Source: Myxococcota bacterium (lineage in GTDB: Bacteria > Myxococcota_A > UBA9160 > UBA4427). From it: DNA of 64,000 nt. Position numbers and translations under genes: made by a program. The stretch lies in NCBI GenBank assembly GCA_041389495.1, contig JAWKRT010000001.1:1682471-1746470 (forward strand), read 5' to 3'. The notes under the pieces are model-generated. The model saw only the letters and a list, made by a program, of their open reading frames with translations, was not told the origin of the DNA and ran no database searches. This document shows positions 1 to 64,000 of this stretch, piece after piece (positions within the stretch are counted from its first letter, which is position 1; each line of letters starts with the position of its first letter).

Positions 1-303
1 GTCGATCTCCTCGGCCTCGAGCACGCGGTCGAGCACGCGGAACGAGGAGCGCACGATGCGCGCGCGCTCGCCGAAGGGGGCGAGACGCGCCTGCGCGGCG
101 ACGAGCGCCTCGTCGTCGACGTCGAGACCGACCAGGATGCCGTCGGGAGCCGTGCGCTCGAGGATGGCCTGCGCGTGCCCGCCGCCGCCGAGCGTGCCGT
201 CCACGACGACGAGCGGGCCGGGCGCCTCGGCCGCGCGGCCATCGAACAAATAGGAGAGCGCCTCGGCGAGCAGGACCGGTTCGTGTCGGTATTGGCTGGC
301 CAC
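1..303 (-). CDS. rsmH: 16S rRNA (cytosine1402-N4)-methyltransferase RsmH/MraW, N-terminal part; the gene runs off the left edge
   Basis: My translation of the minus strand from GTG at 303 gives VASQYRHEPVLLAEALSYL...VVDGTLGGGGHAQAILER...GILVGLDVDDEALVAA. It has the GTLGGGGH SAM-binding motif and lies directly downstream of mraZ. It is absent from the ORF track because there is no stop in the window. Confidence 0.85.
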   Translation of the reverse strand, partial: MASQYRHEPVLLAEALSYLFDGRAAEAPGPLVVVDGTLGGGGHAQAILERTAPDGILVGLDVDDEALVAAQARLAPFGERARIVRSSFRVLDRVLEAEEID

Positions 304-498
304 GAGAGCGGCGCGCCTCCCGCCAGACCCCTCGCGAGGTGCGCATGGAGCGAAGCGGTGAAGATGCTGGGGTGCCGCGGGGCACCTACGCGGCGGCTCG
401 TACCCCCCACAGACCGAGCCGTCGCACCCATCGGTGTCCCGCGGACACCCCAGCCTCTCTCCCGGAGCCACACGGCTCCGGTCCCCCCACCGTGTCGA

Positions 499-939
499 TC
501 AGCTCTCCGACATCGCGACCGCCGACGCGATCGCGTCGAAGTCGGCCACGGTCCGCTGGAGCTCCTGATCGAAGAGCGTCTTGTCCCAGATCTCGATCCG
601 GGGCCCGACGCCGGCAATCGTGACTTCGCGCTCCAGGTGCGCGTGATCGCGCAGGAACTGGGGCACGAGGATGCGTCCCTGGGAGTCGAACGGGGCCTCG
701 ACGGCGCCCGAGACCATGAACCGCAGGTACGCCTTGTTCTCGGGGGCCACCCGGGCGCGGGCCGCCAGCGACTCCTCGATCTCCGCCCAGTCCTCGTTCG
801 CGTAGAGCACGAGACAGCTCTTCTCGTTCGTGAGGATGGGGGCTCGGGTGCTGCGGTCCTGCATTTCGGATCGGAATCCTGCCGGGATGCTCAGGCGCCC
901 CTTGCTGTCGATGTTGTGCGTGTACCGACCGCGGAACAT
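499..939 (-). CDS. mraZ: transcriptional regulator MraZ
   Basis: ORF track, 146 aa. It has the two MraZ half-domains: MFRGRYTHNIDSKGRLSIPAGFR and DSQGRILVPQFLR. It precedes rsmH. Confidence 0.95.
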   Translation of the reverse strand: MFRGRYTHNIDSKGRLSIPAGFRSEMQDRSTRAPILTNEKSCLVLYANEDWAEIEESLAARARVAPENKAYLRFMVSGAVEAPFDSQGRILVPQFLRDHAHLEREVTIAGVGPRIEIWDKTLFDQELQRTVADFDAIASAVAMSES

Positions 940-987
940 CGTTTAGCTTCTCGTGGGAATCGGTCGGCTGGCTCGGGGTCGCGTCTG

Positions 988-1032
988 CCACTCGATGGGC
1001 CGACCATGCCACTTGAAGCCACTTTTCCCCAC
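988..1032 (-). promoter_or_regulatory. candidate MraZ operator: phased GTGG direct repeats upstream of mraZ
   Basis: The minus strand reads GTGGGGAAAAGTGGCTTCAAGTGGCATGG...GAGTGGC. Three GTGG copies are spaced exactly 10 nt apart (plus-strand CCAC at 1029-1032, 1019-1022, 1009-1012), with a fourth at 988-991. The array lies 50-95 nt upstream of the mraZ ATG. Confidence 0.45.
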
Positions 1033-1167
1033 CGGCGGCTGTGTACCGCGGGCCCGAGCGGTCGGCAACGGGGTCGCCAGAAAATTGTCGTTTTTCTCGC
1101 GAACGCGGAGGGCAACGCCACGCGCGCGGCGCGGACGTGTCGCGTTCGCTCGGCTGGGAGCGCCGGT

Positions 1168-2241
1168 TCAGTCGAGGCGCAGCTCGGGGAAGGTCGCCGC
1201 GTGGGCGTCGGCGACGCGCGCGACCGCGGCGCGCAGCGCGCTTCCGGGCGGGAGGGCGCGGGCGCGCGGGTCGGGCACGGCGCGCGCGGGCTCGAGCAGC
1301 GCCTCGAGCACGGCGCTCGTTCCCTCGCGGAGCCCGCTCTCCGCATAACCTCCTTCGAGGACGAGCGCGATGCGTCCGCCGCAGAGCTCCTCGGCGAGCG
1401 AGCGCACGATGCGCGCCATCGCGAGGAAGCCCGCGCGCGTCACCTCCATGGAGGCGAGCGGGTCGTCGCGGTGCGCGTCGAAGCCGCACGAGACGAGGAT
1501 CGCCTGCGGCGCATAACATCGGGCGACGGGCACGAGGACGCGCTCGAAGACGCCCGTGTACTCCTCGTCGCCGCTGCCCGCCGGGAGCGGCACGTTCACG
1601 GTCGCGCCGCGCCCCTCCTCGACGCCGATCTCGCCGGCCCCGCCCGTCCCGGGGTAGTACGGGAACTGGTGCGTCGACACGTACAGCACGGACGGGTCGC
1701 GCTCGAACGCGTGCTGCGTGCCGTTGCCGTGGTGCACGTCCCAGTCGAGGACGAGCACGCGGTCGAGCCCTTCGTCGCGCTGCAGCGCGCGCGCCGCGAT
1801 CGCGACGTTGTTGAGCAGGCAGAACCCCATCGCGCGCGAGGCCTCGGCGTGGTGGCCGGGCGGGCGCACGGCGGCGAGCCCCGCGCGCGCCTCGCCGCGC
1901 GCGACCGCGCGGGCGACGTCGACGGCGGCGCCCGCCGCGAGCAGCGCGACCTCGTGGCTGCGCGCGGAGACGTGGGTGTCGGGGTCGAGCTGCGCGGGCG
2001 CGCGCGCGGCCGCGGACTCGAGCGTGCGCAGGTAGGCCTCGTCGTGGATGCGCAGGATCTCGCCCGCGCTGGCCTCGCGCGGCGCGCGGGCGCGGAGCTC
2101 GGCGCTCCGCTCGTCGCAGGCGGCGGCCACGGCGGCGAGGCGTTCGGGACGCTCGGGGTGGCCGGCGGGCGTGCGGTGGTCGAGGAAGCGAGCGTCGATC
2201 GCGACGTGGACGCCTTCGCCTGTGCTCGCCATGCGCGCCAT
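1168..2241 (-). CDS. histone deacetylase-family (arginase fold) deacetylase / acetoin-utilisation-type amidohydrolase
   Basis: ORF track 1168..2376, trimmed to the ATG at 2241 (MARMASTGEG) because the upstream residues are Arg-rich noise. Motifs: RPPGHHA, FCLLNNVA, DWDVHHGNGTQ, EGGY. Confidence 0.9.
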   Translation of the reverse strand: MARMASTGEGVHVAIDARFLDHRTPAGHPERPERLAAVAAACDERSAELRARAPREASAGEILRIHDEAYLRTLESAAARAPAQLDPDTHVSARSHEVALLAAGAAVDVARAVARGEARAGLAAVRPPGHHAEASRAMGFCLLNNVAIAARALQRDEGLDRVLVLDWDVHHGNGTQHAFERDPSVLYVSTHQFPYYPGTGGAGEIGVEEGRGATVNVPLPAGSGDEEYTGVFERVLVPVARCYAPQAILVSCGFDAHRDDPLASMEVTRAGFLAMARIVRSLAEELCGGRIALVLEGGYAESGLREGTSAVLEALLEPARAVPDPRARALPPGSALRAAVARVADAHAATFPELRLD

Positions 2242-2366
2242 CCTATCCGAGTCGCCGCCGCGGCGAGCGCGCGCGCTCGGCGGTGCCTCGGCAGTGCCTC
2301 GGCGGCGCGCGCTACGGTGCGCCCGGTGCGCGAGCCGCCCGGGCCGGCCCGCGCGAGGAGAGCGCC

Positions 2367-3332
2367 GTGGGCGCACAGCGCATCGCCATCACCGGTCTCG
2401 CGACGCCGCTCGCGCAACGGCTCGTCGAGCGGCTGCTCCAGGCCGAGGCGGCGCCCGCGCTCCTCGGGCTCGACGTGCGACGCCCGCTCCGCCAGCACGA
2501 GCGGCTCGCGTTCTGCGACGTCGACCTCACCGACCCCACCGTCGACGCGCGGCTCGCCGACGTGCTGCAGCGCGAGCGCATCGACACCGTCGTGCACCTC
2601 GCGTTCCGCCGCTTCCCGTCGAGCGACGTCGACTACGACCACGATCTCGAGACCGTCGGCAGCTTCGCGCTGCTCGCGGCGTGCGCGGCCGCGAAGGTGC
2701 GCAGGCTCGTCGTGCAGTCGAGCACGATGGCCTACGGCGCGCACGCGTCGAACCCGAACTTCCTGACCGAGTCGCACCCGCTGCGCGGCCACCCGGACGC
2801 GCACAACGTGCAGAACCGGGTCGAGGTCGAGTCCATCCTGGCCGACTGGACGCGCCGCCATCCCGACGTGCAGGTGAGCGTGCTGCGCCACTGCTGGGTG
2901 ATGGGGCCGACCTGGTTCGACCGCGTCGTCGAGTTCTTCGAGCGCTCGCGCATCCCGACGGTGCTCGGCTACGACCCGCTGCTGCAGTTCGTGCACGAGC
3001 GCGACCTCGTCGACGCGTTCGAGCGCGCCGCGCTCGAGGCGCACCCCGGCGTCTTCAACGTCGTCGGTCGCGGCGTCGCGCCCCTCTCGACGCTGCTCGC
3101 GCTCGCGGGCAAGCGCAACGTCGCGGTGCCGCGGCCCGTGCTCTACCGCACCGCCTGGCTCGCCTCGCAGGGCGGCACGGGCGACCCGCCCGCCGGCTTC
3201 TTCGACTACCTTCGCTTCCTGTGGGTCGCCGACGGCGCGCGCGGCTGGCGGGAGTTCGGCGAGCCCATCTACACCACCACCGAGGCGTGGAGCGCGTTCG
3301 TCGGGTCGCGGCGCCTGCGCCGCCTCGGCTGA
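2367..3332 (+). CDS. NAD-dependent epimerase/dehydratase-like (atypical extended SDR) protein
   Basis: ORF track 2283..3332. I prefer GTG 2367, which is preceded by GAGGAGAG. The layout is epimerase-like (VVHLAF...VVQSSTMAYGA...), but the N-terminus reads ITGLATPLAQ instead of TGxxGxxG. Confidence 0.75.
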   Translation: MGAQRIAITGLATPLAQRLVERLLQAEAAPALLGLDVRRPLRQHERLAFCDVDLTDPTVDARLADVLQRERIDTVVHLAFRRFPSSDVDYDHDLETVGSFALLAACAAAKVRRLVVQSSTMAYGAHASNPNFLTESHPLRGHPDAHNVQNRVEVESILADWTRRHPDVQVSVLRHCWVMGPTWFDRVVEFFERSRIPTVLGYDPLLQFVHERDLVDAFERAALEAHPGVFNVVGRGVAPLSTLLALAGKRNVAVPRPVLYRTAWLASQGGTGDPPAGFFDYLRFLWVADGARGWREFGEPIYTTTEAWSAFVGSRRLRRLG

Positions 3333-3353
3333 CGCGCGCGGAGGAACACGGTC

Positions 3354-4364
3354 GTGAACCAGCCCTCCGACAACGTCGTGCCGTTCCCGCGCGAGCGCGC
3401 GCGCGGCGCGGCGCCCGAGGACGTCGCCGCGCTGCGCGACGCGCTGCGCGGCCTGCGCAGCGAGATCGACGCGCGCTTCGCGCCGCGGAGCGAGCCGGGC
3501 GTCGAGTCCGAAGCGGAGTCGTTCGACTGGATCGAGCTGTTCGACGAGCTGCGCCGTCGTGCGGGCAGCTTCGGCATGAGCGAGCGCTCGGGCGAGGTCG
3601 ACGAGTTCGGTCTCGACGTGATGACGCTCGTGCGCGCGCGCCCGCTGCTCGACTTCCTCGTCGACCGCTACTGGCGCGTCGAGCTCGCCGGCGCCGAGCA
3701 CCTCGGCGGCACCCAGCCGGTGCTGCTCGTCGGCAATCGCTCGGGGCTGCTTCCGTGGGACGGGCTCGTGCTCGCGCACTGCATCCAGCGCGAGCGGCCC
3801 GATTGGTACCGGCCCCGCTTCCTCGTCGCGGACTGGCTGATCACCCTTCCGTTCGCCCAGCCGCTGCTCGCGCGGCTCGGCGGCGTCCGCGCGTGCCGCG
3901 AGAACACCGATCGACTGCTGCGGCGCGGCAAGTCGGTCATCGCGTTCCCGGAAGGCGTGAAGGGCGCCGCGAAGGATTTCCGCCTGCGCTACCGGCTCCA
4001 GCGCTTCGGCCGCGGCGGCGCGGTGCGTGCGGCGATCGAGAACGGCGTGCCGCTCGTGCCCGTCGGGATCGTCGGCGCCGAGGAGGTGCACCCGATCCTC
4101 TACAAGTCGCGCACGGCGGGGCGCGCCGTCGGGCTGCCGTTCCTGCCCGTCACGCCCACGTTCCCCGCGCTCGGGCCGCTCGGCCTGCTTCCGCTCCCGT
4201 CGAAGTGGACGATCGAAATCGGCGAGCCGCTCGCGTTCGACGCGCTCGACCCGGAGAGCGCGGCCGACGAGCTCTTCGTGTCGCGCATGAACGAGGAGCT
4301 GCGCACGCGCATCCGCGCGCTCGTCACGCGCGGCCTCGCGCGCCGCGGCGGCGCGCGCGACTAG
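3354..4364 (+). CDS. PlsC/LPLAT-family acyltransferase-like protein
   Basis: ORF track, 336 aa, GTG start after GGAGGAA. It has the FPEG block (IAFPEGVKG) and the GVPLVPVGIVG block. Block I reads VGNRSGLLPWD. Confidence 0.8.
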   Translation: MNQPSDNVVPFPRERARGAAPEDVAALRDALRGLRSEIDARFAPRSEPGVESEAESFDWIELFDELRRRAGSFGMSERSGEVDEFGLDVMTLVRARPLLDFLVDRYWRVELAGAEHLGGTQPVLLVGNRSGLLPWDGLVLAHCIQRERPDWYRPRFLVADWLITLPFAQPLLARLGGVRACRENTDRLLRRGKSVIAFPEGVKGAAKDFRLRYRLQRFGRGGAVRAAIENGVPLVPVGIVGAEEVHPILYKSRTAGRAVGLPFLPVTPTFPALGPLGLLPLPSKWTIEIGEPLAFDALDPESAADELFVSRMNEELRTRIRALVTRGLARRGGARD

Positions 4365-4409
4365 CATCCGCGACGCGATCCCAGGGCGCGGCGCGCGCCG
4401 CGCGCGCCG

Positions 4410-5045
4410 TCAGGCGTCCTCGCCGCGCGCGTCGTCGGCCGGAAGCGGAGCGCGGGCCGGCTCCGGCTCCTCCCACGTCTTCTCGAGGCGCTCGAGCGCG
4501 TGCGCGACGCGGCGCAGGTTCTCGTTCAGCGCGTCGATGTCGGAGCGCCGCGGCAGGTCGAGCAGCTTGAACACCCGCTCCATCGCGTTCTGCACGATCT
4601 CGTCGACGTCGGGCGACGTGTAGGCGATCCAGTCGGAGAGGCCGCGGCCGCGCCGCTCGCGCGGCGCGTCGTCTCCGCCCGTCGCCTCGTCGCCCGCGCC
4701 GCGGCGCTCGCCGGGGCGCACGAACCGCCGGAAGCGATCCTGGATCTCCTCGAGGTTCTCGTTGGCCTCGCCGACGCCCTTGCGCAGCGCCTCGTAGAGC
4801 GCGTCGCCGCCGCGACCGAGGATCTGCGAGAGCAGGCCGCTCGGCGTGTCGCTGCGCGTGCGCTCCGTGTCGACGAGGATCTGCGAGAGCGCGACCTTCG
4901 TGATGTCCTCGCCCGTCTCGTTGTCGACGACGCGCACCTCCTCGCCCTCGTCGAGGAGCTCGGCGATGCCCTTGAGCGTGATGTAGCGGCTCGTCGCCGT
5001 GTTGTAGAGCTTCCGGTTCGCGTAGCGCTTGATCAGGATCGCCAT
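4410..5045 (-). CDS. PhaR-like DNA-binding protein with a phasin/PHA-granule-like C-terminus
   Basis: ORF track, 211 aa. The N-terminus MAILIKRYANRKLYNTATSRYITLKGIAELL matches the PHB/PHA accumulation regulator DNA-binding domain. The C-terminal LLDLPRRSDIDALNENLRRVAHALERLE resembles the granule-associated repeat. Confidence 0.8.
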   Translation of the reverse strand: MAILIKRYANRKLYNTATSRYITLKGIAELLDEGEEVRVVDNETGEDITKVALSQILVDTERTRSDTPSGLLSQILGRGGDALYEALRKGVGEANENLEEIQDRFRRFVRPGERRGAGDEATGGDDAPRERRGRGLSDWIAYTSPDVDEIVQNAMERVFKLLDLPRRSDIDALNENLRRVAHALERLEKTWEEPEPARAPLPADDARGEDA

Positions 5046-5602
5046 CGAGCTCGCACCTCGCGGTCGTCGCCGCCGATCGGATCCACCGCGCGCGCGCGGT
5101 CGTCGTCGTCGTCCACTCGGACGCGCACCCGCTGCACGCGTCCGTCCGGCGGCGCCGCGTGCGGGCGCCCATTTTGCGCATCGGAGCCGCGCGCGTCGCG
5201 CTCTTTCTGCGCCGTCCCGCGAGCAGGCGCGCCGGACGGGCGCACGCCGAGCTCCCAGAGCACCTCGCGCAGCCCGAGGAAGGCGCGCAGGACGGCGCGC
5301 GCGTCGCGGTCGTGCGCGGCGCGCTCCTGCCAGCGTTCGATCTCGACGTCGAGCGCCGCGGACAGCGCGGAGAGGAGGGCGTCGGAGGCCCCGGGAGCGG
5401 CGGCGTCGCCCCGCACCCGGGACTCGAGCTCGTCGAGCATGCGCGCGAGCGAGGCGGTCGGCGCGTGCGCGGCCGGCGACTCGGGTGCCGCGACGAGCGC
5501 GACGGCGTCGAGCAGGCTGCGCGCCGCGGCGATCGCTTCGGCGCCCGCGGCGCGCGCGTGTCGCGCGGCGTCGGCGAGCGCCTCCTCGACGCTAGCGGGC
5601 AT
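5033..5602 (-). CDS. hypothetical Ala-rich protein (operon partner of the ArsA-like ATPases)
   Basis: This is the C-terminal 189 aa of ORF 5033..6076, starting at MPASVEEALADAAR (ATG 5602). It lies 23 nt downstream of the ArsA-like gene and overlaps the phaR-like start by 13 nt. I recognise no motif. Confidence 0.55.
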   Translation of the reverse strand: MPASVEEALADAARHARAAGAEAIAAARSLLDAVALVAAPESPAAHAPTASLARMLDELESRVRGDAAAPGASDALLSALSAALDVEIERWQERAAHDRDARAVLRAFLGLREVLWELGVRPSGAPARGTAQKERDARGSDAQNGRPHAAPPDGRVQRVRVRVDDDDDRARAVDPIGGDDREVRARWRS

Positions 5603-5625
5603 GGGTCTCCGCCGTCGCTCGCCGC

Positions 5626-6936
5626 TCACGTCTTCGCGCCTCCCGTTCCGGCGCCGTCGATCCCTGCGCCGTCCGTCCCGGCGCCTTCGGTCGCGGCGCG
5701 TCCGCTCGTCGCGCGGCCTTCGTTCGTCGGGCCCTCGGGCGCCGCGGAGGCGCGCGCGGCCGTCTCGCCGAACAGCGCGGCGACGATCGCGTCGAGCCCG
5801 TCGACGTCGTGCACGTCCGCAGCGAGCTCGGGAACGCGGTGGAAGAACCGGCCCGCGGAGCGCGCGCGCGCTGCCAGGGGCTCGAGCGCGCGCCGGTCCG
5901 CGAGGACCTGCGCAGCGTATCCCGAAGCGAGCGCGAACGCCGCGCGTGCGCCGGCGTCGGCCCGCTCGCCGAGCGCCGGCTCGAGGCGCAGGGCGAGCGC
6001 GCGCCGCGCGTCGTCGTCCGCGCCGCCGTCGGCGAAGCGCGCGAGTGCGTCGGGCGCGACGGCGTCGTCGGGCCACGTGCGCACGCGGTTCGCGACGACG
6101 CCGGCGACGCGCACGTCGAGCGCGTCGAGCTGGTCGAGGAAGCGGTCGGCGGCTCGCGCCGCTTCGGTCGAAGGCCCCGTCACGACCACGAAGCGCGTCG
6201 CGTCCGAGCGCAGCAGCGCCGAGAGCCCCTGCGCGCGGCCGCGCAGCCCCTCGGTCAGGCTCTCGAGCGCGATGAGCAGCTCCGACAGGTCCTCGAGGAA
6301 CGCGAGCCCCGAGACGCGCTCGATCAGCGCGAGCACGCTGTGCGCGGCGCGCTCGAACAGCCGCAGCCCGACGCGGCCGGCCGCGAGCGTCGGCTGCAGG
6401 AGCAGCGCGACGAGCCGGCTGTCGAGGAACTCGGCGATCCGCATCGGCGCCTCGAGGAACTCGAGCGCGTGCTGCGCGGGCGGCGTGTCGACGACGATGC
6501 GATCGAAGCGCGCGTCCTCCGCGATCTCGTACACGCGCTCGAGCGCCGCGTACTCCGCGCTGCCGGCGACCGTCGTCACGATCTGCTGGTACAGCGCGTT
6601 CGCGAGGATGCGCTCGCGCGTCGCGGCGTCGGGCGCGAAGCGGTCGACGAGGCGGTCGAACGTGCGCCGCGAGTCGAGCGTGAAGACCGCGAGCGAGCCG
6701 TCTCCGTCGACGGCGATCGCGTGCGCCGCGTCGCCGTCGCCGCCCTCGAGATCGACGCCGAGCGCGTCGGCGAGCCGGCGGGCGGGGTCGATCGTCAGCA
6801 CGGCGACGTGCTCGCCGGCGCGTGCCGCCGCGAGCGCGATCGCGGCCGACGTCGTCGTCTTGCCGACGCCGCCCGTCCCGGCGCAGACGACGACGCGCGC
6901 CGGTGCGAGTGCGCGCGCGAGCTCGCCTCCGTTCAC
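5626..6936 (-). CDS. ArsA/Get3-family P-loop ATPase (second paralogue)
   Basis: ORF track, 436 aa. It has the GTGGVGKTTT P-loop and VVDTPPAQHALEFL (the DTAPTGHT-like switch). The tail is Gly/Thr/Ala-rich. Confidence 0.85.
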   Translation of the reverse strand: MNGGELARALAPARVVVCAGTGGVGKTTTSAAIALAAARAGEHVAVLTIDPARRLADALGVDLEGGDGDAAHAIAVDGDGSLAVFTLDSRRTFDRLVDRFAPDAATRERILANALYQQIVTTVAGSAEYAALERVYEIAEDARFDRIVVDTPPAQHALEFLEAPMRIAEFLDSRLVALLLQPTLAAGRVGLRLFERAAHSVLALIERVSGLAFLEDLSELLIALESLTEGLRGRAQGLSALLRSDATRFVVVTGPSTEAARAADRFLDQLDALDVRVAGVVANRVRTWPDDAVAPDALARFADGGADDDARRALALRLEPALGERADAGARAAFALASGYAAQVLADRRALEPLAARARSAGRFFHRVPELAADVHDVDGLDAIVAALFGETAARASAAPEGPTNEGRATSGRAATEGAGTDGAGIDGAGTGGAKT

Positions 6937-8018
6937 GCGACGGCCTCGCCGCCGGGAGCGGGATGCGCGTCGCGCGCGGCGTCGCGCGCGTCGACGGGAG
7001 CGGCGAGCAGGTGGGGCGCGAGCGCGGCGAGGTCGTCCGGGCCGCGCACCGCGCCCGGGAGGAACGGCAGCACGACGACGGGCAGCTGCACGAGCTCGCC
7101 GAGCATCGCGAGCTGGCGCTCGTGCAGCGCGCGCCGCGCGACGCGGTGGCGGATGCAGCGCGCGAGCACGCCGGGCGGCGGCGCGCTCGGCGCGCCCGCG
7201 CGCGCGCCCGCCTCGCTCGCGGCCAGCGCGTCGAGCGCGTCGGGCAGGCTCTCGAGCGACGCCGGGAGCGGCCGCGCCTCGACGGCGTTCACGACGATCC
7301 GATCGACCGCGATCTGCCGTTCGCTCCGCAGCCGCCCGACCAGCTCCGCCGTCTCGCGCACCGGGAGCTCCTCCGCGAGCGCGACGGGGAGCAGGCGCGT
7401 GCGCCGCGGGTCCGCGAGCAGGCGCTCCACCTCGGCCGCGTTGCGCCGCAGCGGCCCCGTCCGCACGGCGGAGGCGACGACGTGCGGGACGTCGAGGAAG
7501 GTGAGGCCGTGCCCGGTGGCGGGGGCGTCGACGACGATCAGGTCGACGGTCGGGCGTCCGTCGCGCTCGCGGCCGCGCTCGAAGTGCCAGATGGCGCCGA
7601 GCGCGATCAGCTCGCGCCAGCCGGGCGTCGCCCCCATGAGCTGCTGGAAGGCGCGGTTGCGCACCACGCGCTCGGCGACGAACGAGCCGAGCTGCAAGCC
7701 GAGGTAGTCGGCGAGGGCGTCGAAGGGGTCGAGTCGCATCGCGCGCAGCCCGGGCGCGACCTCGCGGCCCGCGTAGCCGACCGGTCCGACGCCCGGGCGG
7801 ACGAGCGCGGCGGCCTGCTCGTCGCGTCCGACCTCGGCGAGGAGCACGCGGCGGCCCGCGCGGGCGGCGGCGAGCGCGAGCGCCGCCGCGACCGTCGTCT
7901 TCCCCGTGCCGCCCTTGCCCGTCACGATGACGAGCCGCGCGTCGAGCAACGGCGGCAGCGGGTCGGGCATCACGAGGACCTCTCGCACCTGGCGTCGGGA
8001 CGCGACGGGCGCCGGCAT
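6933..8018 (-). CDS. ArsA/Get3-family P-loop ATPase (first paralogue)
   Basis: ORF track, 361 aa. It has VIVTGKGGTGKTTVAAALA and VVDAPATGHGLTFL. An alternative start is ATG 7970 (MPDPLPPLL). The stop overlaps the next ArsA-like start by 4 nt. Confidence 0.85.
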   Translation of the reverse strand: MPAPVASRRQVREVLVMPDPLPPLLDARLVIVTGKGGTGKTTVAAALALAAARAGRRVLLAEVGRDEQAAALVRPGVGPVGYAGREVAPGLRAMRLDPFDALADYLGLQLGSFVAERVVRNRAFQQLMGATPGWRELIALGAIWHFERGRERDGRPTVDLIVVDAPATGHGLTFLDVPHVVASAVRTGPLRRNAAEVERLLADPRRTRLLPVALAEELPVRETAELVGRLRSERQIAVDRIVVNAVEARPLPASLESLPDALDALAASEAGARAGAPSAPPPGVLARCIRHRVARRALHERQLAMLGELVQLPVVVLPFLPGAVRGPDDLAALAPHLLAAPVDARDAARDAHPAPGGEAVA

Positions 8019-8107
8019 CTCAAGCGCATCCCCACCGCTTCCGAAGTAGCAAACCGCCAGGCCCCGCCGCGCCCGACGAGCGCGCCGGCGAGAAGGGGAC
8101 GCCGCGC

Positions 8108-9439
8108 GTGATCGTCGAGTGTCGAAGCTGCCAGACGCGATTCCAGCTGGACGAGTCGCGGATCCCGCTCTCCGGGATCCGCGTGCGATGCTCGAAGTGC
8201 AAGGAGGCGTTCTTCCTCGAGCATCCGTCGGCGTCCGAGCAGGAGGCGCTCGAGGACGTCGCGACGCGCGCCGCGGCCGGCGGGCGCCCTCCCGATTCCA
8301 CCCAGGATCTCGTCGACGCGAGGCCCGCCGCGAGCGGTCTCGACGACGACGAGGAGGACTGGGAGTTCAATCACGACCTTCCGCCCGAGCCCGCGCGCGC
8401 CGCGGGCAGCGCGGCCGGCGCGGCCGGAGCCGCGCCGGTGGCGACGCCCGCCGTCGAAGACGACGCGAGCTTTGGGAGCATCGACGACCTCGGCGACCTC
8501 GGCGGCGACGACGACCTCGGCGATCTCTCCGACGACGACTTCGGCGCGCTCGCCGCCGCGGCTTCGCAGACCGCATCCGCCCCCGCCGCAGTCGCACCGC
8601 CCGCACCGGCGCGTGGCACCGCGGCCGAGCGCATCGACAGCGCGATCGACGCCTTCGCGGCGTCGGGCGCGAGCGAGGCGTCGCGCGGGCTCGACGGGCT
8701 CGACGCGCTCGAAGGCGGCGATGCCGCGCCGGACCTCGGCGAGCCCGAGGACTGGGACCTGCTCGGCGACGACCTGTCCGCGCCCGAGGCGCCCGTGGCG
8801 TTCTCCGCCGCTCCCACCGCGAGCGCGCCGCCCGCGCACATGCGCCCGGCCGTCGCCGCGCCGCGCGGGCCGGTCGGCGTCGACGCGTTCGACGTCGCGC
8901 CGCTGGCCGTGCCGGGCTGGCTGCAGCGCGCGGGCGCGGCGCTCGGCGCGTGCGTCGCGATCGCGCTCTTCGGAGCCGCGCTCGCGCGCGGGCTCGCGCC
9001 GGCGGCGGCGTCGGGCGATGCGGCGGGCGCGTTCGAGGTCGGGCCGCTGCGCGCGCGCTCGCTCGGCTCCGTGTTCATTCCGGTGCGCGGCGGCCGCACG
9101 CTGCTCGCCGTGACCGGCGAGCTCCACAACCCGACCTCGGCGCCCGTGCGGCCCGAGTCGCCGGTGTGGGTCGAGCTGCTCGATGCCGACGGCGTGGCGC
9201 TCGATCTGCCCGCCGCGCGCGCCGGCAGCGTGCTCGACCCGGAGATGCTGCGCGACCTCGGCCCCGACGAGCGCGCCCAGCTCCAGCAGGGCGCGTTCGC
9301 CGCATTCGCCGCGGGCGCCGTGCCCGCGGGCCGGCACGTCGCGTTCGCCGCGTACTTCGAGGATGCGCCGCCGGGCGCGCGCCGCGTCGCCGTCGGCGCG
9401 CGCGATCGCGCGGCTACGAGTCCTTCCGACCTTCCGTGA
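8108..9439 (+). CDS. MJ0042-type zinc-ribbon protein with an acidic linker and a DUF3426-like C-terminal domain
   Basis: ORF track, 443 aa, GTG start. The N-terminus [31 protein letters not shown] has two CxxC pairs. It continues with a long Asp/Ala-rich linker, one hydrophobic segment, then a globular tail. Confidence 0.8.
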
Positions 9440-9632
9440 CGCGCTCGGAGCGACGTTCGTCGCCGTCGCCGGGCGTCACGTCGATCTCCTTCTTCTCGTC
9501 CTTGATGCCCGACTTGAAGTTGCGGATGGCCTCGCCGATGCCGCTCCCGATCTCGGGGAGGCGGCGCGCGCCGAACAGCAGCACGCAGATCGCCAGGATC
9601 ACGACCAGCTCCATCGGACCGAGGCCGAACAT
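9414..9632 (-). CDS. tatA: twin-arginine translocase subunit TatA/E
   Basis: ORF track, 72 aa. [40 protein letters not shown] is the canonical TatA TM segment plus amphipathic helix. Confidence 0.95.
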
Positions 9633-9799
9633 GGCGACTCCCCTCGTGCGTGGATGGGCCCGAACGCTCGACGCGGTGCGCGCAGGCGCGGACGCGTCGA
9701 CGGAGGGCGACGGGGCGGAAGGGCGCAGAGAGTGACGCCGGCCCGGAGTGCGGTCAAGCGCGCGGGCAGGGCCGCCGCGCGGCTAGGATCCCGCCCGCC

Positions 9800-11143
9800 A
9801 TGATCTTCAAGGCCTACGACATCCGCGGAATCGTTCCCGACCAGCTCGATCCGAAGCTCGCCTATGCGATCGGCCGCGCCACGGCGCGTCACTTCGAGGC
9901 CGACACGCTCGCCGTCGGGCGCGATGCGCGCCCGCACTCGCCCGACCTCTGCGAGGCGCTGATCGAGGGCATCCGCGACGAGGGCACGCACGTCGTCGAC
10001 CTCGGACTCGTGTCGACACCGATGCTCTACTTCGCGGTCGACCACCTCGAGACCGACGGCGGCGTGATGGTCACCGCGTCGCACAACCCGAGCCAGTACA
10101 ACGGCTTCAAGCTGTGCCGCGAGCACGCCATTCCGGTCGGCGAGGCGAGCGGGCTGCGCGAGATCGAGAAGCTCGTGCCCGCGCGCGCGAGCGCGCAGGC
10201 GGTCACACCGCGCGGCGAGCTGCGCGTCGAGGCCGTGCTCGACGAGTACGTCGAGCACGTGCTGTCGGTGGGGAAGGGGCGCCCGTCGCTCACCGTCGCG
10301 ATCGACTGCGGCAACGGCATGGCCGGACGCGCGCTCGGGCCGCTGCTCGATCGGCTCGGCCTGCGCACGGAGCTCCTCTACGTCGAGCCCGACGGCACCT
10401 TCCCGAACCACGAGGCCGACCCGCTCAAGCTCGAGAACCTCGAGGACCTGATCGCCGCAGTGACGCGCGTCGGCGCCGACTTCGGCGTCGCGTTCGACGG
10501 CGACGGCGATCGCGCCGTCTTCGTCGACGACGCGGGCGAGCCCGTCTCGTCCGACCTCGTGACCGCGCTGCTCGCGCGCTACCAGCTGCAGCGCGTGCCG
10601 GGTGGCCGCGTGCTCTACGACCTGCGCTCGAGCAAGGCGGTCCGCGAGGAGATCGTCGCGGCGGGCGGCACGGCCGAGATGTGCCGCGTCGGCCACTCGT
10701 TCGTGAAGGCGCAGATGCGCGAGACGGGCGCCGTCTTCGCGGGCGAGCTCTCCGGACACTTCTACTTCCGCTTCTCGCCGACGCTCGTCGCGGACGACGG
10801 CACGGCCGCGTTCGTCGCGATGCTCGACGTGCTCGCCGACCGCAAGGAGCCGCTGTCGAAGATCGTCGCGCCGCTGCGGCGCTACTCGGCGAGTGGCGAG
10901 ATCAACCGGCGCGTGCGCGACACGGACGCCGTGATCGGCGCGGTCGCGGCCGAGCACACCGGTGCGGACGAGGTCTCGCGGCTCGACGGCCTGCTCGTCC
11001 GCTACGCGGACTGGTGGTTCAACCTGCGGCCGTCGAACACCGAGCCCGTGCTGCGCCTGAACCTCGAGGCCGACACGCGCGAGAAGATGGAGCTCGAGCG
11101 CGACCGCATGCTCGCGCGCATCGAGGAGCTCGGCGCGGCCTAG
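9800..11143 (+). CDS. phosphomannomutase/phosphoglucomutase
   Basis: ORF track 9650..11143, trimmed to ATG 9800 (MIFKAYDIRGIV). It has the active-site loop TASHNPSQYNGFK, the metal loop FDGDGDR and GELSGH. Confidence 0.93.
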   Translation: MIFKAYDIRGIVPDQLDPKLAYAIGRATARHFEADTLAVGRDARPHSPDLCEALIEGIRDEGTHVVDLGLVSTPMLYFAVDHLETDGGVMVTASHNPSQYNGFKLCREHAIPVGEASGLREIEKLVPARASAQAVTPRGELRVEAVLDEYVEHVLSVGKGRPSLTVAIDCGNGMAGRALGPLLDRLGLRTELLYVEPDGTFPNHEADPLKLENLEDLIAAVTRVGADFGVAFDGDGDRAVFVDDAGEPVSSDLVTALLARYQLQRVPGGRVLYDLRSSKAVREEIVAAGGTAEMCRVGHSFVKAQMRETGAVFAGELSGHFYFRFSPTLVADDGTAAFVAMLDVLADRKEPLSKIVAPLRRYSASGEINRRVRDTDAVIGAVAAEHTGADEVSRLDGLLVRYADWWFNLRPSNTEPVLRLNLEADTREKMELERDRMLARIEELGAA

Positions 11144-11170
11144 CGTCCGCGCCGGGCTCCGCGCCCGCCG

Positions 11171-12190
11171 TCAGGCGCCGCCCGCGCCGCCGACGCGCGC
11201 GAGCTCCGCCTCGACGATCTCGACGAAGTCCTCGAGCGGGCGCGCGCCCGAGAGCAGGATGCCGTTCACGAAGAACGCGGGCGTTCCGGACGCGCCCGCC
11301 GCGACGCCGGCCTCGGCGTCGCGGGTCACGACCGCGGCCGCCTCGGGGCTCGCCGTGCAGGCGTCGAAGGCCGCGCCGTCGAGGCCGAGCTCGCCCGCGA
11401 AGCGGTCGAACGCCTCGGCGCCGAGCTCGCGCTGGTTGGCGAAGAGCTTCTCGTGGAACTCCCAGAACTTCCCCTGCTCGCCGGCGCACGTCGCCGCGAT
11501 CGCCGCGGCGCGCGCCTCGGGGTGGATCGAGTCGAGCGGGAAGTGGCGGTAGACGAGGCGGACCTGCGTCGGATAGCGCTCGAGCAGCTGGTCGACGGTG
11601 GGCTCGGCGCGGCTGCAGAACGGGCACTGGTAGTCGCTGAACTCGACGATCGTGACGGGCGCGTCGGCGGGGCCGCGCGCCTGTCCGATGGCCTCGACCT
11701 CGATGCGCGGCGGCTCGAGCTTCATCGTGACGTTGGCCGCGGCGATCAGCGCCTCGACGGCCTCGGCGCGCTTTCCCTGCTCGAGGTAGGCGCGGATGCG
11801 CGGCCCGACGTTCTCGAGCGTCTCGCCCGGGCGCATGCGCTCCTTGTTCTCCTCGAAGAACGCCGCGACCTCCGCGTCGTCGACCGCGCCGAGCGATGCG
11901 ACCTCGCTCTCGAGCAGCTCTTCCTTCGTGACGCCGCGCTTCTTCGCCTCGGTCTCGACGACGAGGTCGCGCACCCACTCGTCGAGCGCCTCGGAGCGCG
12001 CGTCGAAGAGCTGTGCGGCGATGCGCTCGTCGAGCTCGGCGAGCGTCACCTCGCGCTCGTTCACGACCGCGACGACCGGGCTCGCCGCCTCGGCGCACGA
12101 GGCCGTATCGCCGGTCGACGAGCACGCGGGAGCGTGCGCCAGGAGGAGCGCCGCGAGCGCGGCGTGCGAGACGAGGCGGAATGCGGACAT
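11171..12190 (-). CDS. DsbA-family thiol:disulfide oxidoreductase lipoprotein
   Basis: This is the C-terminal 339 aa of ORF 11171..12934, starting at MSAFRLVSHAALAALLLAHAPACSS (lipobox). It has the thioredoxin motif YQCPFC and a chaperone-like N-terminal domain. Confidence 0.88.
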   Translation of the reverse strand: MSAFRLVSHAALAALLLAHAPACSSTGDTASCAEAASPVVAVVNEREVTLAELDERIAAQLFDARSEALDEWVRDLVVETEAKKRGVTKEELLESEVASLGAVDDAEVAAFFEENKERMRPGETLENVGPRIRAYLEQGKRAEAVEALIAAANVTMKLEPPRIEVEAIGQARGPADAPVTIVEFSDYQCPFCSRAEPTVDQLLERYPTQVRLVYRHFPLDSIHPEARAAAIAATCAGEQGKFWEFHEKLFANQRELGAEAFDRFAGELGLDGAAFDACTASPEAAAVVTRDAEAGVAAGASGTPAFFVNGILLSGARPLEDFVEIVEAELARVGGAGGA

Positions 12191-12395
12191 GCAGGCTCCC
12201 TGGGGCGATCGCGGCGCGCGGGCCGCGCGCGATCGCGGCGTGGTGGCGGACGTCGGGCTTCCTTCGAGGGCTCGCGGGAGGCCGCGGAGTGCGGCGACGC
12301 GTGCGAGCGGCTGCGAGACGCTTCCCGTCGGCGCGCCTTCGCATGTGCGCTGCGGCCGGCGGGAGGCGGACGATCGGCGGCTAGTATTGCGCACC

Positions 12396-13253
12396 ATGGG
12401 CGGCGCGGGCGCGGCCGATCGCGAATCGACGGGCGCGATCGCGCGCTTCCGGGCCGGAGCGGCGCTCGTGCCCCGCGCACTCCGCCTGCTGCGCGCGCGC
12501 TCGGAGCTGTGGGCGCCGGCCGCCGTTCCCGCGCTCGTGACCGCGGTGCTCGTAGCGTTCGCGATCGCAGTCGTCGCCGCGAACGCGGGCGGCTGGTCGG
12601 CGGCCGTCGCGCGCGCGCTCCCGAGCCCGGTCGCGGAGTCGGCCTGGCAGTGGCTGTGGGTCGGCCCCGTCGTCGCCGGCCTCTGGCTGGCTCGGCAGCT
12701 GCTCGTCGCGGTGCTCGCCGCGGCGGCGCTCGTCGCCGCGATGCTCGCCGCCGCGCTGCTCACGTCGCCGGTCCTCGACGTGCTCTCGCAGCGCGTCGAG
12801 CGGGCGCTCACGGGCGCCGCCGCGGGCGACGACGAGGCCTTCGACGCCGGCCGGCTCGCGCGCGACGCGCTCCGCTCGCTCGGCCACGAGGCGCGCAGGC
12901 TCGCGTTCTTCGCGGCGGTCTGGCTCGCGATCACCGCGGGCGGGTTCGTCGTGCCGTTCGGCCCCGCGCTCGCGCCGATCGCGCTCGCGGCGTTCGCGGT
13001 CGCCTACCTCCCGCTCGAGTACGCGGGCTTCGCGCTCGACCGCCGGCGCGTCGCCTTCGGCGCGCGCCGCGCGTGGCTGCGCGCCGAGCGCGCACGCACG
13101 CTCGGCTTCGGTGCCGCGGCGTTCGCGATCGGCGCCGTACCCGGGCTCAACTTCGCGCTGCTGCCGGTGCTCGTCGCCGCGGGGACGCTGCTCGTCGTCG
13201 AGCGGCCTCCGCTCGCCGCGCCACCGTCGCCGCGCGCCGTCGCTCGCGACTAA
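12396..13253 (+). CDS. EI24/CysZ-like (DUF540) integral membrane protein
   Basis: Part of ORF 11796..13253, starting at ATG 12396 (MGGAGAADRE). It has four or more hydrophobic segments, and the conserved YLPLEYAGFALDRR region is reminiscent of the CysZ/EI24 family. The family assignment is tentative. Confidence 0.65.
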   Translation: MGGAGAADRESTGAIARFRAGAALVPRALRLLRARSELWAPAAVPALVTAVLVAFAIAVVAANAGGWSAAVARALPSPVAESAWQWLWVGPVVAGLWLARQLLVAVLAAAALVAAMLAAALLTSPVLDVLSQRVERALTGAAAGDDEAFDAGRLARDALRSLGHEARRLAFFAAVWLAITAGGFVVPFGPALAPIALAAFAVAYLPLEYAGFALDRRRVAFGARRAWLRAERARTLGFGAAAFAIGAVPGLNFALLPVLVAAGTLLVVERPPLAAPPSPRAVARD

Positions 13254-14074
13254 CGAGCTTCCGCGCCGTCGAGGCCGACGTGCGCGCGGACGAACTGCCA
13301 GATGCGCTTCAGCGCGGCGCCGGGCAGGTCGGCGTGGCCGCTCGCGAACCAGGCGACGTCCGCCGGCCCGCGCGCGGCGGCGTGGAGTCGCAGCGCGGCT
13401 TCGCGCGGGATCGTCTCGTCGCGCTCCGCGTTCACGAACAGGAGCGGGCGCGGGGCGATCCGCTCGACCCACGCGGAGAGCGCGAGTGCCGCGCCGTCGG
13501 GCGGCGTGCCCGCGACCGCGATCGCCGCCGCGCGCGGGCGCGGGTCGGCGCCGCAGAGCGCGCAGCCGAGCAGGCCGCCGAGGCTGAACCCCACGTACGC
13601 GACGCGTGTCGCGTCGACCTGCGGAAGCTGCGCGAGCGCGTCGAGCAGGCGGCGCAGGTCGAGCACTGCCTGGCGGGCGAGCTCGGTCCACAGGATCTGC
13701 TCGACGCCGTCGAGCGGCTCGCCCCGGAGCGCGCGCGGGGCGCTCGCGGCGAGGCGCTCGCCCATCTTCGCGTTCGCGCGCGCGCCGTGGAGCGGGAGGT
13801 CGAGCGTGGCGACGGCGGCTCCCTCGCTCACCCAGCGCCGGGCCATCTGCATGTACGCCGCGTCGCGCGAGCCGCCGAGCCCGTGGACGAGGAGCACGAC
13901 CGGCGGAGGCGCGTCGCCCGTCGGTGGGAGCGCGACGCGGGCGGGGACGCGGTCGCCGCGCGACGAGAGCTCGAGCTCGAGGCGCGGGCCTTCGCCGTCG
14001 CCGGCGGGCAGGGTGGCGACGCGCAGCGCGAGCGGCTCGTCGGGGTCGGGGCGGAGCGTGGCGTCGTCGAGCAT
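13250..14074 (-). CDS. alpha/beta hydrolase (dienelactone-hydrolase-like)
   Basis: ORF track, 274 aa. It has the VLLVHGLGG oxyanion region, the nucleophile elbow GFSLGG, and a C-terminal D...H (ERDETIP, SGHAD). Confidence 0.85.
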   Translation of the reverse strand: MLDDATLRPDPDEPLALRVATLPAGDGEGPRLELELSSRGDRVPARVALPPTGDAPPPVVLLVHGLGGSRDAAYMQMARRWVSEGAAVATLDLPLHGARANAKMGERLAASAPRALRGEPLDGVEQILWTELARQAVLDLRRLLDALAQLPQVDATRVAYVGFSLGGLLGCALCGADPRPRAAAIAVAGTPPDGAALALSAWVERIAPRPLLFVNAERDETIPREAALRLHAAARGPADVAWFASGHADLPGAALKRIWQFVRAHVGLDGAEAR

Positions 14075-14185
14075 GGGCGGCGGAGTCTAGGGCCCGCGGC
14101 GCCGATCGCCGCCCGCGCGCGCGGCGCCGTCGCGAGGCGAGGGCCCGCGCGCGGCGGTCGCCGGCGCTTCGCCGGCCGCGCGGGC

Positions 14186-14764
14186 TCAGGGCGCGAGCAG
14201 GAGCTTGCGCGTGCGGTAGAGATGCGACTTCACCGAGTCCTCGCTCTTGCCGAGCGCGAGCGCGATCTCCGCGATCGATCGCTCCTCGAGGTGGTGGAGC
14301 CGGAAGACTTCGCGCTGCTCGTCGGACAGCTTCTCGGCGAGCGCGCTCGCGAGCGCGTCGGCGCGCTCGCGGCAGTCGTACATCTCGTCGGGCGACGGCA
14401 GCGACGAGGGGGCGGCCGGGTGCGGCGCCGACGAGGCGATGTCCTCGTCCTCGATCGACACGACCGGGTGCTGCCGGCGCTTGTAGCGGCTCGCGATGGT
14501 CCGCCGCGTCAGCCCGAAGACCCAGGCCACGAAGGGCGCGTCGCCGCGGTAGCTCTGGATCGACGAGAAGACGTTGATGAAGACCTCCTGGACGGTCTCC
14601 TCGGCGTCGGCGCGGTTGTCGACCCGCCGGCCGACGAAGAGCGCGATGCGCTTGAAATAGCGCTCGTAGAGGGCCTCGAAGGCCGCCTCGTCCCCGCGGC
14701 GCATGCGCTCGACGAGCAGCTCGTCGTCGAGGGCGCCGATGTCGCGGATCTGCGGGGCTGCCAT
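14186..14764 (-). CDS. ECF-type RNA polymerase sigma-70 family factor
   Basis: ORF track 14186..14812; I prefer ATG 14764 (MAAPQIRD). Region 2 is FEALYERYFKRIALFVGRRV..AEETVQEVFINVF. Region 4 is LSDEQREVFRLHHLEERSIAEIALALGKSEDSVKSHLYRTRKLL. Confidence 0.9.
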   Translation of the reverse strand: MAAPQIRDIGALDDELLVERMRRGDEAAFEALYERYFKRIALFVGRRVDNRADAEETVQEVFINVFSSIQSYRGDAPFVAWVFGLTRRTIASRYKRRQHPVVSIEDEDIASSAPHPAAPSSLPSPDEMYDCRERADALASALAEKLSDEQREVFRLHHLEERSIAEIALALGKSEDSVKSHLYRTRKLLLAP

Positions 14765-14987
14765 GGGGGGCAGGACTCCTTCCCAGAGCCGGATCGCCTG
14801 CGGTCGCGTCACTGCCGACCGAGCCGACCCTTCGCGCGGCCCCGGCGGAGGCCGAGCGAGTGCTCGAAGGGATGAGTGGCGGCGAGGGGTGCCGAGGTGT
14901 CAAGAAAAGTCACCGGGTGCCGAAAATCGTCGCTTGCCCTCGGCTCGATCCCCGGGATCCTGCCCCGCGGGATGCGGGCGCGCAAGC

Positions 14988-15635
14988 TCAGCTCGACGCG
15001 GGAAGCGGCGAGGAGGCCGCACCGAGGTCGGCCTCGGTGAGCCGCGTGCGGAATCGCGAGGCCTCGGCCGGGGAGGCCGGCCCCGCGGCCGCAGCCGGCG
15101 GCGGCCGCGGCCCCTCCGCGCGCGCGCGGTCCGAGCGCGCCGCCGCGGTCGCGGGCGCTTGCGGGGCGAGCGCGTGCGGCTTCACCCCGTCGGCGGGGTG
15201 CGGTGCGGTCGGAGCGTCCGCGGCCTCCCCACCCGAAGACGCGTCGTCGGCCGCCGCGGGGCCGGGCCGCGCCGGCAGGCAGCGCACGCGCGCGTCTCCG
15301 AGCCACAGGGCCGCCGCGAGCGTGTCGGGCTCGAAGGCGCGCGCGACGAGCACGGCGCGCACGGGGCGCGCGGCGTCGAGGCCGCTCGCGCGGGCGAGCT
15401 GCTCCCAGTCCGGGAGGCGCGGCTCGAGCCACGCGATCGCCGCGAGCGCGCGCGTCAGCACGGCGCCGTCGTCGGGCGCGTCGCAGAAGAACACGACGTG
15501 GACGCCGCCGCCGGGGTCGAGCGCGACGGCATCGATGCGGTGGACGGCGCCGAGCACGTCCCACGCGAGCGGTGTGAGCTCCGGCGCGACGGCGGCCAGC
15601 TCCGCGCGCAGCGCCTCTCGATCGAAGTCACGCAT
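14988..15635 (-). CDS. hypothetical protein: small globular N-domain plus a Pro/Ala-rich disordered tail
   Basis: The C-terminal 215 aa of ORF 14988..15935, starting at ATG 15635 (MRDFDREALRAELAAV). The start overlaps the stop of the upstream MinD-like gene by 8 nt. HRIDAVALDPGGGVHVVFFCD is vaguely NucS/PD-(D/E)XK-like. The tail ends SRFRTRLTEADLG. Confidence 0.6.
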   Translation of the reverse strand: MRDFDREALRAELAAVAPELTPLAWDVLGAVHRIDAVALDPGGGVHVVFFCDAPDDGAVLTRALAAIAWLEPRLPDWEQLARASGLDAARPVRAVLVARAFEPDTLAAALWLGDARVRCLPARPGPAAADDASSGGEAADAPTAPHPADGVKPHALAPQAPATAAARSDRARAEGPRPPPAAAAGPASPAEASRFRTRLTEADLGAASSPLPASS

Positions 15636-16395
15636 CGGCCGCGCCTCCGATGTCCTCGACGAGCAGCGCGGCCACGTCGGCGAGCGTGCGCGCCGCGGGC
15701 GACTGCGGGTGCGCGAGGCCGACGGGCCGCTGCGAGAGGATCGCCCGGTAGAGGTGGAGGTCGTCGGCGACGAGCCCGTAGCTCGCGATCGGCCGCGGGA
15801 TCGCCGCGTCGGTCGCGCTCGCGAGCGCGTCGAAGGCCGTGCGCGCTTCCGCGATGCTGCGCACGCCGTGGATCGTGGCGCCGATGCGCGCGGCGGGCGC
15901 GGCGCGCGCGATGTCGAGCACCGCGGCGGCGGCACGCCGGCGCCCGTCGTCGTCGGCTGCGCACAGGACGAGCCACGTCCCCGGCGCGTCCGGCCCCGCG
16001 GCGACCTCGCGCAGCGCGAGCTCGGGAACGCAGGCGAGCACGCAGCGCGCGCGCCCGCCCGAGCGCTCGGCCGCCTGCGCGAGGGCAGTGCGCGCGATCT
16101 CGGCCGCGGGAGCGCGGTCGAGCAGCGCGACGCGACAGCCGAGCGGGCCCGGGCCGTCGCCCGGCCACACCGCCTCGCTCGACTCGTCGCGGGCCGCGAC
16201 GAGCGACGCCTCCGCGCCGGCGCGCGCGAGCTCGACGCACAGGTTCCAGGCGAAGGCGGCGCGCAGCACGTCGCCGTCGCCGACCGGGATCGCCACGACG
16301 GCGCGCCGCTCGCGCGCGTCCGCGCTGCGCGGGGGAGGGTGCGCCGACGCCTCCTCGCGGCGCGCGGCCGCCTCGGGGATGAAGTAGTGGATCAC
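15628..16395 (-). CDS. MinD/ParA-family protein with a degenerate P-loop (probable pseudo-ATPase)
   Basis: The C-terminal 255 aa of the 1053-aa ORF 15628..18789. The start is GTG 16395 (VIHYFIPE), or GTG 16416. Where MinD/ParA has GKGGVGKT, this protein reads VVAIPVGDGDVLRAAFAWNLCVELARAG. The C-terminal YGLVADDLHLYRAILSQRPVGLAHPQSPAA matches the MinD/FlhG layout. Confidence 0.7.
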   Translation of the reverse strand: MIHYFIPEAAARREEASAHPPPRSADARERRAVVAIPVGDGDVLRAAFAWNLCVELARAGAEASLVAARDESSEAVWPGDGPGPLGCRVALLDRAPAAEIARTALAQAAERSGGRARCVLACVPELALREVAAGPDAPGTWLVLCAADDDGRRRAAAAVLDIARAAPAARIGATIHGVRSIAEARTAFDALASATDAAIPRPIASYGLVADDLHLYRAILSQRPVGLAHPQSPAARTLADVAALLVEDIGGAADA

Positions 16396-16556
16396 GTCGC
16401 CCAGATCGCGCGGCACCAAGGCTCCCCGTCGCGCGCGCACTCGCCGGCGCGCGCGCTCCACCGTACGGGCTCGCGCGGTGATTTGCGAGGGGACACCCCC
16501 TCTGTTCGTGGATCTCGAGAAGCCGCGGAGCGGCCGCCGCGCGGCGGCGCGGCCTC

Positions 16557-17651
16557 CTAGGCGATCACGAGCACCGAGTTGCGGCGGCCGGATGCGCTCG
16601 GCACGGACTCGGGGTTGCTCGGATCCTCGCGCCACTCGCCGTCGACGACGTAGCGGTACTGGTACGTCCCGGGCGGCAGCTGGAGGATCTTCGTCCACAC
16701 GCGCGTCTGGCCGGTCGACTCGATCACCGAGCGGACGCCCTTGTCCGGGATCCAGCCGTTGAAGTCGCCCGCGATGCGCACGTCGCCCGCGCTCGGGTCG
16801 CGGAAGCGCACGACGACCTCGCGCATGTCGGCGGTGGTGCGCGACGCGGCGGTGGGCGCCGCGATCGCGGGCTGCTGGGCCTCGGGCGGCGTCGCCTCGA
16901 CCTCGAGCGCGAGCGCCGCGTAGTCGACCGCGCCGTTCGAGCTCGGCGCGAAGCGGTTGATCGGCTTTCCGTGCTGCGCGGCCTCGCGCAGCTTCACGTT
17001 GATGCGGATCACGCTGTCGAAGCACAGGTCCTTGAACAGCTCGCGGATCTCGCCGAGCGTCTGGCGCGCGTACTTCGTGCGGCCGTCGTAGAGCGTCGGC
17101 AGGATGCGGACGGTGAGCTCGTGGCCGATGCGGTCCGCGAGCAGGCCGATCGTCTCGAGCAGCTTCTGCACGCCGTCGATCGCGAAGTAGCTCGTCTCGA
17201 GCGGGACGATCACCTCGCGCGCCGCGCGCAGCGCGTTGAACGTGAGCATGCCGACCGCCGGCGGGCAGTCGATCAGCACGTAGTCGTAGGGCGTCGGCAG
17301 GCGCTCGAGCGCGTTCGCCAGCCGCTCGGTCGGCGCGTCGCCCGTCTGCGCAGCGAGCTTCTGCTCGATCGCCGAGAGCACGATGCCCGAGGGCGCGAGG
17401 TCGAGCCGCTCGCCCGCGTTCACGACGATCTGCGCGAGCTGGTCGGCGCCGTCGGGATCGACGAGCACCTCGTACACGTTCTCGGAGAGCTCGTCCGGGT
17501 CGACCCCGAGCGCGATCGTCGTGTGGGCCTGCGGGTCGAGGTCGACGGCGAGCACGCGGGCGCCGTCGGCGGCGAGGCTCGCGGCAAGGTTGACGGTGGT
17601 CGTCGTCTTGCCGCAGCCGCCCTTCTGGTTCACGACTGCGATGACGCGCAT
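16557..17651 (-). CDS. ParA/Soj-type deviant Walker-A ATPase fused to a C-terminal AMPK-beta/CBM48-like glycogen-binding module
   Basis: ORF track 16557..17723, trimmed to ATG 17651. The N-terminus is MRVIAVVNQKGGCGKTTTTVNLAASLA, followed by DLDPQ and LIDCPP. The last ~85 aa are VVVRFRDPSAGDVRIAGDFNGWIPDKG...LPPGTYQYRYVVDGEWREDPSNP...NSVLVI. Confidence 0.88.
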   Translation of the reverse strand: MRVIAVVNQKGGCGKTTTTVNLAASLAADGARVLAVDLDPQAHTTIALGVDPDELSENVYEVLVDPDGADQLAQIVVNAGERLDLAPSGIVLSAIEQKLAAQTGDAPTERLANALERLPTPYDYVLIDCPPAVGMLTFNALRAAREVIVPLETSYFAIDGVQKLLETIGLLADRIGHELTVRILPTLYDGRTKYARQTLGEIRELFKDLCFDSVIRINVKLREAAQHGKPINRFAPSSNGAVDYAALALEVEATPPEAQQPAIAAPTAASRTTADMREVVVRFRDPSAGDVRIAGDFNGWIPDKGVRSVIESTGQTRVWTKILQLPPGTYQYRYVVDGEWREDPSNPESVPSASGRRNSVLVIA

Positions 17652-17849
17652 GGCATCCTCTCTTCCGGGGTGCGCGACGGGACGGCTTCCTCCCCGTCGC
17701 GTTCCCCCGACGCCGCCCCCCATGGCGACGTCGCTCGCGGCTGCGAGCCGACTCCCTGCAGTCCTCCCCGGAGCTCCGCGCGGACGCCGCCCGGACTCCG
17801 TGCGCCTCCCGCTGCCCGGCCCCGCAGCCGGCAGGCGCCGTGCGCGAGG

Positions 17850-18455
17850 TCAGCCGGCCGTCTGCTGCCGTCTCTCGGTCCGGACCGCGCGCGCGCGGCG
17901 CACGGGCTCGACGCGCGTCGCGGCGCCGTCCGCGCCCGGCGCGCGCGCGCACCGTCCGCCGTCGTCGAACGCCGCGAGCTCCTTCGCGAGCTGCGCGACT
18001 TCGAACACCCACTCCTGGCCCGACAGGGCCTCGTACGCGTGTGCGCCCTCGATCACGAGCAGCACGTCGCCCGTCGCGACGATCACGAGCTCTTCGAGCG
18101 GGCGCTCGATCGCGGGAAGGCGTTGCGCGAGCGCCTCGAGGCAGCGTCGGATGCGCTGCACGGAGACGCCCGCGTCGATCAGCCGCTTGGTCGCCTTCAC
18201 TGCGATGAGATCGCTGAATCCGTAGCGGTGGTGTCCGCCCGGCGTGCGCGCCGACGGCACGACGAGGCCCGTCTTCGCCCAGTACTGGAGCTGGCGCCGC
18301 GTGACGCCGAGTGCGCCGACGACTTCCTGCGTCCGGTAGTGCCGCGACCGGCCGGGCGCGCTCCGTCGCGCTCGCCCGTCGGCCGGCTCGGGCGCGTCGC
18401 TCCCGGCGGACACGCCGGACCCGCTCGCGCCGCTCGCGCGCAGACCAATGCCCAT
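17850..18455 (-). CDS. MerR-family transcriptional regulator
   Basis: ORF track, 201 aa. The HTH is YRTQEVVGALGVTRRQLQYWAKTGLVVPSARTPGGHHRYGFSDLIAVKATKRLIDAGVSVQRIR. Confidence 0.88.
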   Translation of the reverse strand: MGIGLRASGASGSGVSAGSDAPEPADGRARRSAPGRSRHYRTQEVVGALGVTRRQLQYWAKTGLVVPSARTPGGHHRYGFSDLIAVKATKRLIDAGVSVQRIRRCLEALAQRLPAIERPLEELVIVATGDVLLVIEGAHAYEALSGQEWVFEVAQLAKELAAFDDGGRCARAPGADGAATRVEPVRRARAVRTERRQQTAG

Positions 18456-18646
18456 CGGAACCCCCCGCCGTCCGGCGACCGGCGCGCTCGGACGGTCGGC
18501 AGTTTACGAGAAAGCGAGCCGAAAACACAAAGAAAATGTTGCGTTCGAGGGACTGCGACGCGCAATCTCGGAGGCTCACCGGTGGACCGGTCGGGGTTCG
18601 TCCGGGTGCGATCGACGAGCGACGACCGACCCGGGGGCCGCGCGCG

Positions 18647-19855
18647 ATGGCGCAGCGACGGAGCAAGGGGTCGGGCGGCGACGAGGCGGGCGGCGAGCGC
18701 ATCTTCGTCGAGGACCGCAACGGCCGCCGCCCGTTCATGCGCGGGATCATGGTCCACGCGCTGATGGCGCGCGGCGTCGGCTTCGACAAGGCCTACGAGA
18801 CGGCCGATCGCGTGCGCTCGAAGCTGCGCGGCCGCACCGTCGTCGCGCGCGACGAGCTGACGCGCATGGTGGGCGAGCTGCTCGGCGAGGGCGAGCTGCG
18901 CGACCACCAGCCGCCGCTCCCCGACCCCTTCGAGATCGACGTCGGCAGCGGGAAGAACGCACTGCCGTTCTCGAAGGGCGTGCTCGCGCAGTCGCTGCTC
19001 GCGGCATCGATCGACCCGACCGCGGCGTTCGAGACCGCGCGCGACATCGAGGCCGAGCTGCGGCGCCGCGGCGCGACGCGCGTCTCGCGCGGCGGCCTGC
19101 GCAAGCTCGCGCACCAGGCGCTGCTCGATCGCTTCGGCGATCGCACGGCCGATCGCTACATGGTCTGGCGCCAGCACCAGGAGCCGCGCAAGCCCGTCAT
19201 CATCCTGCTCGGCGGCACGACCGGCGTGGGCAAGACGTCGATCGCGCTCGAGGTCGCGCTGCGGCTCGGCATCCGGCGCGTGCTGTCGACGGACTCGATC
19301 CGCCAGGTGATGCGCATCGTGCTCCCGCGCGAGCTCGCGCCCGCGCTGCACGCCTCCTCCTTCGACGCGCACCGCGCGCTCAAGCTCGAGGGCGCGCCCG
19401 GGACGCGCGTCGTCGACGGCTTCCTGCAGCAGGCGACGGCCGTGACGGTCGGCGTGCGCGCCATCCTCGACCGCGCCGTCGAGGAGAACACGAGCGTCGT
19501 GATCGACGGCGTGTCGCTCGTGCCGGGCCTGCTCGACATGTCCACCTATCGCGAGGCGGCGTTCGTGATCCCGCTCGTCGTCGCGCGGCTCGACGAGGCG
19601 TCGTTCCGCGGCCACTTCCGGCAGCGCGGGGTCGACGCGACGCGGCGCGGGACGCGGCGCTACCTCGAGAACCTCGACGCCATCCTGCAGATCCAGGAGC
19701 ACATGCTCGAGGCGGCCGACGCGAACGACGTGCCGATCGTCGACAACCTCTCGGTCGAGAGCTCGGTCCTGCTCGTCATGCGACACGTCGTCGAGACGCT
19801 GCGCGAACGGGAGTCCACGGAGACGCCGGAGCTGCCCTACGCTAAGCGCTCGTAG
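18647..19855 (+). CDS. ATP-cone domain + COG2074-type P-loop kinase (2-phosphoglycerate kinase-like)
   Basis: Part of ORF 18311..19855, starting at ATG 18647 (MAQRRSKG). The ATP-cone-like N-terminus is IFVEDRNGRRPFMRGIMVHALM.. The kinase core is PVIILLGGTTGVGKTSIALEVALRLGIRRVLSTDSIRQVMR. Confidence 0.82.
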   Translation: MAQRRSKGSGGDEAGGERIFVEDRNGRRPFMRGIMVHALMARGVGFDKAYETADRVRSKLRGRTVVARDELTRMVGELLGEGELRDHQPPLPDPFEIDVGSGKNALPFSKGVLAQSLLAASIDPTAAFETARDIEAELRRRGATRVSRGGLRKLAHQALLDRFGDRTADRYMVWRQHQEPRKPVIILLGGTTGVGKTSIALEVALRLGIRRVLSTDSIRQVMRIVLPRELAPALHASSFDAHRALKLEGAPGTRVVDGFLQQATAVTVGVRAILDRAVEENTSVVIDGVSLVPGLLDMSTYREAAFVIPLVVARLDEASFRGHFRQRGVDATRRGTRRYLENLDAILQIQEHMLEAADANDVPIVDNLSVESSVLLVMRHVVETLRERESTETPELPYAKRS

Positions 19856-19897
19856 TCGCGGAGACCGCCCCCCAACCCGAACCGCGAGGCCCGCGTC

Positions 19898-21313
19898 ATG
19901 TCCACCGCTCCCCCCAGCGCGCGCACGCTCGGCGAGCTGCGCGCGCACGGCCACGCGCCGCGCACGCTCCGCCAGGAGATCCACGCGAACCTCGTCGCGC
20001 GCCTGCGCGAGGGCGCGCCGCTCTTCCCCGGCGTGAAGGGCTACGAGGACACCGTCGTGCCGGCGGTCGAGAACGCGCTGCTGTGCGGGCACGACGTGAT
20101 CTTCCTCGGCGAGCGCGGGCAGGCGAAGACGCGCATGATCCGCGCCTTCGCGTCGCTGCTCGACGAGTGGCTGCCCGTCGTCGCCGGCAGCGAGATCCAC
20201 GACGACCCGTTCGCCCCGATCTCCGCGTTCGCGCGCGAGCGCGTCGCCGAGCGCGGCGACGACACCGAGATCGCGTGGATCGGGCGCGACGCCCGCTACA
20301 CCGAGAAGCTCGCGACGCCCGACGTCTCGATCGCCGACCTGATCGGCGACGTCGACCCGATCAAGGTCGCCGAGGGGCGCCACCTGTCCGACGAGCTCAC
20401 GATCCACTTCGGCCTGCTGCCGCGCAGCCACCGCGGGATCTTCTGCATCAACGAGCTGCCCGACCTGACGGAGAAGGTGCAGGTCGGGCTCTTCAACGTG
20501 ATGGAGGAGCGCGACGTCCAGGTGAAGGGCTACCGCGTGCGCCTGCCGCTCGACGTGCTCGTGGTCGCGAGCGCGAACCCCGAGGACTACACGAGCCGCG
20601 GTCGCATCATCACGCCCCTCAAGGATCGCTATGCGGCGCAGATCCGCACGCACTACCCGCGCACGCGCGACGTCGAGCTCGAGGTCGTCAGGCAGGAGGC
20701 CGAGCTGCCCGCGGCCGAGGGCGTCGCGCTCGCGATCCCGTCCTTCCTCGAGGACGTCGTCGCGCAGCTCACGTTCGAGGCGCGGCTGTCGCCGGACGTG
20801 TCGCAGACGTCGGGCGTCTCGGTGCGCATGACGATCGCGAACTACGAGACGCTCGCGGCCGCCGCGCTGCGCCGCGCGCTGCGGCTCGGCGAGGACCGCG
20901 CGGTCGCGCGCGTCTCGGACCTCGCCGCGCTGCTCGCGTCGTCGACGGGCAAGCTCGAGCTCGAGTACGCGGGCGCGGAGCAGACGGAGACGGAGGTCGT
21001 CGAGGGGCTCCTGCGGCGCGCGACGCGCGTCGTCTTCGACGAGCGCATGGGCCAGGTGGAGGGGCTCGCGGCCGTCGTCGATGCGTTCCAGGAGGGCTGG
21101 CAGGTCGAGGTCGGCGCGGCGATGCCGTCGGCCGACTACCTCGAGGGCATCGACCAGATCCCGGGCCTGCGCGACGCCGCGGCGGCGCTCGCCGGCTCGA
21201 CCGGCGACGCGGCCATGGCGTCGGCGATCGAGTTCGTGCTCGAGGGGCTGCACCTGCGCAACCAGCTGAACAAGGCCGAGGGCGCGAGCGCCGTCCGCTA
21301 CCAGCGCCGATGA
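19898..21313 (+). CDS. ChlI/BchI-like AAA+ ATPase (often auto-annotated as sigma-54-interacting or Mg-chelatase-like)
   Basis: ORF track, 471 aa. Walker A is FLGERGQAKTRM. Walker B and sensor regions are HRGIFCINELPDL and VVASANPEDYTSRGRIITPLKDR. Confidence 0.85.
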   Translation: MSTAPPSARTLGELRAHGHAPRTLRQEIHANLVARLREGAPLFPGVKGYEDTVVPAVENALLCGHDVIFLGERGQAKTRMIRAFASLLDEWLPVVAGSEIHDDPFAPISAFARERVAERGDDTEIAWIGRDARYTEKLATPDVSIADLIGDVDPIKVAEGRHLSDELTIHFGLLPRSHRGIFCINELPDLTEKVQVGLFNVMEERDVQVKGYRVRLPLDVLVVASANPEDYTSRGRIITPLKDRYAAQIRTHYPRTRDVELEVVRQEAELPAAEGVALAIPSFLEDVVAQLTFEARLSPDVSQTSGVSVRMTIANYETLAAAALRRALRLGEDRAVARVSDLAALLASSTGKLELEYAGAEQTETEVVEGLLRRATRVVFDERMGQVEGLAAVVDAFQEGWQVEVGAAMPSADYLEGIDQIPGLRDAAAALAGSTGDAAMASAIEFVLEGLHLRNQLNKAEGASAVRYQRR

Positions 21314-22938
21314 GGACGTGGCGGTACAGCCGCTGGGACGGCACGCAGGAGTCGTTCGCACTCGACGCGAAGCGCGCGCTCGACGCGATGACCGACCTCA
21401 TGATGGAAGGGCTCGACGCGCAGGAGGCGCTCGCGTGGATGCGCGAGCACGGCTTCGAGCTCGGCGGCGCGAACTTCCGCGTGATGGGCCTGCAGGAGCT
21501 GCGGCGCGAGCTTCGCCAGCAGCTCGAGTCGCTCTTCGATCGCTGGCGGCTCGACGAGGCGACGCGCTCGCTCGAGGAGCGGCTCGACGACGTGCTCGAG
21601 CGCGAGGAGCGCGCGCAGCGCGAGCGCCACGGCTACGAGTCGAGCGCGATGAACGAATTCCTCGAGCGCCGCCACGGCGAGAGCGAGCGCCTCTCCGAGC
21701 GCATCGAGCGGATGCGCGACCACGACTTCGCGGACGACGAGGCGGGCGCCGACTTCCGCGAGCTGCTCGACGAGCTCGACCGGCTGCGCGCGCTCGAGGA
21801 GTTCGCGCAGCAGCAGGGGCCGCGGTTCCGCGGCGACCGCGCGGCCGACTACGACGAGGCGCAGGAGATCCGCCAGCAGGTCGAGCGCCTGCAGCAGATG
21901 CTCGAGCAGCTCGCGAACGGCGACCTCGCGTCCGTCTCGCCCGAGGAGCTCGCCGAGATGCTCGGCGACCCGGCCGCGCAGTCGTTCGTGCTGCTGCGCG
22001 ACCTCGAGGGCTCGATGCGCGACGCCGGCTATCTCCGCGGCGAGGATCCGCGGCTCACGCCGCGCGCCATCCGCCGCATCGGCGCGCAGGCGCTCGCCGA
22101 CGTCTACGGCGCGCTCCGCAAGGGGCGCCCCGGCACGCACGAGACCGTCGCGCGCGGCGTCGCGCTGCCGCGGCCCGACGAGACGCGCCCGTGGGCCTTC
22201 GGCGACCCGTTCGACCTCGACATCGTCGGGACCGTGATGAACGGCGTGAAGCGCCGCGCCGCGCAGGGCGCGGCGCCCGGTGCGCGCGTCGCGCTCTCGC
22301 CCGACGACTTCCAGATCCACGAGATGGACTGGACGACGCAGTCGACCACCGTGCTGCTGCTCGACCTCTCCTGGTCGATGTCGTGGGCCGGCCGCTTCCC
22401 GGCCGCGAAGCGCGTGGCGCTCGCGATGGACCAGCTCGTGCGCACGCGCTACCCGCGCGACCACTTCTTCGTGGTCGGCTTCTCGACGCAGGCGCGCGAG
22501 ATCGCGATCCGCGACCTGCCCGAGGTGAGCTGGGACATGGGCGACCCGTTCACCAACCTGCAGCACGGGCTCGAGATCGCCGAGCGCTTGATCGGCCAGC
22601 ACCCGAGCCCGTCGCCGCAGATCATCGTCGTCACCGACGGGCAGCCGACGGCGTATCGCGAGTCGGCGACGGGCGAGCTGCGCGTCGAGTGGCCGATGGG
22701 CATGGGCGGCGTGTCGCCGCACGCGGTCGCGGAGACGCTCAAGACGGTGAAGCGCGTGACGCGGCGCGGCTCCACGATCAACACGTTCATGCTCGACGAC
22801 GCGCCCGAGCTCGTCGGCTTCGTCGAGCGCATGACGCAGATCAACCGCGGCCGCGCCTTCTTCTCGAGCCCGCAGCAGCTCGGCTCGTTCCTGATGGTCG
22901 ACTACATCGCGCGGCGCAAGCTGCGACGGGGCGCCTGA
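21310..22938 (+). CDS. VWA-domain protein (BchD/CoxE-like partner of the AAA+ ATPase)
   Basis: Part of ORF 20083..22938, starting at ATG 21310 (MRTWRYSRWDG), with an ATGA overlap on the AAA+ stop. The C-terminal VWA has a MIDAS-like VLLLDLSWSMS and VVTDGQPTA. Confidence 0.85.
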   Translation: MRTWRYSRWDGTQESFALDAKRALDAMTDLMMEGLDAQEALAWMREHGFELGGANFRVMGLQELRRELRQQLESLFDRWRLDEATRSLEERLDDVLEREERAQRERHGYESSAMNEFLERRHGESERLSERIERMRDHDFADDEAGADFRELLDELDRLRALEEFAQQQGPRFRGDRAADYDEAQEIRQQVERLQQMLEQLANGDLASVSPEELAEMLGDPAAQSFVLLRDLEGSMRDAGYLRGEDPRLTPRAIRRIGAQALADVYGALRKGRPGTHETVARGVALPRPDETRPWAFGDPFDLDIVGTVMNGVKRRAAQGAAPGARVALSPDDFQIHEMDWTTQSTTVLLLDLSWSMSWAGRFPAAKRVALAMDQLVRTRYPRDHFFVVGFSTQAREIAIRDLPEVSWDMGDPFTNLQHGLEIAERLIGQHPSPSPQIIVVTDGQPTAYRESATGELRVEWPMGMGGVSPHAVAETLKTVKRVTRRGSTINTFMLDDAPELVGFVERMTQINRGRAFFSSPQQLGSFLMVDYIARRKLRRGA

Positions 22939-22939
22939 C

Positions 22940-24664
22940 GTGGCCGGCGCGCGCGACGTCCGCGCCTTCGTGCGGCGGCTCGGCGGCAACGCCGCGACCG
23001 GCGTGCGGCGGCTCGCCGAGCGCGCCGTCGTCGGCCGGCGCACGGATCGCGACACGCTGTGGCTGCTCGTGCGGCTGCGCGGCGACGCGACGGAGCTGCG
23101 CCCGTCGCGCTTCTCGTGGTCGAGCGAGCCGCGCCTGCCGGCGCTCGTCGACCTGCTCCGCGCGCTCGAAGCGGCGCGCGACGACGCGCGCGTGCGCGGC
23201 CTCGTGCTGCGCTTCGAGGGCGGCCCGGCGACGCTCGTGCAGGCCGCCGCACTGCGGCGCGCGGTCGTCGCGCTGCGCGAGGCGGGCAAGGCCGTGTGGG
23301 CGTGGAGCGAGGCGTACGACGCGCTCGAGCTGTGGGTCGCCTCGGCGTGCGAGCGCGTCGACGTCGCGCCGACGGGCTCCGTGCACCTGCTCGGCTTCCG
23401 CACGGCGCAGGTCTTCGCGCGCCCGCTCCTCGAACGGGTCGGCGTGCGCGCCGACGTCGTGCGCATCGGCACGCACAAGGCCGCCGCCGAGCCGCTCACG
23501 CGCGCCGCGATGTCGCCCGAGCAGCGCGAGCAGCTCGAGGCCTGGCAGCGCGACGCCTTCGACCGGCTCGTCGACGACGTCGCGCGCGGTCGCTCGCTCG
23601 CGCCCGACGCCGTGCGCGCCGCGATCGACGAAGGGCCGTTCGCGGCGCGCGACGCCGCGGAGCGCGGGCTCGTCGACGACGTCCGCTACCCGGACGAGGT
23701 CGAAGCCGCGCTCGCCGCCGCGACGCCGAACGCGCGGCGCGGCGCGGCCGCGCGCGCGGAGGGCGAGGACGCGCCGCTCGCGCCGCTCGTCGACGTCGCC
23801 GCCTACGCCGCGCTCTGCGGCGGCGACGGCGGCTGGCACCCGCTCTTGCGCGGCCTCCCGCGCGTCGCCTACGTCGTCGCGAGCGGCACCGTCTGGCGCG
23901 GGCGCGGGGCGGGCGGCGTCGCGAGCCAGCGGTACGGCGAGCTCCTCGCGCAGCTGCGCCGCGCGGACGAGGTGCGCGCCGTCGTGCTGCGCATCGAGAG
24001 CGGCGGCGGCGACGCCGTCGCGTCCGATCTCCTGTGTCGCGCGGTCGAGCGGCTCGCCGCGCGCAAGCCGGTCGTCGCGTCGTTCGCGGGCGTCGCGGCC
24101 TCGGGCGGCTACTACCTCGCGGCCTCCGCGAGCGCGATCGTCGCCGAGGCGCAGACGCTCACGGGCTCGATCGGCGTCGTCGGAGGCAAGCTCGATCTCT
24201 CGGGGCTCTACGAGCGGCTCGGCGTGCGTGTCGACGCGGTCGAGAGCGGCGCGCGCGCGGGCCTCCTGTCGCCGACGCGCGGCTTCACGCCCGCCGAGCG
24301 CGGCGCGCTCCAGCGCGAGATGCGCGTGCTCTACGACGCCTTCCTCGAGCGCGTCGCGCGCGGGCGCTCGCTCGAGCGCGCGGCGGTCGAGCGCGTCGCG
24401 CAGGGGCGCGTGATGAGCGGCGCGCACGCGCGCGAGCACGGTCTCGTCGATGCGATCGGCGGGCCGCTCGAGGCGCTCGCCATGGCGTGCGAGCGCGCCG
24501 GGCTCGCGCGCGGAGAGCGCTATGCGCTCGACGTGCTGCCCCGCGGCCCGGGCTTCGGCGCGTGGCCGTGGCTGCGGGGCTTCGGCGGATCGCGCGCGGA
24601 GCCGGGCCTCCTGTCCGAGCTCGGACGGAGCTTCGGCTTCGGGGAGCGGGCCCGGCTCGACTGA
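22940..24664 (+). CDS. sppA: signal peptide peptidase SppA, 67K type (two S49 domains)
   Basis: ORF track, 574 aa. It has two ClpP/S49-like halves (RGLVLRFEGGPATL..; VVLRIESGGGDAVASD...AASGGYYLA...TGSIGV). Confidence 0.88.
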   Translation: MAGARDVRAFVRRLGGNAATGVRRLAERAVVGRRTDRDTLWLLVRLRGDATELRPSRFSWSSEPRLPALVDLLRALEAARDDARVRGLVLRFEGGPATLVQAAALRRAVVALREAGKAVWAWSEAYDALELWVASACERVDVAPTGSVHLLGFRTAQVFARPLLERVGVRADVVRIGTHKAAAEPLTRAAMSPEQREQLEAWQRDAFDRLVDDVARGRSLAPDAVRAAIDEGPFAARDAAERGLVDDVRYPDEVEAALAAATPNARRGAAARAEGEDAPLAPLVDVAAYAALCGGDGGWHPLLRGLPRVAYVVASGTVWRGRGAGGVASQRYGELLAQLRRADEVRAVVLRIESGGGDAVASDLLCRAVERLAARKPVVASFAGVAASGGYYLAASASAIVAEAQTLTGSIGVVGGKLDLSGLYERLGVRVDAVESGARAGLLSPTRGFTPAERGALQREMRVLYDAFLERVARGRSLERAAVERVAQGRVMSGAHAREHGLVDAIGGPLEALAMACERAGLARGERYALDVLPRGPGFGAWPWLRGFGGSRAEPGLLSELGRSFGFGERARLD

Positions 24665-25305
24665 TGGCGCGCAAGCTCAAGTACGACATGCCGGGGCCGG
24701 ACTGGCGCCGGAGCATCGACGAGGTGCGCGAGCGCGGATGGGAGGGCGTGTTCGCGCCCGAGCTCGCGCCGCCGCTGCGGCTCGTCGTGGAGATCGGCTT
24801 CGGCCGCGGCGAGTTCCTGGTCGCGCAGGCGGCCGCGCGCCCGGACGTCGCGTTCGTGGGCGTCGAGCTGTCGTTCAAGCGCGTGCTGAAGCTCGCGCGG
24901 CGCATGGCGCGCGGCGAGCTGCGCAACGCGCGCCTCGTGCTCGGCCGCGGCGAGACCGTCGTCGACGAGCTGCTCGCGCCGGCGAGCGTCGACGAGTTCT
25001 GGATCAACTTCCCCGATCCGTGGCCCAAGAAGCGACACGCGAAGAACCGGCTCGTGCAGCCGCCGCTCGTCCACGCGCTCGCGACGCGCCTCGTGCCCGG
25101 TGGGGTGCTGCACGCGGCGACCGACGACCCGGCCTACGCCGAGCAGATGGACGAGGTGTTCGCGGGCGAGCCGCTGCTCGAGAACGCGAACGCGCCGCTG
25201 CGCTGGCGGCCCGAGGTGCCCGGGCGCATGCACACGGCCTACGAGGAGCAATGGCGCGCCGAGGGTCGACCGTTACATTTCTTCGCCTACCGGCGTCGCG
25301 CCTAG
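24664..25305 (+). CDS. trmB: tRNA (guanine46-N7)-methyltransferase TrmB
   Basis: Part of ORF 23059..25305, starting at ATG 24664 (MARKLKYD), which overlaps the sppA stop by 1 nt. Motifs: VEIGFGRGEF, FPDPWPKKRHAKNRL. Confidence 0.92.
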   Translation: MARKLKYDMPGPDWRRSIDEVRERGWEGVFAPELAPPLRLVVEIGFGRGEFLVAQAAARPDVAFVGVELSFKRVLKLARRMARGELRNARLVLGRGETVVDELLAPASVDEFWINFPDPWPKKRHAKNRLVQPPLVHALATRLVPGGVLHAATDDPAYAEQMDEVFAGEPLLENANAPLRWRPEVPGRMHTAYEEQWRAEGRPLHFFAYRRRA

Positions 25306-25334
25306 CCTGCGCGGCGCGCGACGGCGGTTCCCCG

Positions 25335-26402
25335 ATGGCCGGCCTCCCGAACCTGAAGAGCCTCGCTCCCGCGGCCCTGCGCGCCTGTCTGCGCGACGAG
25401 GGAGAGGCGGCCTTCCGCGCCGAGCAGCTGCTCGAGTGGCTCTACGCGAAGGGCGTCGAGGACCCGCGCGCGATGTCGAACCTGCCGGCCGCGCTGCGCG
25501 AGCGGCTCGCCGCCGGCTATGCGACGCGCGCGCTCGAGACCGAGGCGGTGCAGCTCTCGCGCGACGGCACGCGCAAGCTCGCGCTGCGCGCGGCCGACGG
25601 CGCGGTGATCGAGACGGTCGTGATCCCGGAGGCGCGGCGCACGACGCTCTGCGTGTCGACGCAGGTCGGCTGCTCGCTCGCGTGCTCGTTCTGCGCGACG
25701 GGCGCGCTCGGCCTGGCGCGCAACCTCACGACGGCCGAGATCGTCGACCAGGTCTGTCGCGCGCGCGAGGCGGCCGGCGACGACGCGCCGATCACGAACG
25801 TCGTGTTCATGGGCATGGGCGAGCCGTTGCTCAACCTCGCGAACGTGCGGAGCGCGATCGAGCTGCTCGTGCACCCGAAGGCCTTCGCGATGGCGCCGCG
25901 CCGCATCACGGTCTCGACCGCCGGGCTCGTGCCGCGCATCCACGACCTGCTCGCGATCGCGCCCATCCACCTCGCGGTGTCGCTGCACGCGACGACCGAC
26001 GAGGTGCGCGACGAGCTCGTCCCGCTCAACCGCCGCTTCCCGCTCGACGCGCTGCTCGGCGCGCTGCGCGAGGAGCCGCTCGTGAACCGGCGCCGGCCCG
26101 TCTTCTTCGAGTACACGCTGATGGCGGGCGTGAACGACTCGATCGCCGACGCGCGCCGGCTGCCGAAGCTGCTCCGGGGAATCCCCGCGAAGGTGAACGT
26201 GATTCCGATGAACCCGCACGCCGACGCGCCGTACGGGCCGCCGGCGGACGAGGTCGTCGATCGCTTCACCGCCGAGGTGCACGCCGGCGGATTGCGAGTC
26301 ACGCTGCGCCGCGACCGAGGCCGGGACATCGACGCCGCGTGCGGGCAGCTCGCCGCGCGCGGGCGCGGCGGCGCATCGCCGGCGCGGGCGGCGGCGGGCT
26401 AG
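25335..26402 (+). CDS. rlmN: 23S rRNA/tRNA adenine-C2 methyltransferase RlmN (radical SAM)
   Basis: Part of ORF 24450..26402, starting at ATG 25335. Motifs: the radical-SAM cluster GCSLACSFCATG, MGMGEPLLN, and a C-terminal DIDAACGQL. Confidence 0.93.
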   Translation: MAGLPNLKSLAPAALRACLRDEGEAAFRAEQLLEWLYAKGVEDPRAMSNLPAALRERLAAGYATRALETEAVQLSRDGTRKLALRAADGAVIETVVIPEARRTTLCVSTQVGCSLACSFCATGALGLARNLTTAEIVDQVCRAREAAGDDAPITNVVFMGMGEPLLNLANVRSAIELLVHPKAFAMAPRRITVSTAGLVPRIHDLLAIAPIHLAVSLHATTDEVRDELVPLNRRFPLDALLGALREEPLVNRRRPVFFEYTLMAGVNDSIADARRLPKLLRGIPAKVNVIPMNPHADAPYGPPADEVVDRFTAEVHAGGLRVTLRRDRGRDIDAACGQLAARGRGGASPARAAAG

Positions 26403-26604
26403 CGCGCCGCTCGCAGGTGCGGGGCGACGACCGAGGGCGTCAGGGAGATGCGTCCGAGGCGCGGGTCGGGGCGTCAAGCCCGCGTCGTTCGCGGCCGATG
26501 CGCCTGCCCACGCGCCGTGTCGGCGCGCCTCCGGGCCGGCCGCAGCGCGCCGCGGCGCGGTCGGGGGCCGGGCGAGCAACGCGAGGGGAGGGGCGAGCGA
26601 GCGC

Positions 26605-27282
26605 ATGCTCTACGCGGTCGGCGACATCCACGGCGAGCGCGAGAAGCTCGACGAGCTGCTCGCCGCGCTGCCGCTCGAGCCGGGCGACCGCCTCGTCTTC
26701 CTCGGCGACTACATCGACCGCGGCCCCGACTCGTGCGCGGTCGTCGATCGCCTCGTGGCGTTCTCGAAGCAGTGGCCGTGCACGTTCCTGCTCGGCAACC
26801 ACGAGTCGATGTTCCTCGACTTCCTCGGCTGGACGGACGACCGCTACTTCGGCGGCGACGCCTTCCTCATGAACGGCGGCGACCGCACGCTCGCGAGCTA
26901 CGGCTACTTCGATCGCGAGCGACCCGACCGCGAGAGCTTCGAGCTCCCGAAGGCGCACGAGGACTTCCTGCTCGCGCTCGTCTCCCACCACCGCGACGGC
27001 GACTACGTGTTCGTGCACGCCGGGCTCGGCGCCGACCAGCTGCGCCTCGACGACGCCACCTACGCGCTGCGCAAGACGCGGCCCGAGGATCTCTTGTGGA
27101 ACCGCACGAGCTGCGACCTGCCGCACCGGCTCGGCGCCACGATCGTCTACGGGCACACGCCGGCCGAGGACTTCGGCGTGCGCTGGAACCTGCCCTACAG
27201 CATCGGGATCGACACGGGCGCCGTGTACGGCGGGCCGCTCACGGCGATCCGCCTCCCCGACGAGACCGTCTTCCAGGTCTAG
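26605..27282 (+). CDS. metallophosphoesterase (PPP-family Ser/Thr phosphatase / ApaH-like)
   Basis: ORF track, 225 aa. Motifs: GDIHG, GDYIDRG, GNHE, and a C-terminal GHT. Confidence 0.88.
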   Translation: MLYAVGDIHGEREKLDELLAALPLEPGDRLVFLGDYIDRGPDSCAVVDRLVAFSKQWPCTFLLGNHESMFLDFLGWTDDRYFGGDAFLMNGGDRTLASYGYFDRERPDRESFELPKAHEDFLLALVSHHRDGDYVFVHAGLGADQLRLDDATYALRKTRPEDLLWNRTSCDLPHRLGATIVYGHTPAEDFGVRWNLPYSIGIDTGAVYGGPLTAIRLPDETVFQV

Positions 27283-27294
27283 AGAGCGCGCGCT

Positions 27295-28593
27295 TCAGGA
27301 CGCGAGCGACGCGAGCGTCTCCACCGGGACGACGCGCGTCGTCACCTCCGGAAGGCCCGTCCGGCTGCGCCAGCGCAGCGAGAGCAGCAGCCGGCGGTGC
27401 CCCGCCATGTCCATCCAGTTCGCGCGGAGCGCGGGCGGCAGCGCGTCGATCGCGGGAACGCGGTGCGCGACGACGATGCGCACGCGTCCGTCGCCTGCGC
27501 GCACGAGCTCGCGGTTGTTGCGGACGACCGGGTGATGGCGCCAGTCGGGCGTCTCGCCCCAGAGGTTCTGCAGCACGAAGCTCCAGTACGCGGGCTCGTC
27601 CCGGGGCGCGAGCTCGAGGACGAGCGCCTGCGACGCGTCGAGCTCGACGATGCCGTTGCGGTAGCGCACGCCGCTCGGCGTCTGCACGCTGCCGTCGTCG
27701 GGCATCTCGATCATCGTGTTGGGCGCGGTGCGGATGCCTTCGAAGCCGCTCCAGAACGCGAGGCTCCCGTCGACGAACGCGGCGGTCGCGAGCATCCCGC
27801 GCGCGAGCGTCGCGAGGTCGAGCGGCGCCGGCGGCTCGGCCACGTCGAGCCGCTCGATCGTCGGCATCGGGTGCGCGACGCGCAGCGCGCGGTCCCAGAA
27901 GTAGGTGCGGACGAGCAGCGAGTTCGCGTCGGGCTCCGTCTGCAGATGGCCTGCGCCTCCGGGCTCCGGTCCGAGGGTGACGTCGAACGCGCCGTCGTCG
28001 GCGACGCGCAGCGTGCCCTCGTCGCGCGAGGCGACGAGTCGTCGCCCGCCGCCGCCCTTCGCCCCGCTCTGGAACGTGCCCGCGTAGACGCCGATCTCGA
28101 CGCCCGCCGCTCCCGCGACCGTGCCGCGCACGCGGTACGTCCCGCGCCCGTCGACCGCGGCGACGCGATAGGTCTGGTCGGGGTTGTCGCCGAGATACTT
28201 CCGCGTCGCCGTCTGCAGCTCGTAGAAGCTCGGGTGGCGCGGGTCGGCGTGCTCGACGAAGCGGTCGAGGCCGAGCGCGACGAGGCGCGCCAGGCAGCGC
28301 ACGCCCTCGACCTGGGTCACCGGGTCGCCGGCGGAGAGCGTCGGGTCGAGGCGCCCGACGAGCGGGCGGAGCGCGTCGCAGAAGCGCGCCCAGAGCGCGT
28401 CCGCATCGGCGGGCATCGCCGCGGCCGCGCCCGCGACCGGCGGCCCGTCCGCGGCCGGGCCCGGTGCGGCACCGGGCGGCGAGGCCGCCCCGGGCGCGGC
28501 CGCGGCCCGGGGCGCGACGCCCGCGAGCGCCATGGCCGCACCCGTCGCGAGCACGTCCCGTCGCGTGAGACTCCGATCCGATCGCGTCGCCAT
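27295..28593 (-). CDS. Tat-signal exported protein of unknown function (DUF1214-like)
   Basis: ORF track 27295..28626, trimmed to ATG 28593. The N-terminus MATRSDRSLTRRDVLATGAAMALAGV is a twin-arginine signal. The family guess rests on YLGDNPDQTY-type motifs only. Confidence 0.7.
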   Translation of the reverse strand: MATRSDRSLTRRDVLATGAAMALAGVAPRAAAAPGAASPPGAAPGPAADGPPVAGAAAAMPADADALWARFCDALRPLVGRLDPTLSAGDPVTQVEGVRCLARLVALGLDRFVEHADPRHPSFYELQTATRKYLGDNPDQTYRVAAVDGRGTYRVRGTVAGAAGVEIGVYAGTFQSGAKGGGGRRLVASRDEGTLRVADDGAFDVTLGPEPGGAGHLQTEPDANSLLVRTYFWDRALRVAHPMPTIERLDVAEPPAPLDLATLARGMLATAAFVDGSLAFWSGFEGIRTAPNTMIEMPDDGSVQTPSGVRYRNGIVELDASQALVLELAPRDEPAYWSFVLQNLWGETPDWRHHPVVRNNRELVRAGDGRVRIVVAHRVPAIDALPPALRANWMDMAGHRRLLLSLRWRSRTGLPEVTTRVVPVETLASLAS

Positions 28594-28714
28594 CGCCCCC
28601 TCCCGTCCGCGGACGCGGACGCACACGCCCGCACGCAGGTCGCGCAGCGTGACAGACGCCGGGGACGCGGGGAAGCCGCGGGATCGCGGCCGGGCGAGCG
28701 CCCGGTGCCGCGCC

Positions 28715-31105
28715 TCAGCTCGGCTGGTGGCGGCGGACGACGGGCAGCGTGAGCTTCGCGCCCGCGGAGAGGCTCTCGACCTCGAGGTCGGGGTTGTACT
28801 GCTGCAGCAGCCAGAGCGGGACGTTCGAGCGCTGTGCGAGCACCCAGACGGAGTCGCCGCGGCGCACGACGTGCTCGCGCGTTCCCGTGATCTCGTACCG
28901 CTCGAAGTACTCGGTCTGCAGCGCGCGGTGGTGCTGCAGACGGCGCCGCTCGAACTCGTCGCGCGCGACGCGCTCGAAGTCGAGCCGCAGGCGCTGGTGC
29001 ACGGCGATCGGCGTCCCGAAGCGGAGCCGGTTCAGCTGGCGCAGCCGGCTCGCGCGGACGTCGAGCCACTCGGCGATGTGTCCCAGGGTCTCGGTCGGCT
29101 GCACCTCGATCGTGCCGTCGTCGGCGACCGAGTAGTCGGCGGGGTCGGCGAGCAGGTCGCGCGCGAGCTCCGTCGTCGTCTCGTCCGCCGCGAGCTCGGT
29201 GGCGGGCTCGTCCGCCGCATCGTCGGCGGCGCCCTCGTCGGCGCTCGCGGTCGCGCCTGCGTTCGCGCTCGCGTCCGCGCCGTCGCTCGAGCCGTCGCCG
29301 TCGCCGTCGCTCGCGCCCGCGTCGTCGGCGGCGAGCGCCTCGCTCGGCGAGCCGCTCGCGGGTGAGGCGTCCCGCGCCGCATCGCGCTCGGACGGGGCCG
29401 CGTCCGGCCCGGGCGCGACGTCGACCGCCGCGACCTCGGCGAGCGCGATCGCCGCCGCCGACGGCGCGTTCGCGGCGGCGGGCTCCTCGCGCTCGATCGG
29501 CGCGGTGGCGGCGGCCAGCGTGATCGCCGACGGCGGCGCTGCGGGCTCGGGCGCGTCGGCGCCCACGCGCAGCGACTGGCCGGGGTAGATGCGGTTGCGG
29601 TCGCGCACGTCGTTCGCGGCGAGCAGCTCGCGCTCGGTCGTGCCGAAGCGCCGCGCGATCGAGGCGAGCGTGTCGCCGCGCCGGACCGTGTAGACGCCCT
29701 CGGGCGGCGGGGCGGCGGGGGCGCTCGCCTTCGCGGACCGCGAGGGCTTCGCCTTCGCGGCGGGCTTCGCGCTCGCGAGCACGACGCCGCCGCCGTGCGG
29801 GAGGCGCAGCACCTGGCCGACGCGGATCGTGTGGTGGCTGCGGAGCTTGTTGGCGGCCGCGAGCTCGCGCACCGACGTCCCGTAGCGCGCGGCGATGCCG
29901 GAGAGCGTGTCGCCGCGGCGGACGCGGTGCGTGCGGTCGGCGGTCTGCGCCGCGAAGCGCTGGTCGGCGGCGAGATCGTCGAGGGCGAGCGCGAGCGGGC
30001 GCGCGAGCTCGGCCGACGGCACGCGCAGCGCGAAGCCGCGCGGCACGAACTTCTGTCCGCTCCACACCAGGCGCGAGAGCGCGGGGTTCGCGGCGCGCAG
30101 CGTCTCGACCGGCACGCCGATCGCGCTCGCGAGCGAGCTCGCCTTCGCATAGAAGGGAAGCTCGATGCGGTCGTACGCGACCGGCGCGTCGCGGCGGATC
30201 GGCCCGAAGTAGCGCTCTGCGTTCGTCTCGACCTCGCGCGCGGCGAGGAACTCGACGTAGAAGTTGCGCGAGGCGAAGCCGAAGGTGCGGCTCCGGTACT
30301 TGCGCAGGATCGTCTCGATGTCGGTGGTGCCGACGGTGCGCGCCGCGCGCCGCATGCCGGCGGCACCGTGGTTGTAGGCGACGAGCGCCAGCGGCCACGT
30401 TCCCGTCACCTGCTTGTTGGCCGCGAGCAGCTTCGCCGCGGCGCGCGTCGACTCGAACGGGTCGAGGCGTTCGTCGACGACGTGGTCGACGCTCATGTAG
30501 CGCCGCCCCGTCGAGCGCATGAACTGCCACAGGCCGGCCGCTCCGACGTGCGACTGCGCGTCGTGGCGGAACGACGACTCGACGTGGGGGAGCGACGCGA
30601 GCTCGGTCGGCAGCCCCATCTCGCGGAACGTGCCCTCGATGTGGTCGTGCCACGCCCCCGAGCGCACGATGCCGGCGCGGAACTTGTCCGCCTGGCCGAG
30701 CTGGAAGCGCACGTTGCGCGCGGCCTCGGCGAGCGTGCGGTTCGAGACGCCGTCGGGGAACTGCGCCAGCACGTGTCGTTCCCGCCGCGAGAGACCGCTG
30801 CGCTTGCCCTTCGCGAGCGCGCGCAGGGCGGCGGCGATCTCCTTCTTCGCCGAGTCCGTCTGCTGCTCGCGCGCGCGCGGGCTCTGGCGATCGCCGAACC
30901 GCACGACGTCGTACACGACGCCGAGGTCGGTCGCGTCGTGGATCAGTCCGCCCTGCGTGTCGACCTCCGAGTAGATCCGCACCCAGAAGCGGACGTCGGG
31001 CTCGAGGCCGGCAGGGCGCGGAAACGGCTCCGCCCCCGCGGCGGGCGCGAGCGCGGAGGCGAAGAGGAGGGCGAGGGCGAGGGAGCGGAGCGGCGGATGG
31101 TGCAT
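28715..31105 (-). CDS. MltD-like lytic transglycosylase with LysM repeats and an acidic low-complexity linker
   Basis: Part of ORF 28715..31366, starting at ATG 31105 (MHHPPLRSLALALLFASA, a signal peptide). The SLT core is LPHVESSFRHDAQSHVGAAGLWQF. It has at least three LysM-like units (HRVRRGDTLSGIAARYG, YTVRRGDTLASIARRFG, HVVRRGDSVWVLAQRSN). Confidence 0.88.
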   Translation of the reverse strand: MHHPPLRSLALALLFASALAPAAGAEPFPRPAGLEPDVRFWVRIYSEVDTQGGLIHDATDLGVVYDVVRFGDRQSPRAREQQTDSAKKEIAAALRALAKGKRSGLSRRERHVLAQFPDGVSNRTLAEAARNVRFQLGQADKFRAGIVRSGAWHDHIEGTFREMGLPTELASLPHVESSFRHDAQSHVGAAGLWQFMRSTGRRYMSVDHVVDERLDPFESTRAAAKLLAANKQVTGTWPLALVAYNHGAAGMRRAARTVGTTDIETILRKYRSRTFGFASRNFYVEFLAAREVETNAERYFGPIRRDAPVAYDRIELPFYAKASSLASAIGVPVETLRAANPALSRLVWSGQKFVPRGFALRVPSAELARPLALALDDLAADQRFAAQTADRTHRVRRGDTLSGIAARYGTSVRELAAANKLRSHHTIRVGQVLRLPHGGGVVLASAKPAAKAKPSRSAKASAPAAPPPEGVYTVRRGDTLASIARRFGTTERELLAANDVRDRNRIYPGQSLRVGADAPEPAAPPSAITLAAATAPIEREEPAAANAPSAAAIALAEVAAVDVAPGPDAAPSERDAARDASPASGSPSEALAADDAGASDGDGDGSSDGADASANAGATASADEGAADDAADEPATELAADETTTELARDLLADPADYSVADDGTIEVQPTETLGHIAEWLDVRASRLRQLNRLRFGTPIAVHQRLRLDFERVARDEFERRRLQHHRALQTEYFERYEITGTREHVVRRGDSVWVLAQRSNVPLWLLQQYNPDLEVESLSAGAKLTLPVVRRHQPS

Positions 31106-31154
31106 CGGGGTCCGATTCGGCAGCTCGCCGGCAGGATGTGAGGGGTGGGCGCGC

Positions 31155-32669
31155 CTACCGGCGGCCCTTGCGGCGCGCGGCGCGCTGCTGCTTGCGCTTC
31201 TTCTTCTTGGCGTCCGTGTCGGCGCGCCGGCGCACGCCGCCCGGGCCCGCGGCGCCGAACGCGCCGAGGCCGCCGGGCCCGCCGCCGAGCAGGGCGCTCG
31301 GGTCCATGCCGCCGGCCGGGGCCAGGCGGTCGAGCCCGGGGATGCGCGAGAGCAGGCCGCCCGCACCGCCGAGGTTCGACATGACGTCGCGCATCTGGTG
31401 GAAGCGCTTCACCAGGTCGCTCACGTCCTTCTGCTTGTGGCCGCTGCCGCGCGCGATGCGTGCGGTGCGGCTCTTGTCGATCAGGTCGGGCGCGGTGCGC
31501 TCCTGGCGGGTCATCGACTGGATCATCGACTCGACCTTGCGGAGCTGCCCTTCCTCGACCTGGTCGGCCATCTGGTTGAAGAAGGGCATCTTCGCGAACA
31601 CCTCGCGCAGCGGGCCCATCTTCTGGATCGTCTTGAGCTGCGTGAGCAGGTCGTCGAGCGTGAACTGGCCCTGGAGGATGCGCTCGGCGTCCTCCTCGGC
31701 CTGCTTCTCGTCGACGACGGACTCGAAGTCCTGGACGAGACCGACGATGTCGCCCATGCCGAGGATGCGCGACGCGAGGCCCTCGGGCCGGAACTCCTCG
31801 AGCCGGTCGACGGACTCGCCCGTGCCGATGAACTTGATCGGGACGCCGGTCACGGCCTTCACGGCGAGCGCCGCGCCGCCGCGCGCGTCGCCGTCGAGCT
31901 TCGTCATCACGATGCCGTCGAGCGCGAGGCGTTCGCCGAACGCGCGCGCGACGTTCACCGCGTCGCGCCCCATGAGCGCGTCGCACACGAGCAGCGTGTT
32001 CGCGGGCTCGACGGCGGCGACGATCTCCTCGAGCTCGCGCATCAGGTCGTCGTCGATCGCGAGCCGGCCGGCCGTGTCGTAGACGATCGCGTCGAAGCCC
32101 TCGCGCTTCGCGCGCTCGCGCGCGGCCCTGCAGATCGACGGCGGGAGCTCGCCCTCGCCGCCGCGGTGGACGGCGACGTCGATCTGCGCGCCGAGCGTCA
32201 CGAGCTGGTCGACGGCCGCGGGGCGGTACACGTCGGCCGCGACGAGCAGCGGCCGCTTGCCCTGCGACTGGAGCCGCCGCGCGACCTTGGCCGCGCACGT
32301 CGTCTTGCCCACGCCCTGGAGGCCGACGAGCATCACCGACGTCGCCCCGCGCTGGAAGCGCAGCTTCGGGTCGACCGGCCCCATCAGGGCCGCGAGCTCC
32401 TGCTCGCAGATCGCGACGAAGTGCTGGCCCGGCGTCACCTTGAGCGCGCGACCCTGCGCGTCGCGCGCGCGCGTCGACACCTTCTCGCCGAGCGCGCGCT
32501 CCTTGACCTTCGCGAGGAAGTCCTTCGCGACCTGGAAATCGACGTCCGCTTCGAGCAGCGACGCGCGCACGTCGCGCAGCGCCTCGGAGATGTTCTCCTC
32601 GTCGAGCGCGCGCACGCCGCGCAGCCGTTCGGTCGCGTTCTTGAAGCCCTGGGTGACGGTCTCGAGCAC
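31155..32669 (-). CDS. ffh: signal recognition particle protein Ffh
   Basis: Part of ORF 31155..33164. The start is GTG 32669, preceded by GGAGGGGA. Motifs: GLQGVGKTT, DTAGR, TKLDGDARGG, a Met-rich M domain and a basic tail. Confidence 0.95.
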   Translation of the reverse strand: MLETVTQGFKNATERLRGVRALDEENISEALRDVRASLLEADVDFQVAKDFLAKVKERALGEKVSTRARDAQGRALKVTPGQHFVAICEQELAALMGPVDPKLRFQRGATSVMLVGLQGVGKTTCAAKVARRLQSQGKRPLLVAADVYRPAAVDQLVTLGAQIDVAVHRGGEGELPPSICRAARERAKREGFDAIVYDTAGRLAIDDDLMRELEEIVAAVEPANTLLVCDALMGRDAVNVARAFGERLALDGIVMTKLDGDARGGAALAVKAVTGVPIKFIGTGESVDRLEEFRPEGLASRILGMGDIVGLVQDFESVVDEKQAEEDAERILQGQFTLDDLLTQLKTIQKMGPLREVFAKMPFFNQMADQVEEGQLRKVESMIQSMTRQERTAPDLIDKSRTARIARGSGHKQKDVSDLVKRFHQMRDVMSNLGGAGGLLSRIPGLDRLAPAGGMDPSALLGGGPGGLGAFGAAGPGGVRRRADTDAKKKKRKQQRAARRKGRR

Positions 32670-32819
32670 GATCCCCTCCGCGAGCGGCGCGCAGTCTAGC
32701 GCGGGGTCGCGCGCGCTCCCGCGCACCCTGCGGCGCGCTTGCTCGCGCATCGCGCCGCGTGCATGATGACGCCCCTTCCCGCACCCGCGGCGCGCGCGGC
32801 GCGCCCGAAGAGGAGCCGC

Positions 32820-33041
32820 ATGGCGATCGAGGTCGAGGCGCAGATCACGGGCAGCGTGTGGAAGATCGAGACGCAGGTCGGCGCCCGCGTCGAGGAGGAG
32901 GACGTCCTCCTCGTCGTCGAATCCATGAAGATGGAGATTCCGGTCGAGGCGCCGGGGGCCGGCGTCGTCGCCGAGATCCGCGTCGCCGAGGGGCAGGCGA
33001 TCGAGGAAGGCGACGTGCTCGTCGTCCTCGACGACGCCTAG
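32820..33041 (+). CDS. small stand-alone biotinyl/lipoyl-carrier domain protein (BCCP-like)
   Basis: ORF track 32739..33041, trimmed to ATG 32820 after GAAGAGGAG. It has the biotinylation motif VESMKMEIPV. Confidence 0.85.
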   Translation: MAIEVEAQITGSVWKIETQVGARVEEEDVLLVVESMKMEIPVEAPGAGVVAEIRVAEGQAIEEGDVLVVLDDA

Positions 33042-33057
33042 CCGTCGCCATCCCGCC

Positions 33058-33927
33058 ATGGCCCACGGTCTCGTCTCCGAGCGCGGACGGCCGCGGCCCC
33101 GTCTCCTCACCGGCGCCAAGCGCGACGAGGCCGTCGCGCGCCTCGCGCGGTCGGCGCGCCGCAATCTGATGCTGCTCGACGTCGTCGCCTCGATCGGCCG
33201 CGCCGCGTCGCCGTACGAAGTGCCCGCCCAGGCGGTCGGTGCGTTCGACGGCGACGAGCTGTGCGGCGTCGTGGCGCTGCGCCCGAGCCTCGTGCTCGAA
33301 GCGGAGCTCGACGAGGGCGCGCTCGACGCGGTGCTGCCCTACGTCGAGACGATCGAGTCCGGGCTCGTGAAGAGCGAGGCGTCGGGCGTCGAGCTCCTGT
33401 GGCGGCGGCTCGCGCGGCGCGGCAAGTCGGCGGTCATCGACCGCCGCGAGCACGCGCTCGCGGTCGAGCGCGGCGCGCTGCGGCCCGCGCCCGCTCCGCT
33501 CGGCGCGCTGCTGCGCCGCGCCGCGCCGCGCGACCTCGAGGCGCTCGTGCACGCAGCGCGCGCGAGCCTGCGCGAGGAAGGGCGGCCCGACCCGTTCGAC
33601 GGCGACCCGACGGGCTTCCGGCGCTGGGTGCGCGGCCGTCTCGAGCGCGCGCGCGTCGTCGAGCGCGACGGCCGCGTCGCATTCGTCGGCTACGCGGACG
33701 TCCGGCGGCCCGAGGGCTGGCTCGTGCAGGGCGTCTACACGTGGCCCGAGGCGCGCCGCACGGGCCTCGCGGCGGCGGGCATGAGCGCGATCGTCGAGGA
33801 GGGCTTCGAGGCCGGCGCCGGCCACGTGCAGCTCGCCGTCGTCGACGGCAACGCGCCCGCGATGTCGCTCTACGCCAAGCTCGGCTTCCGCCCGTTCGAC
33901 ACCCTGCGAACCATCCTGTTCGCGTAG
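33058..33927 (+). CDS. GNAT-family N-acetyltransferase
   Basis: ORF track, 289 aa. The C-terminal acetyl-CoA motif is PEARRTGLAAAGMSAIV...VVDGNAPAMSLYAKLGFRP. Confidence 0.8.
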   Translation: MAHGLVSERGRPRPRLLTGAKRDEAVARLARSARRNLMLLDVVASIGRAASPYEVPAQAVGAFDGDELCGVVALRPSLVLEAELDEGALDAVLPYVETIESGLVKSEASGVELLWRRLARRGKSAVIDRREHALAVERGALRPAPAPLGALLRRAAPRDLEALVHAARASLREEGRPDPFDGDPTGFRRWVRGRLERARVVERDGRVAFVGYADVRRPEGWLVQGVYTWPEARRTGLAAAGMSAIVEEGFEAGAGHVQLAVVDGNAPAMSLYAKLGFRPFDTLRTILFA

Positions 33928-34000
33928 CGGCGCATTCCGTAGGATGGGCCGCGCGCACGGTCCGCCGCGGCCGCGACGCGCACCACGGAGGATCGGACGC

Positions 34001-34855
34001 ATGGGCCTGCTCGACGGGAAGGTGGCGATCGTGACGGGAGCGGGAGGCGGGCTCGGGCGCGAGCACGCGCTCGCGCTGGCGAAGGAGGGCGCGGCCGTCC
34101 TCGTGAACGACCTCGGCGGCTCGCGCGACGGCACGGGCGCCGGCCACAACATGGCCGACCACGTCGTCGCCGAGATCCGCGAGGCCGGCGGCGAGGCGGC
34201 GGCGAACTACGACACGGTCGCGACCGTCGAGGGCGGCAAGGCGATCGCGCAGGCGGCCGTCGACGCGTTCGGGCAGATCGACGTGCTCGTGAACAACGCG
34301 GGCATCCTGCGCGACAAGTCGTTCAAGAACACGACCGAGGACCTGTGGGACCCCGTCGTGCAGGTGCACCTCAAGGGCACGTACTGCGTCACGCACGCCG
34401 TCTACACGCACATGCTCGAGCGCGGGCAGGGCGGCGTGATCGTCAACACCTCGTCCACGTCGGGCCTGAACGGCAACTTCGGCCAGTGCAACTACGGCGC
34501 GGCGAAGGCGGGCATCGCCGGCTTCACGCGCTGCCTCGCGATCGAGGGCAAGAAGTACGGCGTGCGCGCGTTCATCCTCGCGCCGGTCGCGTTCACGCGG
34601 CTCACCGAGGACCTCATGAGCGGCGACATGCAGGGCTCGCTCGATCCGAAGCTGGTCTCGCCGCTGATCGTGTACCTCGCGAGCGACCTGTCGAAGGACC
34701 GCACCGGCACGACCTTCTTCGCGGGCGGCGGCCGCATCGCCGAGATGCGGATGGTCACGGCCGAGGGCGTGACCAAGAAGGACGGCGGGGGCCTGTGGAC
34801 GGCGCAGGAGATCGCCGACGCCATGCAGCCGGGGAAGATCCTGCTGTCGGACTAG
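34001..34855 (+). CDS. classical SDR oxidoreductase (3-hydroxyacyl-CoA dehydrogenase / MFE-2-like)
   Basis: ORF track 33944..34855, trimmed to ATG 34001 after GGAGGAT. Motifs: VTGAGGGLG, NNAGI, the catalytic NYGAAKAG. Confidence 0.9.
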   Translation: MGLLDGKVAIVTGAGGGLGREHALALAKEGAAVLVNDLGGSRDGTGAGHNMADHVVAEIREAGGEAAANYDTVATVEGGKAIAQAAVDAFGQIDVLVNNAGILRDKSFKNTTEDLWDPVVQVHLKGTYCVTHAVYTHMLERGQGGVIVNTSSTSGLNGNFGQCNYGAAKAGIAGFTRCLAIEGKKYGVRAFILAPVAFTRLTEDLMSGDMQGSLDPKLVSPLIVYLASDLSKDRTGTTFFAGGGRIAEMRMVTAEGVTKKDGGGLWTAQEIADAMQPGKILLSD

Positions 34856-34886
34856 CGCGCGGGCGGTGCGGTACCTTCGCGCGCCG

Positions 34887-37493
34887 ATGAGCTCTCCGAC
34901 GACCCGAGCCCCGAGCGGGCGTCCCGATCGGCGCGCGCTCGCCGACGTGCTGTCGGCGATGGCGCCGCGCTTCAACCTCGCCTTCCGCTGGTTCGCGCGC
35001 CGCTTCTTCGGCCACTTCGGGCTCGACGACGAGACGGTCCAGCGCCTGCGCGCGCTCGAGGACCGCGGCTCGGTCGTCTACGTGATGCGGTACTCGAGCC
35101 GCCTCGACTACTTCCTGTTCAACACGCTCTTCGTGCGCCACGGGCTGCGGCTGTCGCGCTTCGCGAACGGCATCCACTTCTACTACTACCACCCGCTGCG
35201 CGACGCGCTGCGCACGTTCCTGTTCCGGAGGCGCGGGCTCCCGCGCGAGGTGCGGCACGCGGAGCGGCGCGAGCGCGTGCAGGCGCTCGTGCGCGCGGGC
35301 GAGTCGATGTTCCTGTTCCTGCGGACGGAGCGGCTGCGGCGCCTGCTGCGCGGGCGCCGCGCGCTCGCCGAGGCGCGCGAGCTCGACCTGATCGAGGTGG
35401 CGGCGGCGGAGTCGATCGAGTCCGGGCGCCCGGTCTTCTTCGTTCCCCTCGCGCTCTTCTGGCGCAAGGGGCCGCGCGCGGAGAGCCGCTTCCTGAACCT
35501 GTCGTACGGCGCCGTCACGCGCCCGAGCGACCTCGCGAAGGTGACGTCCTTCTTCTCGACGTACCGCGACCTCGCCGTGAAGACGGGCGAGCCGATCGAC
35601 CTGCTCGAGTTCGTGCGCGAGCGCCCGGGCGACGACCTGCGCCTGCTCGCGCGCAAGGTGCGGCGCTCGATGCTCGTCTACTTCTCCGCGGAGGAGAAGG
35701 TCGTCGAGGGGCCGACGCTGCGCTCGCCTTCGCGCGTGCTGCAGGAGGTGCTCGCGGACGCGGGCGTGCGGCGCGCGGTCGACGCCTACGCGAAGGAGCG
35801 CGGCGTCTCGATCGAGCGCGCCGAGCGCGACGCCGAGCGCCGCTTCCGCGAGATCGCGGCGAACATGAACTCGACGCTGCTCGCCGTGCTCGGCGCCGTC
35901 GTCGGGTGGATCTTCCGGCGCATGTTCTCGTCGATCGAGACGACCGGACTCGAGGCGGTCAAGGAGCACGCGAAGCGCCAGGCCCTCGTGCTCGTGCCGA
36001 ACCACCGCTCGTACTTCGACTTCCTGATCCTGTCGTGGCTCTTCTACCAGAACTTCCTCGTGCCGCCCCACATCGTCGCGCGCGAGAACATGTCCTTCGG
36101 GCCGTTCGGCTTCGTGTTCCGGCGCGCGGGTGCGTTCTTCATGCGGCGCCGCTTCGACGACGAGCTCTACAAGGAGGTGTTCCGCGCCTACGTCTCCTAC
36201 CTCGTGCGCGAGGGCTTCACGCAGGAGTTCTTCATCGAGGGGGGGCGGTCGCGCACGGGCAAGAGCCTGGCGCCGCGCTTCGGCATCCTGTCGTGGGACG
36301 TCGAGGGCTTCCTCCAGAGCCGGCGCCGCGACCTGCTCTTCGTGCCGATCGGCATCACGTACGAACGGCTCGTCGAGGAGGGCTCGATGGTCGACGAGCT
36401 CGAGGGCGGCGAGAAGAAGGACGAGAGCATGCTCGGGCTCGTGCGCGCCCGGCGCTTCCTGCGCAGTCGCTTCGGCAGCGTGCACATCCACTTCGACGAG
36501 CCGATCTCGCTGGCGCGGGCGCTCGGCGCGCGGCGCGACTCCTTCGCGCGCGACGGCGGCGAAGCGGTCGAGGCCGAGAAGCGGCGCTTCATCCAGTCGC
36601 TCGGCTATCGCATCGTCGAGCGCATCAACTGGTCGCTGTTCGCGAACGCGACGTCGGTGGCGGCGAGCGTCCTGCTCGGGCATCCGCACCGCGGCATGCG
36701 CCGCGCGGAGTTCGTGCGGCGCATGCAGTGGACGGTCGACCTGCTGCGCGCGCTCGACGTGCGCATGACGCAGGCGCTCGCGCGCGACGAGGGTGGGTTC
36801 GTCGAGTCGCTCGCGTTCCTGTCGGGTGCCTCGCTCGTGCACGTCGAGTCGGACCCGCGCGGCGAGATCGTCTACTTCGACGAGTCGCGCCGGCGCGCGC
36901 TCGACATCTACCGCAACGCGATCGCGCACTACCTCGCGGCGCCGAGCTTCGTCGCGCGCGCGCTGCTCGGCGAGTGCTCGCGCAAGCAGCTCGACGAGGA
37001 CGTCGAGCGCGCGCAGCTCGTCTTCGAGCACGAGTTCTTCGCCGCGCGCATCGACGCGCGACGCGGCGACGTCGCGATCGTGCTCGCGCACTTCGAGCGC
37101 TGCGGCTTCGCCGAGGAGCGCGACGGGCTGTGGCGCGCCACGGAGGCGGGCGAGCCGTTCCTGCGCTCGCTCGCCGAGCAGACGCGCGGCCTCGTCGAGG
37201 TCTACGCGGCGGTCTGCGACGTGGCGATCGAGCAGGGCGGCGCGCTCTCGCGGCGCGAGCTCGCGAAGCTCGCGAGCGCGCGTGTCGAGCGCGCGCGCCT
37301 GCTCGGCGAGGCCGAACGCGCCGAGGCGCTCAACCCGACCACGCTCGCGAACGCGCTCGACTGGCTCGTGCGCAGCGAGGTGCTCGCGCGCGCCGACGGC
37401 GGCGGAAGCGGAGCCGACCTCGTGCGCGGCGAGCGCTTCGAGGAGCTCGCGAGCCTGCGCGACCGGTTGGCAGCGGAGCTGGCCGAGCGGTAG
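34887..37493 (+). CDS. plsB: glycerol-3-phosphate 1-O-acyltransferase PlsB
   Basis: ORF track 34866..37493, starting at ATG 34887. At 868 aa the length is typical of PlsB. Motifs: [13 protein letters not shown] (HX4D), [19 protein letters not shown]. Confidence 0.88.
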
Positions 37494-37506
37494 CCTGCGC
37501 GCCCCC

Positions 37507-37911
37507 ATGACGACCGCCCTCCCCGAAGACCCGGCCTCGCTGCTCGACTTCCGCAAGGGCGACGGGCTCGTCGCCGCGATCGCGCAGGATCACGCGACCG
37601 GCGAGATCCTGATGCTCGCGTGGATGAACGAGGACGCGTTCCGCCGCACGCTCGAGACGGGGCAGGCCGTCTACTGGACGCGCTCGCGCCGCAAGCTCTG
37701 GCACAAGGGCGAGGAGAGCGGGAACGTGCAGCTCGTGAAGGAGCTCTACGTCGACTGCGACGCCGACGCGGTGCTGCTGCGGGTCGAGCAGGTGGGCGGC
37801 GCGGCCTGCCACACGGGCAAGCGCAGCTGCTTCTTCCGCAAGGTCGCCGACGGCCGCGTGACCGACGTCGGCGTGCAGGTCTTCGATCCGGACGAGGTGT
37901 ACGGGAAATGA
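37507..37911 (+). CDS. hisI: phosphoribosyl-AMP cyclohydrolase HisI (monofunctional)
   Basis: Part of ORF 36793..37911, starting at ATG 37507. Motifs: [51 protein letters not shown]. Confidence 0.93.
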
Positions 37912-38792
37912 GCGAGCGCGCGACGACGCTGCAGCTCGGGCTTCCGAAGGGCAGCCTGCAGGAGACCACGCAGTCGCTGTTCGCGAAGGCGGGCTTCGAC
38001 CTGCGCATCTCCTCGCGTTCCTACTATCCGACGATCGACGACGACGAGATCTCCTGCATCCTGATGCGCCCGCAGGAGATGGCGCGCTACGTCGCGCAGG
38101 GCGTCATCGACTGCGGCATCACCGGCCTCGACTGGGTGCTCGAGACGGGTGCGGACGTCGCGGAGCTCGCCGACCTGCGCGCGCCGTGGCCGAACTACGG
38201 GCCCGTCCGCTGGGTGCTCGCGGTGAAGGAGGGCTCGCCCTTCGAGAAGGTCGAGGACCTCGCCGGCAAGCGGATCGCCGCCGAGGCGGTCGGCATGACG
38301 CAGCGCTACCTCGCCGGGAAGGGCATCACCGCGAACGTCGAGTTCTCGTGGGGCGCGACGGAAGTGAAGCCGCCGCTCCTCGCCGACGCGATCGTCGACG
38401 TCTCGGAGACGGGCTCGTCGCTGCGCGCGAACGACCTCGTCGTGCTCGACGTCGTGCTCGAGAGCACGCCGCGCTTCATCGCCAACAAGCAGGCGCTCGC
38501 CGACCCGTGGAAGCGCGACAAGATGGAGCGGCTGCTGCTGCTGCTGCGCGGCGCGATCGCCGCGGCGACGCGCGTCTGCCTCGCGATGAACGTGCCGCGC
38601 ACGCGGCTCGACGCCGTGCTCGGCATCCTCCCGTCGCTCGGGACGCCCACGATCTCGACGCTCGCGGACGACGAGTGGGTCGACGTCACCGCCGTCGTCG
38701 AGGAGAAGACCGTGCGCGACCTGATCCCGCGCCTCAAGGACGCGGGCGCGCGCGGCATCATCGAGACCCCCCTCAACAAGCTGATCGACTGA
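37908..38792 (+). CDS. hisG: ATP phosphoribosyltransferase HisG (long form)
   Basis: Part of ORF 37620..38792. ATG 37908 overlaps the hisI stop (ATGA). Sequence: [12 protein letters not shown]..., [16 protein letters not shown], plus a C-terminal regulatory domain. Confidence 0.93.
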
Positions 38793-38799
38793 GCGCGCC

Positions 38800-39366
38800 G
38801 TGCTCCGGCTCGCGGGCGCTCTCGGCGCGGCGGCGTGGAGCTGGGCGAAGCTCGGCTTCTGGGGCCTCGCCGTCGGCGAGAGCCGCCCGCTCGTGGTCGC
38901 GCAGGCGGTCGTGCTCGACCCCGCGCGCGGCGTGCTGCTCGCGCTGCGGCGCGACCTCCAGGGCTGGGAGCTTCCCGGCGGCACCGTCGAGCCCGGCGAG
39001 TCGCCCGAGCGCGCGCTCGCGCGCGAGCTGCGCGAGGAGCTCGGCATCGACGCCGCGGTCGGACGGCGCGTCGGGACGTGGGTGCGCACGGGCTACCGCC
39101 CGCACACCGCGCACGTCTTCGTGTGCGCGACCGCCGACGAGCCGTGCGCGCGCGGCCCGCTCGGCGACGAGACGCTCGACGCCGCGTGGTTCCCGGCCGA
39201 CGCTCCGCCCGCGACGCTCTTCCCGTGGTACGCCGAGGCCTTCCTGCTCGCGACGAGCGGCGAGCTCCCGCCCGTCGAGCGCCGCGAGCGCAACGGCTGG
39301 CGCGAGATCGCGGCCGGCGCGCGCATCGACCTCGCGACGCGCGCCGAGCGGCTACGGTCTCGTTAG
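38800..39366 (+). CDS. NUDIX hydrolase
   Basis: ORF track, 188 aa (GTG). The Nudix box is GGTVEPGESPERALARELREELG. The N-terminal ~25 aa are hydrophobic, so the true start may be later. Confidence 0.85.
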   Translation: MLRLAGALGAAAWSWAKLGFWGLAVGESRPLVVAQAVVLDPARGVLLALRRDLQGWELPGGTVEPGESPERALARELREELGIDAAVGRRVGTWVRTGYRPHTAHVFVCATADEPCARGPLGDETLDAAWFPADAPPATLFPWYAEAFLLATSGELPPVERRERNGWREIAAGARIDLATRAERLRSR

Positions 39367-39813
39367 GCCGGCGGCCCGGCCCTCGAGCGCCCCGCGCACC
39401 TTCCGCAGCGTCGCCGCGGCGCGCGCGAGCTCGGCCGGCGTGGCGACGGGAGCGGCGGCCGCGAGCGTCGTCTGCTCCCTGTCCTGCATGCGCGCGATCG
39501 CGCGCGCGCCCTTCGGCGTGAGGCGCAGGAGCGGCGAGCGGCGGTGGGCGGGGTTCGCGTCGGTCGCGACGAGCCCCCGCTCGACGAGTGCGTTGGCGAT
39601 CGCCTGGATGTGCTGGCGCGAGACGCGCCGCGCGCGCGCGACGTGGGGCACCGAAGTCGGGCCCGCGCGCGCGAGGAACTCCAGCACGGCGCGCATGGCG
39701 ACGGTGACGCCCGAGCCGCGGTGCAGGCGCTCGGCGCGCTGCACGAGCGCGTTCCAGAGCAGGCGCACCTCGTCGATCAGCTCGTCGAGCGGGGCGGGGG
39801 CATCGTCGGCCAT
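39352..39813 (-). CDS. MarR-family transcriptional regulator
   Basis: The C-terminal 153 aa of ORF 39352..40563, starting at ATG 39813 (MADDAPAPLDEL). The winged HTH is VTVAMRAVLEFLARAGPTSVPHVARARRVSRQHIQAIANALVERGLV. Confidence 0.88.
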   Translation of the reverse strand: MADDAPAPLDELIDEVRLLWNALVQRAERLHRGSGVTVAMRAVLEFLARAGPTSVPHVARARRVSRQHIQAIANALVERGLVATDANPAHRRSPLLRLTPKGARAIARMQDREQTTLAAAAPVATPAELARAAATLRKVRGALEGRAAGLTRP

Positions 39814-39844
39814 CGCCCGCAGGCTCGCGCTCCGGAGGCCGCCT

Positions 39845-39869
39845 GTCAACTTGACAACAGTGTTGTCAA
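39845..39869. promoter_or_regulatory. candidate MarR operator: overlapping perfect palindromes in an AT-richer island
   Basis: The sequence is GTCAAcTTGACAACAgTGTTGTCAA. It contains a 9-bp perfect inverted repeat (39851-39859 / 39861-39869) and an overlapping GTCAA-c-TTGAC. It sits in the 120-nt divergent region between the marR-like gene and the hydroxylase gene. Confidence 0.5.
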
Positions 39870-39933
39870 TATGCGATTCCTCGCGGCGCCGCGCGCGTCC
39901 CGTGCCCGCCGCGCCGCGCGCCCGAGGTGGCCC

Positions 39934-40800
39934 ATGTCGGTCTCCGGTCCGCTCGACTCCTGGATCCTCGCGAACGCCGGCACCGCGCAGGAGGTCGCCT
40001 TCGGCGGCGCATTGCTCGCGCTGCTCGCGCTCGAGGCCTGGCGACCGCGCCGTCGCGCGCCGGCGCGGCGACGCCAGCGCTGGCCGGTCAACTTCGCGCT
40101 CACGGCGCTGAACGTCGTCGCGCTCGGCTTCGTGCCGGTGTCGTTCGTCGGTGCGGCGCTCTGGGCCCGCGCGCACGGCGTCGGCGTGCTGAACGCCGTG
40201 GCGCTCCCGCCCGCGCTCGCCGCACTCGCGACGCTGCTCGTGCGCGGTCTCCTCTCGACGATCACGCACCTGCTGCACCACCAGGTTCCGCTGCTGTGGC
40301 GCATCCATCGCGTGCACCACCTCGACGCCGAGCTCGACGTCTCCTCGACGGTCCGCTTCCACCCGCTCGAGATGCTCACCGGGCCGTTGCTCGGCCTGCC
40401 GTTCGTGCTCGCGGGCGGCCTCGAGCCGTGGGCGCTCGCGCTCTACGAGCTGCTCGACGTCGTCGTCACGCTCTTCTCGCACGCGAACCTGCGCCTGCCG
40501 CGCGGGCTCGAGCGCGCGCTGCGCGTCGTCGTCGTGACGCCCGAGCTCCACCGCATCCACCACTCGCGCTGGGCGCCGGAGACGGACAGCAACTACGGCG
40601 CGGTCTTCCCGATCTGGGACGTCGTGCTCGGCACCTACCGCGGCGAGCCGCGCGACGACCCGGCGACGATGGCGCTCGGGCTCGACGACGAGCCGGGCGC
40701 GGAGCGGCTCGGGCTCGTCGCGCTCCTGCTCGCTCCGCTGCGGCGCCGCGGCGCCCCGGCGCGCGCCGGCTCGGGGCGCGCCGCCGGAGCGGCGTCGTGA
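39934..40800 (+). CDS. fatty acid hydroxylase / sterol desaturase-family membrane di-iron enzyme
   Basis: Part of ORF 39544..40800, starting at ATG 39934. It has the histidine boxes HLLHH, HRVHH and HRIHH, plus hydrophobic segments. Confidence 0.85.
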   Translation: MSVSGPLDSWILANAGTAQEVAFGGALLALLALEAWRPRRRAPARRRQRWPVNFALTALNVVALGFVPVSFVGAALWARAHGVGVLNAVALPPALAALATLLVRGLLSTITHLLHHQVPLLWRIHRVHHLDAELDVSSTVRFHPLEMLTGPLLGLPFVLAGGLEPWALALYELLDVVVTLFSHANLRLPRGLERALRVVVVTPELHRIHHSRWAPETDSNYGAVFPIWDVVLGTYRGEPRDDPATMALGLDDEPGAERLGLVALLLAPLRRRGAPARAGSGRAAGAAS

Positions 40801-41480
40801 GCGCGCGCGACCGGCTGCGCCGCGCCGTCGTCGCGCAGTTCCACCGGCCGACGGGCGCGTTCGGCGCGCTCGCAGGCCTCGTGCTCGCGCGCCGGCCCTC
40901 GAATCGCGCGCGCAACGCGTGGGTCGTCGAGCGGCTCGCCATCCGCCCCGACGACCACGTGCTCGAGCTCGGGTTCGGGCCCGGGCTCGCGATCGCGGAT
41001 GCCGCGCGCCGCGCGCAAAGGGGGAGGGTGGTCGGGCTCGACCACTCCGAGGCCATGCACCGCATGGCGTCGCGTCGCAATCGCGCGGCCGTGCGCGAGG
41101 GGCGCGTCGAGCTCGTCGCGGGCTCGTTCGCCGAGCTCGCGCGCGTCGCGGGCGCGTTCGACGCGATCTTCGCCGTCAACGCGGTGCAGTTCGACGACGA
41201 CCCGGCCGCGCTCGTGCGCGCGCTCGCGGCGCGGCTCCGCCCGGGCGGGCGCCTCGCGATCGCGACGCAGTCGCGCAGGGCGGGAGCTTCGGATGCGGAC
41301 TCGCTGCGCGCGGGCGAGGAGGCGGCGGCGTGGCTGCGCGCCGCGGGCCTCGCGCGCGTCCGCGTCGAGACGCTCCCGCTCACGCCCGCGTGTGCGGTGT
41401 GCGCGATCGGCGAGCGCGCGTCCGCGGGCGAGGCCGCGGCGGCACCCGCGGCGCCTGCCGGAGCCGCCACCGCGCGTTAG
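40797..41480 (+). CDS. class I SAM-dependent methyltransferase
   Basis: Part of ORF 39927..41480. GTG 40797 overlaps the hydroxylase stop (GTGA). Motif I is VLELGFGPGLA. Confidence 0.82.
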   Translation: MSARDRLRRAVVAQFHRPTGAFGALAGLVLARRPSNRARNAWVVERLAIRPDDHVLELGFGPGLAIADAARRAQRGRVVGLDHSEAMHRMASRRNRAAVREGRVELVAGSFAELARVAGAFDAIFAVNAVQFDDDPAALVRALAARLRPGGRLAIATQSRRAGASDADSLRAGEEAAAWLRAAGLARVRVETLPLTPACAVCAIGERASAGEAAAAPAAPAGAATAR

Positions 41481-41492
41481 GCTCGGCCCGCG

Positions 41493-42401
<909 letters not shown>

Positions 42402-42470
42402 GGTGCGGAGGGCGTCCTTCGAAGGGATCGTCCAATTGACGGATGAACGTTTCTCTTCGGTGACCTGCGA

Positions 42471-42968
42471 CTAGCGTCGCTGCTCGCGCAGCCCGCTCGC
42501 CTCCCACTCCTTCGAGAGCTGCTTGAGCTTCGCGGAGAACTCTTCGAAGGGGTCGTCGAACGACAGGATGATCTCGGTCGTGCGCGGGATGTCGTCGCCG
42601 TTCAGCAGCCCGCGGTAGCGGTTGAGGTTCGCGAGGATCGCCTCGGCCACCTTGAGCGCGCGCTTCTCCGTCTTGATCAGCGGCGACTGCAGCGTGTAGA
42701 CGTTGTTGCGGCCCCAGAGACTCTCGTCGCGGACGATCGCGATCTCGCGGTAGACGCCGTTGATCGGATCGAAGTTGTACTCGACCCGGACCTCCTTGAA
42801 GATGTCCGAGTTCCCCGTGTAGAAGCCGCGCTCCTTCTCGACCTTGCCGAGCTGACGGCAGCGCGGGCAGTAGAAGGTGTCGCCGTGGTTGAGGAGGAAC
42901 ACGCCCTTGGCGTAGTCCTCGCAATCCGTGTTCTCGCAGTAGCCGACGCCGCGCTTCATGCTGGCCAT
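42471..42968 (-). CDS. orphan hypothetical protein with an N-terminal zinc ribbon, in a lower-GC segment
   Basis: ORF track 42471..43208, trimmed to ATG 42968 (MASMKRGVGYCENTDCEDYAKGVFLLNHGDTFYCPRCRQLG). Its codon and amino-acid usage is Lys/Asn/Glu/Phe/Tyr-rich, unlike its neighbours. I recognise no family. Confidence 0.7.
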   Translation of the reverse strand: MASMKRGVGYCENTDCEDYAKGVFLLNHGDTFYCPRCRQLGKVEKERGFYTGNSDIFKEVRVEYNFDPINGVYREIAIVRDESLWGRNNVYTLQSPLIKTEKRALKVAEAILANLNRYRGLLNGDDIPRTTEIILSFDDPFEEFSAKLKQLSKEWEASGLREQRR

Positions 42969-43332
42969 CCCGTCGATGCGCCCTCTGGCCCGGTGCGTTC
43001 GTGCTCCGAATCCGGTGTGGGCCGGTTTGGGGGGAGTCGGAGCAAGCCGCGTGCCACGCGGCGAGGCGATGCGGCCGACCCTCGTGTCGCCGCACCGTTG
43101 TCGTGGGTCCTGCCTTCGTGCTGCCGGGCACGTGCTCTCGCGACGAGCCGCGCGTGCGGGGAAGCGCTCTTCCTTCCAGTCCTCGACGGCGGCGCACCGC
43201 CGTTCCACTCCGCAAGTTTCGTCGCAGTCCGTCTCGCCCGACGCGAGCGGGAGGCATCGCGGCGGGCTTCGGCGACAGGGACGGCGACGGGCTCGGAAGC
43301 GGCGTGAACGGCCCGCTCGGGGGCCATCGCGC

Positions 43333-43362
43333 TTTATACGGCCGCGGTCGCCGAGCTGTCAA
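43333..43362 (-). promoter_or_regulatory. near-consensus sigma-70 promoter (TTGACA-N18-TATAAA) facing the orphan gene
   Basis: The minus strand reads TTGACAgctcggcgaccgcggccgTATAAA (-35 = 43362..43357, -10 = 43338..43333). It lies about 365 nt upstream of the orphan gene's ATG and 73 nt downstream of the ccmB stop. Confidence 0.5.
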
Positions 43363-43434
43363 CCGGCTTTTCGTTCAGGCGCTTCCGGCGTCGATCTGCG
43401 AGTCGGAAAGACTCGGCTCGCGGGGCAGATACCC

Positions 43435-44096
43435 CTACTCGTCGAGAACGTACTCGAATACCAGATAGGAGACGGTCACGTAGATGCCGTCGATGACGAC
43501 GAGCAGCTGGAGCGCCTCGAACGGGATGCCCTCGCCGGCGATCGCGGCGGCCGTGCCGCGCACCGCGCCCGCGAGCACGGGCAGCAGGGCGGGCAGCAGC
43601 AGGATGGGGAGCAGGAGCTCGCGGAAGCGCGTGCGCACGGCCATCGCCGACAGCAGCGTCCCGACGCTGCAGATGCCCGCCGTTCCGAGTGCCACGACGC
43701 CCGCGAGCGGGAGCGCGACCGGCCGCAGGTCGAGGCCGAAGACGAGCGCGAACGCCGCGGCGACGACCGCCTCGACGCCGCCCGTCACGACGAAGCTCGC
43801 GAGCGCCTTGCCGGCGAAGACCGCGCCGCGGTCCGCGGGCGCGAGCGCGAGGCCGGCGAGCGCGTCGTTCTCGAGCTCCTGCGCGAACGAGCGGCCGAGC
43901 CCGAGCAGCGCGGCGAACACGTAGGCCACCCACAGCAGCCCCGCGGCGTTGTCGCCGATGCCCGACGCCGTTCCCTCCGGCAGGGCGAAGTGGAAGACGA
44001 TCACGACGAGCAGTGCGAACGCGAGCATCGCGCCGAGGCGTTCGCGCGAGCGCCACTCGGTCACCAGATCCTTCCAGAGGATCGCGAGGACGACGT

Positions 44097-44100
<4 letters not shown>
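43435..44100 (-). CDS. ccmB: heme exporter membrane protein CcmB
   Basis: The C-terminal 221 aa of ORF 43435..45102. GTG 44100 (VNVVLAILWKDL) overlaps the ccmA stop (GTGA). It is polytopic, with CcmB-like WKDLVTEWRSRE and FEYVL. Confidence 0.88.
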
Positions 44101-44845
<745 letters not shown>

Positions 44846-44849
<4 letters not shown>

Positions 44850-46825
44850 GCCTCGCGCGCTCCCGGCGTCCGCTCGGCGCCGAGCGCGGCGCCGCAGTGC
44901 GAGCAGAAGGCCCAGCTCGCGTCGATGCGACCGCCGCAGCGCGGGCAGAAGGCGCCGAGCGGGACGGGGCGGCCCGTCCCGTCCGCCGCGTGCGGCGCGG
45001 GCGCGGTGCGCACGCCGTCGCGCGCGGTCGGTGTGCGCGCCGCGCTCGTCGGGGCGCTCGCGTCGTTCGCCGCCTCCGCTGCGTCGGTCGCATCCGCCGC
45101 ATCGCGGCGCTCGAGCTCGATCGAGGCCGCCGCGCGTGCGAGCAGCTGCGCGCGCAGCGCGCGGTGGTCGTCCTCGTCGAGCTTGCCCGTCTCGAAGTCG
45201 TGGTCGAGGTCGCGGATGTCCTGGTAGATCGCCTCGCGCTGCGCGGCGGAGGTGGCGAGCGACTCGTCCGCCTCGTTCGCGCGCTCCGCGCGCAGCGGCG
45301 CCATCAGGTACCAGACCGCCGCGGCGACGAGGCCGAGCACGCCGACTGCCGCACCGCGGCTCCCGAGCCCGCCGCGGCGGATCGGCGCGAGCCCGAGCGC
45401 GAGCGTCTCGGCGGGCTCCACGTGGAAGGCCTCGCGGTGGAGGTAGGTGCGCGTGCCCTGGCGGAACGGGCGCCGGCGGTGGAGGCGGTCGCTCTCGATG
45501 TCGACGCCCGTGTCGGCGACGAGCACGTTGAGCGTCGCGACCTCGAGCGGGAAGGCGATGTCGAGGCGTGCGCCCTCGGGCGTCGCGGGCACGCGGAAGC
45601 GCGCGCGCAGCGTCGACTCGCCGGGCGGGAGCGGGCCGCGCACGACGATCGCGCTCCCGTCGACGCTCGCGCCGAGCGCGCGCGCATCGGGCGGGATCTC
45701 GACGTCGGCGGCCTCGGCGGGAAGCGCGAAGCGCGCGAGCGGCGCATCGCCGACGCTCGCGAGCCGGTGCGCGCCCGCGACCTCGAGGGCGAGGCTCGCG
45801 TTCGCGACGAGCTGCGTGTCGTCGAGCTCGAGCCACAGGTCGGCGCGCGGCAGCGAGAGCCGCGTCGCGTCGGCGTCGGTCGCGGGCAGCGACACGTCGA
45901 GCGCGATGCGCGCGCCCTTCGCGACGTCGCTCGCCTCGAGCACGCGGTAGCGGCGCCCGTCGACGTCGGCGTCCTCGCCGCGAGCGAGCGGCGGCGCGCC
46001 CGCGACGTCCGGGCCGCCGACGGCGGTGAGCACGCGCAGGTGCCGCGCTCCCATCGGGAACGCGAGCGCGACGCGCGTGCGCTCGCCGTCGATCGGCAGC
46101 AGGTACTGGAAGCGCACGTCCTGGCCGCGCGGGTAGACGGGGCCGTAGAAGCGCACGCGCTCGCCGCTGCGCACGAGCGCGTCCTCGAAGCCGGCCGTCA
46201 TCGGCAGGAAGTCGCTCGCGCCGGCGGGCAGCGCCGTCTCGAACGGCGCCGGCGTGCGGCCGTCGCGCGCGTCCTCGGGCACGAGCACGACGCGGCCGCC
46301 CGCGCTCTCGAGCCGGTGGAGCTCCTGCACGGCGAGCTTGCCGCCCGTCCACTGGAGCTCGACGATCGCCTCGTCGACCGCGATGCCGCTCGCGTCCGCC
46401 GTCGGCTCCGTCACCTCGACGTTCGCCTCGAGTGCGCGCACGCCTTCCGTGAAGCGCACGCTCGGCCCGAAGAACGGGATGCCGCCGTACTTCGCGCCAA
46501 CGAGATAGGCCATCGTGGGCTCGCTCGAGACGTTCTCGAAGCGGAAGCGTCCCGACGCATCGGTGACGGTGTCGGCGACGCCGGGCTCGCCCGTCTGCGA
46601 GAGCCCGTAGAGGACGACGGGGACGCCCGGGAGGCCCGGCGCGCCGTCGGCGGCGCCCGCGCGCAGGACGGCGCCCGTCACGACGCCGTCGCCCTGCGGC
46701 AGCGGCGGCGGCGCGGGCACCGCGGCGCCGTCCGTCGACGCGCCGCGCGCATCCGCCGCGACGAGCGCGGCGAGGGTCAGGAGGAGCAGCGCGACCGGCG
46801 CGCCGCTCGAGCGCGGGGCTCGCAC
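44846..46825 (-). CDS. 659-aa exported/membrane-anchored protein embedded in the ccm operon (CarboxypepD_reg-like domain, one TM, CcmI-like cytoplasmic helix, C-terminal zinc ribbon)
   Basis: ORF track, 659 aa. The signal peptide is MRAPRSSGAPVALLLLTLAALVAADA. GVVTGAVL...DASGRFRFENV is a carboxypeptidase-regulatory-like fold. The TM segment is AAVGVLGLVAAAVWYLMAPL. It then has REAIYQDIRDLDHDFETGKLDEDDHRALRAQLL and FCPRCGGRIDASWAFCSHCG. Confidence 0.8.
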
Positions 46826-48796
46826 CTAGGCCTCCTGCGCGGCCGCGCGCGCGCGGGCGGGCGGCGGCCACAGCACGAGCACGCTGCCCGCGATGAACAC
46901 GCCGAGCCCGACCCACAGCCAGTTCACGAGCGGGTTGCGATAGAGCTTGAGCGTCGCCGAGCCGTCGGGCTCGATCGCGGTGAGCACGAGGTAGACGTCC
47001 TCGCGCAGCGTCGAGTAGATGGCGGGGATCGAGCTCGGCTGCTGCTCGAGCCAGTACGTGCGCTTCTCCGGGACGAGCGTCGCGAGCGGATCGTCGCCGC
47101 GGAAGAGCGCGACGCGCGCGCGCGCGCCGCCGTAGTGCTGCTGCTCGATCGGCACCGCCGTCAGGAACTCGCCGCGCACGTCGCCGAGCGCGATCGAGTC
47201 GCCGGGGCGCACGTTCGCGAGCACCTCGCGGTCGAAGGCCGCGCCCGCGATGCCGCCCATCGCGAGCACCATGCCGAGGTGCACGACGTAGCCGCCGTAG
47301 CGCCGCTGGTTGCGGCGCAGGAGCGTCGCGAGCGCGGTCGGCACCGACTCGCCGCGGCGCGTGCGCGCCGCGACCGCGCGCGTGTACTCCTGCGCGATCG
47401 TCGCGATCACGAAGGCGCACGTCGCCCAGTAGGCGATCGCCATCGGCTCGCGGCCGATCGACACGGCGAGCGCGATGCCGACGGCGAGCCCCACGGAGCC
47501 CGGCACGAGGAACTGGCGCCGCAGGCTCGTCGAGGTCGCGCGGCGCCACGCGATCAGCGGCCCGAAGCCCGTCAGGAACAGGAGCGCGAGCCCGATCGGC
47601 GCGCCGAACAGGTTGTACGCGTGCGGCCCCCACGTCGTGCGCTTGTCGAAGAGCGCCTCGCTGAAGACGGGGTGCAGCGTGAACCAGAAGACCATCACGA
47701 GCAGCGCGAGGAAGAGCCAGTTGTTGACGACGAAGCTCGCCTCGCGCGAGACCATCGACTCGAGCTGGCTCGGCGACCGCAGCTGCGGGACGCGGCGCGC
47801 GAGCGCCGCGAAGTAGGCGAGCGTCACGGTCGCGACGTAGCCGAGGAAGATGTACCCGAACCAGCCCGCGTTCGTGAACGAGTGCACCGACTGCACGACG
47901 CCGCTGCGGGTGAGGAAGGTGCCGAACAGGCAGAGCGCGTAGGCCAGCCCGATCAGCACCAGGTTCCACACCTTCAGCATGTCGCGCTTCTCCTGGATCA
48001 TCACCGAGTGCAGGTAGGCCGTCGCGACGAGCCAGGGCATGAGCGCCGCGTTCTCGACCGGGTCCCACGCCCAGTAGCCGCCCCAGCCGAGCACCTCGTA
48101 GGCCCAGCGACCGCCCAGCATGAGCCCGCAGCCGAGCACGGCCCACGCGAAGAGCGACCAGCGGCGCGTGATGCGGAACCACGTCGTGTCGAGCCGACCC
48201 GTGATCAGTGCCGCGAACGCGTAGGCGAACGGCACGGAGAAGCCGACGAAGCCCGCGTAGAGCATGAGCGGGTGGATCATCATCGCCGGGTGCTGCAGCA
48301 GCGGGTTCAGGCCGTTGCCGTCGGAGACGACCTGCGCGGCCGGCACGCGCTCGAACGGCTCGGTCACGAAGTTCACGAGCACGAGGAAGAAGATCGAGCT
48401 CGCGAGCATCGTGGCCGCCGCCCACGGCGCGAGCGCGCGGTGGTGGTGGCGGTTGGCGCGGAGCGCGAGCGCGCCGTAGAAGCACGCCATCCAGCACCAC
48501 AGCAGCAGCGAGCCGGCCTGGCCGCCCCACAGCGCGGCGAGGCGGAAGTGCAGCGGCATCGTGCTGGCCGAGTGCGCGGCGACGTAGGCGAGCCGGTAGT
48601 CGTTGGTCGCGAGCGCGTGGAACAGCGCCGCCATCGCGACGCTCGCGAACGCGAACACGACGGCGACGCAGCGCTCGGCGACGAGCGTCCACGCCTCGCC
48701 GCGCTCGCGCCGCAGGCCCGCGGCGATCGCCGTCGCGAACCCGACCACTGCGAAGAGCAGCGCGAATCGCAAGCTGTGGAGCCCGAGGTCGGCCAC
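46826..48796 (-). CDS. ccmF: cytochrome c-type biogenesis protein CcmF (heme lyase/handling)
   Basis: ORF track 46826..48961. I prefer GTG 48796 (VADLGLHSL), preceded by GGAGGGG; the alternative is ATG 48811. It has the WWD motif WGGYWAWDPVEN and conserved His residues. Confidence 0.93.
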   Translation of the reverse strand: MADLGLHSLRFALLFAVVGFATAIAAGLRRERGEAWTLVAERCVAVVFAFASVAMAALFHALATNDYRLAYVAAHSASTMPLHFRLAALWGGQAGSLLLWCWMACFYGALALRANRHHHRALAPWAAATMLASSIFFLVLVNFVTEPFERVPAAQVVSDGNGLNPLLQHPAMMIHPLMLYAGFVGFSVPFAYAFAALITGRLDTTWFRITRRWSLFAWAVLGCGLMLGGRWAYEVLGWGGYWAWDPVENAALMPWLVATAYLHSVMIQEKRDMLKVWNLVLIGLAYALCLFGTFLTRSGVVQSVHSFTNAGWFGYIFLGYVATVTLAYFAALARRVPQLRSPSQLESMVSREASFVVNNWLFLALLVMVFWFTLHPVFSEALFDKRTTWGPHAYNLFGAPIGLALLFLTGFGPLIAWRRATSTSLRRQFLVPGSVGLAVGIALAVSIGREPMAIAYWATCAFVIATIAQEYTRAVAARTRRGESVPTALATLLRRNQRRYGGYVVHLGMVLAMGGIAGAAFDREVLANVRPGDSIALGDVRGEFLTAVPIEQQHYGGARARVALFRGDDPLATLVPEKRTYWLEQQPSSIPAIYSTLREDVYLVLTAIEPDGSATLKLYRNPLVNWLWVGLGVFIAGSVLVLWPPPARARAAAQEA

Positions 48797-48900
48797 GCAG
48801 TGCCCCTCCATTCCGGTTGCCGTCCGGCGGCCCTCGCGGATCGCCGTTCCGTCGTCGCGGTGCGCGCGCCGTGCGGGCGCCGCGCCGCCGCGGGCGCCCT

Positions 48901-49395
48901 CTAGAGCGGCGTCGCCTCGTCCGCCGCGCCCTCGGCCTTCGCCTGGAACTTCGAGGGGCACTTCGCGAGGACGTTGTCCGCGAAGAACACGGGCGTGCCG
49001 CCGCCCGCCTCGACGCGGCCTTCCACCACGACCTCGGCGCCGTCCTTGAAGAGGTCCGGCGTCTCGAGGCTCGCGAAGTCGACGGCGAGCCGCTCGGTCG
49101 CGTCGCCCACCGCGTGCGGCGGGTCGTTCTGGATCGCGAAGCGCACGCGCCGCGCGTCGAGCTCGCGCTCGATCGAGCCGTTCGCGACGTAGCCCTTGAT
49201 GCGCAGCCGCTCGCCCGCGCGCGTGGCGGGCCCGGCCGCGAGGAACTCCTCGAGCGTGTCGAAGTAGCGGTAGCTCGCCTCGCCGCCGAGGTTCGTCGCG
49301 CCGTACCAGCCGAGCAGCGCGGCGCAGACGAGCGCGCCGATCGCGATCTGCACGCCCTTCGGCACCCGCTTCACGGTCGCGTCGTCGGTCTGCAT
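48901..49395 (-). CDS. ccmE: heme chaperone CcmE, Cys-type variant
   Basis: The C-terminal 164 aa of ORF 48901..49827, starting at ATG 49395 (MQTDDATVKRVPKGVQIAIGALV). It has an OB-fold body. The heme-attachment motif reads NVLAKCPSKF where classical CcmE has LAKHDENY. Confidence 0.88.
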   Translation of the reverse strand: MQTDDATVKRVPKGVQIAIGALVCAALLGWYGATNLGGEASYRYFDTLEEFLAAGPATRAGERLRIKGYVANGSIERELDARRVRFAIQNDPPHAVGDATERLAVDFASLETPDLFKDGAEVVVEGRVEAGGGTPVFFADNVLAKCPSKFQAKAEGAADEATPL

Positions 49396-49639
49396 CGATG
49401 CACCTCGCACGGGGCGCGCGCGTGCGCGAGCGGTCGCGGGGGTCGGGCGCGTGCGCGTTGGAGGACGGGCGCGGGGGGCGGTGAGAGCGCGCCGCACGTT
49501 ATCACCGGCCCCCGCGAGCGTCAAAGCGCGCACGCGTCGAAAGCGCACGCATTCCGGGCATTTGCATTCGATGAACGCGTGCCTCGACAGGCGTTCGCGC
49601 GGTTTGACACCGCTCGCGCGCACGGCTACTCCGCGGCGC

Positions 49640-50875
49640 ATGCCGGCCGCGCGCGCACACCGCCTCCGCCAGGTCGAGCCCTTCCTCGCGATGGAGGTGC
49701 TCGAGCGCGCGCTCGAGCTCGAGCGCGCCGGCGCGGCGGTCGTCCATCTCGAGGTCGGCGAGCCCGACTTCCCGCCGCCCGCCTGCGCCACCGAAGCCTG
49801 CATCGAAGCGTTGCACCGCGGCGTCACCCACTACACCGACTCGCGCGGCACCGCGCGCCTGCGCGAGGCCATCGCGCGCGATCTCGCCGCGCGCTTCCCG
49901 GTGCGGGGCGGGTCGGTCGACCCGGCGCGCATCGTCGTGACGATGGGCACCTCGCCCGCGATGCTGCTCGTCTTCGAGGCGCTGCTCGACCCGGGCGACG
50001 AGGTCGTGCTCGGGACGCCGCACTATCCCTGCTACCCGAACTTCGTGCGCGTCTGCGGCGGCGTGCCCGTGCTCGTCGAGACCGACCCGGCCGACGGCTA
50101 CCGGCTCGACCCCGAGCGCGTCGCGCGCGCGATCTCGCCGCGCACGAAGGCGATCGTCGTGAACTCGCCCGCGAACCCGACGGGGGCCGTGCAGTCGCGC
50201 GCGACGCTCGAGGCGCTCGCCGCGCTCGGCCCGACGCTCGTGTCCGACGAGATCTACGACGGCCTCGTCTACGACGGCGCGCGCACCGCGAGCGCGCTCG
50301 AGGTGACGGACGACGCCTTCGTGCTCGACGGCTTCTCGAAGCGCTACGCGATGACGGGCTTCCGGCTCGGGTGGGTGGTCGCGCCGTCCGCCTTCGCGCG
50401 CGACCTGCAGGTGCTGCAGCAGAGCCTGTTCATCTCGGCGTCCTCGTTCGCGCAGGAGGCGGCGGTGGCCGCGCTCGAGGGCGGCGCGGCCGACGTCGCG
50501 CACATGCGCGACGGGTACGCGCGGCGCCGCGACCGGCTCGTCGCGGGGCTCCGCGCGCTCGGCTTCGGCGTGCCGCGCGCGCCGCAGGGCGCCTTCTACG
50601 TGCTCGCCGATGCGCGGCCCGTCGCCGGGCCGCGCGCCGACTCGCGCGCGCTCGCGTTCGCGCTGCTCGAGCAGGCGGGCGTCGGCGTCGCGCCGGGCGT
50701 CGACTTCGGCGCGGCCGCCGAGGGCTGGCTGCGCTTCTGCTATGCGGTGGCCGACGACGCGATCGACGAGGCGCTCGCGCGCATCGCCGACGCGCTGCCG
50801 CGGCTCGCCGACGCCGCGCGCGCGAGCGCGCCGCCCGTCACGCCGCCCGTCGCGCCCGCGGAGCGCGCGCGGTGA
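49640..50875 (+). CDS. class I/II pyridoxal-phosphate aminotransferase (aspartate/aromatic type)
   Basis: ORF track 49451..50875, trimmed to ATG 49640. Motifs: NSPANPTG and the PLP lysine in SFSKRYAMTGFRLGW. Confidence 0.88.
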   Translation: MPAARAHRLRQVEPFLAMEVLERALELERAGAAVVHLEVGEPDFPPPACATEACIEALHRGVTHYTDSRGTARLREAIARDLAARFPVRGGSVDPARIVVTMGTSPAMLLVFEALLDPGDEVVLGTPHYPCYPNFVRVCGGVPVLVETDPADGYRLDPERVARAISPRTKAIVVNSPANPTGAVQSRATLEALAALGPTLVSDEIYDGLVYDGARTASALEVTDDAFVLDGFSKRYAMTGFRLGWVVAPSAFARDLQVLQQSLFISASSFAQEAAVAALEGGAADVAHMRDGYARRRDRLVAGLRALGFGVPRAPQGAFYVLADARPVAGPRADSRALAFALLEQAGVGVAPGVDFGAAAEGWLRFCYAVADDAIDEALARIADALPRLADAARASAPPVTPPVAPAERAR

Positions 50876-51507
50876 GCCTCCCGCTCCGCCGCGCCGAGCA
50901 CGTCGCGACGGCCGCGAACGTCGCCGGGCTTCCCGCGCCCGACCCGCGCGCGCGGCCCGAGGTCGCCTTCCTCGGGCGCAGCAACGCGGGCAAGTCGAGC
51001 CTCCTGAACGCGCTCGTGCGCCGCAAGCAGCTCGCGCGCACGAGCGGCACGCCCGGCAAGACGCGCCTCCTCCACCTCTACGAGGTCGAGATCGCCGGCC
51101 AGTGCGTGCGGCTCGTCGATCTCCCCGGCTACGGCTACGCGAAGGTCGCGAAGCGCGAGCGCGACGCGTGGAAGACGATGATCGAGGGCTACCTCGCGCA
51201 GCGCGAGGGGCTGTGTGCGGCCGTGCTTCTCCAGGACGTGCGGCGCGACGTCGGCGACGACGAGCGCCTGCTGCTCGACTGGCTCGACGAGCAGCGCGTG
51301 CCCGCGCTCGTCGCGATCACGAAGACCGACAAGCTCAAGCCGATGCGCCGCGCGCAGCGGCTGCGCGAGCTGCGCGCGGAGCTGCCGCTCGCGCCCGCGC
51401 GCATCGTCGCGACGTCGGCGGAGTCGGGCGACGGCATCGACGCGCTGTGGCGGGCGATCCTGGAACGCGTGCGCGACGCGGCCGAGGCGGCCGCCGGCGG
51501 CGACTAA
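50872..51507 (+). CDS. engB: ribosome-biogenesis GTPase EngB/YihA
   Basis: Part of ORF 48817..51507. GTG 50872 overlaps the aminotransferase stop (GTGA). Motifs: GRSNAGKSSLLNAL, DLPGYGYA, TKTDK. Confidence 0.9.
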   Translation: MSLPLRRAEHVATAANVAGLPAPDPRARPEVAFLGRSNAGKSSLLNALVRRKQLARTSGTPGKTRLLHLYEVEIAGQCVRLVDLPGYGYAKVAKRERDAWKTMIEGYLAQREGLCAAVLLQDVRRDVGDDERLLLDWLDEQRVPALVAITKTDKLKPMRRAQRLRELRAELPLAPARIVATSAESGDGIDALWRAILERVRDAAEAAAGGD

Positions 51508-52277
51508 CGAAAGAGGTCGGTCGCCGGGTCGCGGAGCAGGTCGCGCAGGCGGCCGTCGCCCTCCGGCGCGAAGCCCGCGACCCACACCGCCGCGACGCCC
51601 GAGGCCTTCTCCATCAGGAGCCCCGCCGCGGCCGCGAGCTGGTCGGGCGTCGCCATCGCGGTCACCTGCAGCTCGCGTCCCGCGCGGTCGAGCGTGCCGC
51701 GCGCGTCGTCGATCGCGGCCATGCCCGCGCAGCCGATCGCGACGTCGACGAGCCCCTCGCGCCACGGCCGCCCGAAGGTGTCGCTCACGACGACCGCGAT
51801 GCCGCGCGCGCCGCGCGCGACGAGCGCATCGCGGAGGTGCGCGGCCGACGCGTCCGGGTCGACGGGGAGCAGCACGGCGACGTCCTCGCCCGGCGCGTTC
51901 GAGAGGTCGACGCCGGCGTTCGCGCACACGAAGCCGTGGTGCGTCTCGCAGATCAGCACGCCGTGGGCGCGCCGCACGACGCGCTTCGTCTCGCGCAGCA
52001 CGATCTCCATGTGGCGCGGATCCTTGGCGTGCTCGGCGGCGATCCGCGCGGCCTCGGCCGACGGCGTCACGTCGGCGAGCCGCACGAGCCGCCCCTCGGC
52101 CTTCGACACGACCTTCTGGCACACGACGAGGACGCCGCGCTCGAGCGCGAGGCGCGCGCGCGCGGCCGCGTCGGCGAGCAGCGCCGCGAGATCGTCGCCG
52201 GGGGCGACCTCCGGCACGCCCTCGAGCGCGACGAGCTCGAGGCGGGTGCGGGGCGCGCGCTCGCGCGCGGGGCTCAT
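51504..52277 (-). CDS. cofE: coenzyme F420-0:L-glutamate ligase CofE (stand-alone, with no nitroreductase-like domain)
   Basis: The C-terminal 257 aa of ORF 51504..52592, starting at ATG 52277. Sequence: LELVALEGVPEVAPGDDLAALL, GFVCANAGVDLSN, VSDTFGRPWR. Confidence 0.85.
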   Translation of the reverse strand: MSPARERAPRTRLELVALEGVPEVAPGDDLAALLADAAARARLALERGVLVVCQKVVSKAEGRLVRLADVTPSAEAARIAAEHAKDPRHMEIVLRETKRVVRRAHGVLICETHHGFVCANAGVDLSNAPGEDVAVLLPVDPDASAAHLRDALVARGARGIAVVVSDTFGRPWREGLVDVAIGCAGMAAIDDARGTLDRAGRELQVTAMATPDQLAAAAGLLMEKASGVAAVWVAGFAPEGDGRLRDLLRDPATDLFR

Positions 52278-52957
52278 GCGGGTGCGCTCCCGGTCCGCGC
52301 CCGCGCGAGCAGCGCGCGCGTGCGCGCTCCGCCGTCGTCGCCGTCCGCGCCGCGCGCGACGAACGCGTCGACGTCGCCCGGCACGTCGAGGTCGATGGCG
52401 AGCGAGGGCACGCGCGGCTCGAGGCAGGGAACGCGCGCAGCCGCCGCGGCGGCGCGGTGCGCATCGGCGCTCGCCGCGCCGAACCGGGACGGGATCGCGT
52501 CGGGCGGCCGGCGCAGCAGCGCAGCGGTGCCGCCGTCGTGCGACGCGGCGAGCGCGACGGCCGGGCCGTCGACGCCGTCGAGGCTCGCGCACAGCGCGTC
52601 GACGTCGCGCGCCGTCGCGCCCGCGACGTCGCCGAGCACGACGAGCAGGGCGTCGCCCGGCCGCGCGCCGAGTCCGGCGTCGCGCGCGAGCGCGAGGGCG
52701 GCCGCGTCGAGCGAGGCGTTGAGCCCGGGCGCGCGCGCGACGATCGCGCGCGCGCCGGCGCGCTCGGCGGCGGCGGCGACGTCGTCGTCGGGTGTCACGA
52801 CGGCGCGCACGTCGACCCGCTCCGCTCCGCCGAGCGCGTCGAGCACGTCGCCGAGCATCGCGAGCGCGAGCTCGCCGCGCGCGTCGGGCGAGAGCGCCGC
52901 CACGAGGCGCGACTTCGACTCCGCGAGCGACTTCACGGGGACCACCGCCGCGATCAT
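52274..52957 (-). CDS. cofC: 2-phospho-L-lactate (or related phospho-acid) guanylyltransferase CofC/FbiD
   Basis: The C-terminal 227 aa of ORF 52274..54292, starting at ATG 52957. Sequence: MIAAVVPVKSLAESKSRL, MLGDVLDAL, SLAIDLDVPGDV. It has 4-nt overlaps with both neighbours. Confidence 0.85.
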   Translation of the reverse strand: MIAAVVPVKSLAESKSRLVAALSPDARGELALAMLGDVLDALGGAERVDVRAVVTPDDDVAAAAERAGARAIVARAPGLNASLDAAALALARDAGLGARPGDALLVVLGDVAGATARDVDALCASLDGVDGPAVALAASHDGGTAALLRRPPDAIPSRFGAASADAHRAAAAAARVPCLEPRVPSLAIDLDVPGDVDAFVARGADGDDGGARTRALLARARTGSAPA

Positions 52958-53943
52958 CGCCGTCCGCGCGCGCCGGCCCGCGCGCGGACGCGCTCGGCGA
53001 GCGCGAGCGCGCACCTCGCCAGCCGCGCCGCGGCGTCGGCGTCGACCATGATCGTGTCCGTCGCGTCGACCGCGACGTCGAGCGCCTCGACGTCGCCGCG
53101 CAGCGCGGCGTCGCGCTCGTCGATCACGATCGCGTCGATCCAGTCGCGGTAGAGGCGCGCGACGCCGCGCGCCGACACCTCGGCGCCGATGCCGCGCAGC
53201 AGCGGATCGGCCGGGCCCTTGATGGGCTTGCCGCCGACGATCGGCGAGACGGCGACGATCGGCGCGCGCGTCGCGGCGAGCGCGTCGCGCACGCCGCGCA
53301 CGGCGAGGATCGGCCCGATCGAGACGACCGGGTTGCTCGGGCACACGAGCACGACGTCCGCGCTCGCGATCGCGTCGAGCACGCCGGGCGCGGGTGCCGC
53401 CGCGGCCGCGGCCGACAGGTCGACGCCCTCGACGTCGGCGGGCGCGCCGTCGCGCACGAGGTACTCCTCGAAGTGGACGCGCCGCCCCGCGCCGAGCTCG
53501 ACGATCGTCGGACACGGCGCCTCGGACATGGGGAGGATGCGCGTCGCGACGCCGAGCCGTCGGCGCAGCTCGTCCGCGACGGCCGCGAGCCCCGCGCCCT
53601 CGCGCAGGCGCAGCGTGCGGTGCAGGCAGTGCGCGAAGTCGCGATCGCCGAGGCGGAACCACGCCTCGCGCCCGAGCTCGCCGAGGCGGTCGACCACCGC
53701 GAACGTGTCGCCCGCGATGCCGAAGCCGCGCTCGCGATCGACGATGCCGGCGAGCGCGTAGGTCACGATGTCGAGGTCGGGCGCGACGTGGACGCCGTAG
53801 AACTCGCGGTCGTCGCCGGTGTTCACGATCGCGGTCACCGCCTCGGGCGCGACGACGCGCACGAGCCCGCACAGGAAGCGCGACGCGCCGACGCCGCCGG
53901 CGAGTGCGACGACGTGCGCGCTCCGGCCCTCGCGTGCGCTCAC
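52954..53943 (-). CDS. cofD: 2-phospho-L-lactate transferase CofD/FbiA
   Basis: The C-terminal 329 aa of ORF 52954..54213, starting at GTG 53943. Sequence: VVALAGGVGASRFLCGL, NTGDD, CPSNPVVSIGPIL. Confidence 0.88.
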   Translation of the reverse strand: MSAREGRSAHVVALAGGVGASRFLCGLVRVVAPEAVTAIVNTGDDREFYGVHVAPDLDIVTYALAGIVDRERGFGIAGDTFAVVDRLGELGREAWFRLGDRDFAHCLHRTLRLREGAGLAAVADELRRRLGVATRILPMSEAPCPTIVELGAGRRVHFEEYLVRDGAPADVEGVDLSAAAAAAPAPGVLDAIASADVVLVCPSNPVVSIGPILAVRGVRDALAATRAPIVAVSPIVGGKPIKGPADPLLRGIGAEVSARGVARLYRDWIDAIVIDERDAALRGDVEALDVAVDATDTIMVDADAAARLARCALALAERVRARAGARGRR

Positions 53944-54353
53944 GGCTGCGCGCCGGCGCGCGCGGCGGCTTCGCGCTGCGCGAGCGCGGCCTGGAGCGCG
54001 GGCATGCGGAGCGCGAGCGCGCGCAGCTCGTCGTCGCTCGGCGCGCGGACGGGCGTCGCCGGAGCGCCGTCGTCGCTCTCGGCCGCGCGCCCTGCGGCGG
54101 GCGGTGCGGCGAGCCAGTCGAGCACGCGTTCGCGGTCGCGCTCGAGCGCGTCCGCGAGCGCGTCCGCGTCGTCCGGGAGGGCCGTGTCGACCGCGGGCGG
54201 CGCGCTCGCGCACGCGGCGCCGAGCGCGACCGCGAGGGCGAGCGCGCGGGCGGCGCGGGCGCGCGCCGCGCGCGTCGTCGTCCGCACGGCAACGGCCGGG
54301 ACGCGCACCGCGCGCGCGCGAACGGAGACGAGCAGCGGGCGCGGGGAGGGCAT
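53940..54353 (-). CDS. small lipoprotein of unknown function, translationally coupled to cofD
   Basis: The C-terminal 137 aa of ORF 53940..54614, starting at ATG 54353. The signal and lipobox are ARALALAVALGAACAS. The stop overlaps the cofD GTG (GTGA). Confidence 0.6.
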   Translation of the reverse strand: MPSPRPLLVSVRARAVRVPAVAVRTTTRAARARAARALALAVALGAACASAPPAVDTALPDDADALADALERDRERVLDWLAAPPAAGRAAESDDGAPATPVRAPSDDELRALALRMPALQAALAQREAAARAGAQP

Positions 54354-54614
54354 GGCGCGCGCGATTCTTCGCGAGTGGCGGAGGGGCGTCAAGCTGGCGG
54401 GCGCGCGCGGCGGCGCGCGTGAACGCGCCGCCGCGCGACGGCGTCGCGGACGCGTGTCCGCGCGTTCACGCGCGCTCCCGCGCCTTCGGCGCGCGCCCGG
54501 CCGCCGCGCGAGGAGCGCCGCGCAGCCGCCCGTTCCGACGGGTGTTCCTGCGCGCGCCGCCCGCGTCGCAGCGCGCGGCGGGCGCGGGCACGCGGCTTGC
54601 GATGCGGCGCGCAC

Positions 54615-56363
54615 ATGCGCTCATCGCACCCGCTCCGCACGACGCCGCTCCCGCCGCGATGCGCTTCCGCGGCCGGCCTCCTCGTCTTCGCACTCCTGGC
54701 CGCGGGCGGCGCGCGCGCGGCGGAGGCCTCGCTCGCGTGGCAGCGCGAGCCGTGGGGGCAGGGCGAGCGCGGCGCGGTCGCGGTCGCGGCGACGCCCGGC
54801 GGCGCGTGGGTCGCCGTCGGCGACGCGAGCGGCGCGACGCTCGTGCGCGACGGCCGCGTCGCTCGCCGCATTGCGCGGGCGGGTGTGCGCGATCTCGCGT
54901 TCGACGCGCGCGGCGCGCTCTGGATCGCGACCGACGAGGGGCTCTGGCGCACGCGTCCCGACGATCCCGGCGCCGTCGAGGATCGCTCGCCGGCGCCCGG
55001 CGCCGACGCCCGCCGCGTCGCGCGGCTCGCCGTCGACGGCGAGTGGATCGCCGCGGCGACCGACGCGGGTGCGTTCGTCGCACTCGCCGGCGGGCCGTGG
55101 AGCGAGCTCGACGGCGCGGCGCCGCGCGCGGCGTCGAGCGGCGTCGCGCTCCGCTGTCGGGCGGGCGCGTGCGACGTCGCGTGGATCGCGGGCGATGCGC
55201 TGTGGCGCGCGGATCTCGAGGCGCGCGCCGGTCGGCCGCTCGCGCAGCGCGTGCGCGAGCTCGCGGTCGCGGGCGCGCCGGCCGGCGCTGCGCCCGTCGA
55301 CGTCGCCGTCGCCGCGGGCCGGCTCGTCGTCGTGTACGAGCGCGCGCTCGCGATCGAGCGCGCCGACGCGCCGGACGCCTTCGCACTGCGGCGTCCCGCG
55401 CTGCCGCCGGGAGCGGGTGCGCGCCGCGCGCTGCGCGCGCTCGGGCGCGACTGGATCGCGACCGATCGCGGTCTCCTCCACGGGAGCTTCGAGGCGGGCG
55501 GCGCGTGGCGCCGTGCGGACGTGCCGGCCGGCTGGCTCGGCACGGCCGCGGTCGCCTCCGACGGCGAGGCGCTGTGGGTGGCGACGGCGAGCGGCGTGCT
55601 GCGCGGACGCGTCTCGGCGCCGCTCGCGGCGCTCGCGGACGAAGGCGCCGGGGAAGCCGCGTCCGCGCGCGCGGTCGCCGCGCGCGGGGACGGCGCACCG
55701 CCGCACGAGGCGCGCGCGGCGCAGGTCGATGCGTCGATCGCGGCCGAGCTGCGCGCGCTGCATCGCATGGCGCTCGCGCACCAGGGGCTCGACCTCGATC
55801 GCCAGCGCACATGGCGCGCGCGCATCGCGCGCCGCGCGTGGTGGCCCGAGGTGGACGTGCGCGCCGACTACGGCGGCGACCGCGGGCGCGCCGTCGACTT
55901 CGACCAGACGTTCACGTCCGGCGCGACGCAGCACCTCGTCGACCGCGCGCGCGATCGCGGCGACGACTGGGACGTCGGCATCGCGCTCCACTGGGACCTC
56001 GCGAACGCCGTGCTCGACGGCGACGCGGTGGACTTCGCGCGCGAGGAGCGGCTGTGGATCTCGCTGCGCGACGACGTGCTCGACGAGATCGACCAGCTCT
56101 ACTTCGAGCGCCGGCGCGCACTGCTCGAGCTGGCCGCCGTGCCCGACGCGCGCTCGATCGACGCCGAGCGCCTGCGCCTGCGCGCGGCCGAGCTCGCGGC
56201 GGGCCTCGACGCCTGGACGGGCGGCGGCTTCTCGCGCGCGCTCTTCGAGCCCGTCGCGCGCACGAGCGACCGCGCCGCGCGATCCGACGCCGCCGGCGCG
56301 CGCGACGACGACCCCGACCGCGGCGCGCGCGATCCGCGCGCCGGCGCCGCGGAGGCGCCGTGA
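54615..56363 (+). CDS. secreted protein of unknown function
   Basis: ORF track 54597..56363 (TTG start); I prefer ATG 54615. The signal peptide is ...AAGLLVFALLAAGGARAAEA. It is Ala/Gly/Trp-rich and probably a beta-rich domain, with a helical C-terminus. Confidence 0.7.
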   Translation: MRSSHPLRTTPLPPRCASAAGLLVFALLAAGGARAAEASLAWQREPWGQGERGAVAVAATPGGAWVAVGDASGATLVRDGRVARRIARAGVRDLAFDARGALWIATDEGLWRTRPDDPGAVEDRSPAPGADARRVARLAVDGEWIAAATDAGAFVALAGGPWSELDGAAPRAASSGVALRCRAGACDVAWIAGDALWRADLEARAGRPLAQRVRELAVAGAPAGAAPVDVAVAAGRLVVVYERALAIERADAPDAFALRRPALPPGAGARRALRALGRDWIATDRGLLHGSFEAGGAWRRADVPAGWLGTAAVASDGEALWVATASGVLRGRVSAPLAALADEGAGEAASARAVAARGDGAPPHEARAAQVDASIAAELRALHRMALAHQGLDLDRQRTWRARIARRAWWPEVDVRADYGGDRGRAVDFDQTFTSGATQHLVDRARDRGDDWDVGIALHWDLANAVLDGDAVDFAREERLWISLRDDVLDEIDQLYFERRRALLELAAVPDARSIDAERLRLRAAELAAGLDAWTGGGFSRALFEPVARTSDRAARSDAAGARDDDPDRGARDPRAGAAEAP

Positions 56364-56410
56364 GCGTCTCGATTCCCGCCCCGCTCGGTCCCGCCGTCCG
56401 GAGGTTCTCG

Positions 56411-57088
56411 ATGCCCTCGTTCCGTCCTCGTCCGCTCCCGGTCCGCCGCCCGCGCGCGGCGCGCGCGCTCCTCGCGATCGCCGCGCTCGGCACGCTCCCG
56501 CTCGCCACCGCGGCGCGCGCCGTTCCCCTGCTCTCCGAGATCTTCTACGACGCCGTCGGGTCCGACGACGGGCTCTCGTTCGTCGAGATCCACGCGCCGG
56601 CGGGCACCGTGCTCGACGGCTTCACGATCGAAGGCGTGAACGGCTCGGGCGGCGCGATCGGGCCCGTGATCGCGCTCTCCGGGAGCGTGTCGGCGAGCGG
56701 CCTCTTCGTCGTCGCCGACGTCGACGGGAGCGGTCTCACGGCGGTCGCCGTCTTCGACCAGCTCGCGAACTTCGACTTCCAGAACGGGCCCGATTCGATC
56801 GTGCTCCGCGACGCGAGCGGCGTCGTCGACGCGGTGGGCTACGGCGTGTTCGCGCCGGGCGACGTCTTCGCCGGCGAGGGCGCGCCGGCCGTGGACCCGC
56901 CGGCGGGCGAGAGCCTCGCGCGCGTCTTCGCGAACGTGGACACGGACGACAACGCGCTCGACTTCGTCGCGCTCGCGACGCCGACGCCGGGCAGCGCCGC
57001 GTTCGCGCCCGTGCCCGAGCCGGGCACGGGCCTGCTGTGCGCGATCGGCCTCGCGGGCCTCGGCGCCGCGGGCCGCCGCCGCGGCTGA
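56411..57088 (+). CDS. lamin-tail-domain (LTD) protein with a PEP-CTERM sorting signal
   Basis: Part of ORF 53819..57088. The start is ATG 56411, or GTG 56360 overlapping the upstream stop. LLSEIFYDAVGSDDGLSFVEI and NGPDSIVLRD are LTD hallmarks. The C-terminus VPEPGTGLLCAIGLAGLGAAGRRRG is PEP-CTERM. Confidence 0.8.
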   Translation: MPSFRPRPLPVRRPRAARALLAIAALGTLPLATAARAVPLLSEIFYDAVGSDDGLSFVEIHAPAGTVLDGFTIEGVNGSGGAIGPVIALSGSVSASGLFVVADVDGSGLTAVAVFDQLANFDFQNGPDSIVLRDASGVVDAVGYGVFAPGDVFAGEGAPAVDPPAGESLARVFANVDTDDNALDFVALATPTPGSAAFAPVPEPGTGLLCAIGLAGLGAAGRRRG

Positions 57089-57208
57089 GCGCGCGGCACG
57101 CGTCCCCCCGGCGGCGGCCCGGGCGATCCGATCGCGCCGCGTCTGGCTCGTCCACCGGCGCGAGCGAGGTCCGGCGCGGCGGATCGCTCCCCCTCTCCGC
57201 CGCCGCCC

Positions 57209-57236
57209 GCGCCCCGGAGCCCGCGCTCCGGGGCGC
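57209..57236 (+). terminator. perfect 12-bp GC hairpin downstream of the PEP-CTERM gene (possible terminator or protein-binding palindrome)
   Basis: The sequence is GCGCCCCGGAGC-ccgc-GCTCCGGGGCGC. No U-tract follows, so intrinsic-terminator function is uncertain. Confidence 0.3.
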
Positions 57237-57407
57237 CCTCGCGCGCTGCGCGCGAACGCGCCGTCGCGCGCGGGCGTTCAGAACGAAGTGTGCGATTCCG
57301 ATAACCCCGCCGCTGCGTGCCCGGCCCGTTGCCGCCCGGATGCACGTGCGTGACACTGCGCGACCGAGTGCGGCGGCCGGTGGTTCGTTAGGGGGGCGCG
57401 GCCCGCG

Positions 57408-57934
57408 ATGCAGTCCGGATTCAACACGAACATCCGTCATCGCGGCGTGCTCTTCCACGTGCAGACCGAGGACAGCGGGAAGGCGAACCCGCACGTCATC
57501 ACGCATCTCTTCCACGGCGGCAACATCATGGCCTCCGAGAAGCGCGACTACTCGGAGCAGCTCGCGGCGGGCGGCAACCTCGAACAGGTCGTCCGCGCCC
57601 TCATGGAGTCGCAGCACAAGGCGATGCTCAAGCGCCTGCGCGCGGGCGAGCACGACGCGGTCATCCTCGAGCGACTCGGCCCCGAGGCCTTCGACGCGCC
57701 CTCGGGCGAGGTACAGGATCCGACGGACACCGCGGCGGCGATGACGCCCGAATCGCCGACGCTCCCGCCCGAGGACGAGACGCCCGCACCGCCGCCGCCC
57801 GCGGCCGGCGGCGCGCGTCCGGCGGCGGCGGCGGCGCGCGCCTTCGGGCAGGGCGTCGTGTCCGCCAAGCCGCTCGACGAGGTCGTGCTCGACTACCTCG
57901 TGGAGAGTGCGCGCAAGCGAAAGCGCGCGGGCCG

Positions 57935-57938
<4 letters not shown>
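57408..57938 (+). CDS. hypothetical protein heading the ftsEX operon
   Basis: ORF track, 176 aa. The ordered N-domain is MQSGFNTNIRHRGVLFHVQTEDSGKANPHVITHLFHGGNIM. It continues with a Pro/Ala linker and a basic C-terminal helix. The stop overlaps the ftsE GTG. Confidence 0.75.
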
Positions 57939-58653
<715 letters not shown>

Positions 58654-58657
<4 letters not shown>

Positions 58658-59553
58658 GGCGCGCGCTCGTCGTCGCGCGCGTCGTGCTCGAGAGCGCGGG
58701 GCGCGGCCTCGTCGCGAGCCCGGTCCCGAGCGCGATCGCGGTCGTCACGATCGCCATCGCGCTCGTGCTCGTCGGCGCGTTCGCGCTCGTCGTCGGCAAC
58801 ATGGAGGGCGTGCTCACCCGCTTCGCGAGCGAGCTGCACGTCACGGCCTACCTCGAGCCCGGCCTGTCGCCGGACGAGCAGCGCGCGCTCGCGCGCGCGG
58901 CGGAGCTGATCGAGGGCGTCGCGTCGGTCGAGCTCGTGACGCCCGAGCAGGCGCTCGAGCGCTTCCGCGCGACGATGCGCGGCAGCGAGCTGCTCGCCGG
59001 CCTCGAGGACAACCCGCTCCCGCCGTCGATCGAGCTCGAGCTCACGGAGGCCGCGCGCACGGGCGAGGGCGTCGCGGTCGTCGCCGCCGCGCTCGACGGG
59101 CTCCCGGGCGTCGACGAGCTCGCGCACGGCCAGGACTGGGTGGAGGGCTACGCGCGCGCGGCCGCGCTGGCGCGGTCCGCGGCGACGCTGCTCGGCGCGG
59201 TGCTCGTCGGCGCGGCGCTGCTGATCGTCGCGAACACGATCCGCCTCGGCGTGTACGCGCGCGAGGACGAGATCGAGATCCTCTCGCTCGTCGGTGCCGG
59301 CCGCGGGTTCGTGCGCGCGCCGTTCGTGCTCGAAGGGGCGGCGCAGGGCGCGCTCGGAGGCGGGGTCGCGCTCGCGGTGCTGTGGCTCGCCTTCCGCAGC
59401 TTCCTGCCGCGCCTCTCGTTCGGGCTCGCGCTCTTCCTCGGCGACCGCGCGCCCGCCTTCTTCGCGGGCCGGGAGGCGGCCGTCGTGGTGCTCGCCGGCG
59501 CGGCGCTCGGCGCGCTCGGCTCGCTCGTCGCGCTCGTCGGGTGGCGGCGGTGA
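58654..59553 (+). CDS. ftsX: cell-division ABC permease-like protein FtsX
   Basis: Part of ORF 57907..59553. GTG 58654 overlaps the ftsE stop. It has a TM1 / periplasmic domain / three-TM layout, with IEILSLVGAGRGFVRAPF. Confidence 0.9.
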
Positions 59554-60755
59554 GGCGCCGCGCGCGCCGGCCGGCGGCCGCTCGCGCGGCGGGCACGCGT
59601 GCGGTGTTCGTCGCGCTCGCGGTGGTCGGGGCGATCGCTCCGGCGCGCACGGCGTCGGCGCAGGAGCGCGAGCAGCTCGAGGAGCTGCGCGAGCGCATCG
59701 AGGAGAGCCGCGGGAAGGTCGAGCAGCACGAGGCGGAGGAGCGCGCGCTCTTCGACCGGCTCGACGCGATCGACCAGCGCCTCGCGTCGCTCGGCGTCTC
59801 GGCGCGCGCGGCGCGGGCCGATGCGCGCCGCGCGCGCGCGGCGCGCGACGAGATCGTGCGCGAGACGGAGCGGCTCGCGGGCGTGCTCGCGCGCACGCGC
59901 GCGGCGATGCGCACGCGCGCGGTCGCGCTCTACAAGGCGGGCGACGTCGGGCCGCTGCGCGTGCTCTTCTCCGCGGATTCGCTGCGCGAGCTGATGCAGC
60001 GCGTGACGGTGCTCGAGCGGCTGCTCGAGCACGACGGCGCGCTGGTCGCCCGCTACGAGCGCGACGCCGTGGCGTACACCGCGGCGCGCGCCGACGCGGA
60101 CCGCGCGACGGCCCGGCACGAGGCCGCCGCGGCGAAGCTCGCGTCGGAGGAGCGCGCGCTCGCGGGCGAGCGCGGCGCGAAGCGCGAGCTGCTCGCGCGC
60201 GTGCGCAGCGACCGGCGGCGCGAGCGCGCGCTGCTCGTCGAGCTCGAGAAGTCGGCGCGCGCGCTCGAGGTGAAGCTCGCGGAGATCGGCGAGTCGGGGC
60301 GCCGCGACGCGGCGTGGGTGGACGGCTCGGGCTTCGCGGCCGCGCGCGGCGCGCTCCCGCTGCCCGTCGACGCGCGCGTGACGGGCCGCTTCGGACGCGT
60401 CACCGACGCCGAGTTCCACACGCAGACGGTGCGCAACGGCGTCGAGTTCGCGGCCGAGGAGGGCGAGCTCGTGCGCGCGACGGCGCGCGGCGTCGTGCGC
60501 TTCGCCGGCTGGTTCCGCGGCTACGGCCGCATCGTGATCCTCGACCACGGCGATTCGTACTTCACCGTGAACGGCCATCTCTCCGAAATCGACGTGGCCG
60601 TCGGCGACCGCGTCGAGGCCGAGGGCGCGATCGGGCGCGCGGGCGACACGGGGTCGCTCACGGGCGCGAAGCTCTACTTCGAGCTGCGGCAGGGCAAGGA
60701 CGCGATCGACCCGCTGCCGTGGTTCGCGCCCGAACGGCTGGCCGCGGCCCGCTGA
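59550..60755 (+). CDS. EnvC-like coiled-coil M23 (LytM) peptidase-domain protein
   Basis: Part of ORF 58587..60755. GTG 59550 overlaps the ftsX stop. It has a signal peptide, about 230 aa of coiled coil, and an M23 domain (GVEFAAEEGELVRATARGVVRFAG...ILDHGDSYFTVNGHLSEI). Confidence 0.88.
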   Translation: MRRRARRPAAARAAGTRAVFVALAVVGAIAPARTASAQEREQLEELRERIEESRGKVEQHEAEERALFDRLDAIDQRLASLGVSARAARADARRARAARDEIVRETERLAGVLARTRAAMRTRAVALYKAGDVGPLRVLFSADSLRELMQRVTVLERLLEHDGALVARYERDAVAYTAARADADRATARHEAAAAKLASEERALAGERGAKRELLARVRSDRRRERALLVELEKSARALEVKLAEIGESGRRDAAWVDGSGFAAARGALPLPVDARVTGRFGRVTDAEFHTQTVRNGVEFAAEEGELVRATARGVVRFAGWFRGYGRIVILDHGDSYFTVNGHLSEIDVAVGDRVEAEGAIGRAGDTGSLTGAKLYFELRQGKDAIDPLPWFAPERLAAAR

Positions 60756-60851
60756 GCCGGACGCGCGGTTGCCGCTACGCTCTGGCGCCCTCGTCCGCGC
60801 GATCGCCGGACGCGGTGGCGCGACGCTCGCCGACCACGAGGTTCCGCACGC

Positions 60852-62390
60852 ATGGACTCCCGCTCGGGCACGAACCCCTCCGCCACGAACGCCCCCGGCG
60901 CGCCGCACGCGCCGCGCCGCCGTGGGCCGTCGGACGCGCGCGCGGCGCGCGTGCGCATGCTGCTCTCGTTCGCGCTCGGCGTGCTCGCGGCGGCCGGCGC
61001 GATGCTCGTCGGCGACGCGACGCGCAGCGAGGCCTCGAACCGCTACGACGACCTCGGCCTCTTCTCGAGCGTCGTCGACCACGTGCGACGCCACTACGTC
61101 GAGGCGATCGACGACCACGAGCTGATCGCGGGCGCGATCCGCGGGATGATGGCCGAGCTCGATCCGCACTCGGCGTTCATGGAGCCCGACCAGTACCGCG
61201 AGATGCAGATCGACACGAAGGGCGAGTTCCACGGCCTCGGCGTCGAAATCCACAAGACGCAGGGCGGGTACGTCGAGGTGGTGTCGCCGATCGAGGGCAC
61301 GCCCGCCGACCGCGCGGGCATCCGCGCGCGCGACCAGATCGTGTCGATCTGCCCGACCGAGGTCCCCGAAGACTGGGAGCCCGGCGAGACGTGCCGGCCG
61401 ACGGACGACATGTCGCTCGTCGAGGCCGTCGCGCTCATGCGCGGCAAGAAGGGCACCGCGATCACCGTGCACGTGTGGCGCGAGGGCTTCGACGAGCCGC
61501 GCCCCTTCACGATCGTGCGCGACGTCGTGCAGATCGCGTCGATCTCGTCGGAGCTGCTCGAGCCGGGCTACGGCTACGTGCGCGTCCGCCAGTTCCAGGA
61601 GCGCTCCGCCGAAGACCTCGCCGGCCAGCTCGACGCGCTGCGCGACGAGGCCGACGGGAAGCTCGAGGGCCTCGTGCTCGACTTGCGCGACAACCCGGGC
61701 GGGCTGCTCGACCAGGCGGTGAAGATCGCGGACCTGTGGCTCGGCGACGGCCTCGTCGTGTACACGCAGGGCCGCGACGAGGACGAGCGGCAGGAGTTCC
61801 GCGCGAAGCCCGAGCGCACCCAGGGCGCGTACCCGCTCGTCGTGCTCGTCAACGCGGGCAGCGCGAGCGCTTCGGAGATCGTGGCCGGCGCGCTGCAGGA
61901 TCACAAGCGCGCGCTCGTGCTCGGGACGCAGACGTTCGGCAAGGGATCCGTGCAGACGGTGTTCCCGATCGGCGACTACGGGCTGCGCCTCACGACCGCG
62001 CTCTACTACACGCCGTCGGGCCGCTCGATCCAGGAGGTCGGCATCCGCCCCGACATCGAGGTGCAGCCGGCGCCCGCCGCGGGCGAGCAGGCCGCGCCCC
62101 GCCGCGTGCGCGAGCGCGACCTGCGCGGCCACTTCACGCAGCAGGACGCGGCCGGCGACGCCGGCGACGACGAGGGCGTGCCGGTCGAGGTCGAGATGCA
62201 GGCCGAGCCCGACGCGGCCGCCGGGGAGCCCGAGGACGCCGCCGTCCGCGTGCGCAGCGACCTCCAGGTGCGCCGCGCGCTCGAGGTCCTGAAGAGCTGG
62301 ACCTACTTCGAGAACCTGCGCGCGCCGGCGCCGACGAGCACGTCGACCGCGCCGCCGCTCGCGCACGCCGCGCCGATGCCGACGCCGTGA
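60852..62390 (+). CDS. S41-family carboxy-terminal processing peptidase (Ctp/Prc-like) with a PDZ domain
   Basis: ORF track, 512 aa. The PDZ region is GLGVEIHKTQGGYVEVVSPIEGTPADRAGI. The catalytic region is LVNAGSASASEIVAGALQD...GKGSVQ. Confidence 0.9.
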   Translation: MDSRSGTNPSATNAPGAPHAPRRRGPSDARAARVRMLLSFALGVLAAAGAMLVGDATRSEASNRYDDLGLFSSVVDHVRRHYVEAIDDHELIAGAIRGMMAELDPHSAFMEPDQYREMQIDTKGEFHGLGVEIHKTQGGYVEVVSPIEGTPADRAGIRARDQIVSICPTEVPEDWEPGETCRPTDDMSLVEAVALMRGKKGTAITVHVWREGFDEPRPFTIVRDVVQIASISSELLEPGYGYVRVRQFQERSAEDLAGQLDALRDEADGKLEGLVLDLRDNPGGLLDQAVKIADLWLGDGLVVYTQGRDEDERQEFRAKPERTQGAYPLVVLVNAGSASASEIVAGALQDHKRALVLGTQTFGKGSVQTVFPIGDYGLRLTTALYYTPSGRSIQEVGIRPDIEVQPAPAAGEQAAPRRVRERDLRGHFTQQDAAGDAGDDEGVPVEVEMQAEPDAAAGEPEDAAVRVRSDLQVRRALEVLKSWTYFENLRAPAPTSTSTAPPLAHAAPMPTP

Positions 62391-63768
62391 GCCGCCGCGT
62401 CCTCGCGGTCGCCGAGCTCCTCGAGGGCGTGCGGCGCCTGCTCGAGGACGCCGTCGGGCGCGTGTGGGTGGCGGGCGAGACGAGCAACGTGTTCGCGTCG
62501 CCGGCCGGCCACGTGTACTTCACGCTGAAGGACGGCACGGGCCAGATCCGCTGCGCCTTCTTCCGCGCCGACGCGCGCCGCCTTCGCTTCGACATCGAGA
62601 ACGGGATGGAGCTCGTCGTGCACGCCGAGCCGTCGGTCTACGTGCAGCGCGGCGAGCTGCAGCTCGTCGTGCGCGACGCGGAGCCGCGCGGCGCGGGCGC
62701 GCTCGCGATCGCCTTCGAGCAGCTGCGCGCGCGGCTCGAGGCCGAGGGGCTCTTCGCGGCCGCGCGCAAGCGCCCGCTGCCCGCGCACCCGCGGCGCGTC
62801 GCGGTGGTGACGTCGCCGCGCGGCGCCGCGATCCGCGACGTGCTGCAGGTGAGCGGGCGGCGCTGGCCGTCGACGCCGATCGTCGTCGCGCCGACGCGCG
62901 TGCAGGGCGAGGGCGCCGAGCACGAGATCGCAGCCGCGATCGCGCGCGCCGCGGCGCTCCCCGACGTCGACGTCGTGCTCGTGGTGCGCGGCGGCGGCTC
63001 GCTCGAGGACCTCTGGTGCTTCAACACCGAGGTCGTCGCGCGCGCGATCGCGGCCGCGCCCGTTCCCGTCGTGAGCGGCGTCGGCCACGAGACCGACACG
63101 ACGCTCGCCGACTTCGCGGCCGACGCGCGCGCGCCGACCCCGTCGGCGGCCGCGATGCTCGCGCTGCCCGATCGCGCGGCGGCGCGCGCCGCGCTCGCGG
63201 CGCTGTGGGACCGGCTCGCGGGGGAAGGGCGCGCCGCGCTCGAGGTGCGGTGGCAGCGGCTCGACCGCGCGCGCGGCGCGGTGCGGCGCCTCTCTCCGCT
63301 CGCGCGCCTGCGCGCGCGCCACGAGCGCTGGCGCGCGGCGGCGCGCGCCCTGGCGCGCGTCGGGCGCGGCGAGCTCGCGCGCGCGCGCGCCACGCGCGCG
63401 CCGTCGTCGCGCTCGGCGCGCGCGCGCCGACGACGGCCGTCGCGCGCGGGCGCCTCGCCGCCGCCGCGGCCGCGCTCGCGCGCTCGCTCGCGCGCGGCGC
63501 GCGCACGCAGCGCGCCGCGCTCGCGCTGCGCGCCGCGCGGCTCGACTCGCTCTCGCCGCTCGCCGTCCTCGCGCGCGGCTACGCCGTCGTGCGGCGCGCC
63601 GACGACGGGCGGCTCGTGCGCGAGGCGCGCGACGCCGAGGTCGGCGCCGCCGTCGACGTGCGCGTCGCCCGGGCCCGGCTGCGGGCGCGGGTCGAGACGG
63701 TGCGCGCGCTCGAGCCCGCGCCGGCCGGCGCCCGGCCGCCGGGCGCGGCCGGGCCGCCTCGTCGTTAG
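62387..63768 (+). pseudogene. xseA: exodeoxyribonuclease VII large subunit XseA with an apparent frameshift (genuine pseudogene or assembly error)
   Basis: The N-terminal ~335 aa (GTG 62387, frame of ORF 59294..63817) are canonical: OB fold, VVTSPRGAAIRD, VRGGGSLEDLW, SGVGHETD. The canonical C-terminus LDSLSPLAVLARGYAVVRRADDGRLV...VDVRVA is in the frame of ORF 62464..63768. The N-terminal frame stays open to 63817 but encodes only Arg/Ser/Pro noise. Confidence 0.6.
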
Positions 63769-63849
63769 GCCCGAAAGCCGCTTTCGTTACGCGGGTTTTC
63801 GCCGCGAGTCGCTTTGACCCCGCGCTAGGCCGGAGCTAGCTTCGGCCGC

Positions 63850-64000
63850 CATGCCGCGAGCCCGAGGCAAAGCCGCGAATCCGCCGTCCTCCGGCGCTCC
63901 CGACGCGTCCGACGCCCCGCGCGCGGCGGCCGTCCCGGCCGATCTCCCGTTCGAGCAGGCGATCGAGCGCCTCGAGGGCGTCGTCGACGCGCTCGACGAC
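63850..64000 (+). CDS. xseB: exodeoxyribonuclease VII small subunit XseB, N-terminal part; the gene runs off the right edge
   Basis: My translation from ATG 63850 gives MPRARGKAANPPSSGAPDASDAPRAAAVPADLPFEQAIERLEGVVDALDD. FEQAIERLEGVV is the XseB signature helix. It follows xseA. Confidence 0.8.

Follow-up and report, generated by a model that had tools for sequence, protein, structure and literature searches.

A conserved four-gene cluster encodes a ParA ATPase fused to a carbohydrate-binding module

In the window analysed here (the whole 64-kb stretch of DNA), four genes follow one another on the minus strand. The first, merR (17850-18455), encodes a MerR-type regulator, and the second (16557-17651, Pfam AAA_31 plus AMPK1_CBM) encodes a ParA/Soj ATPase with a C-terminal carbohydrate-binding module (ParA::CBM). 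They are followed by g2 (15628..16416), which encodes a MinD/FleN-fold pseudo-ATPase of 262 aa as judged from AlphaFold2, Foldseek and alignment, and by g3 (14988-15635), which encodes a protein of 215 aa and overlaps g2 by 8 nt. This four-gene set had been proposed in the original prediction, which was made from the sequence alone, and the synteny expected of it in relatives was also found, with the cluster order recurring at ~80 GTDB species loci. The order MerR-ParA::CBM-g2-g3 is present in ~75 of these 80 loci and in 3/3 contigs picked via the ParA::CBM protein alone, which shows that the arrangement is far beyond chance. All hosts of the syntenic loci are Myxococcota or "Deltaproteobacteria" MAGs, and g2 was detected in 95 GTDB species. 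Two sister species (L057 and L070) keep ParA::CBM and g2 and lack both MerR and g3. Nearly all relatives have at the flanks, besides the MerR regulator, an ECF sigma factor gene and a divergently oriented gene for a P-loop kinase whose ATP-cone domain senses nucleotides, and housekeeping surroundings are common to the ~80 species; in the window these include DsbA-like, PGM/PMM, Ffh and PlsB genes.

The MerR-family HTH protein has 201 aa and is found in most relatives; its assignment and its position upstream on the same strand agree with the prediction (PF13411, MerR_1, 1.5e-14, 54.3 bits). In a profile of 70 orthologues, identity across relatives is 55-65% in the core HTH and in a conserved beta-rich segment at the C-terminus, and the N-terminal extension varies. 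K-mer enrichment and aligned upstream regions point to an AT-rich element in the divergent intergenic region between merR and the ATP-cone kinase gene (18501..18545, minus strand). This element corresponds to a promoter that is conserved in 66 relatives, ACAAAT...TTTTGG(G/C)TTGACTT-N17/18-TAcgcT, and the -35 box is degenerate in the window copy. Since a conserved promoter lies 5' of merR and the only signal ahead of parA is a G-rich ribosome-binding site, the four genes probably form one chromosomal operon.

The ATPase is intact and its binding module resembles that of AMPK beta

As predicted, the second gene encodes a complete ParA/Soj-type ATPase domain (residues 1-253, 16893..17651, minus strand; AAA_31, E 6.8e-52) with intact motifs, including the deviant Walker A NQKGGCGKTTT, DLDPQ and IDCPP. 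Among solved structures, 8ray ParA (6.6e-48) is nearest, together with H. pylori Soj and T. thermophilus Soj at similar scores, and the domain shares 41-45% identity with ParA/Soj proteins from chromosomes and plasmids. At the position of the DNA-binding R238 of M. xanthus ParA, a basic residue is retained as K/R (NVKLREAA), and the hydrophobic partner-pocket loop PPxVGxLTFNAL is retained adjoining Walker B. M. xanthus ParA residues L150, L152, L155, L187, L192 and Y81 are here V, L/M, F, L, I and Y; the pocket and DNA-binding positions were mapped by hand from a structure alignment onto the residues named in PMC12462528. The pocket equivalents and the ATPase domain are near-invariant across relatives.

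A Pro/Ala/Glu-rich linker (16824..16892, minus strand), variable and unaligned in homologues, joins the ATPase domain to an AMPK-beta-type CBM of the CBM48 clan (residues 277-364 plus stop codon, 16557..16823, minus strand; PF16561). The predicted C-terminal AMPK-beta/CBM48 module was thereby confirmed, with residues 282-359 matching AMPK1_CBM at E 9.5e-12 and 45.4 bits (gathering cutoff 26.8 bits); the CBM_48 profile (PF02922) gave 19.0 bits, which is under its cutoff of 22.4. A profile of the domain matched the AMPK beta1/beta2 CBM structures in the PDB at E ~1e-8, and also the CBM48 of the plant proteins SEX4 and LSF1, which belong to the same PF16561 family and have identical Trp, Trp and Asn contacts. 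Residues W300, R333, W340 and N358 correspond to AMPK-beta W100, K126, W133 and N150. Thus, the expected conservation of the glucan-stacking residues holds for the two Trp and the Asn, which are invariant, but not for the Lys, whose position is occupied by an invariant Arg. The module also differs from AMPK beta in that the equivalent of L146, a loop residue, is not conserved and in that it has a conserved 8-residue insertion; the invariant, family-specific insertion PDKGVRSxIESxGxTRVWTK is absent from AMPK-beta. Moreover, AMPK beta, SEX4 and LSF1 belong to a kinase scaffold or are phosphatases, whereas this bacterial CBM is fused to a P-loop ATPase. Mean column identity of the CBM in 19 homologues is 81%; at 60-84%, its conservation is on par with that of the ATPase domain, and purifying selection on it is as strong as on the ATPase domain in >95% of species. 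We found no ParA with a fused CBM described in the literature, as the original prediction had supposed, and 0 of the 5000 best-scoring plasmid ParA matches cover the CBM.

g2 encodes a MinD-fold pseudo-ATPase with an N-terminal peptide of ParB-like spacing

The start of g2 had been placed at 16395. The true start is a GTG at 16416, because each g2 orthologue has a start codon at the equivalent position, followed by PRDLxDVLHYF(L/I)PE. The proposed MinD/FlhG layout was supported by the AlphaFold2 model (pLDDT 87.9), which matches FleN, FlhG, MinD and Soj in Foldseek (E 1e-9 to 1e-6, TM ~0.6-0.65), with FleN in complex with FleQ and FlhG as the best matches (FleN/FlhG/MinD, E 1e-9 to 1e-8, TM ~0.65); no Pfam or NCBIfam match to g2 was found. 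The SIMIBI fold is shared with FleN/FlhG/MinD through to the C-terminal helix, and hhalign of g2 against ParA aligned 23 columns just after the P-loop. Replacement of the P-loop by GDGDVLRA was also verified, with R52 occupying the Walker Lys position and xxDV(L/V)RAA present at the P-loop position in 22/22 aligned homologues. Unlike FleN/FlhG/MinD, g2 has degenerate Walker A, A' and B motifs, has lost the switch I and Walker B aspartates, and lacks the membrane-targeting amphipathic helix; its tail is acidic. From these changes we infer that g2 is no longer able to bind nucleotide.

The g2 protein opens with a disordered peptide, M-P-R-D-L-x-D-V-L-H-Y-F-(L/I)-P-E (16372..16416, minus strand; pLDDT ~50 for residues 1-30), whose conservation was assessed in 59 loci. 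It opens at the start codon in 59/59, with L5 present in all 59 and R3 in 56. Its phi-x-R-x-L-x-x-phi-phi spacing equals that of ParB L11-R13-L15-L18-I19, a 9-residue pattern match and not homology; these ParB residues have been shown experimentally to bind ParA (PMC12462528). The peptide is therefore a candidate ParA-binding, ATPase-activating motif. The original prediction had left the role of regulator or ATPase stimulator to either the pseudo-ATPase or the disordered protein, and the ParB-like spacing of the conserved peptide makes g2 the likelier activator.

g3 encodes a presumably inactive nuclease-fold protein with a conserved C-terminal motif

The 8-nt overlap of g3 with g2 was confirmed, and the g3 start codon is at the same -8 position in ~68/73 relatives, so g3 is translationally coupled to g2. 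The g3 family comprises 164 representative clusters among 1.84 billion. The protein has the predicted small head and Pro/Ala-rich tail, with a globular part at residues 1-125 (15261..15635, minus strand) and a variable, disordered Pro/Ala linker. AlphaFold2 (pLDDT >90 for residues 10-125) and Foldseek assign the head to the PD-(D/E)xK (restriction-endonuclease-like) fold, closest to the C-terminal domain of NucS/EndoMS (NucS 2vld 2.7e-05; EndoMS 5gke), and weaker matches (E 5e-3 or worse) are to SduA and Card1. Of the catalytic motif, only the first Asp (D35) is kept and E-x-K is absent, and thus g3 is presumably not a nuclease. NucS/EndoMS have a similar overall layout, in which a partner-binding peptide lies C-terminal to the nuclease-fold domain, but g3 lacks their N-terminal DNA-binding domain and its C-terminal motif bears no relation to clamp-binding peptides.

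This motif, F-R-(T/S)-G-L-x-D-x-D-L-G-L (15018..15053, minus strand), is followed by (T/S)xEExxxFE in most relatives; F195, R196 and L199 are invariant, and residues 201-204 are predicted to form a short helix. The terminal peptide had been described as Arg-rich, which is correct for the window copy only, since the family motif has one invariant Arg.

Relation to known ParA/MinD systems

The cluster shares with chromosomal ParABS, such as M. xanthus ParA-ParB, a short Soj-type ParA in which the deviant Walker A is intact, the DNA-binding position is occupied by a basic residue and a hydrophobic pocket loop adjoins Walker B; its partner also opens with a disordered peptide in the ParB-motif spacing. 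In contrast to ParABS, it has no ParB, CTPase domain or parS, and it has further genes for a MerR-type and a nuclease-fold protein. The body of the partner is a MinD-fold pseudo-ATPase, and a CBM48 is attached to the C-terminus of the ATPase. The cluster also resembles McdAB (carboxysomes) and PomXYZ (the Myxococcus division site) in that the genes after an orphan ParA encode fast-evolving partners with disordered regions and short conserved peptides. However, g2 and g3 share neither sequence nor fold with McdB, PomX or PomY, and the binding module is fused to the ATPase here, whereas in McdAB and PomXYZ the partner recognises the cargo. To our knowledge, no polysaccharide cargo has been described for positioning systems of this type.

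A possible role in glycogen positioning and alternative explanations

The fusion suggests that in this module the ATPase itself carries the cargo-recognition domain, and by domain homology the cargo may be glycogen. Our best explanation, to which we assign a probability of roughly 0.4, is that an orphan ParA/MinD-type module links alpha-glucan (glycogen) particles to the ATPase cycle of ParA. The Soj-like ATPase would dimerise with ATP and bind the nucleoid non-specifically, as its closest relatives do. Each subunit would carry one AMPK-beta-type CBM48 on a flexible linker, so that a dimer could hold an alpha-glucan particle through two weak sugar-binding sites. The MinD-fold partner g2, not binding nucleotide, would offer its N-terminal peptide as the candidate ATPase activator, and g3, made in step with g2, would bring in its inactive nuclease-fold head and, where its disordered tail ends, a second conserved peptide, as a co-activator or adaptor like PomY beside PomX. 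Such a pair of activators is known from PomX, with its N-terminal peptide, and PomY, with a globular domain, a disordered region and a short helix (PMC13170346). The MerR protein would control the cluster and probably also the divergent ATP-cone kinase gene. The net effect would be that glycogen granules are spread over or tethered to the nucleoid and are evenly inherited.

PhaM and PhaF tether PHB/PHA storage granules to the nucleoid, which leads to even inheritance by daughter cells; they are not ATPases and bind DNA and granule passively. The module proposed here would share this granule-nucleoid idea and differ by its ATP-driven ParA cycle. If correct, it may be the first link between a ParA system and a storage polysaccharide. 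It is the partner, not the ATPase, that sits on the cargo in known systems, and the standard diffusion-ratchet model does not accommodate a ParA that is bound to its cargo permanently. No glg or treS-glgE genes were found among the ORFs scanned across the window, which were part of all its ORFs. Secondary loss of the CBM has occurred in 3 lineages, all of which retain ParA, g2, g3 and both peptide motifs; the core machine therefore works without the CBM, neither peptide targets it, and the CBM is an accessory to machinery that could primarily serve another cargo.

One alternative, which we regard as unlikely, is that the CBM signals to the ATPase how much glycogen is present or what state it is in, as in AMPK, and that ParA, g2 and g3 do not position anything but regulate another process such as transcription (through MerR or the adjacent ECF sigma factor), replication or division, as Soj acts on DnaA and FleN on FleQ. 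The best structural matches of g2, the MerR, sigma factor and kinase flanks in nearly all relatives, and a CBM of the AMPK-beta rather than the enzyme-linked CBM48 type (45 vs 19 bits) are consistent with such a switch. However, no target of regulation is identifiable, a bEBP partner is absent near g2, and the conserved merR promoter has an ordinary spacing of 17-18 bp and not the 19-20 bp of MerR-activated promoters; the flanking synteny may only reflect common ancestry in one clade.

Partition or organisation of DNA, with the MerR HTH or g3 as a ParB-like DNA-bound adaptor, a chromosomal locus as the cargo and the CBM as a later accessory, appears improbable. The closeness of the ATPase to chromosomal Soj/ParA, a g3 head that has a DNA-enzyme fold and has lost its catalytic residues, a low-score likeness of the MerR HTH to RacA, BldC and FtsR-type proteins, and the persistence of the core where the CBM is lost argue for it. 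Against it, no repeated centromere-like sites were found in or around the cluster, the ParB and parS components are missing as noted above, L057 and L070 dispense with both proposed adaptors, and the CBM is under the same purifying selection as the ATPase domain. Similarly improbable is that the CBM-like domain is a protein-interaction module that tethers the ATPase to a proteinaceous cargo or scaffold, its likeness to a glycogen-binding domain being structural only. The AMPK CBM makes protein contacts too, the column identity is more than a simple sugar binder needs, and the invariant insertion has no counterpart in AMPK-beta; however, the sugar-stacking Trp pair and Asn are invariant, and the g2 and g3 peptides, kept in CBM-less lineages, are not CBM ligands. 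Finally, anti-phage defence or mobile-element modules often contain ParA-like ATPases, HTH proteins and PD-(D/E)xK domains, the g3 head weakly matches the Shedu SduA and Card1 nuclease domains, and the MerR HTH matches PADLOC mad1 (1.4e-9), but this match is confined to the generic HTH, PADLOC finds nothing for g2 or g3, g3 lacks the nuclease motif, the 5000 best-scoring plasmid ParA matches do not cover the CBM, and the constant housekeeping neighbourhood in ~80 species, a conserved core-genome synteny, effectively refutes such a reading.

A ParA/Soj ATPase with a C-terminal carbohydrate-binding module

The gene at 16557-17651 on the minus strand was predicted to encode a complete Soj-type ParA joined to a glycogen-binding module, and profile searches bore out both parts of the fusion (hereafter ParA::CBM, for carbohydrate-binding module). 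The ATPase part (residues 1-253) matched AAA_31 (176 bits, E 6.8e-52) and CbiA (75 bits). The deviant Walker A, A' and Walker B motifs can be read intact in the sequence as NQKGGCGKTTT, VDLDPQ and LIDCPP, and they are invariant in the three-sequence alignment A3. These motifs and profiles place the ATPase in the ParA/Soj family. The position of R238 in M. xanthus ParA, where the R238E substitution gives a DNA-binding mutant (PMC12462528), is K/R and is kept in all relatives in the alignment. When the ParA pocket residues L150, L152, L155, L187, L192 and Y81 were placed by hand through alignment to structure 8ray, their equivalents in the window ParA were V, M/L, F, L, I and Y, and these positions are nearly invariant across the family.

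After a linker, the last ~85 residues (domain at residues 277-364) matched Pfam AMPK1_CBM (PF16561) at 45.4 bits, above the cutoff of 26.8, as had been anticipated, whereas the second profile proposed for this domain, CBM_48 (PF02922), reached 19.0 bits and stayed under its cutoff of 22.4. A profile built from 19 sequences of the domain retrieved the AMPK beta1/beta2 CBM structures from PDB (E about 1e-8) and, ranked after these, the CBM48 domains of two glucan phosphatases from plants, SEX4 and LSF1; these matches came with the 19-sequence profile, and phmmer of the CBM sequence alone gave no match in PDB. The sugar contacts of AMPK-beta are W100, K126, W133, L146 and N150. Three of the five are identical in the window ParA (W300, W340 and N358 for W100, W133 and N150) and invariant in the family, and K126 is conservatively replaced by R333, an invariant Arg, but L146 is lost at a position that varies in the family. 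The profile match assigns the C-terminal domain to AMPK1_CBM, and the domain is predicted to bind sugar.

The MinD-fold partner g2 has lost its nucleotide motifs

The next gene, g2, encodes a 262-aa protein that has no Pfam or NCBIfam match. Its sequence is the same as that of a protein annotated as hypothetical in a Myxococcota MAG (locus tag R3E88_07525). Its start had been placed incorrectly; the true start is a GTG at 16416, seven codons farther upstream, so that g2 spans 15628-16416 on the minus strand. The g2 start codon is TTG, GTG or ATG in 59 of 59 loci examined. The proposed MinD/FlhG relationship was supported by the predicted structure, since the AlphaFold2 model (pLDDT 87.9, 22-sequence alignment) has the SIMIBI fold. 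Foldseek matched this model to FleN (8p53, 1e-9), FlhG (4rz2, 2e-9), MinD (1hyq, 4e-8) and Soj, all at E values of 1e-9 to 1e-6 and TM about 0.6-0.65. Because hhalign of the g2 family against ParA covered just 23 columns, the fold was taken from AlphaFold and Foldseek.

The loss of the P-loop was also confirmed. GDGDVLRA stands where KGGxGKT is expected, xxDV(L/V)RAA is found across all aligned homologues, and R52 occupies the Walker lysine position in the hhalign comparison with ParA. The aspartate positions of switch I and Walker B are not conserved either, as judged by eye on the alignment together with the predicted strands. Since g2 combines a MinD/FleN fold with the absence of the defining nucleotide motifs, we name it a MinD-fold pseudo-ATPase and not MinD, and it should be nucleotide-dead as predicted. 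The alignment and the AlphaFold2 model contain no MinD-type C-terminal amphipathic membrane-targeting helix; the C-terminus, LLLEDARxxA, is acidic and lies within the last structured helix. In the database search, g2 homologues were 34-55% identical, which is far more divergent than ParA::CBM.

At its N-terminus, g2 has an almost invariant and disordered peptide (pLDDT about 50), M-P-R-D-L-x-D-V-L-H-Y-F-(L/I)-P-E, in which the key positions M1, R3, L5, V8 and L9 have a ParB-like spacing. This pattern match makes the docking of the g2 peptide in the ParA pocket a candidate interaction. Covariation between the pocket and the peptide added no information because both are almost invariant.

g3 joins a nuclease-like head to a conserved C-terminal motif

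The third gene, g3 (14988-15635, minus strand), encodes a 215-aa protein and overlaps g2 by 8 nt, as claimed; about 68 of 73 loci have a g3 start codon at position -8. The family is small, with 164 of the 1.84 billion representatives when clustered at 50% identity, and a Pfam scan of 50 members found nothing consistent, with one weak NucS_C match. With a 62-sequence alignment of homologues from the representative search as the AlphaFold2 input, the head (residues 10-125) was modelled with pLDDT above 90. The predicted structure of the head has a PD-(D/E)xK restriction-endonuclease-like core (alpha-beta-beta-beta-alpha-beta), and Foldseek matched it to NucS (2.7e-05) and EndoMS (4.9e-05), and weakly to SduA, Card1 and SfsA (E 5e-3 to 0.1). 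The catalytic D...(D/E)xK is incomplete, with the first Asp, D35, as the sole conserved residue, and the third strand (VLVLxG or HVVFFC) has no acidic residue or Lys. Since only the first catalytic Asp is retained, the g3 head is probably not a nuclease.

The g3 tail consists of a variable Pro/Ala linker followed by the invariant residues F195-R196-x-G-L199...D203-L204, for which a short helix is predicted. The description of the terminal peptide as Arg-rich is true for the window copy alone; the conserved feature is instead the motif FR(T/S)GLxDxDLGL, which as FRTGLxDxDLGL is a candidate ATPase-activating peptide. When the g3 profile was compared with PDB, the motif at 15018-15053 gave a weak match to a segment of the HslU I-domain (FRKKLREGQLDD; FRKKLREGQLDDKEIE), its sole match among solved structures, and with an E value of about 0.05 this likeness was put down to probable chance.

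The cluster is conserved and probably forms one operon

As expected from the original prediction, the genes are syntenic in relatives. MerR, ParA::CBM, g2, g3, an ECF sigma factor and a hydrolase follow one another in this sequence almost universally in the 80 loci retrieved, and a divergent ATP-cone kinase accompanies the cluster nearly universally. The same gene order was present on 3 contigs picked via ParA::CBM alone. In the ParA::CBM protein search, all of the at least 120 clusters listed were 69-99% identical and had PF16561. When one genome per GTDB species was scanned, g2 was present in 95 species, all of them MAGs labelled Myxococcota or Deltaproteobacteria, with a few evident mislabels.

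In three species (loci L001/L040, L046 and L079; records CP070734, JBFIML01 and JAWOLJ01), ParA is 279-307 aa long and lacks the CBM, and these species retain both g2 and g3, with the peptide at the N-terminus of g2 and the motif at the C-terminus of g3. In a neighbour-joining tree of the ATPase domain (a midpoint-rooted distance tree), the CBM-less ATPases lie on long branches beside CBM-bearing relatives, which indicates that the CBM is ancestral and was lost secondarily, in one to three independent losses. Since both peptides are kept without the CBM, neither should target it, and the retention of g2, g3 and their peptides indicates that a ParA-g2 core can work without the CBM. Two sister species (L057 and L070) have neither MerR nor g3 and keep ParA::CBM and g2, which argues that g2 is the obligatory partner. 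In these two loci, the ECF sigma gene directly follows g2. Another locus, L068, is missing MerR only.

The gene upstream of ParA::CBM (17850-18455, minus strand) is of the MerR type, as proposed, with matches to PF13411 (54.3 bits, cutoff 21.6) and PF00376 (34.4 bits) and a MerR-type winged HTH at the N-terminus. Upstream of merR, a sigma-70-type promoter with a 17-18 bp spacer is conserved in relatives, and the promoter-like element ACAAAT...TTTTGG(G/C)TTGACTT-N17/18-TAcgcT is common to about 60 of 66 of them; the over-long 19-20 bp spacer of the MerR-regulated type is absent from this conserved promoter. The window copy (18501-18545) keeps the AT-rich upstream part and has a degenerate -35 box (CTCGCT). 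The merR-parA spacer contains a G-rich ribosome-binding site and nothing else, and there is no further conserved promoter within the cluster. Because a conserved promoter precedes merR and the following spacer holds a ribosome-binding site only, merR, parA::CBM, g2 and g3 probably form one operon. Repeat, promoter/terminator and Rfam scans of the cluster found no centromere-like repeats and no RNA elements, and the 140-nt parA-g2 spacer folds no better than shuffled sequence (z -1.19). TTG is the g2 start in 41 of the 59 loci and the g3 start in most loci, and parA in the window starts with ATG. The weak start codons, taken with the conserved 8-nt overlap, point to synthesis of g2 and g3 in fixed amounts, lower than that of the ATPase.

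Glycogen as a plausible cargo

ParA/MinD ATPases are a general bacterial means of placing chromosomes, plasmids, division sites, carboxysomes, chemoreceptor arrays and flagella. To our knowledge, the distribution of bacterial glycogen granules at division is essentially unstudied. The parts of the cluster fit the general ParA/MinD scheme, in which an ATP-dependent dimer attaches to a surface and hydrolysis is triggered by a partner that docks a short peptide. Here, that partner would be g2, perhaps with g3 as a second activator, and PomX/PomY are a precedent for two activators (PMC13170346). The unusual part is that the ATPase itself bears the predicted sugar-binding module on a flexible linker. 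In the simplest reading, to which we give a probability of about 0.4, ParA dimers bound to the nucleoid would hold alpha-glucan particles directly, and a g2-driven ATPase cycle would distribute them. Our confidence is limited to this level because, although the domain evidence is good, nothing ties the organisms or the locus to glycogen, some lineages do without the CBM, and an ATPase bound to its cargo deviates from the standard ratchet model. Glycogen is thus a plausible cargo, not an established one, and its role is directly testable.

A metabolic-state switch, with the CBM as the reporter of glycogen status, is a reading that we consider fairly unlikely; it is suggested by the AMPK-type domain, by the likeness of the g2 fold to FleN, and by the regulators and the ATP-cone kinase that are conserved around the cluster. 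It is still less probable that glycogen replaces the membrane as the surface of the ATPase, as in a variant of the MinD system. In MinD, the weak C-terminal binding element is an amphipathic helix, whereas in ParA::CBM the CBM48 would take its place; ATP-driven dimerisation would double the valency of this element, so that the dimer and not the monomer would adhere to the granule. As a dual activator pair, g2 and g3 would then release the ATPase from the granule, and self-organised ATPase patterns could arise on or between polysaccharide granules and the nucleoid. If this were true, it would be the first ParA/MinD system with a carbohydrate polymer as matrix or cargo, and the first in which a pseudo-ATPase paralogue serves as the activator.

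It is also improbable that the system is directed at DNA, with MerR or g3 acting as an adaptor bound there. No ParB-like Pfam match was found in the adjoining MerR, g2 and g3, the repeat scan of the cluster found no repeated parS-like sites, and the system, having neither ParB nor parS, is not ParABS. We likewise doubt that the CBM-like domain serves protein binding instead of sugar binding. An origin in plasmid partition was rejected, since 0 of the best 5000 plasmid ParA matches cover the CBM part, and a defence or mobile-element origin is effectively excluded, with no PADLOC match for g2 and g3.

Full-text literature searches found no paper on ParA in connection with AMPK1_CBM, with a glycogen-binding domain or with the positioning of glycogen, and no description of a ParA/MinD pseudo-ATPase partner; a 2024 family review and a 2023 multi-cargo study on ParA/MinD do not mention glycogen, granules or carbohydrate. 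The cluster is real and strongly conserved, and the literature searched contains no description of it. It has three unusual features, namely the fused CBM48, a pseudo-ATPase as partner that bears a ParB-like peptide, and an adaptor with an inactivated nuclease fold. Two of its design features, a cargo-binding module within the ATPase and a nucleotide-dead MinD-fold paralogue with a ParB-like activation peptide, are undescribed for the ParA/MinD family. For the direct holding of alpha-glucan particles by ParA dimers, the cluster is a tractable candidate, with few soluble proteins, glycogen as the predicted ligand and two defined peptides. Even if the cargo is not glycogen, the range of ParA partners would be widened by a pseudo-ATPase and by an adaptor whose nuclease fold is inactivated.

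Genes around the cluster

The window has a G+C content of about 75%, and a Pfam scan of 33 other ORFs across its 64 kb found ordinary chromosomal genes and, among the ORFs scanned, no glycogen-metabolism gene. These genes encode a histone-deacetylase-like protein, acyltransferases, a PGM/PMM-family mutase, a DsbA-like protein, an alpha/beta hydrolase, an ECF sigma factor, a MoxR-like AAA protein, a VWA protein, SppA, a LysM-SLT transglycosylase, Ffh, PlsB, CcmF and others. The PGM/PMM-family mutase (9518-11143, plus strand), with all four Pfam domains, is the sole sugar-phosphate enzyme among the ORFs scanned and may be either GlmM or a phosphoglucomutase. In the related locus L002, a gene with these four domains is likewise near the cluster.

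In nearly all relatives, g3 is followed by the ECF sigma factor (14186-14812, minus strand) and the alpha/beta hydrolase (13250-14074, minus strand), and no recognisable anti-sigma gene lies between these two. Divergent from merR, a block at 18647-24664 on the plus strand encodes the ATP-cone kinase, the MoxR-like AAA protein, a VWA/Rv0959-like protein and an SppA S49 peptidase. The kinase is a 2-phosphoglycerate-kinase-like P-loop protein with an ATP-cone, which scored 314 NCBIfam bits, below the equivalog cutoff of 343, and it is the neighbour most tightly tied to merR in relatives. In locus L084, other genes stand in place of the AAA and VWA genes.

Farther downstream, an adjacent pair of ArsA/Get3-like SIMIBI ATPases (6933-8018 and 5626-6936, minus strand) is followed by a PhaR-like PHB-accumulation regulator (4410-5045, minus strand; PF07879, E 1.2e-25). 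This places a second storage-granule-related gene about 10 kb from ParA::CBM, and its link to the cluster is conjecture. An ArsA-like pair is also downstream of the cluster in L002.
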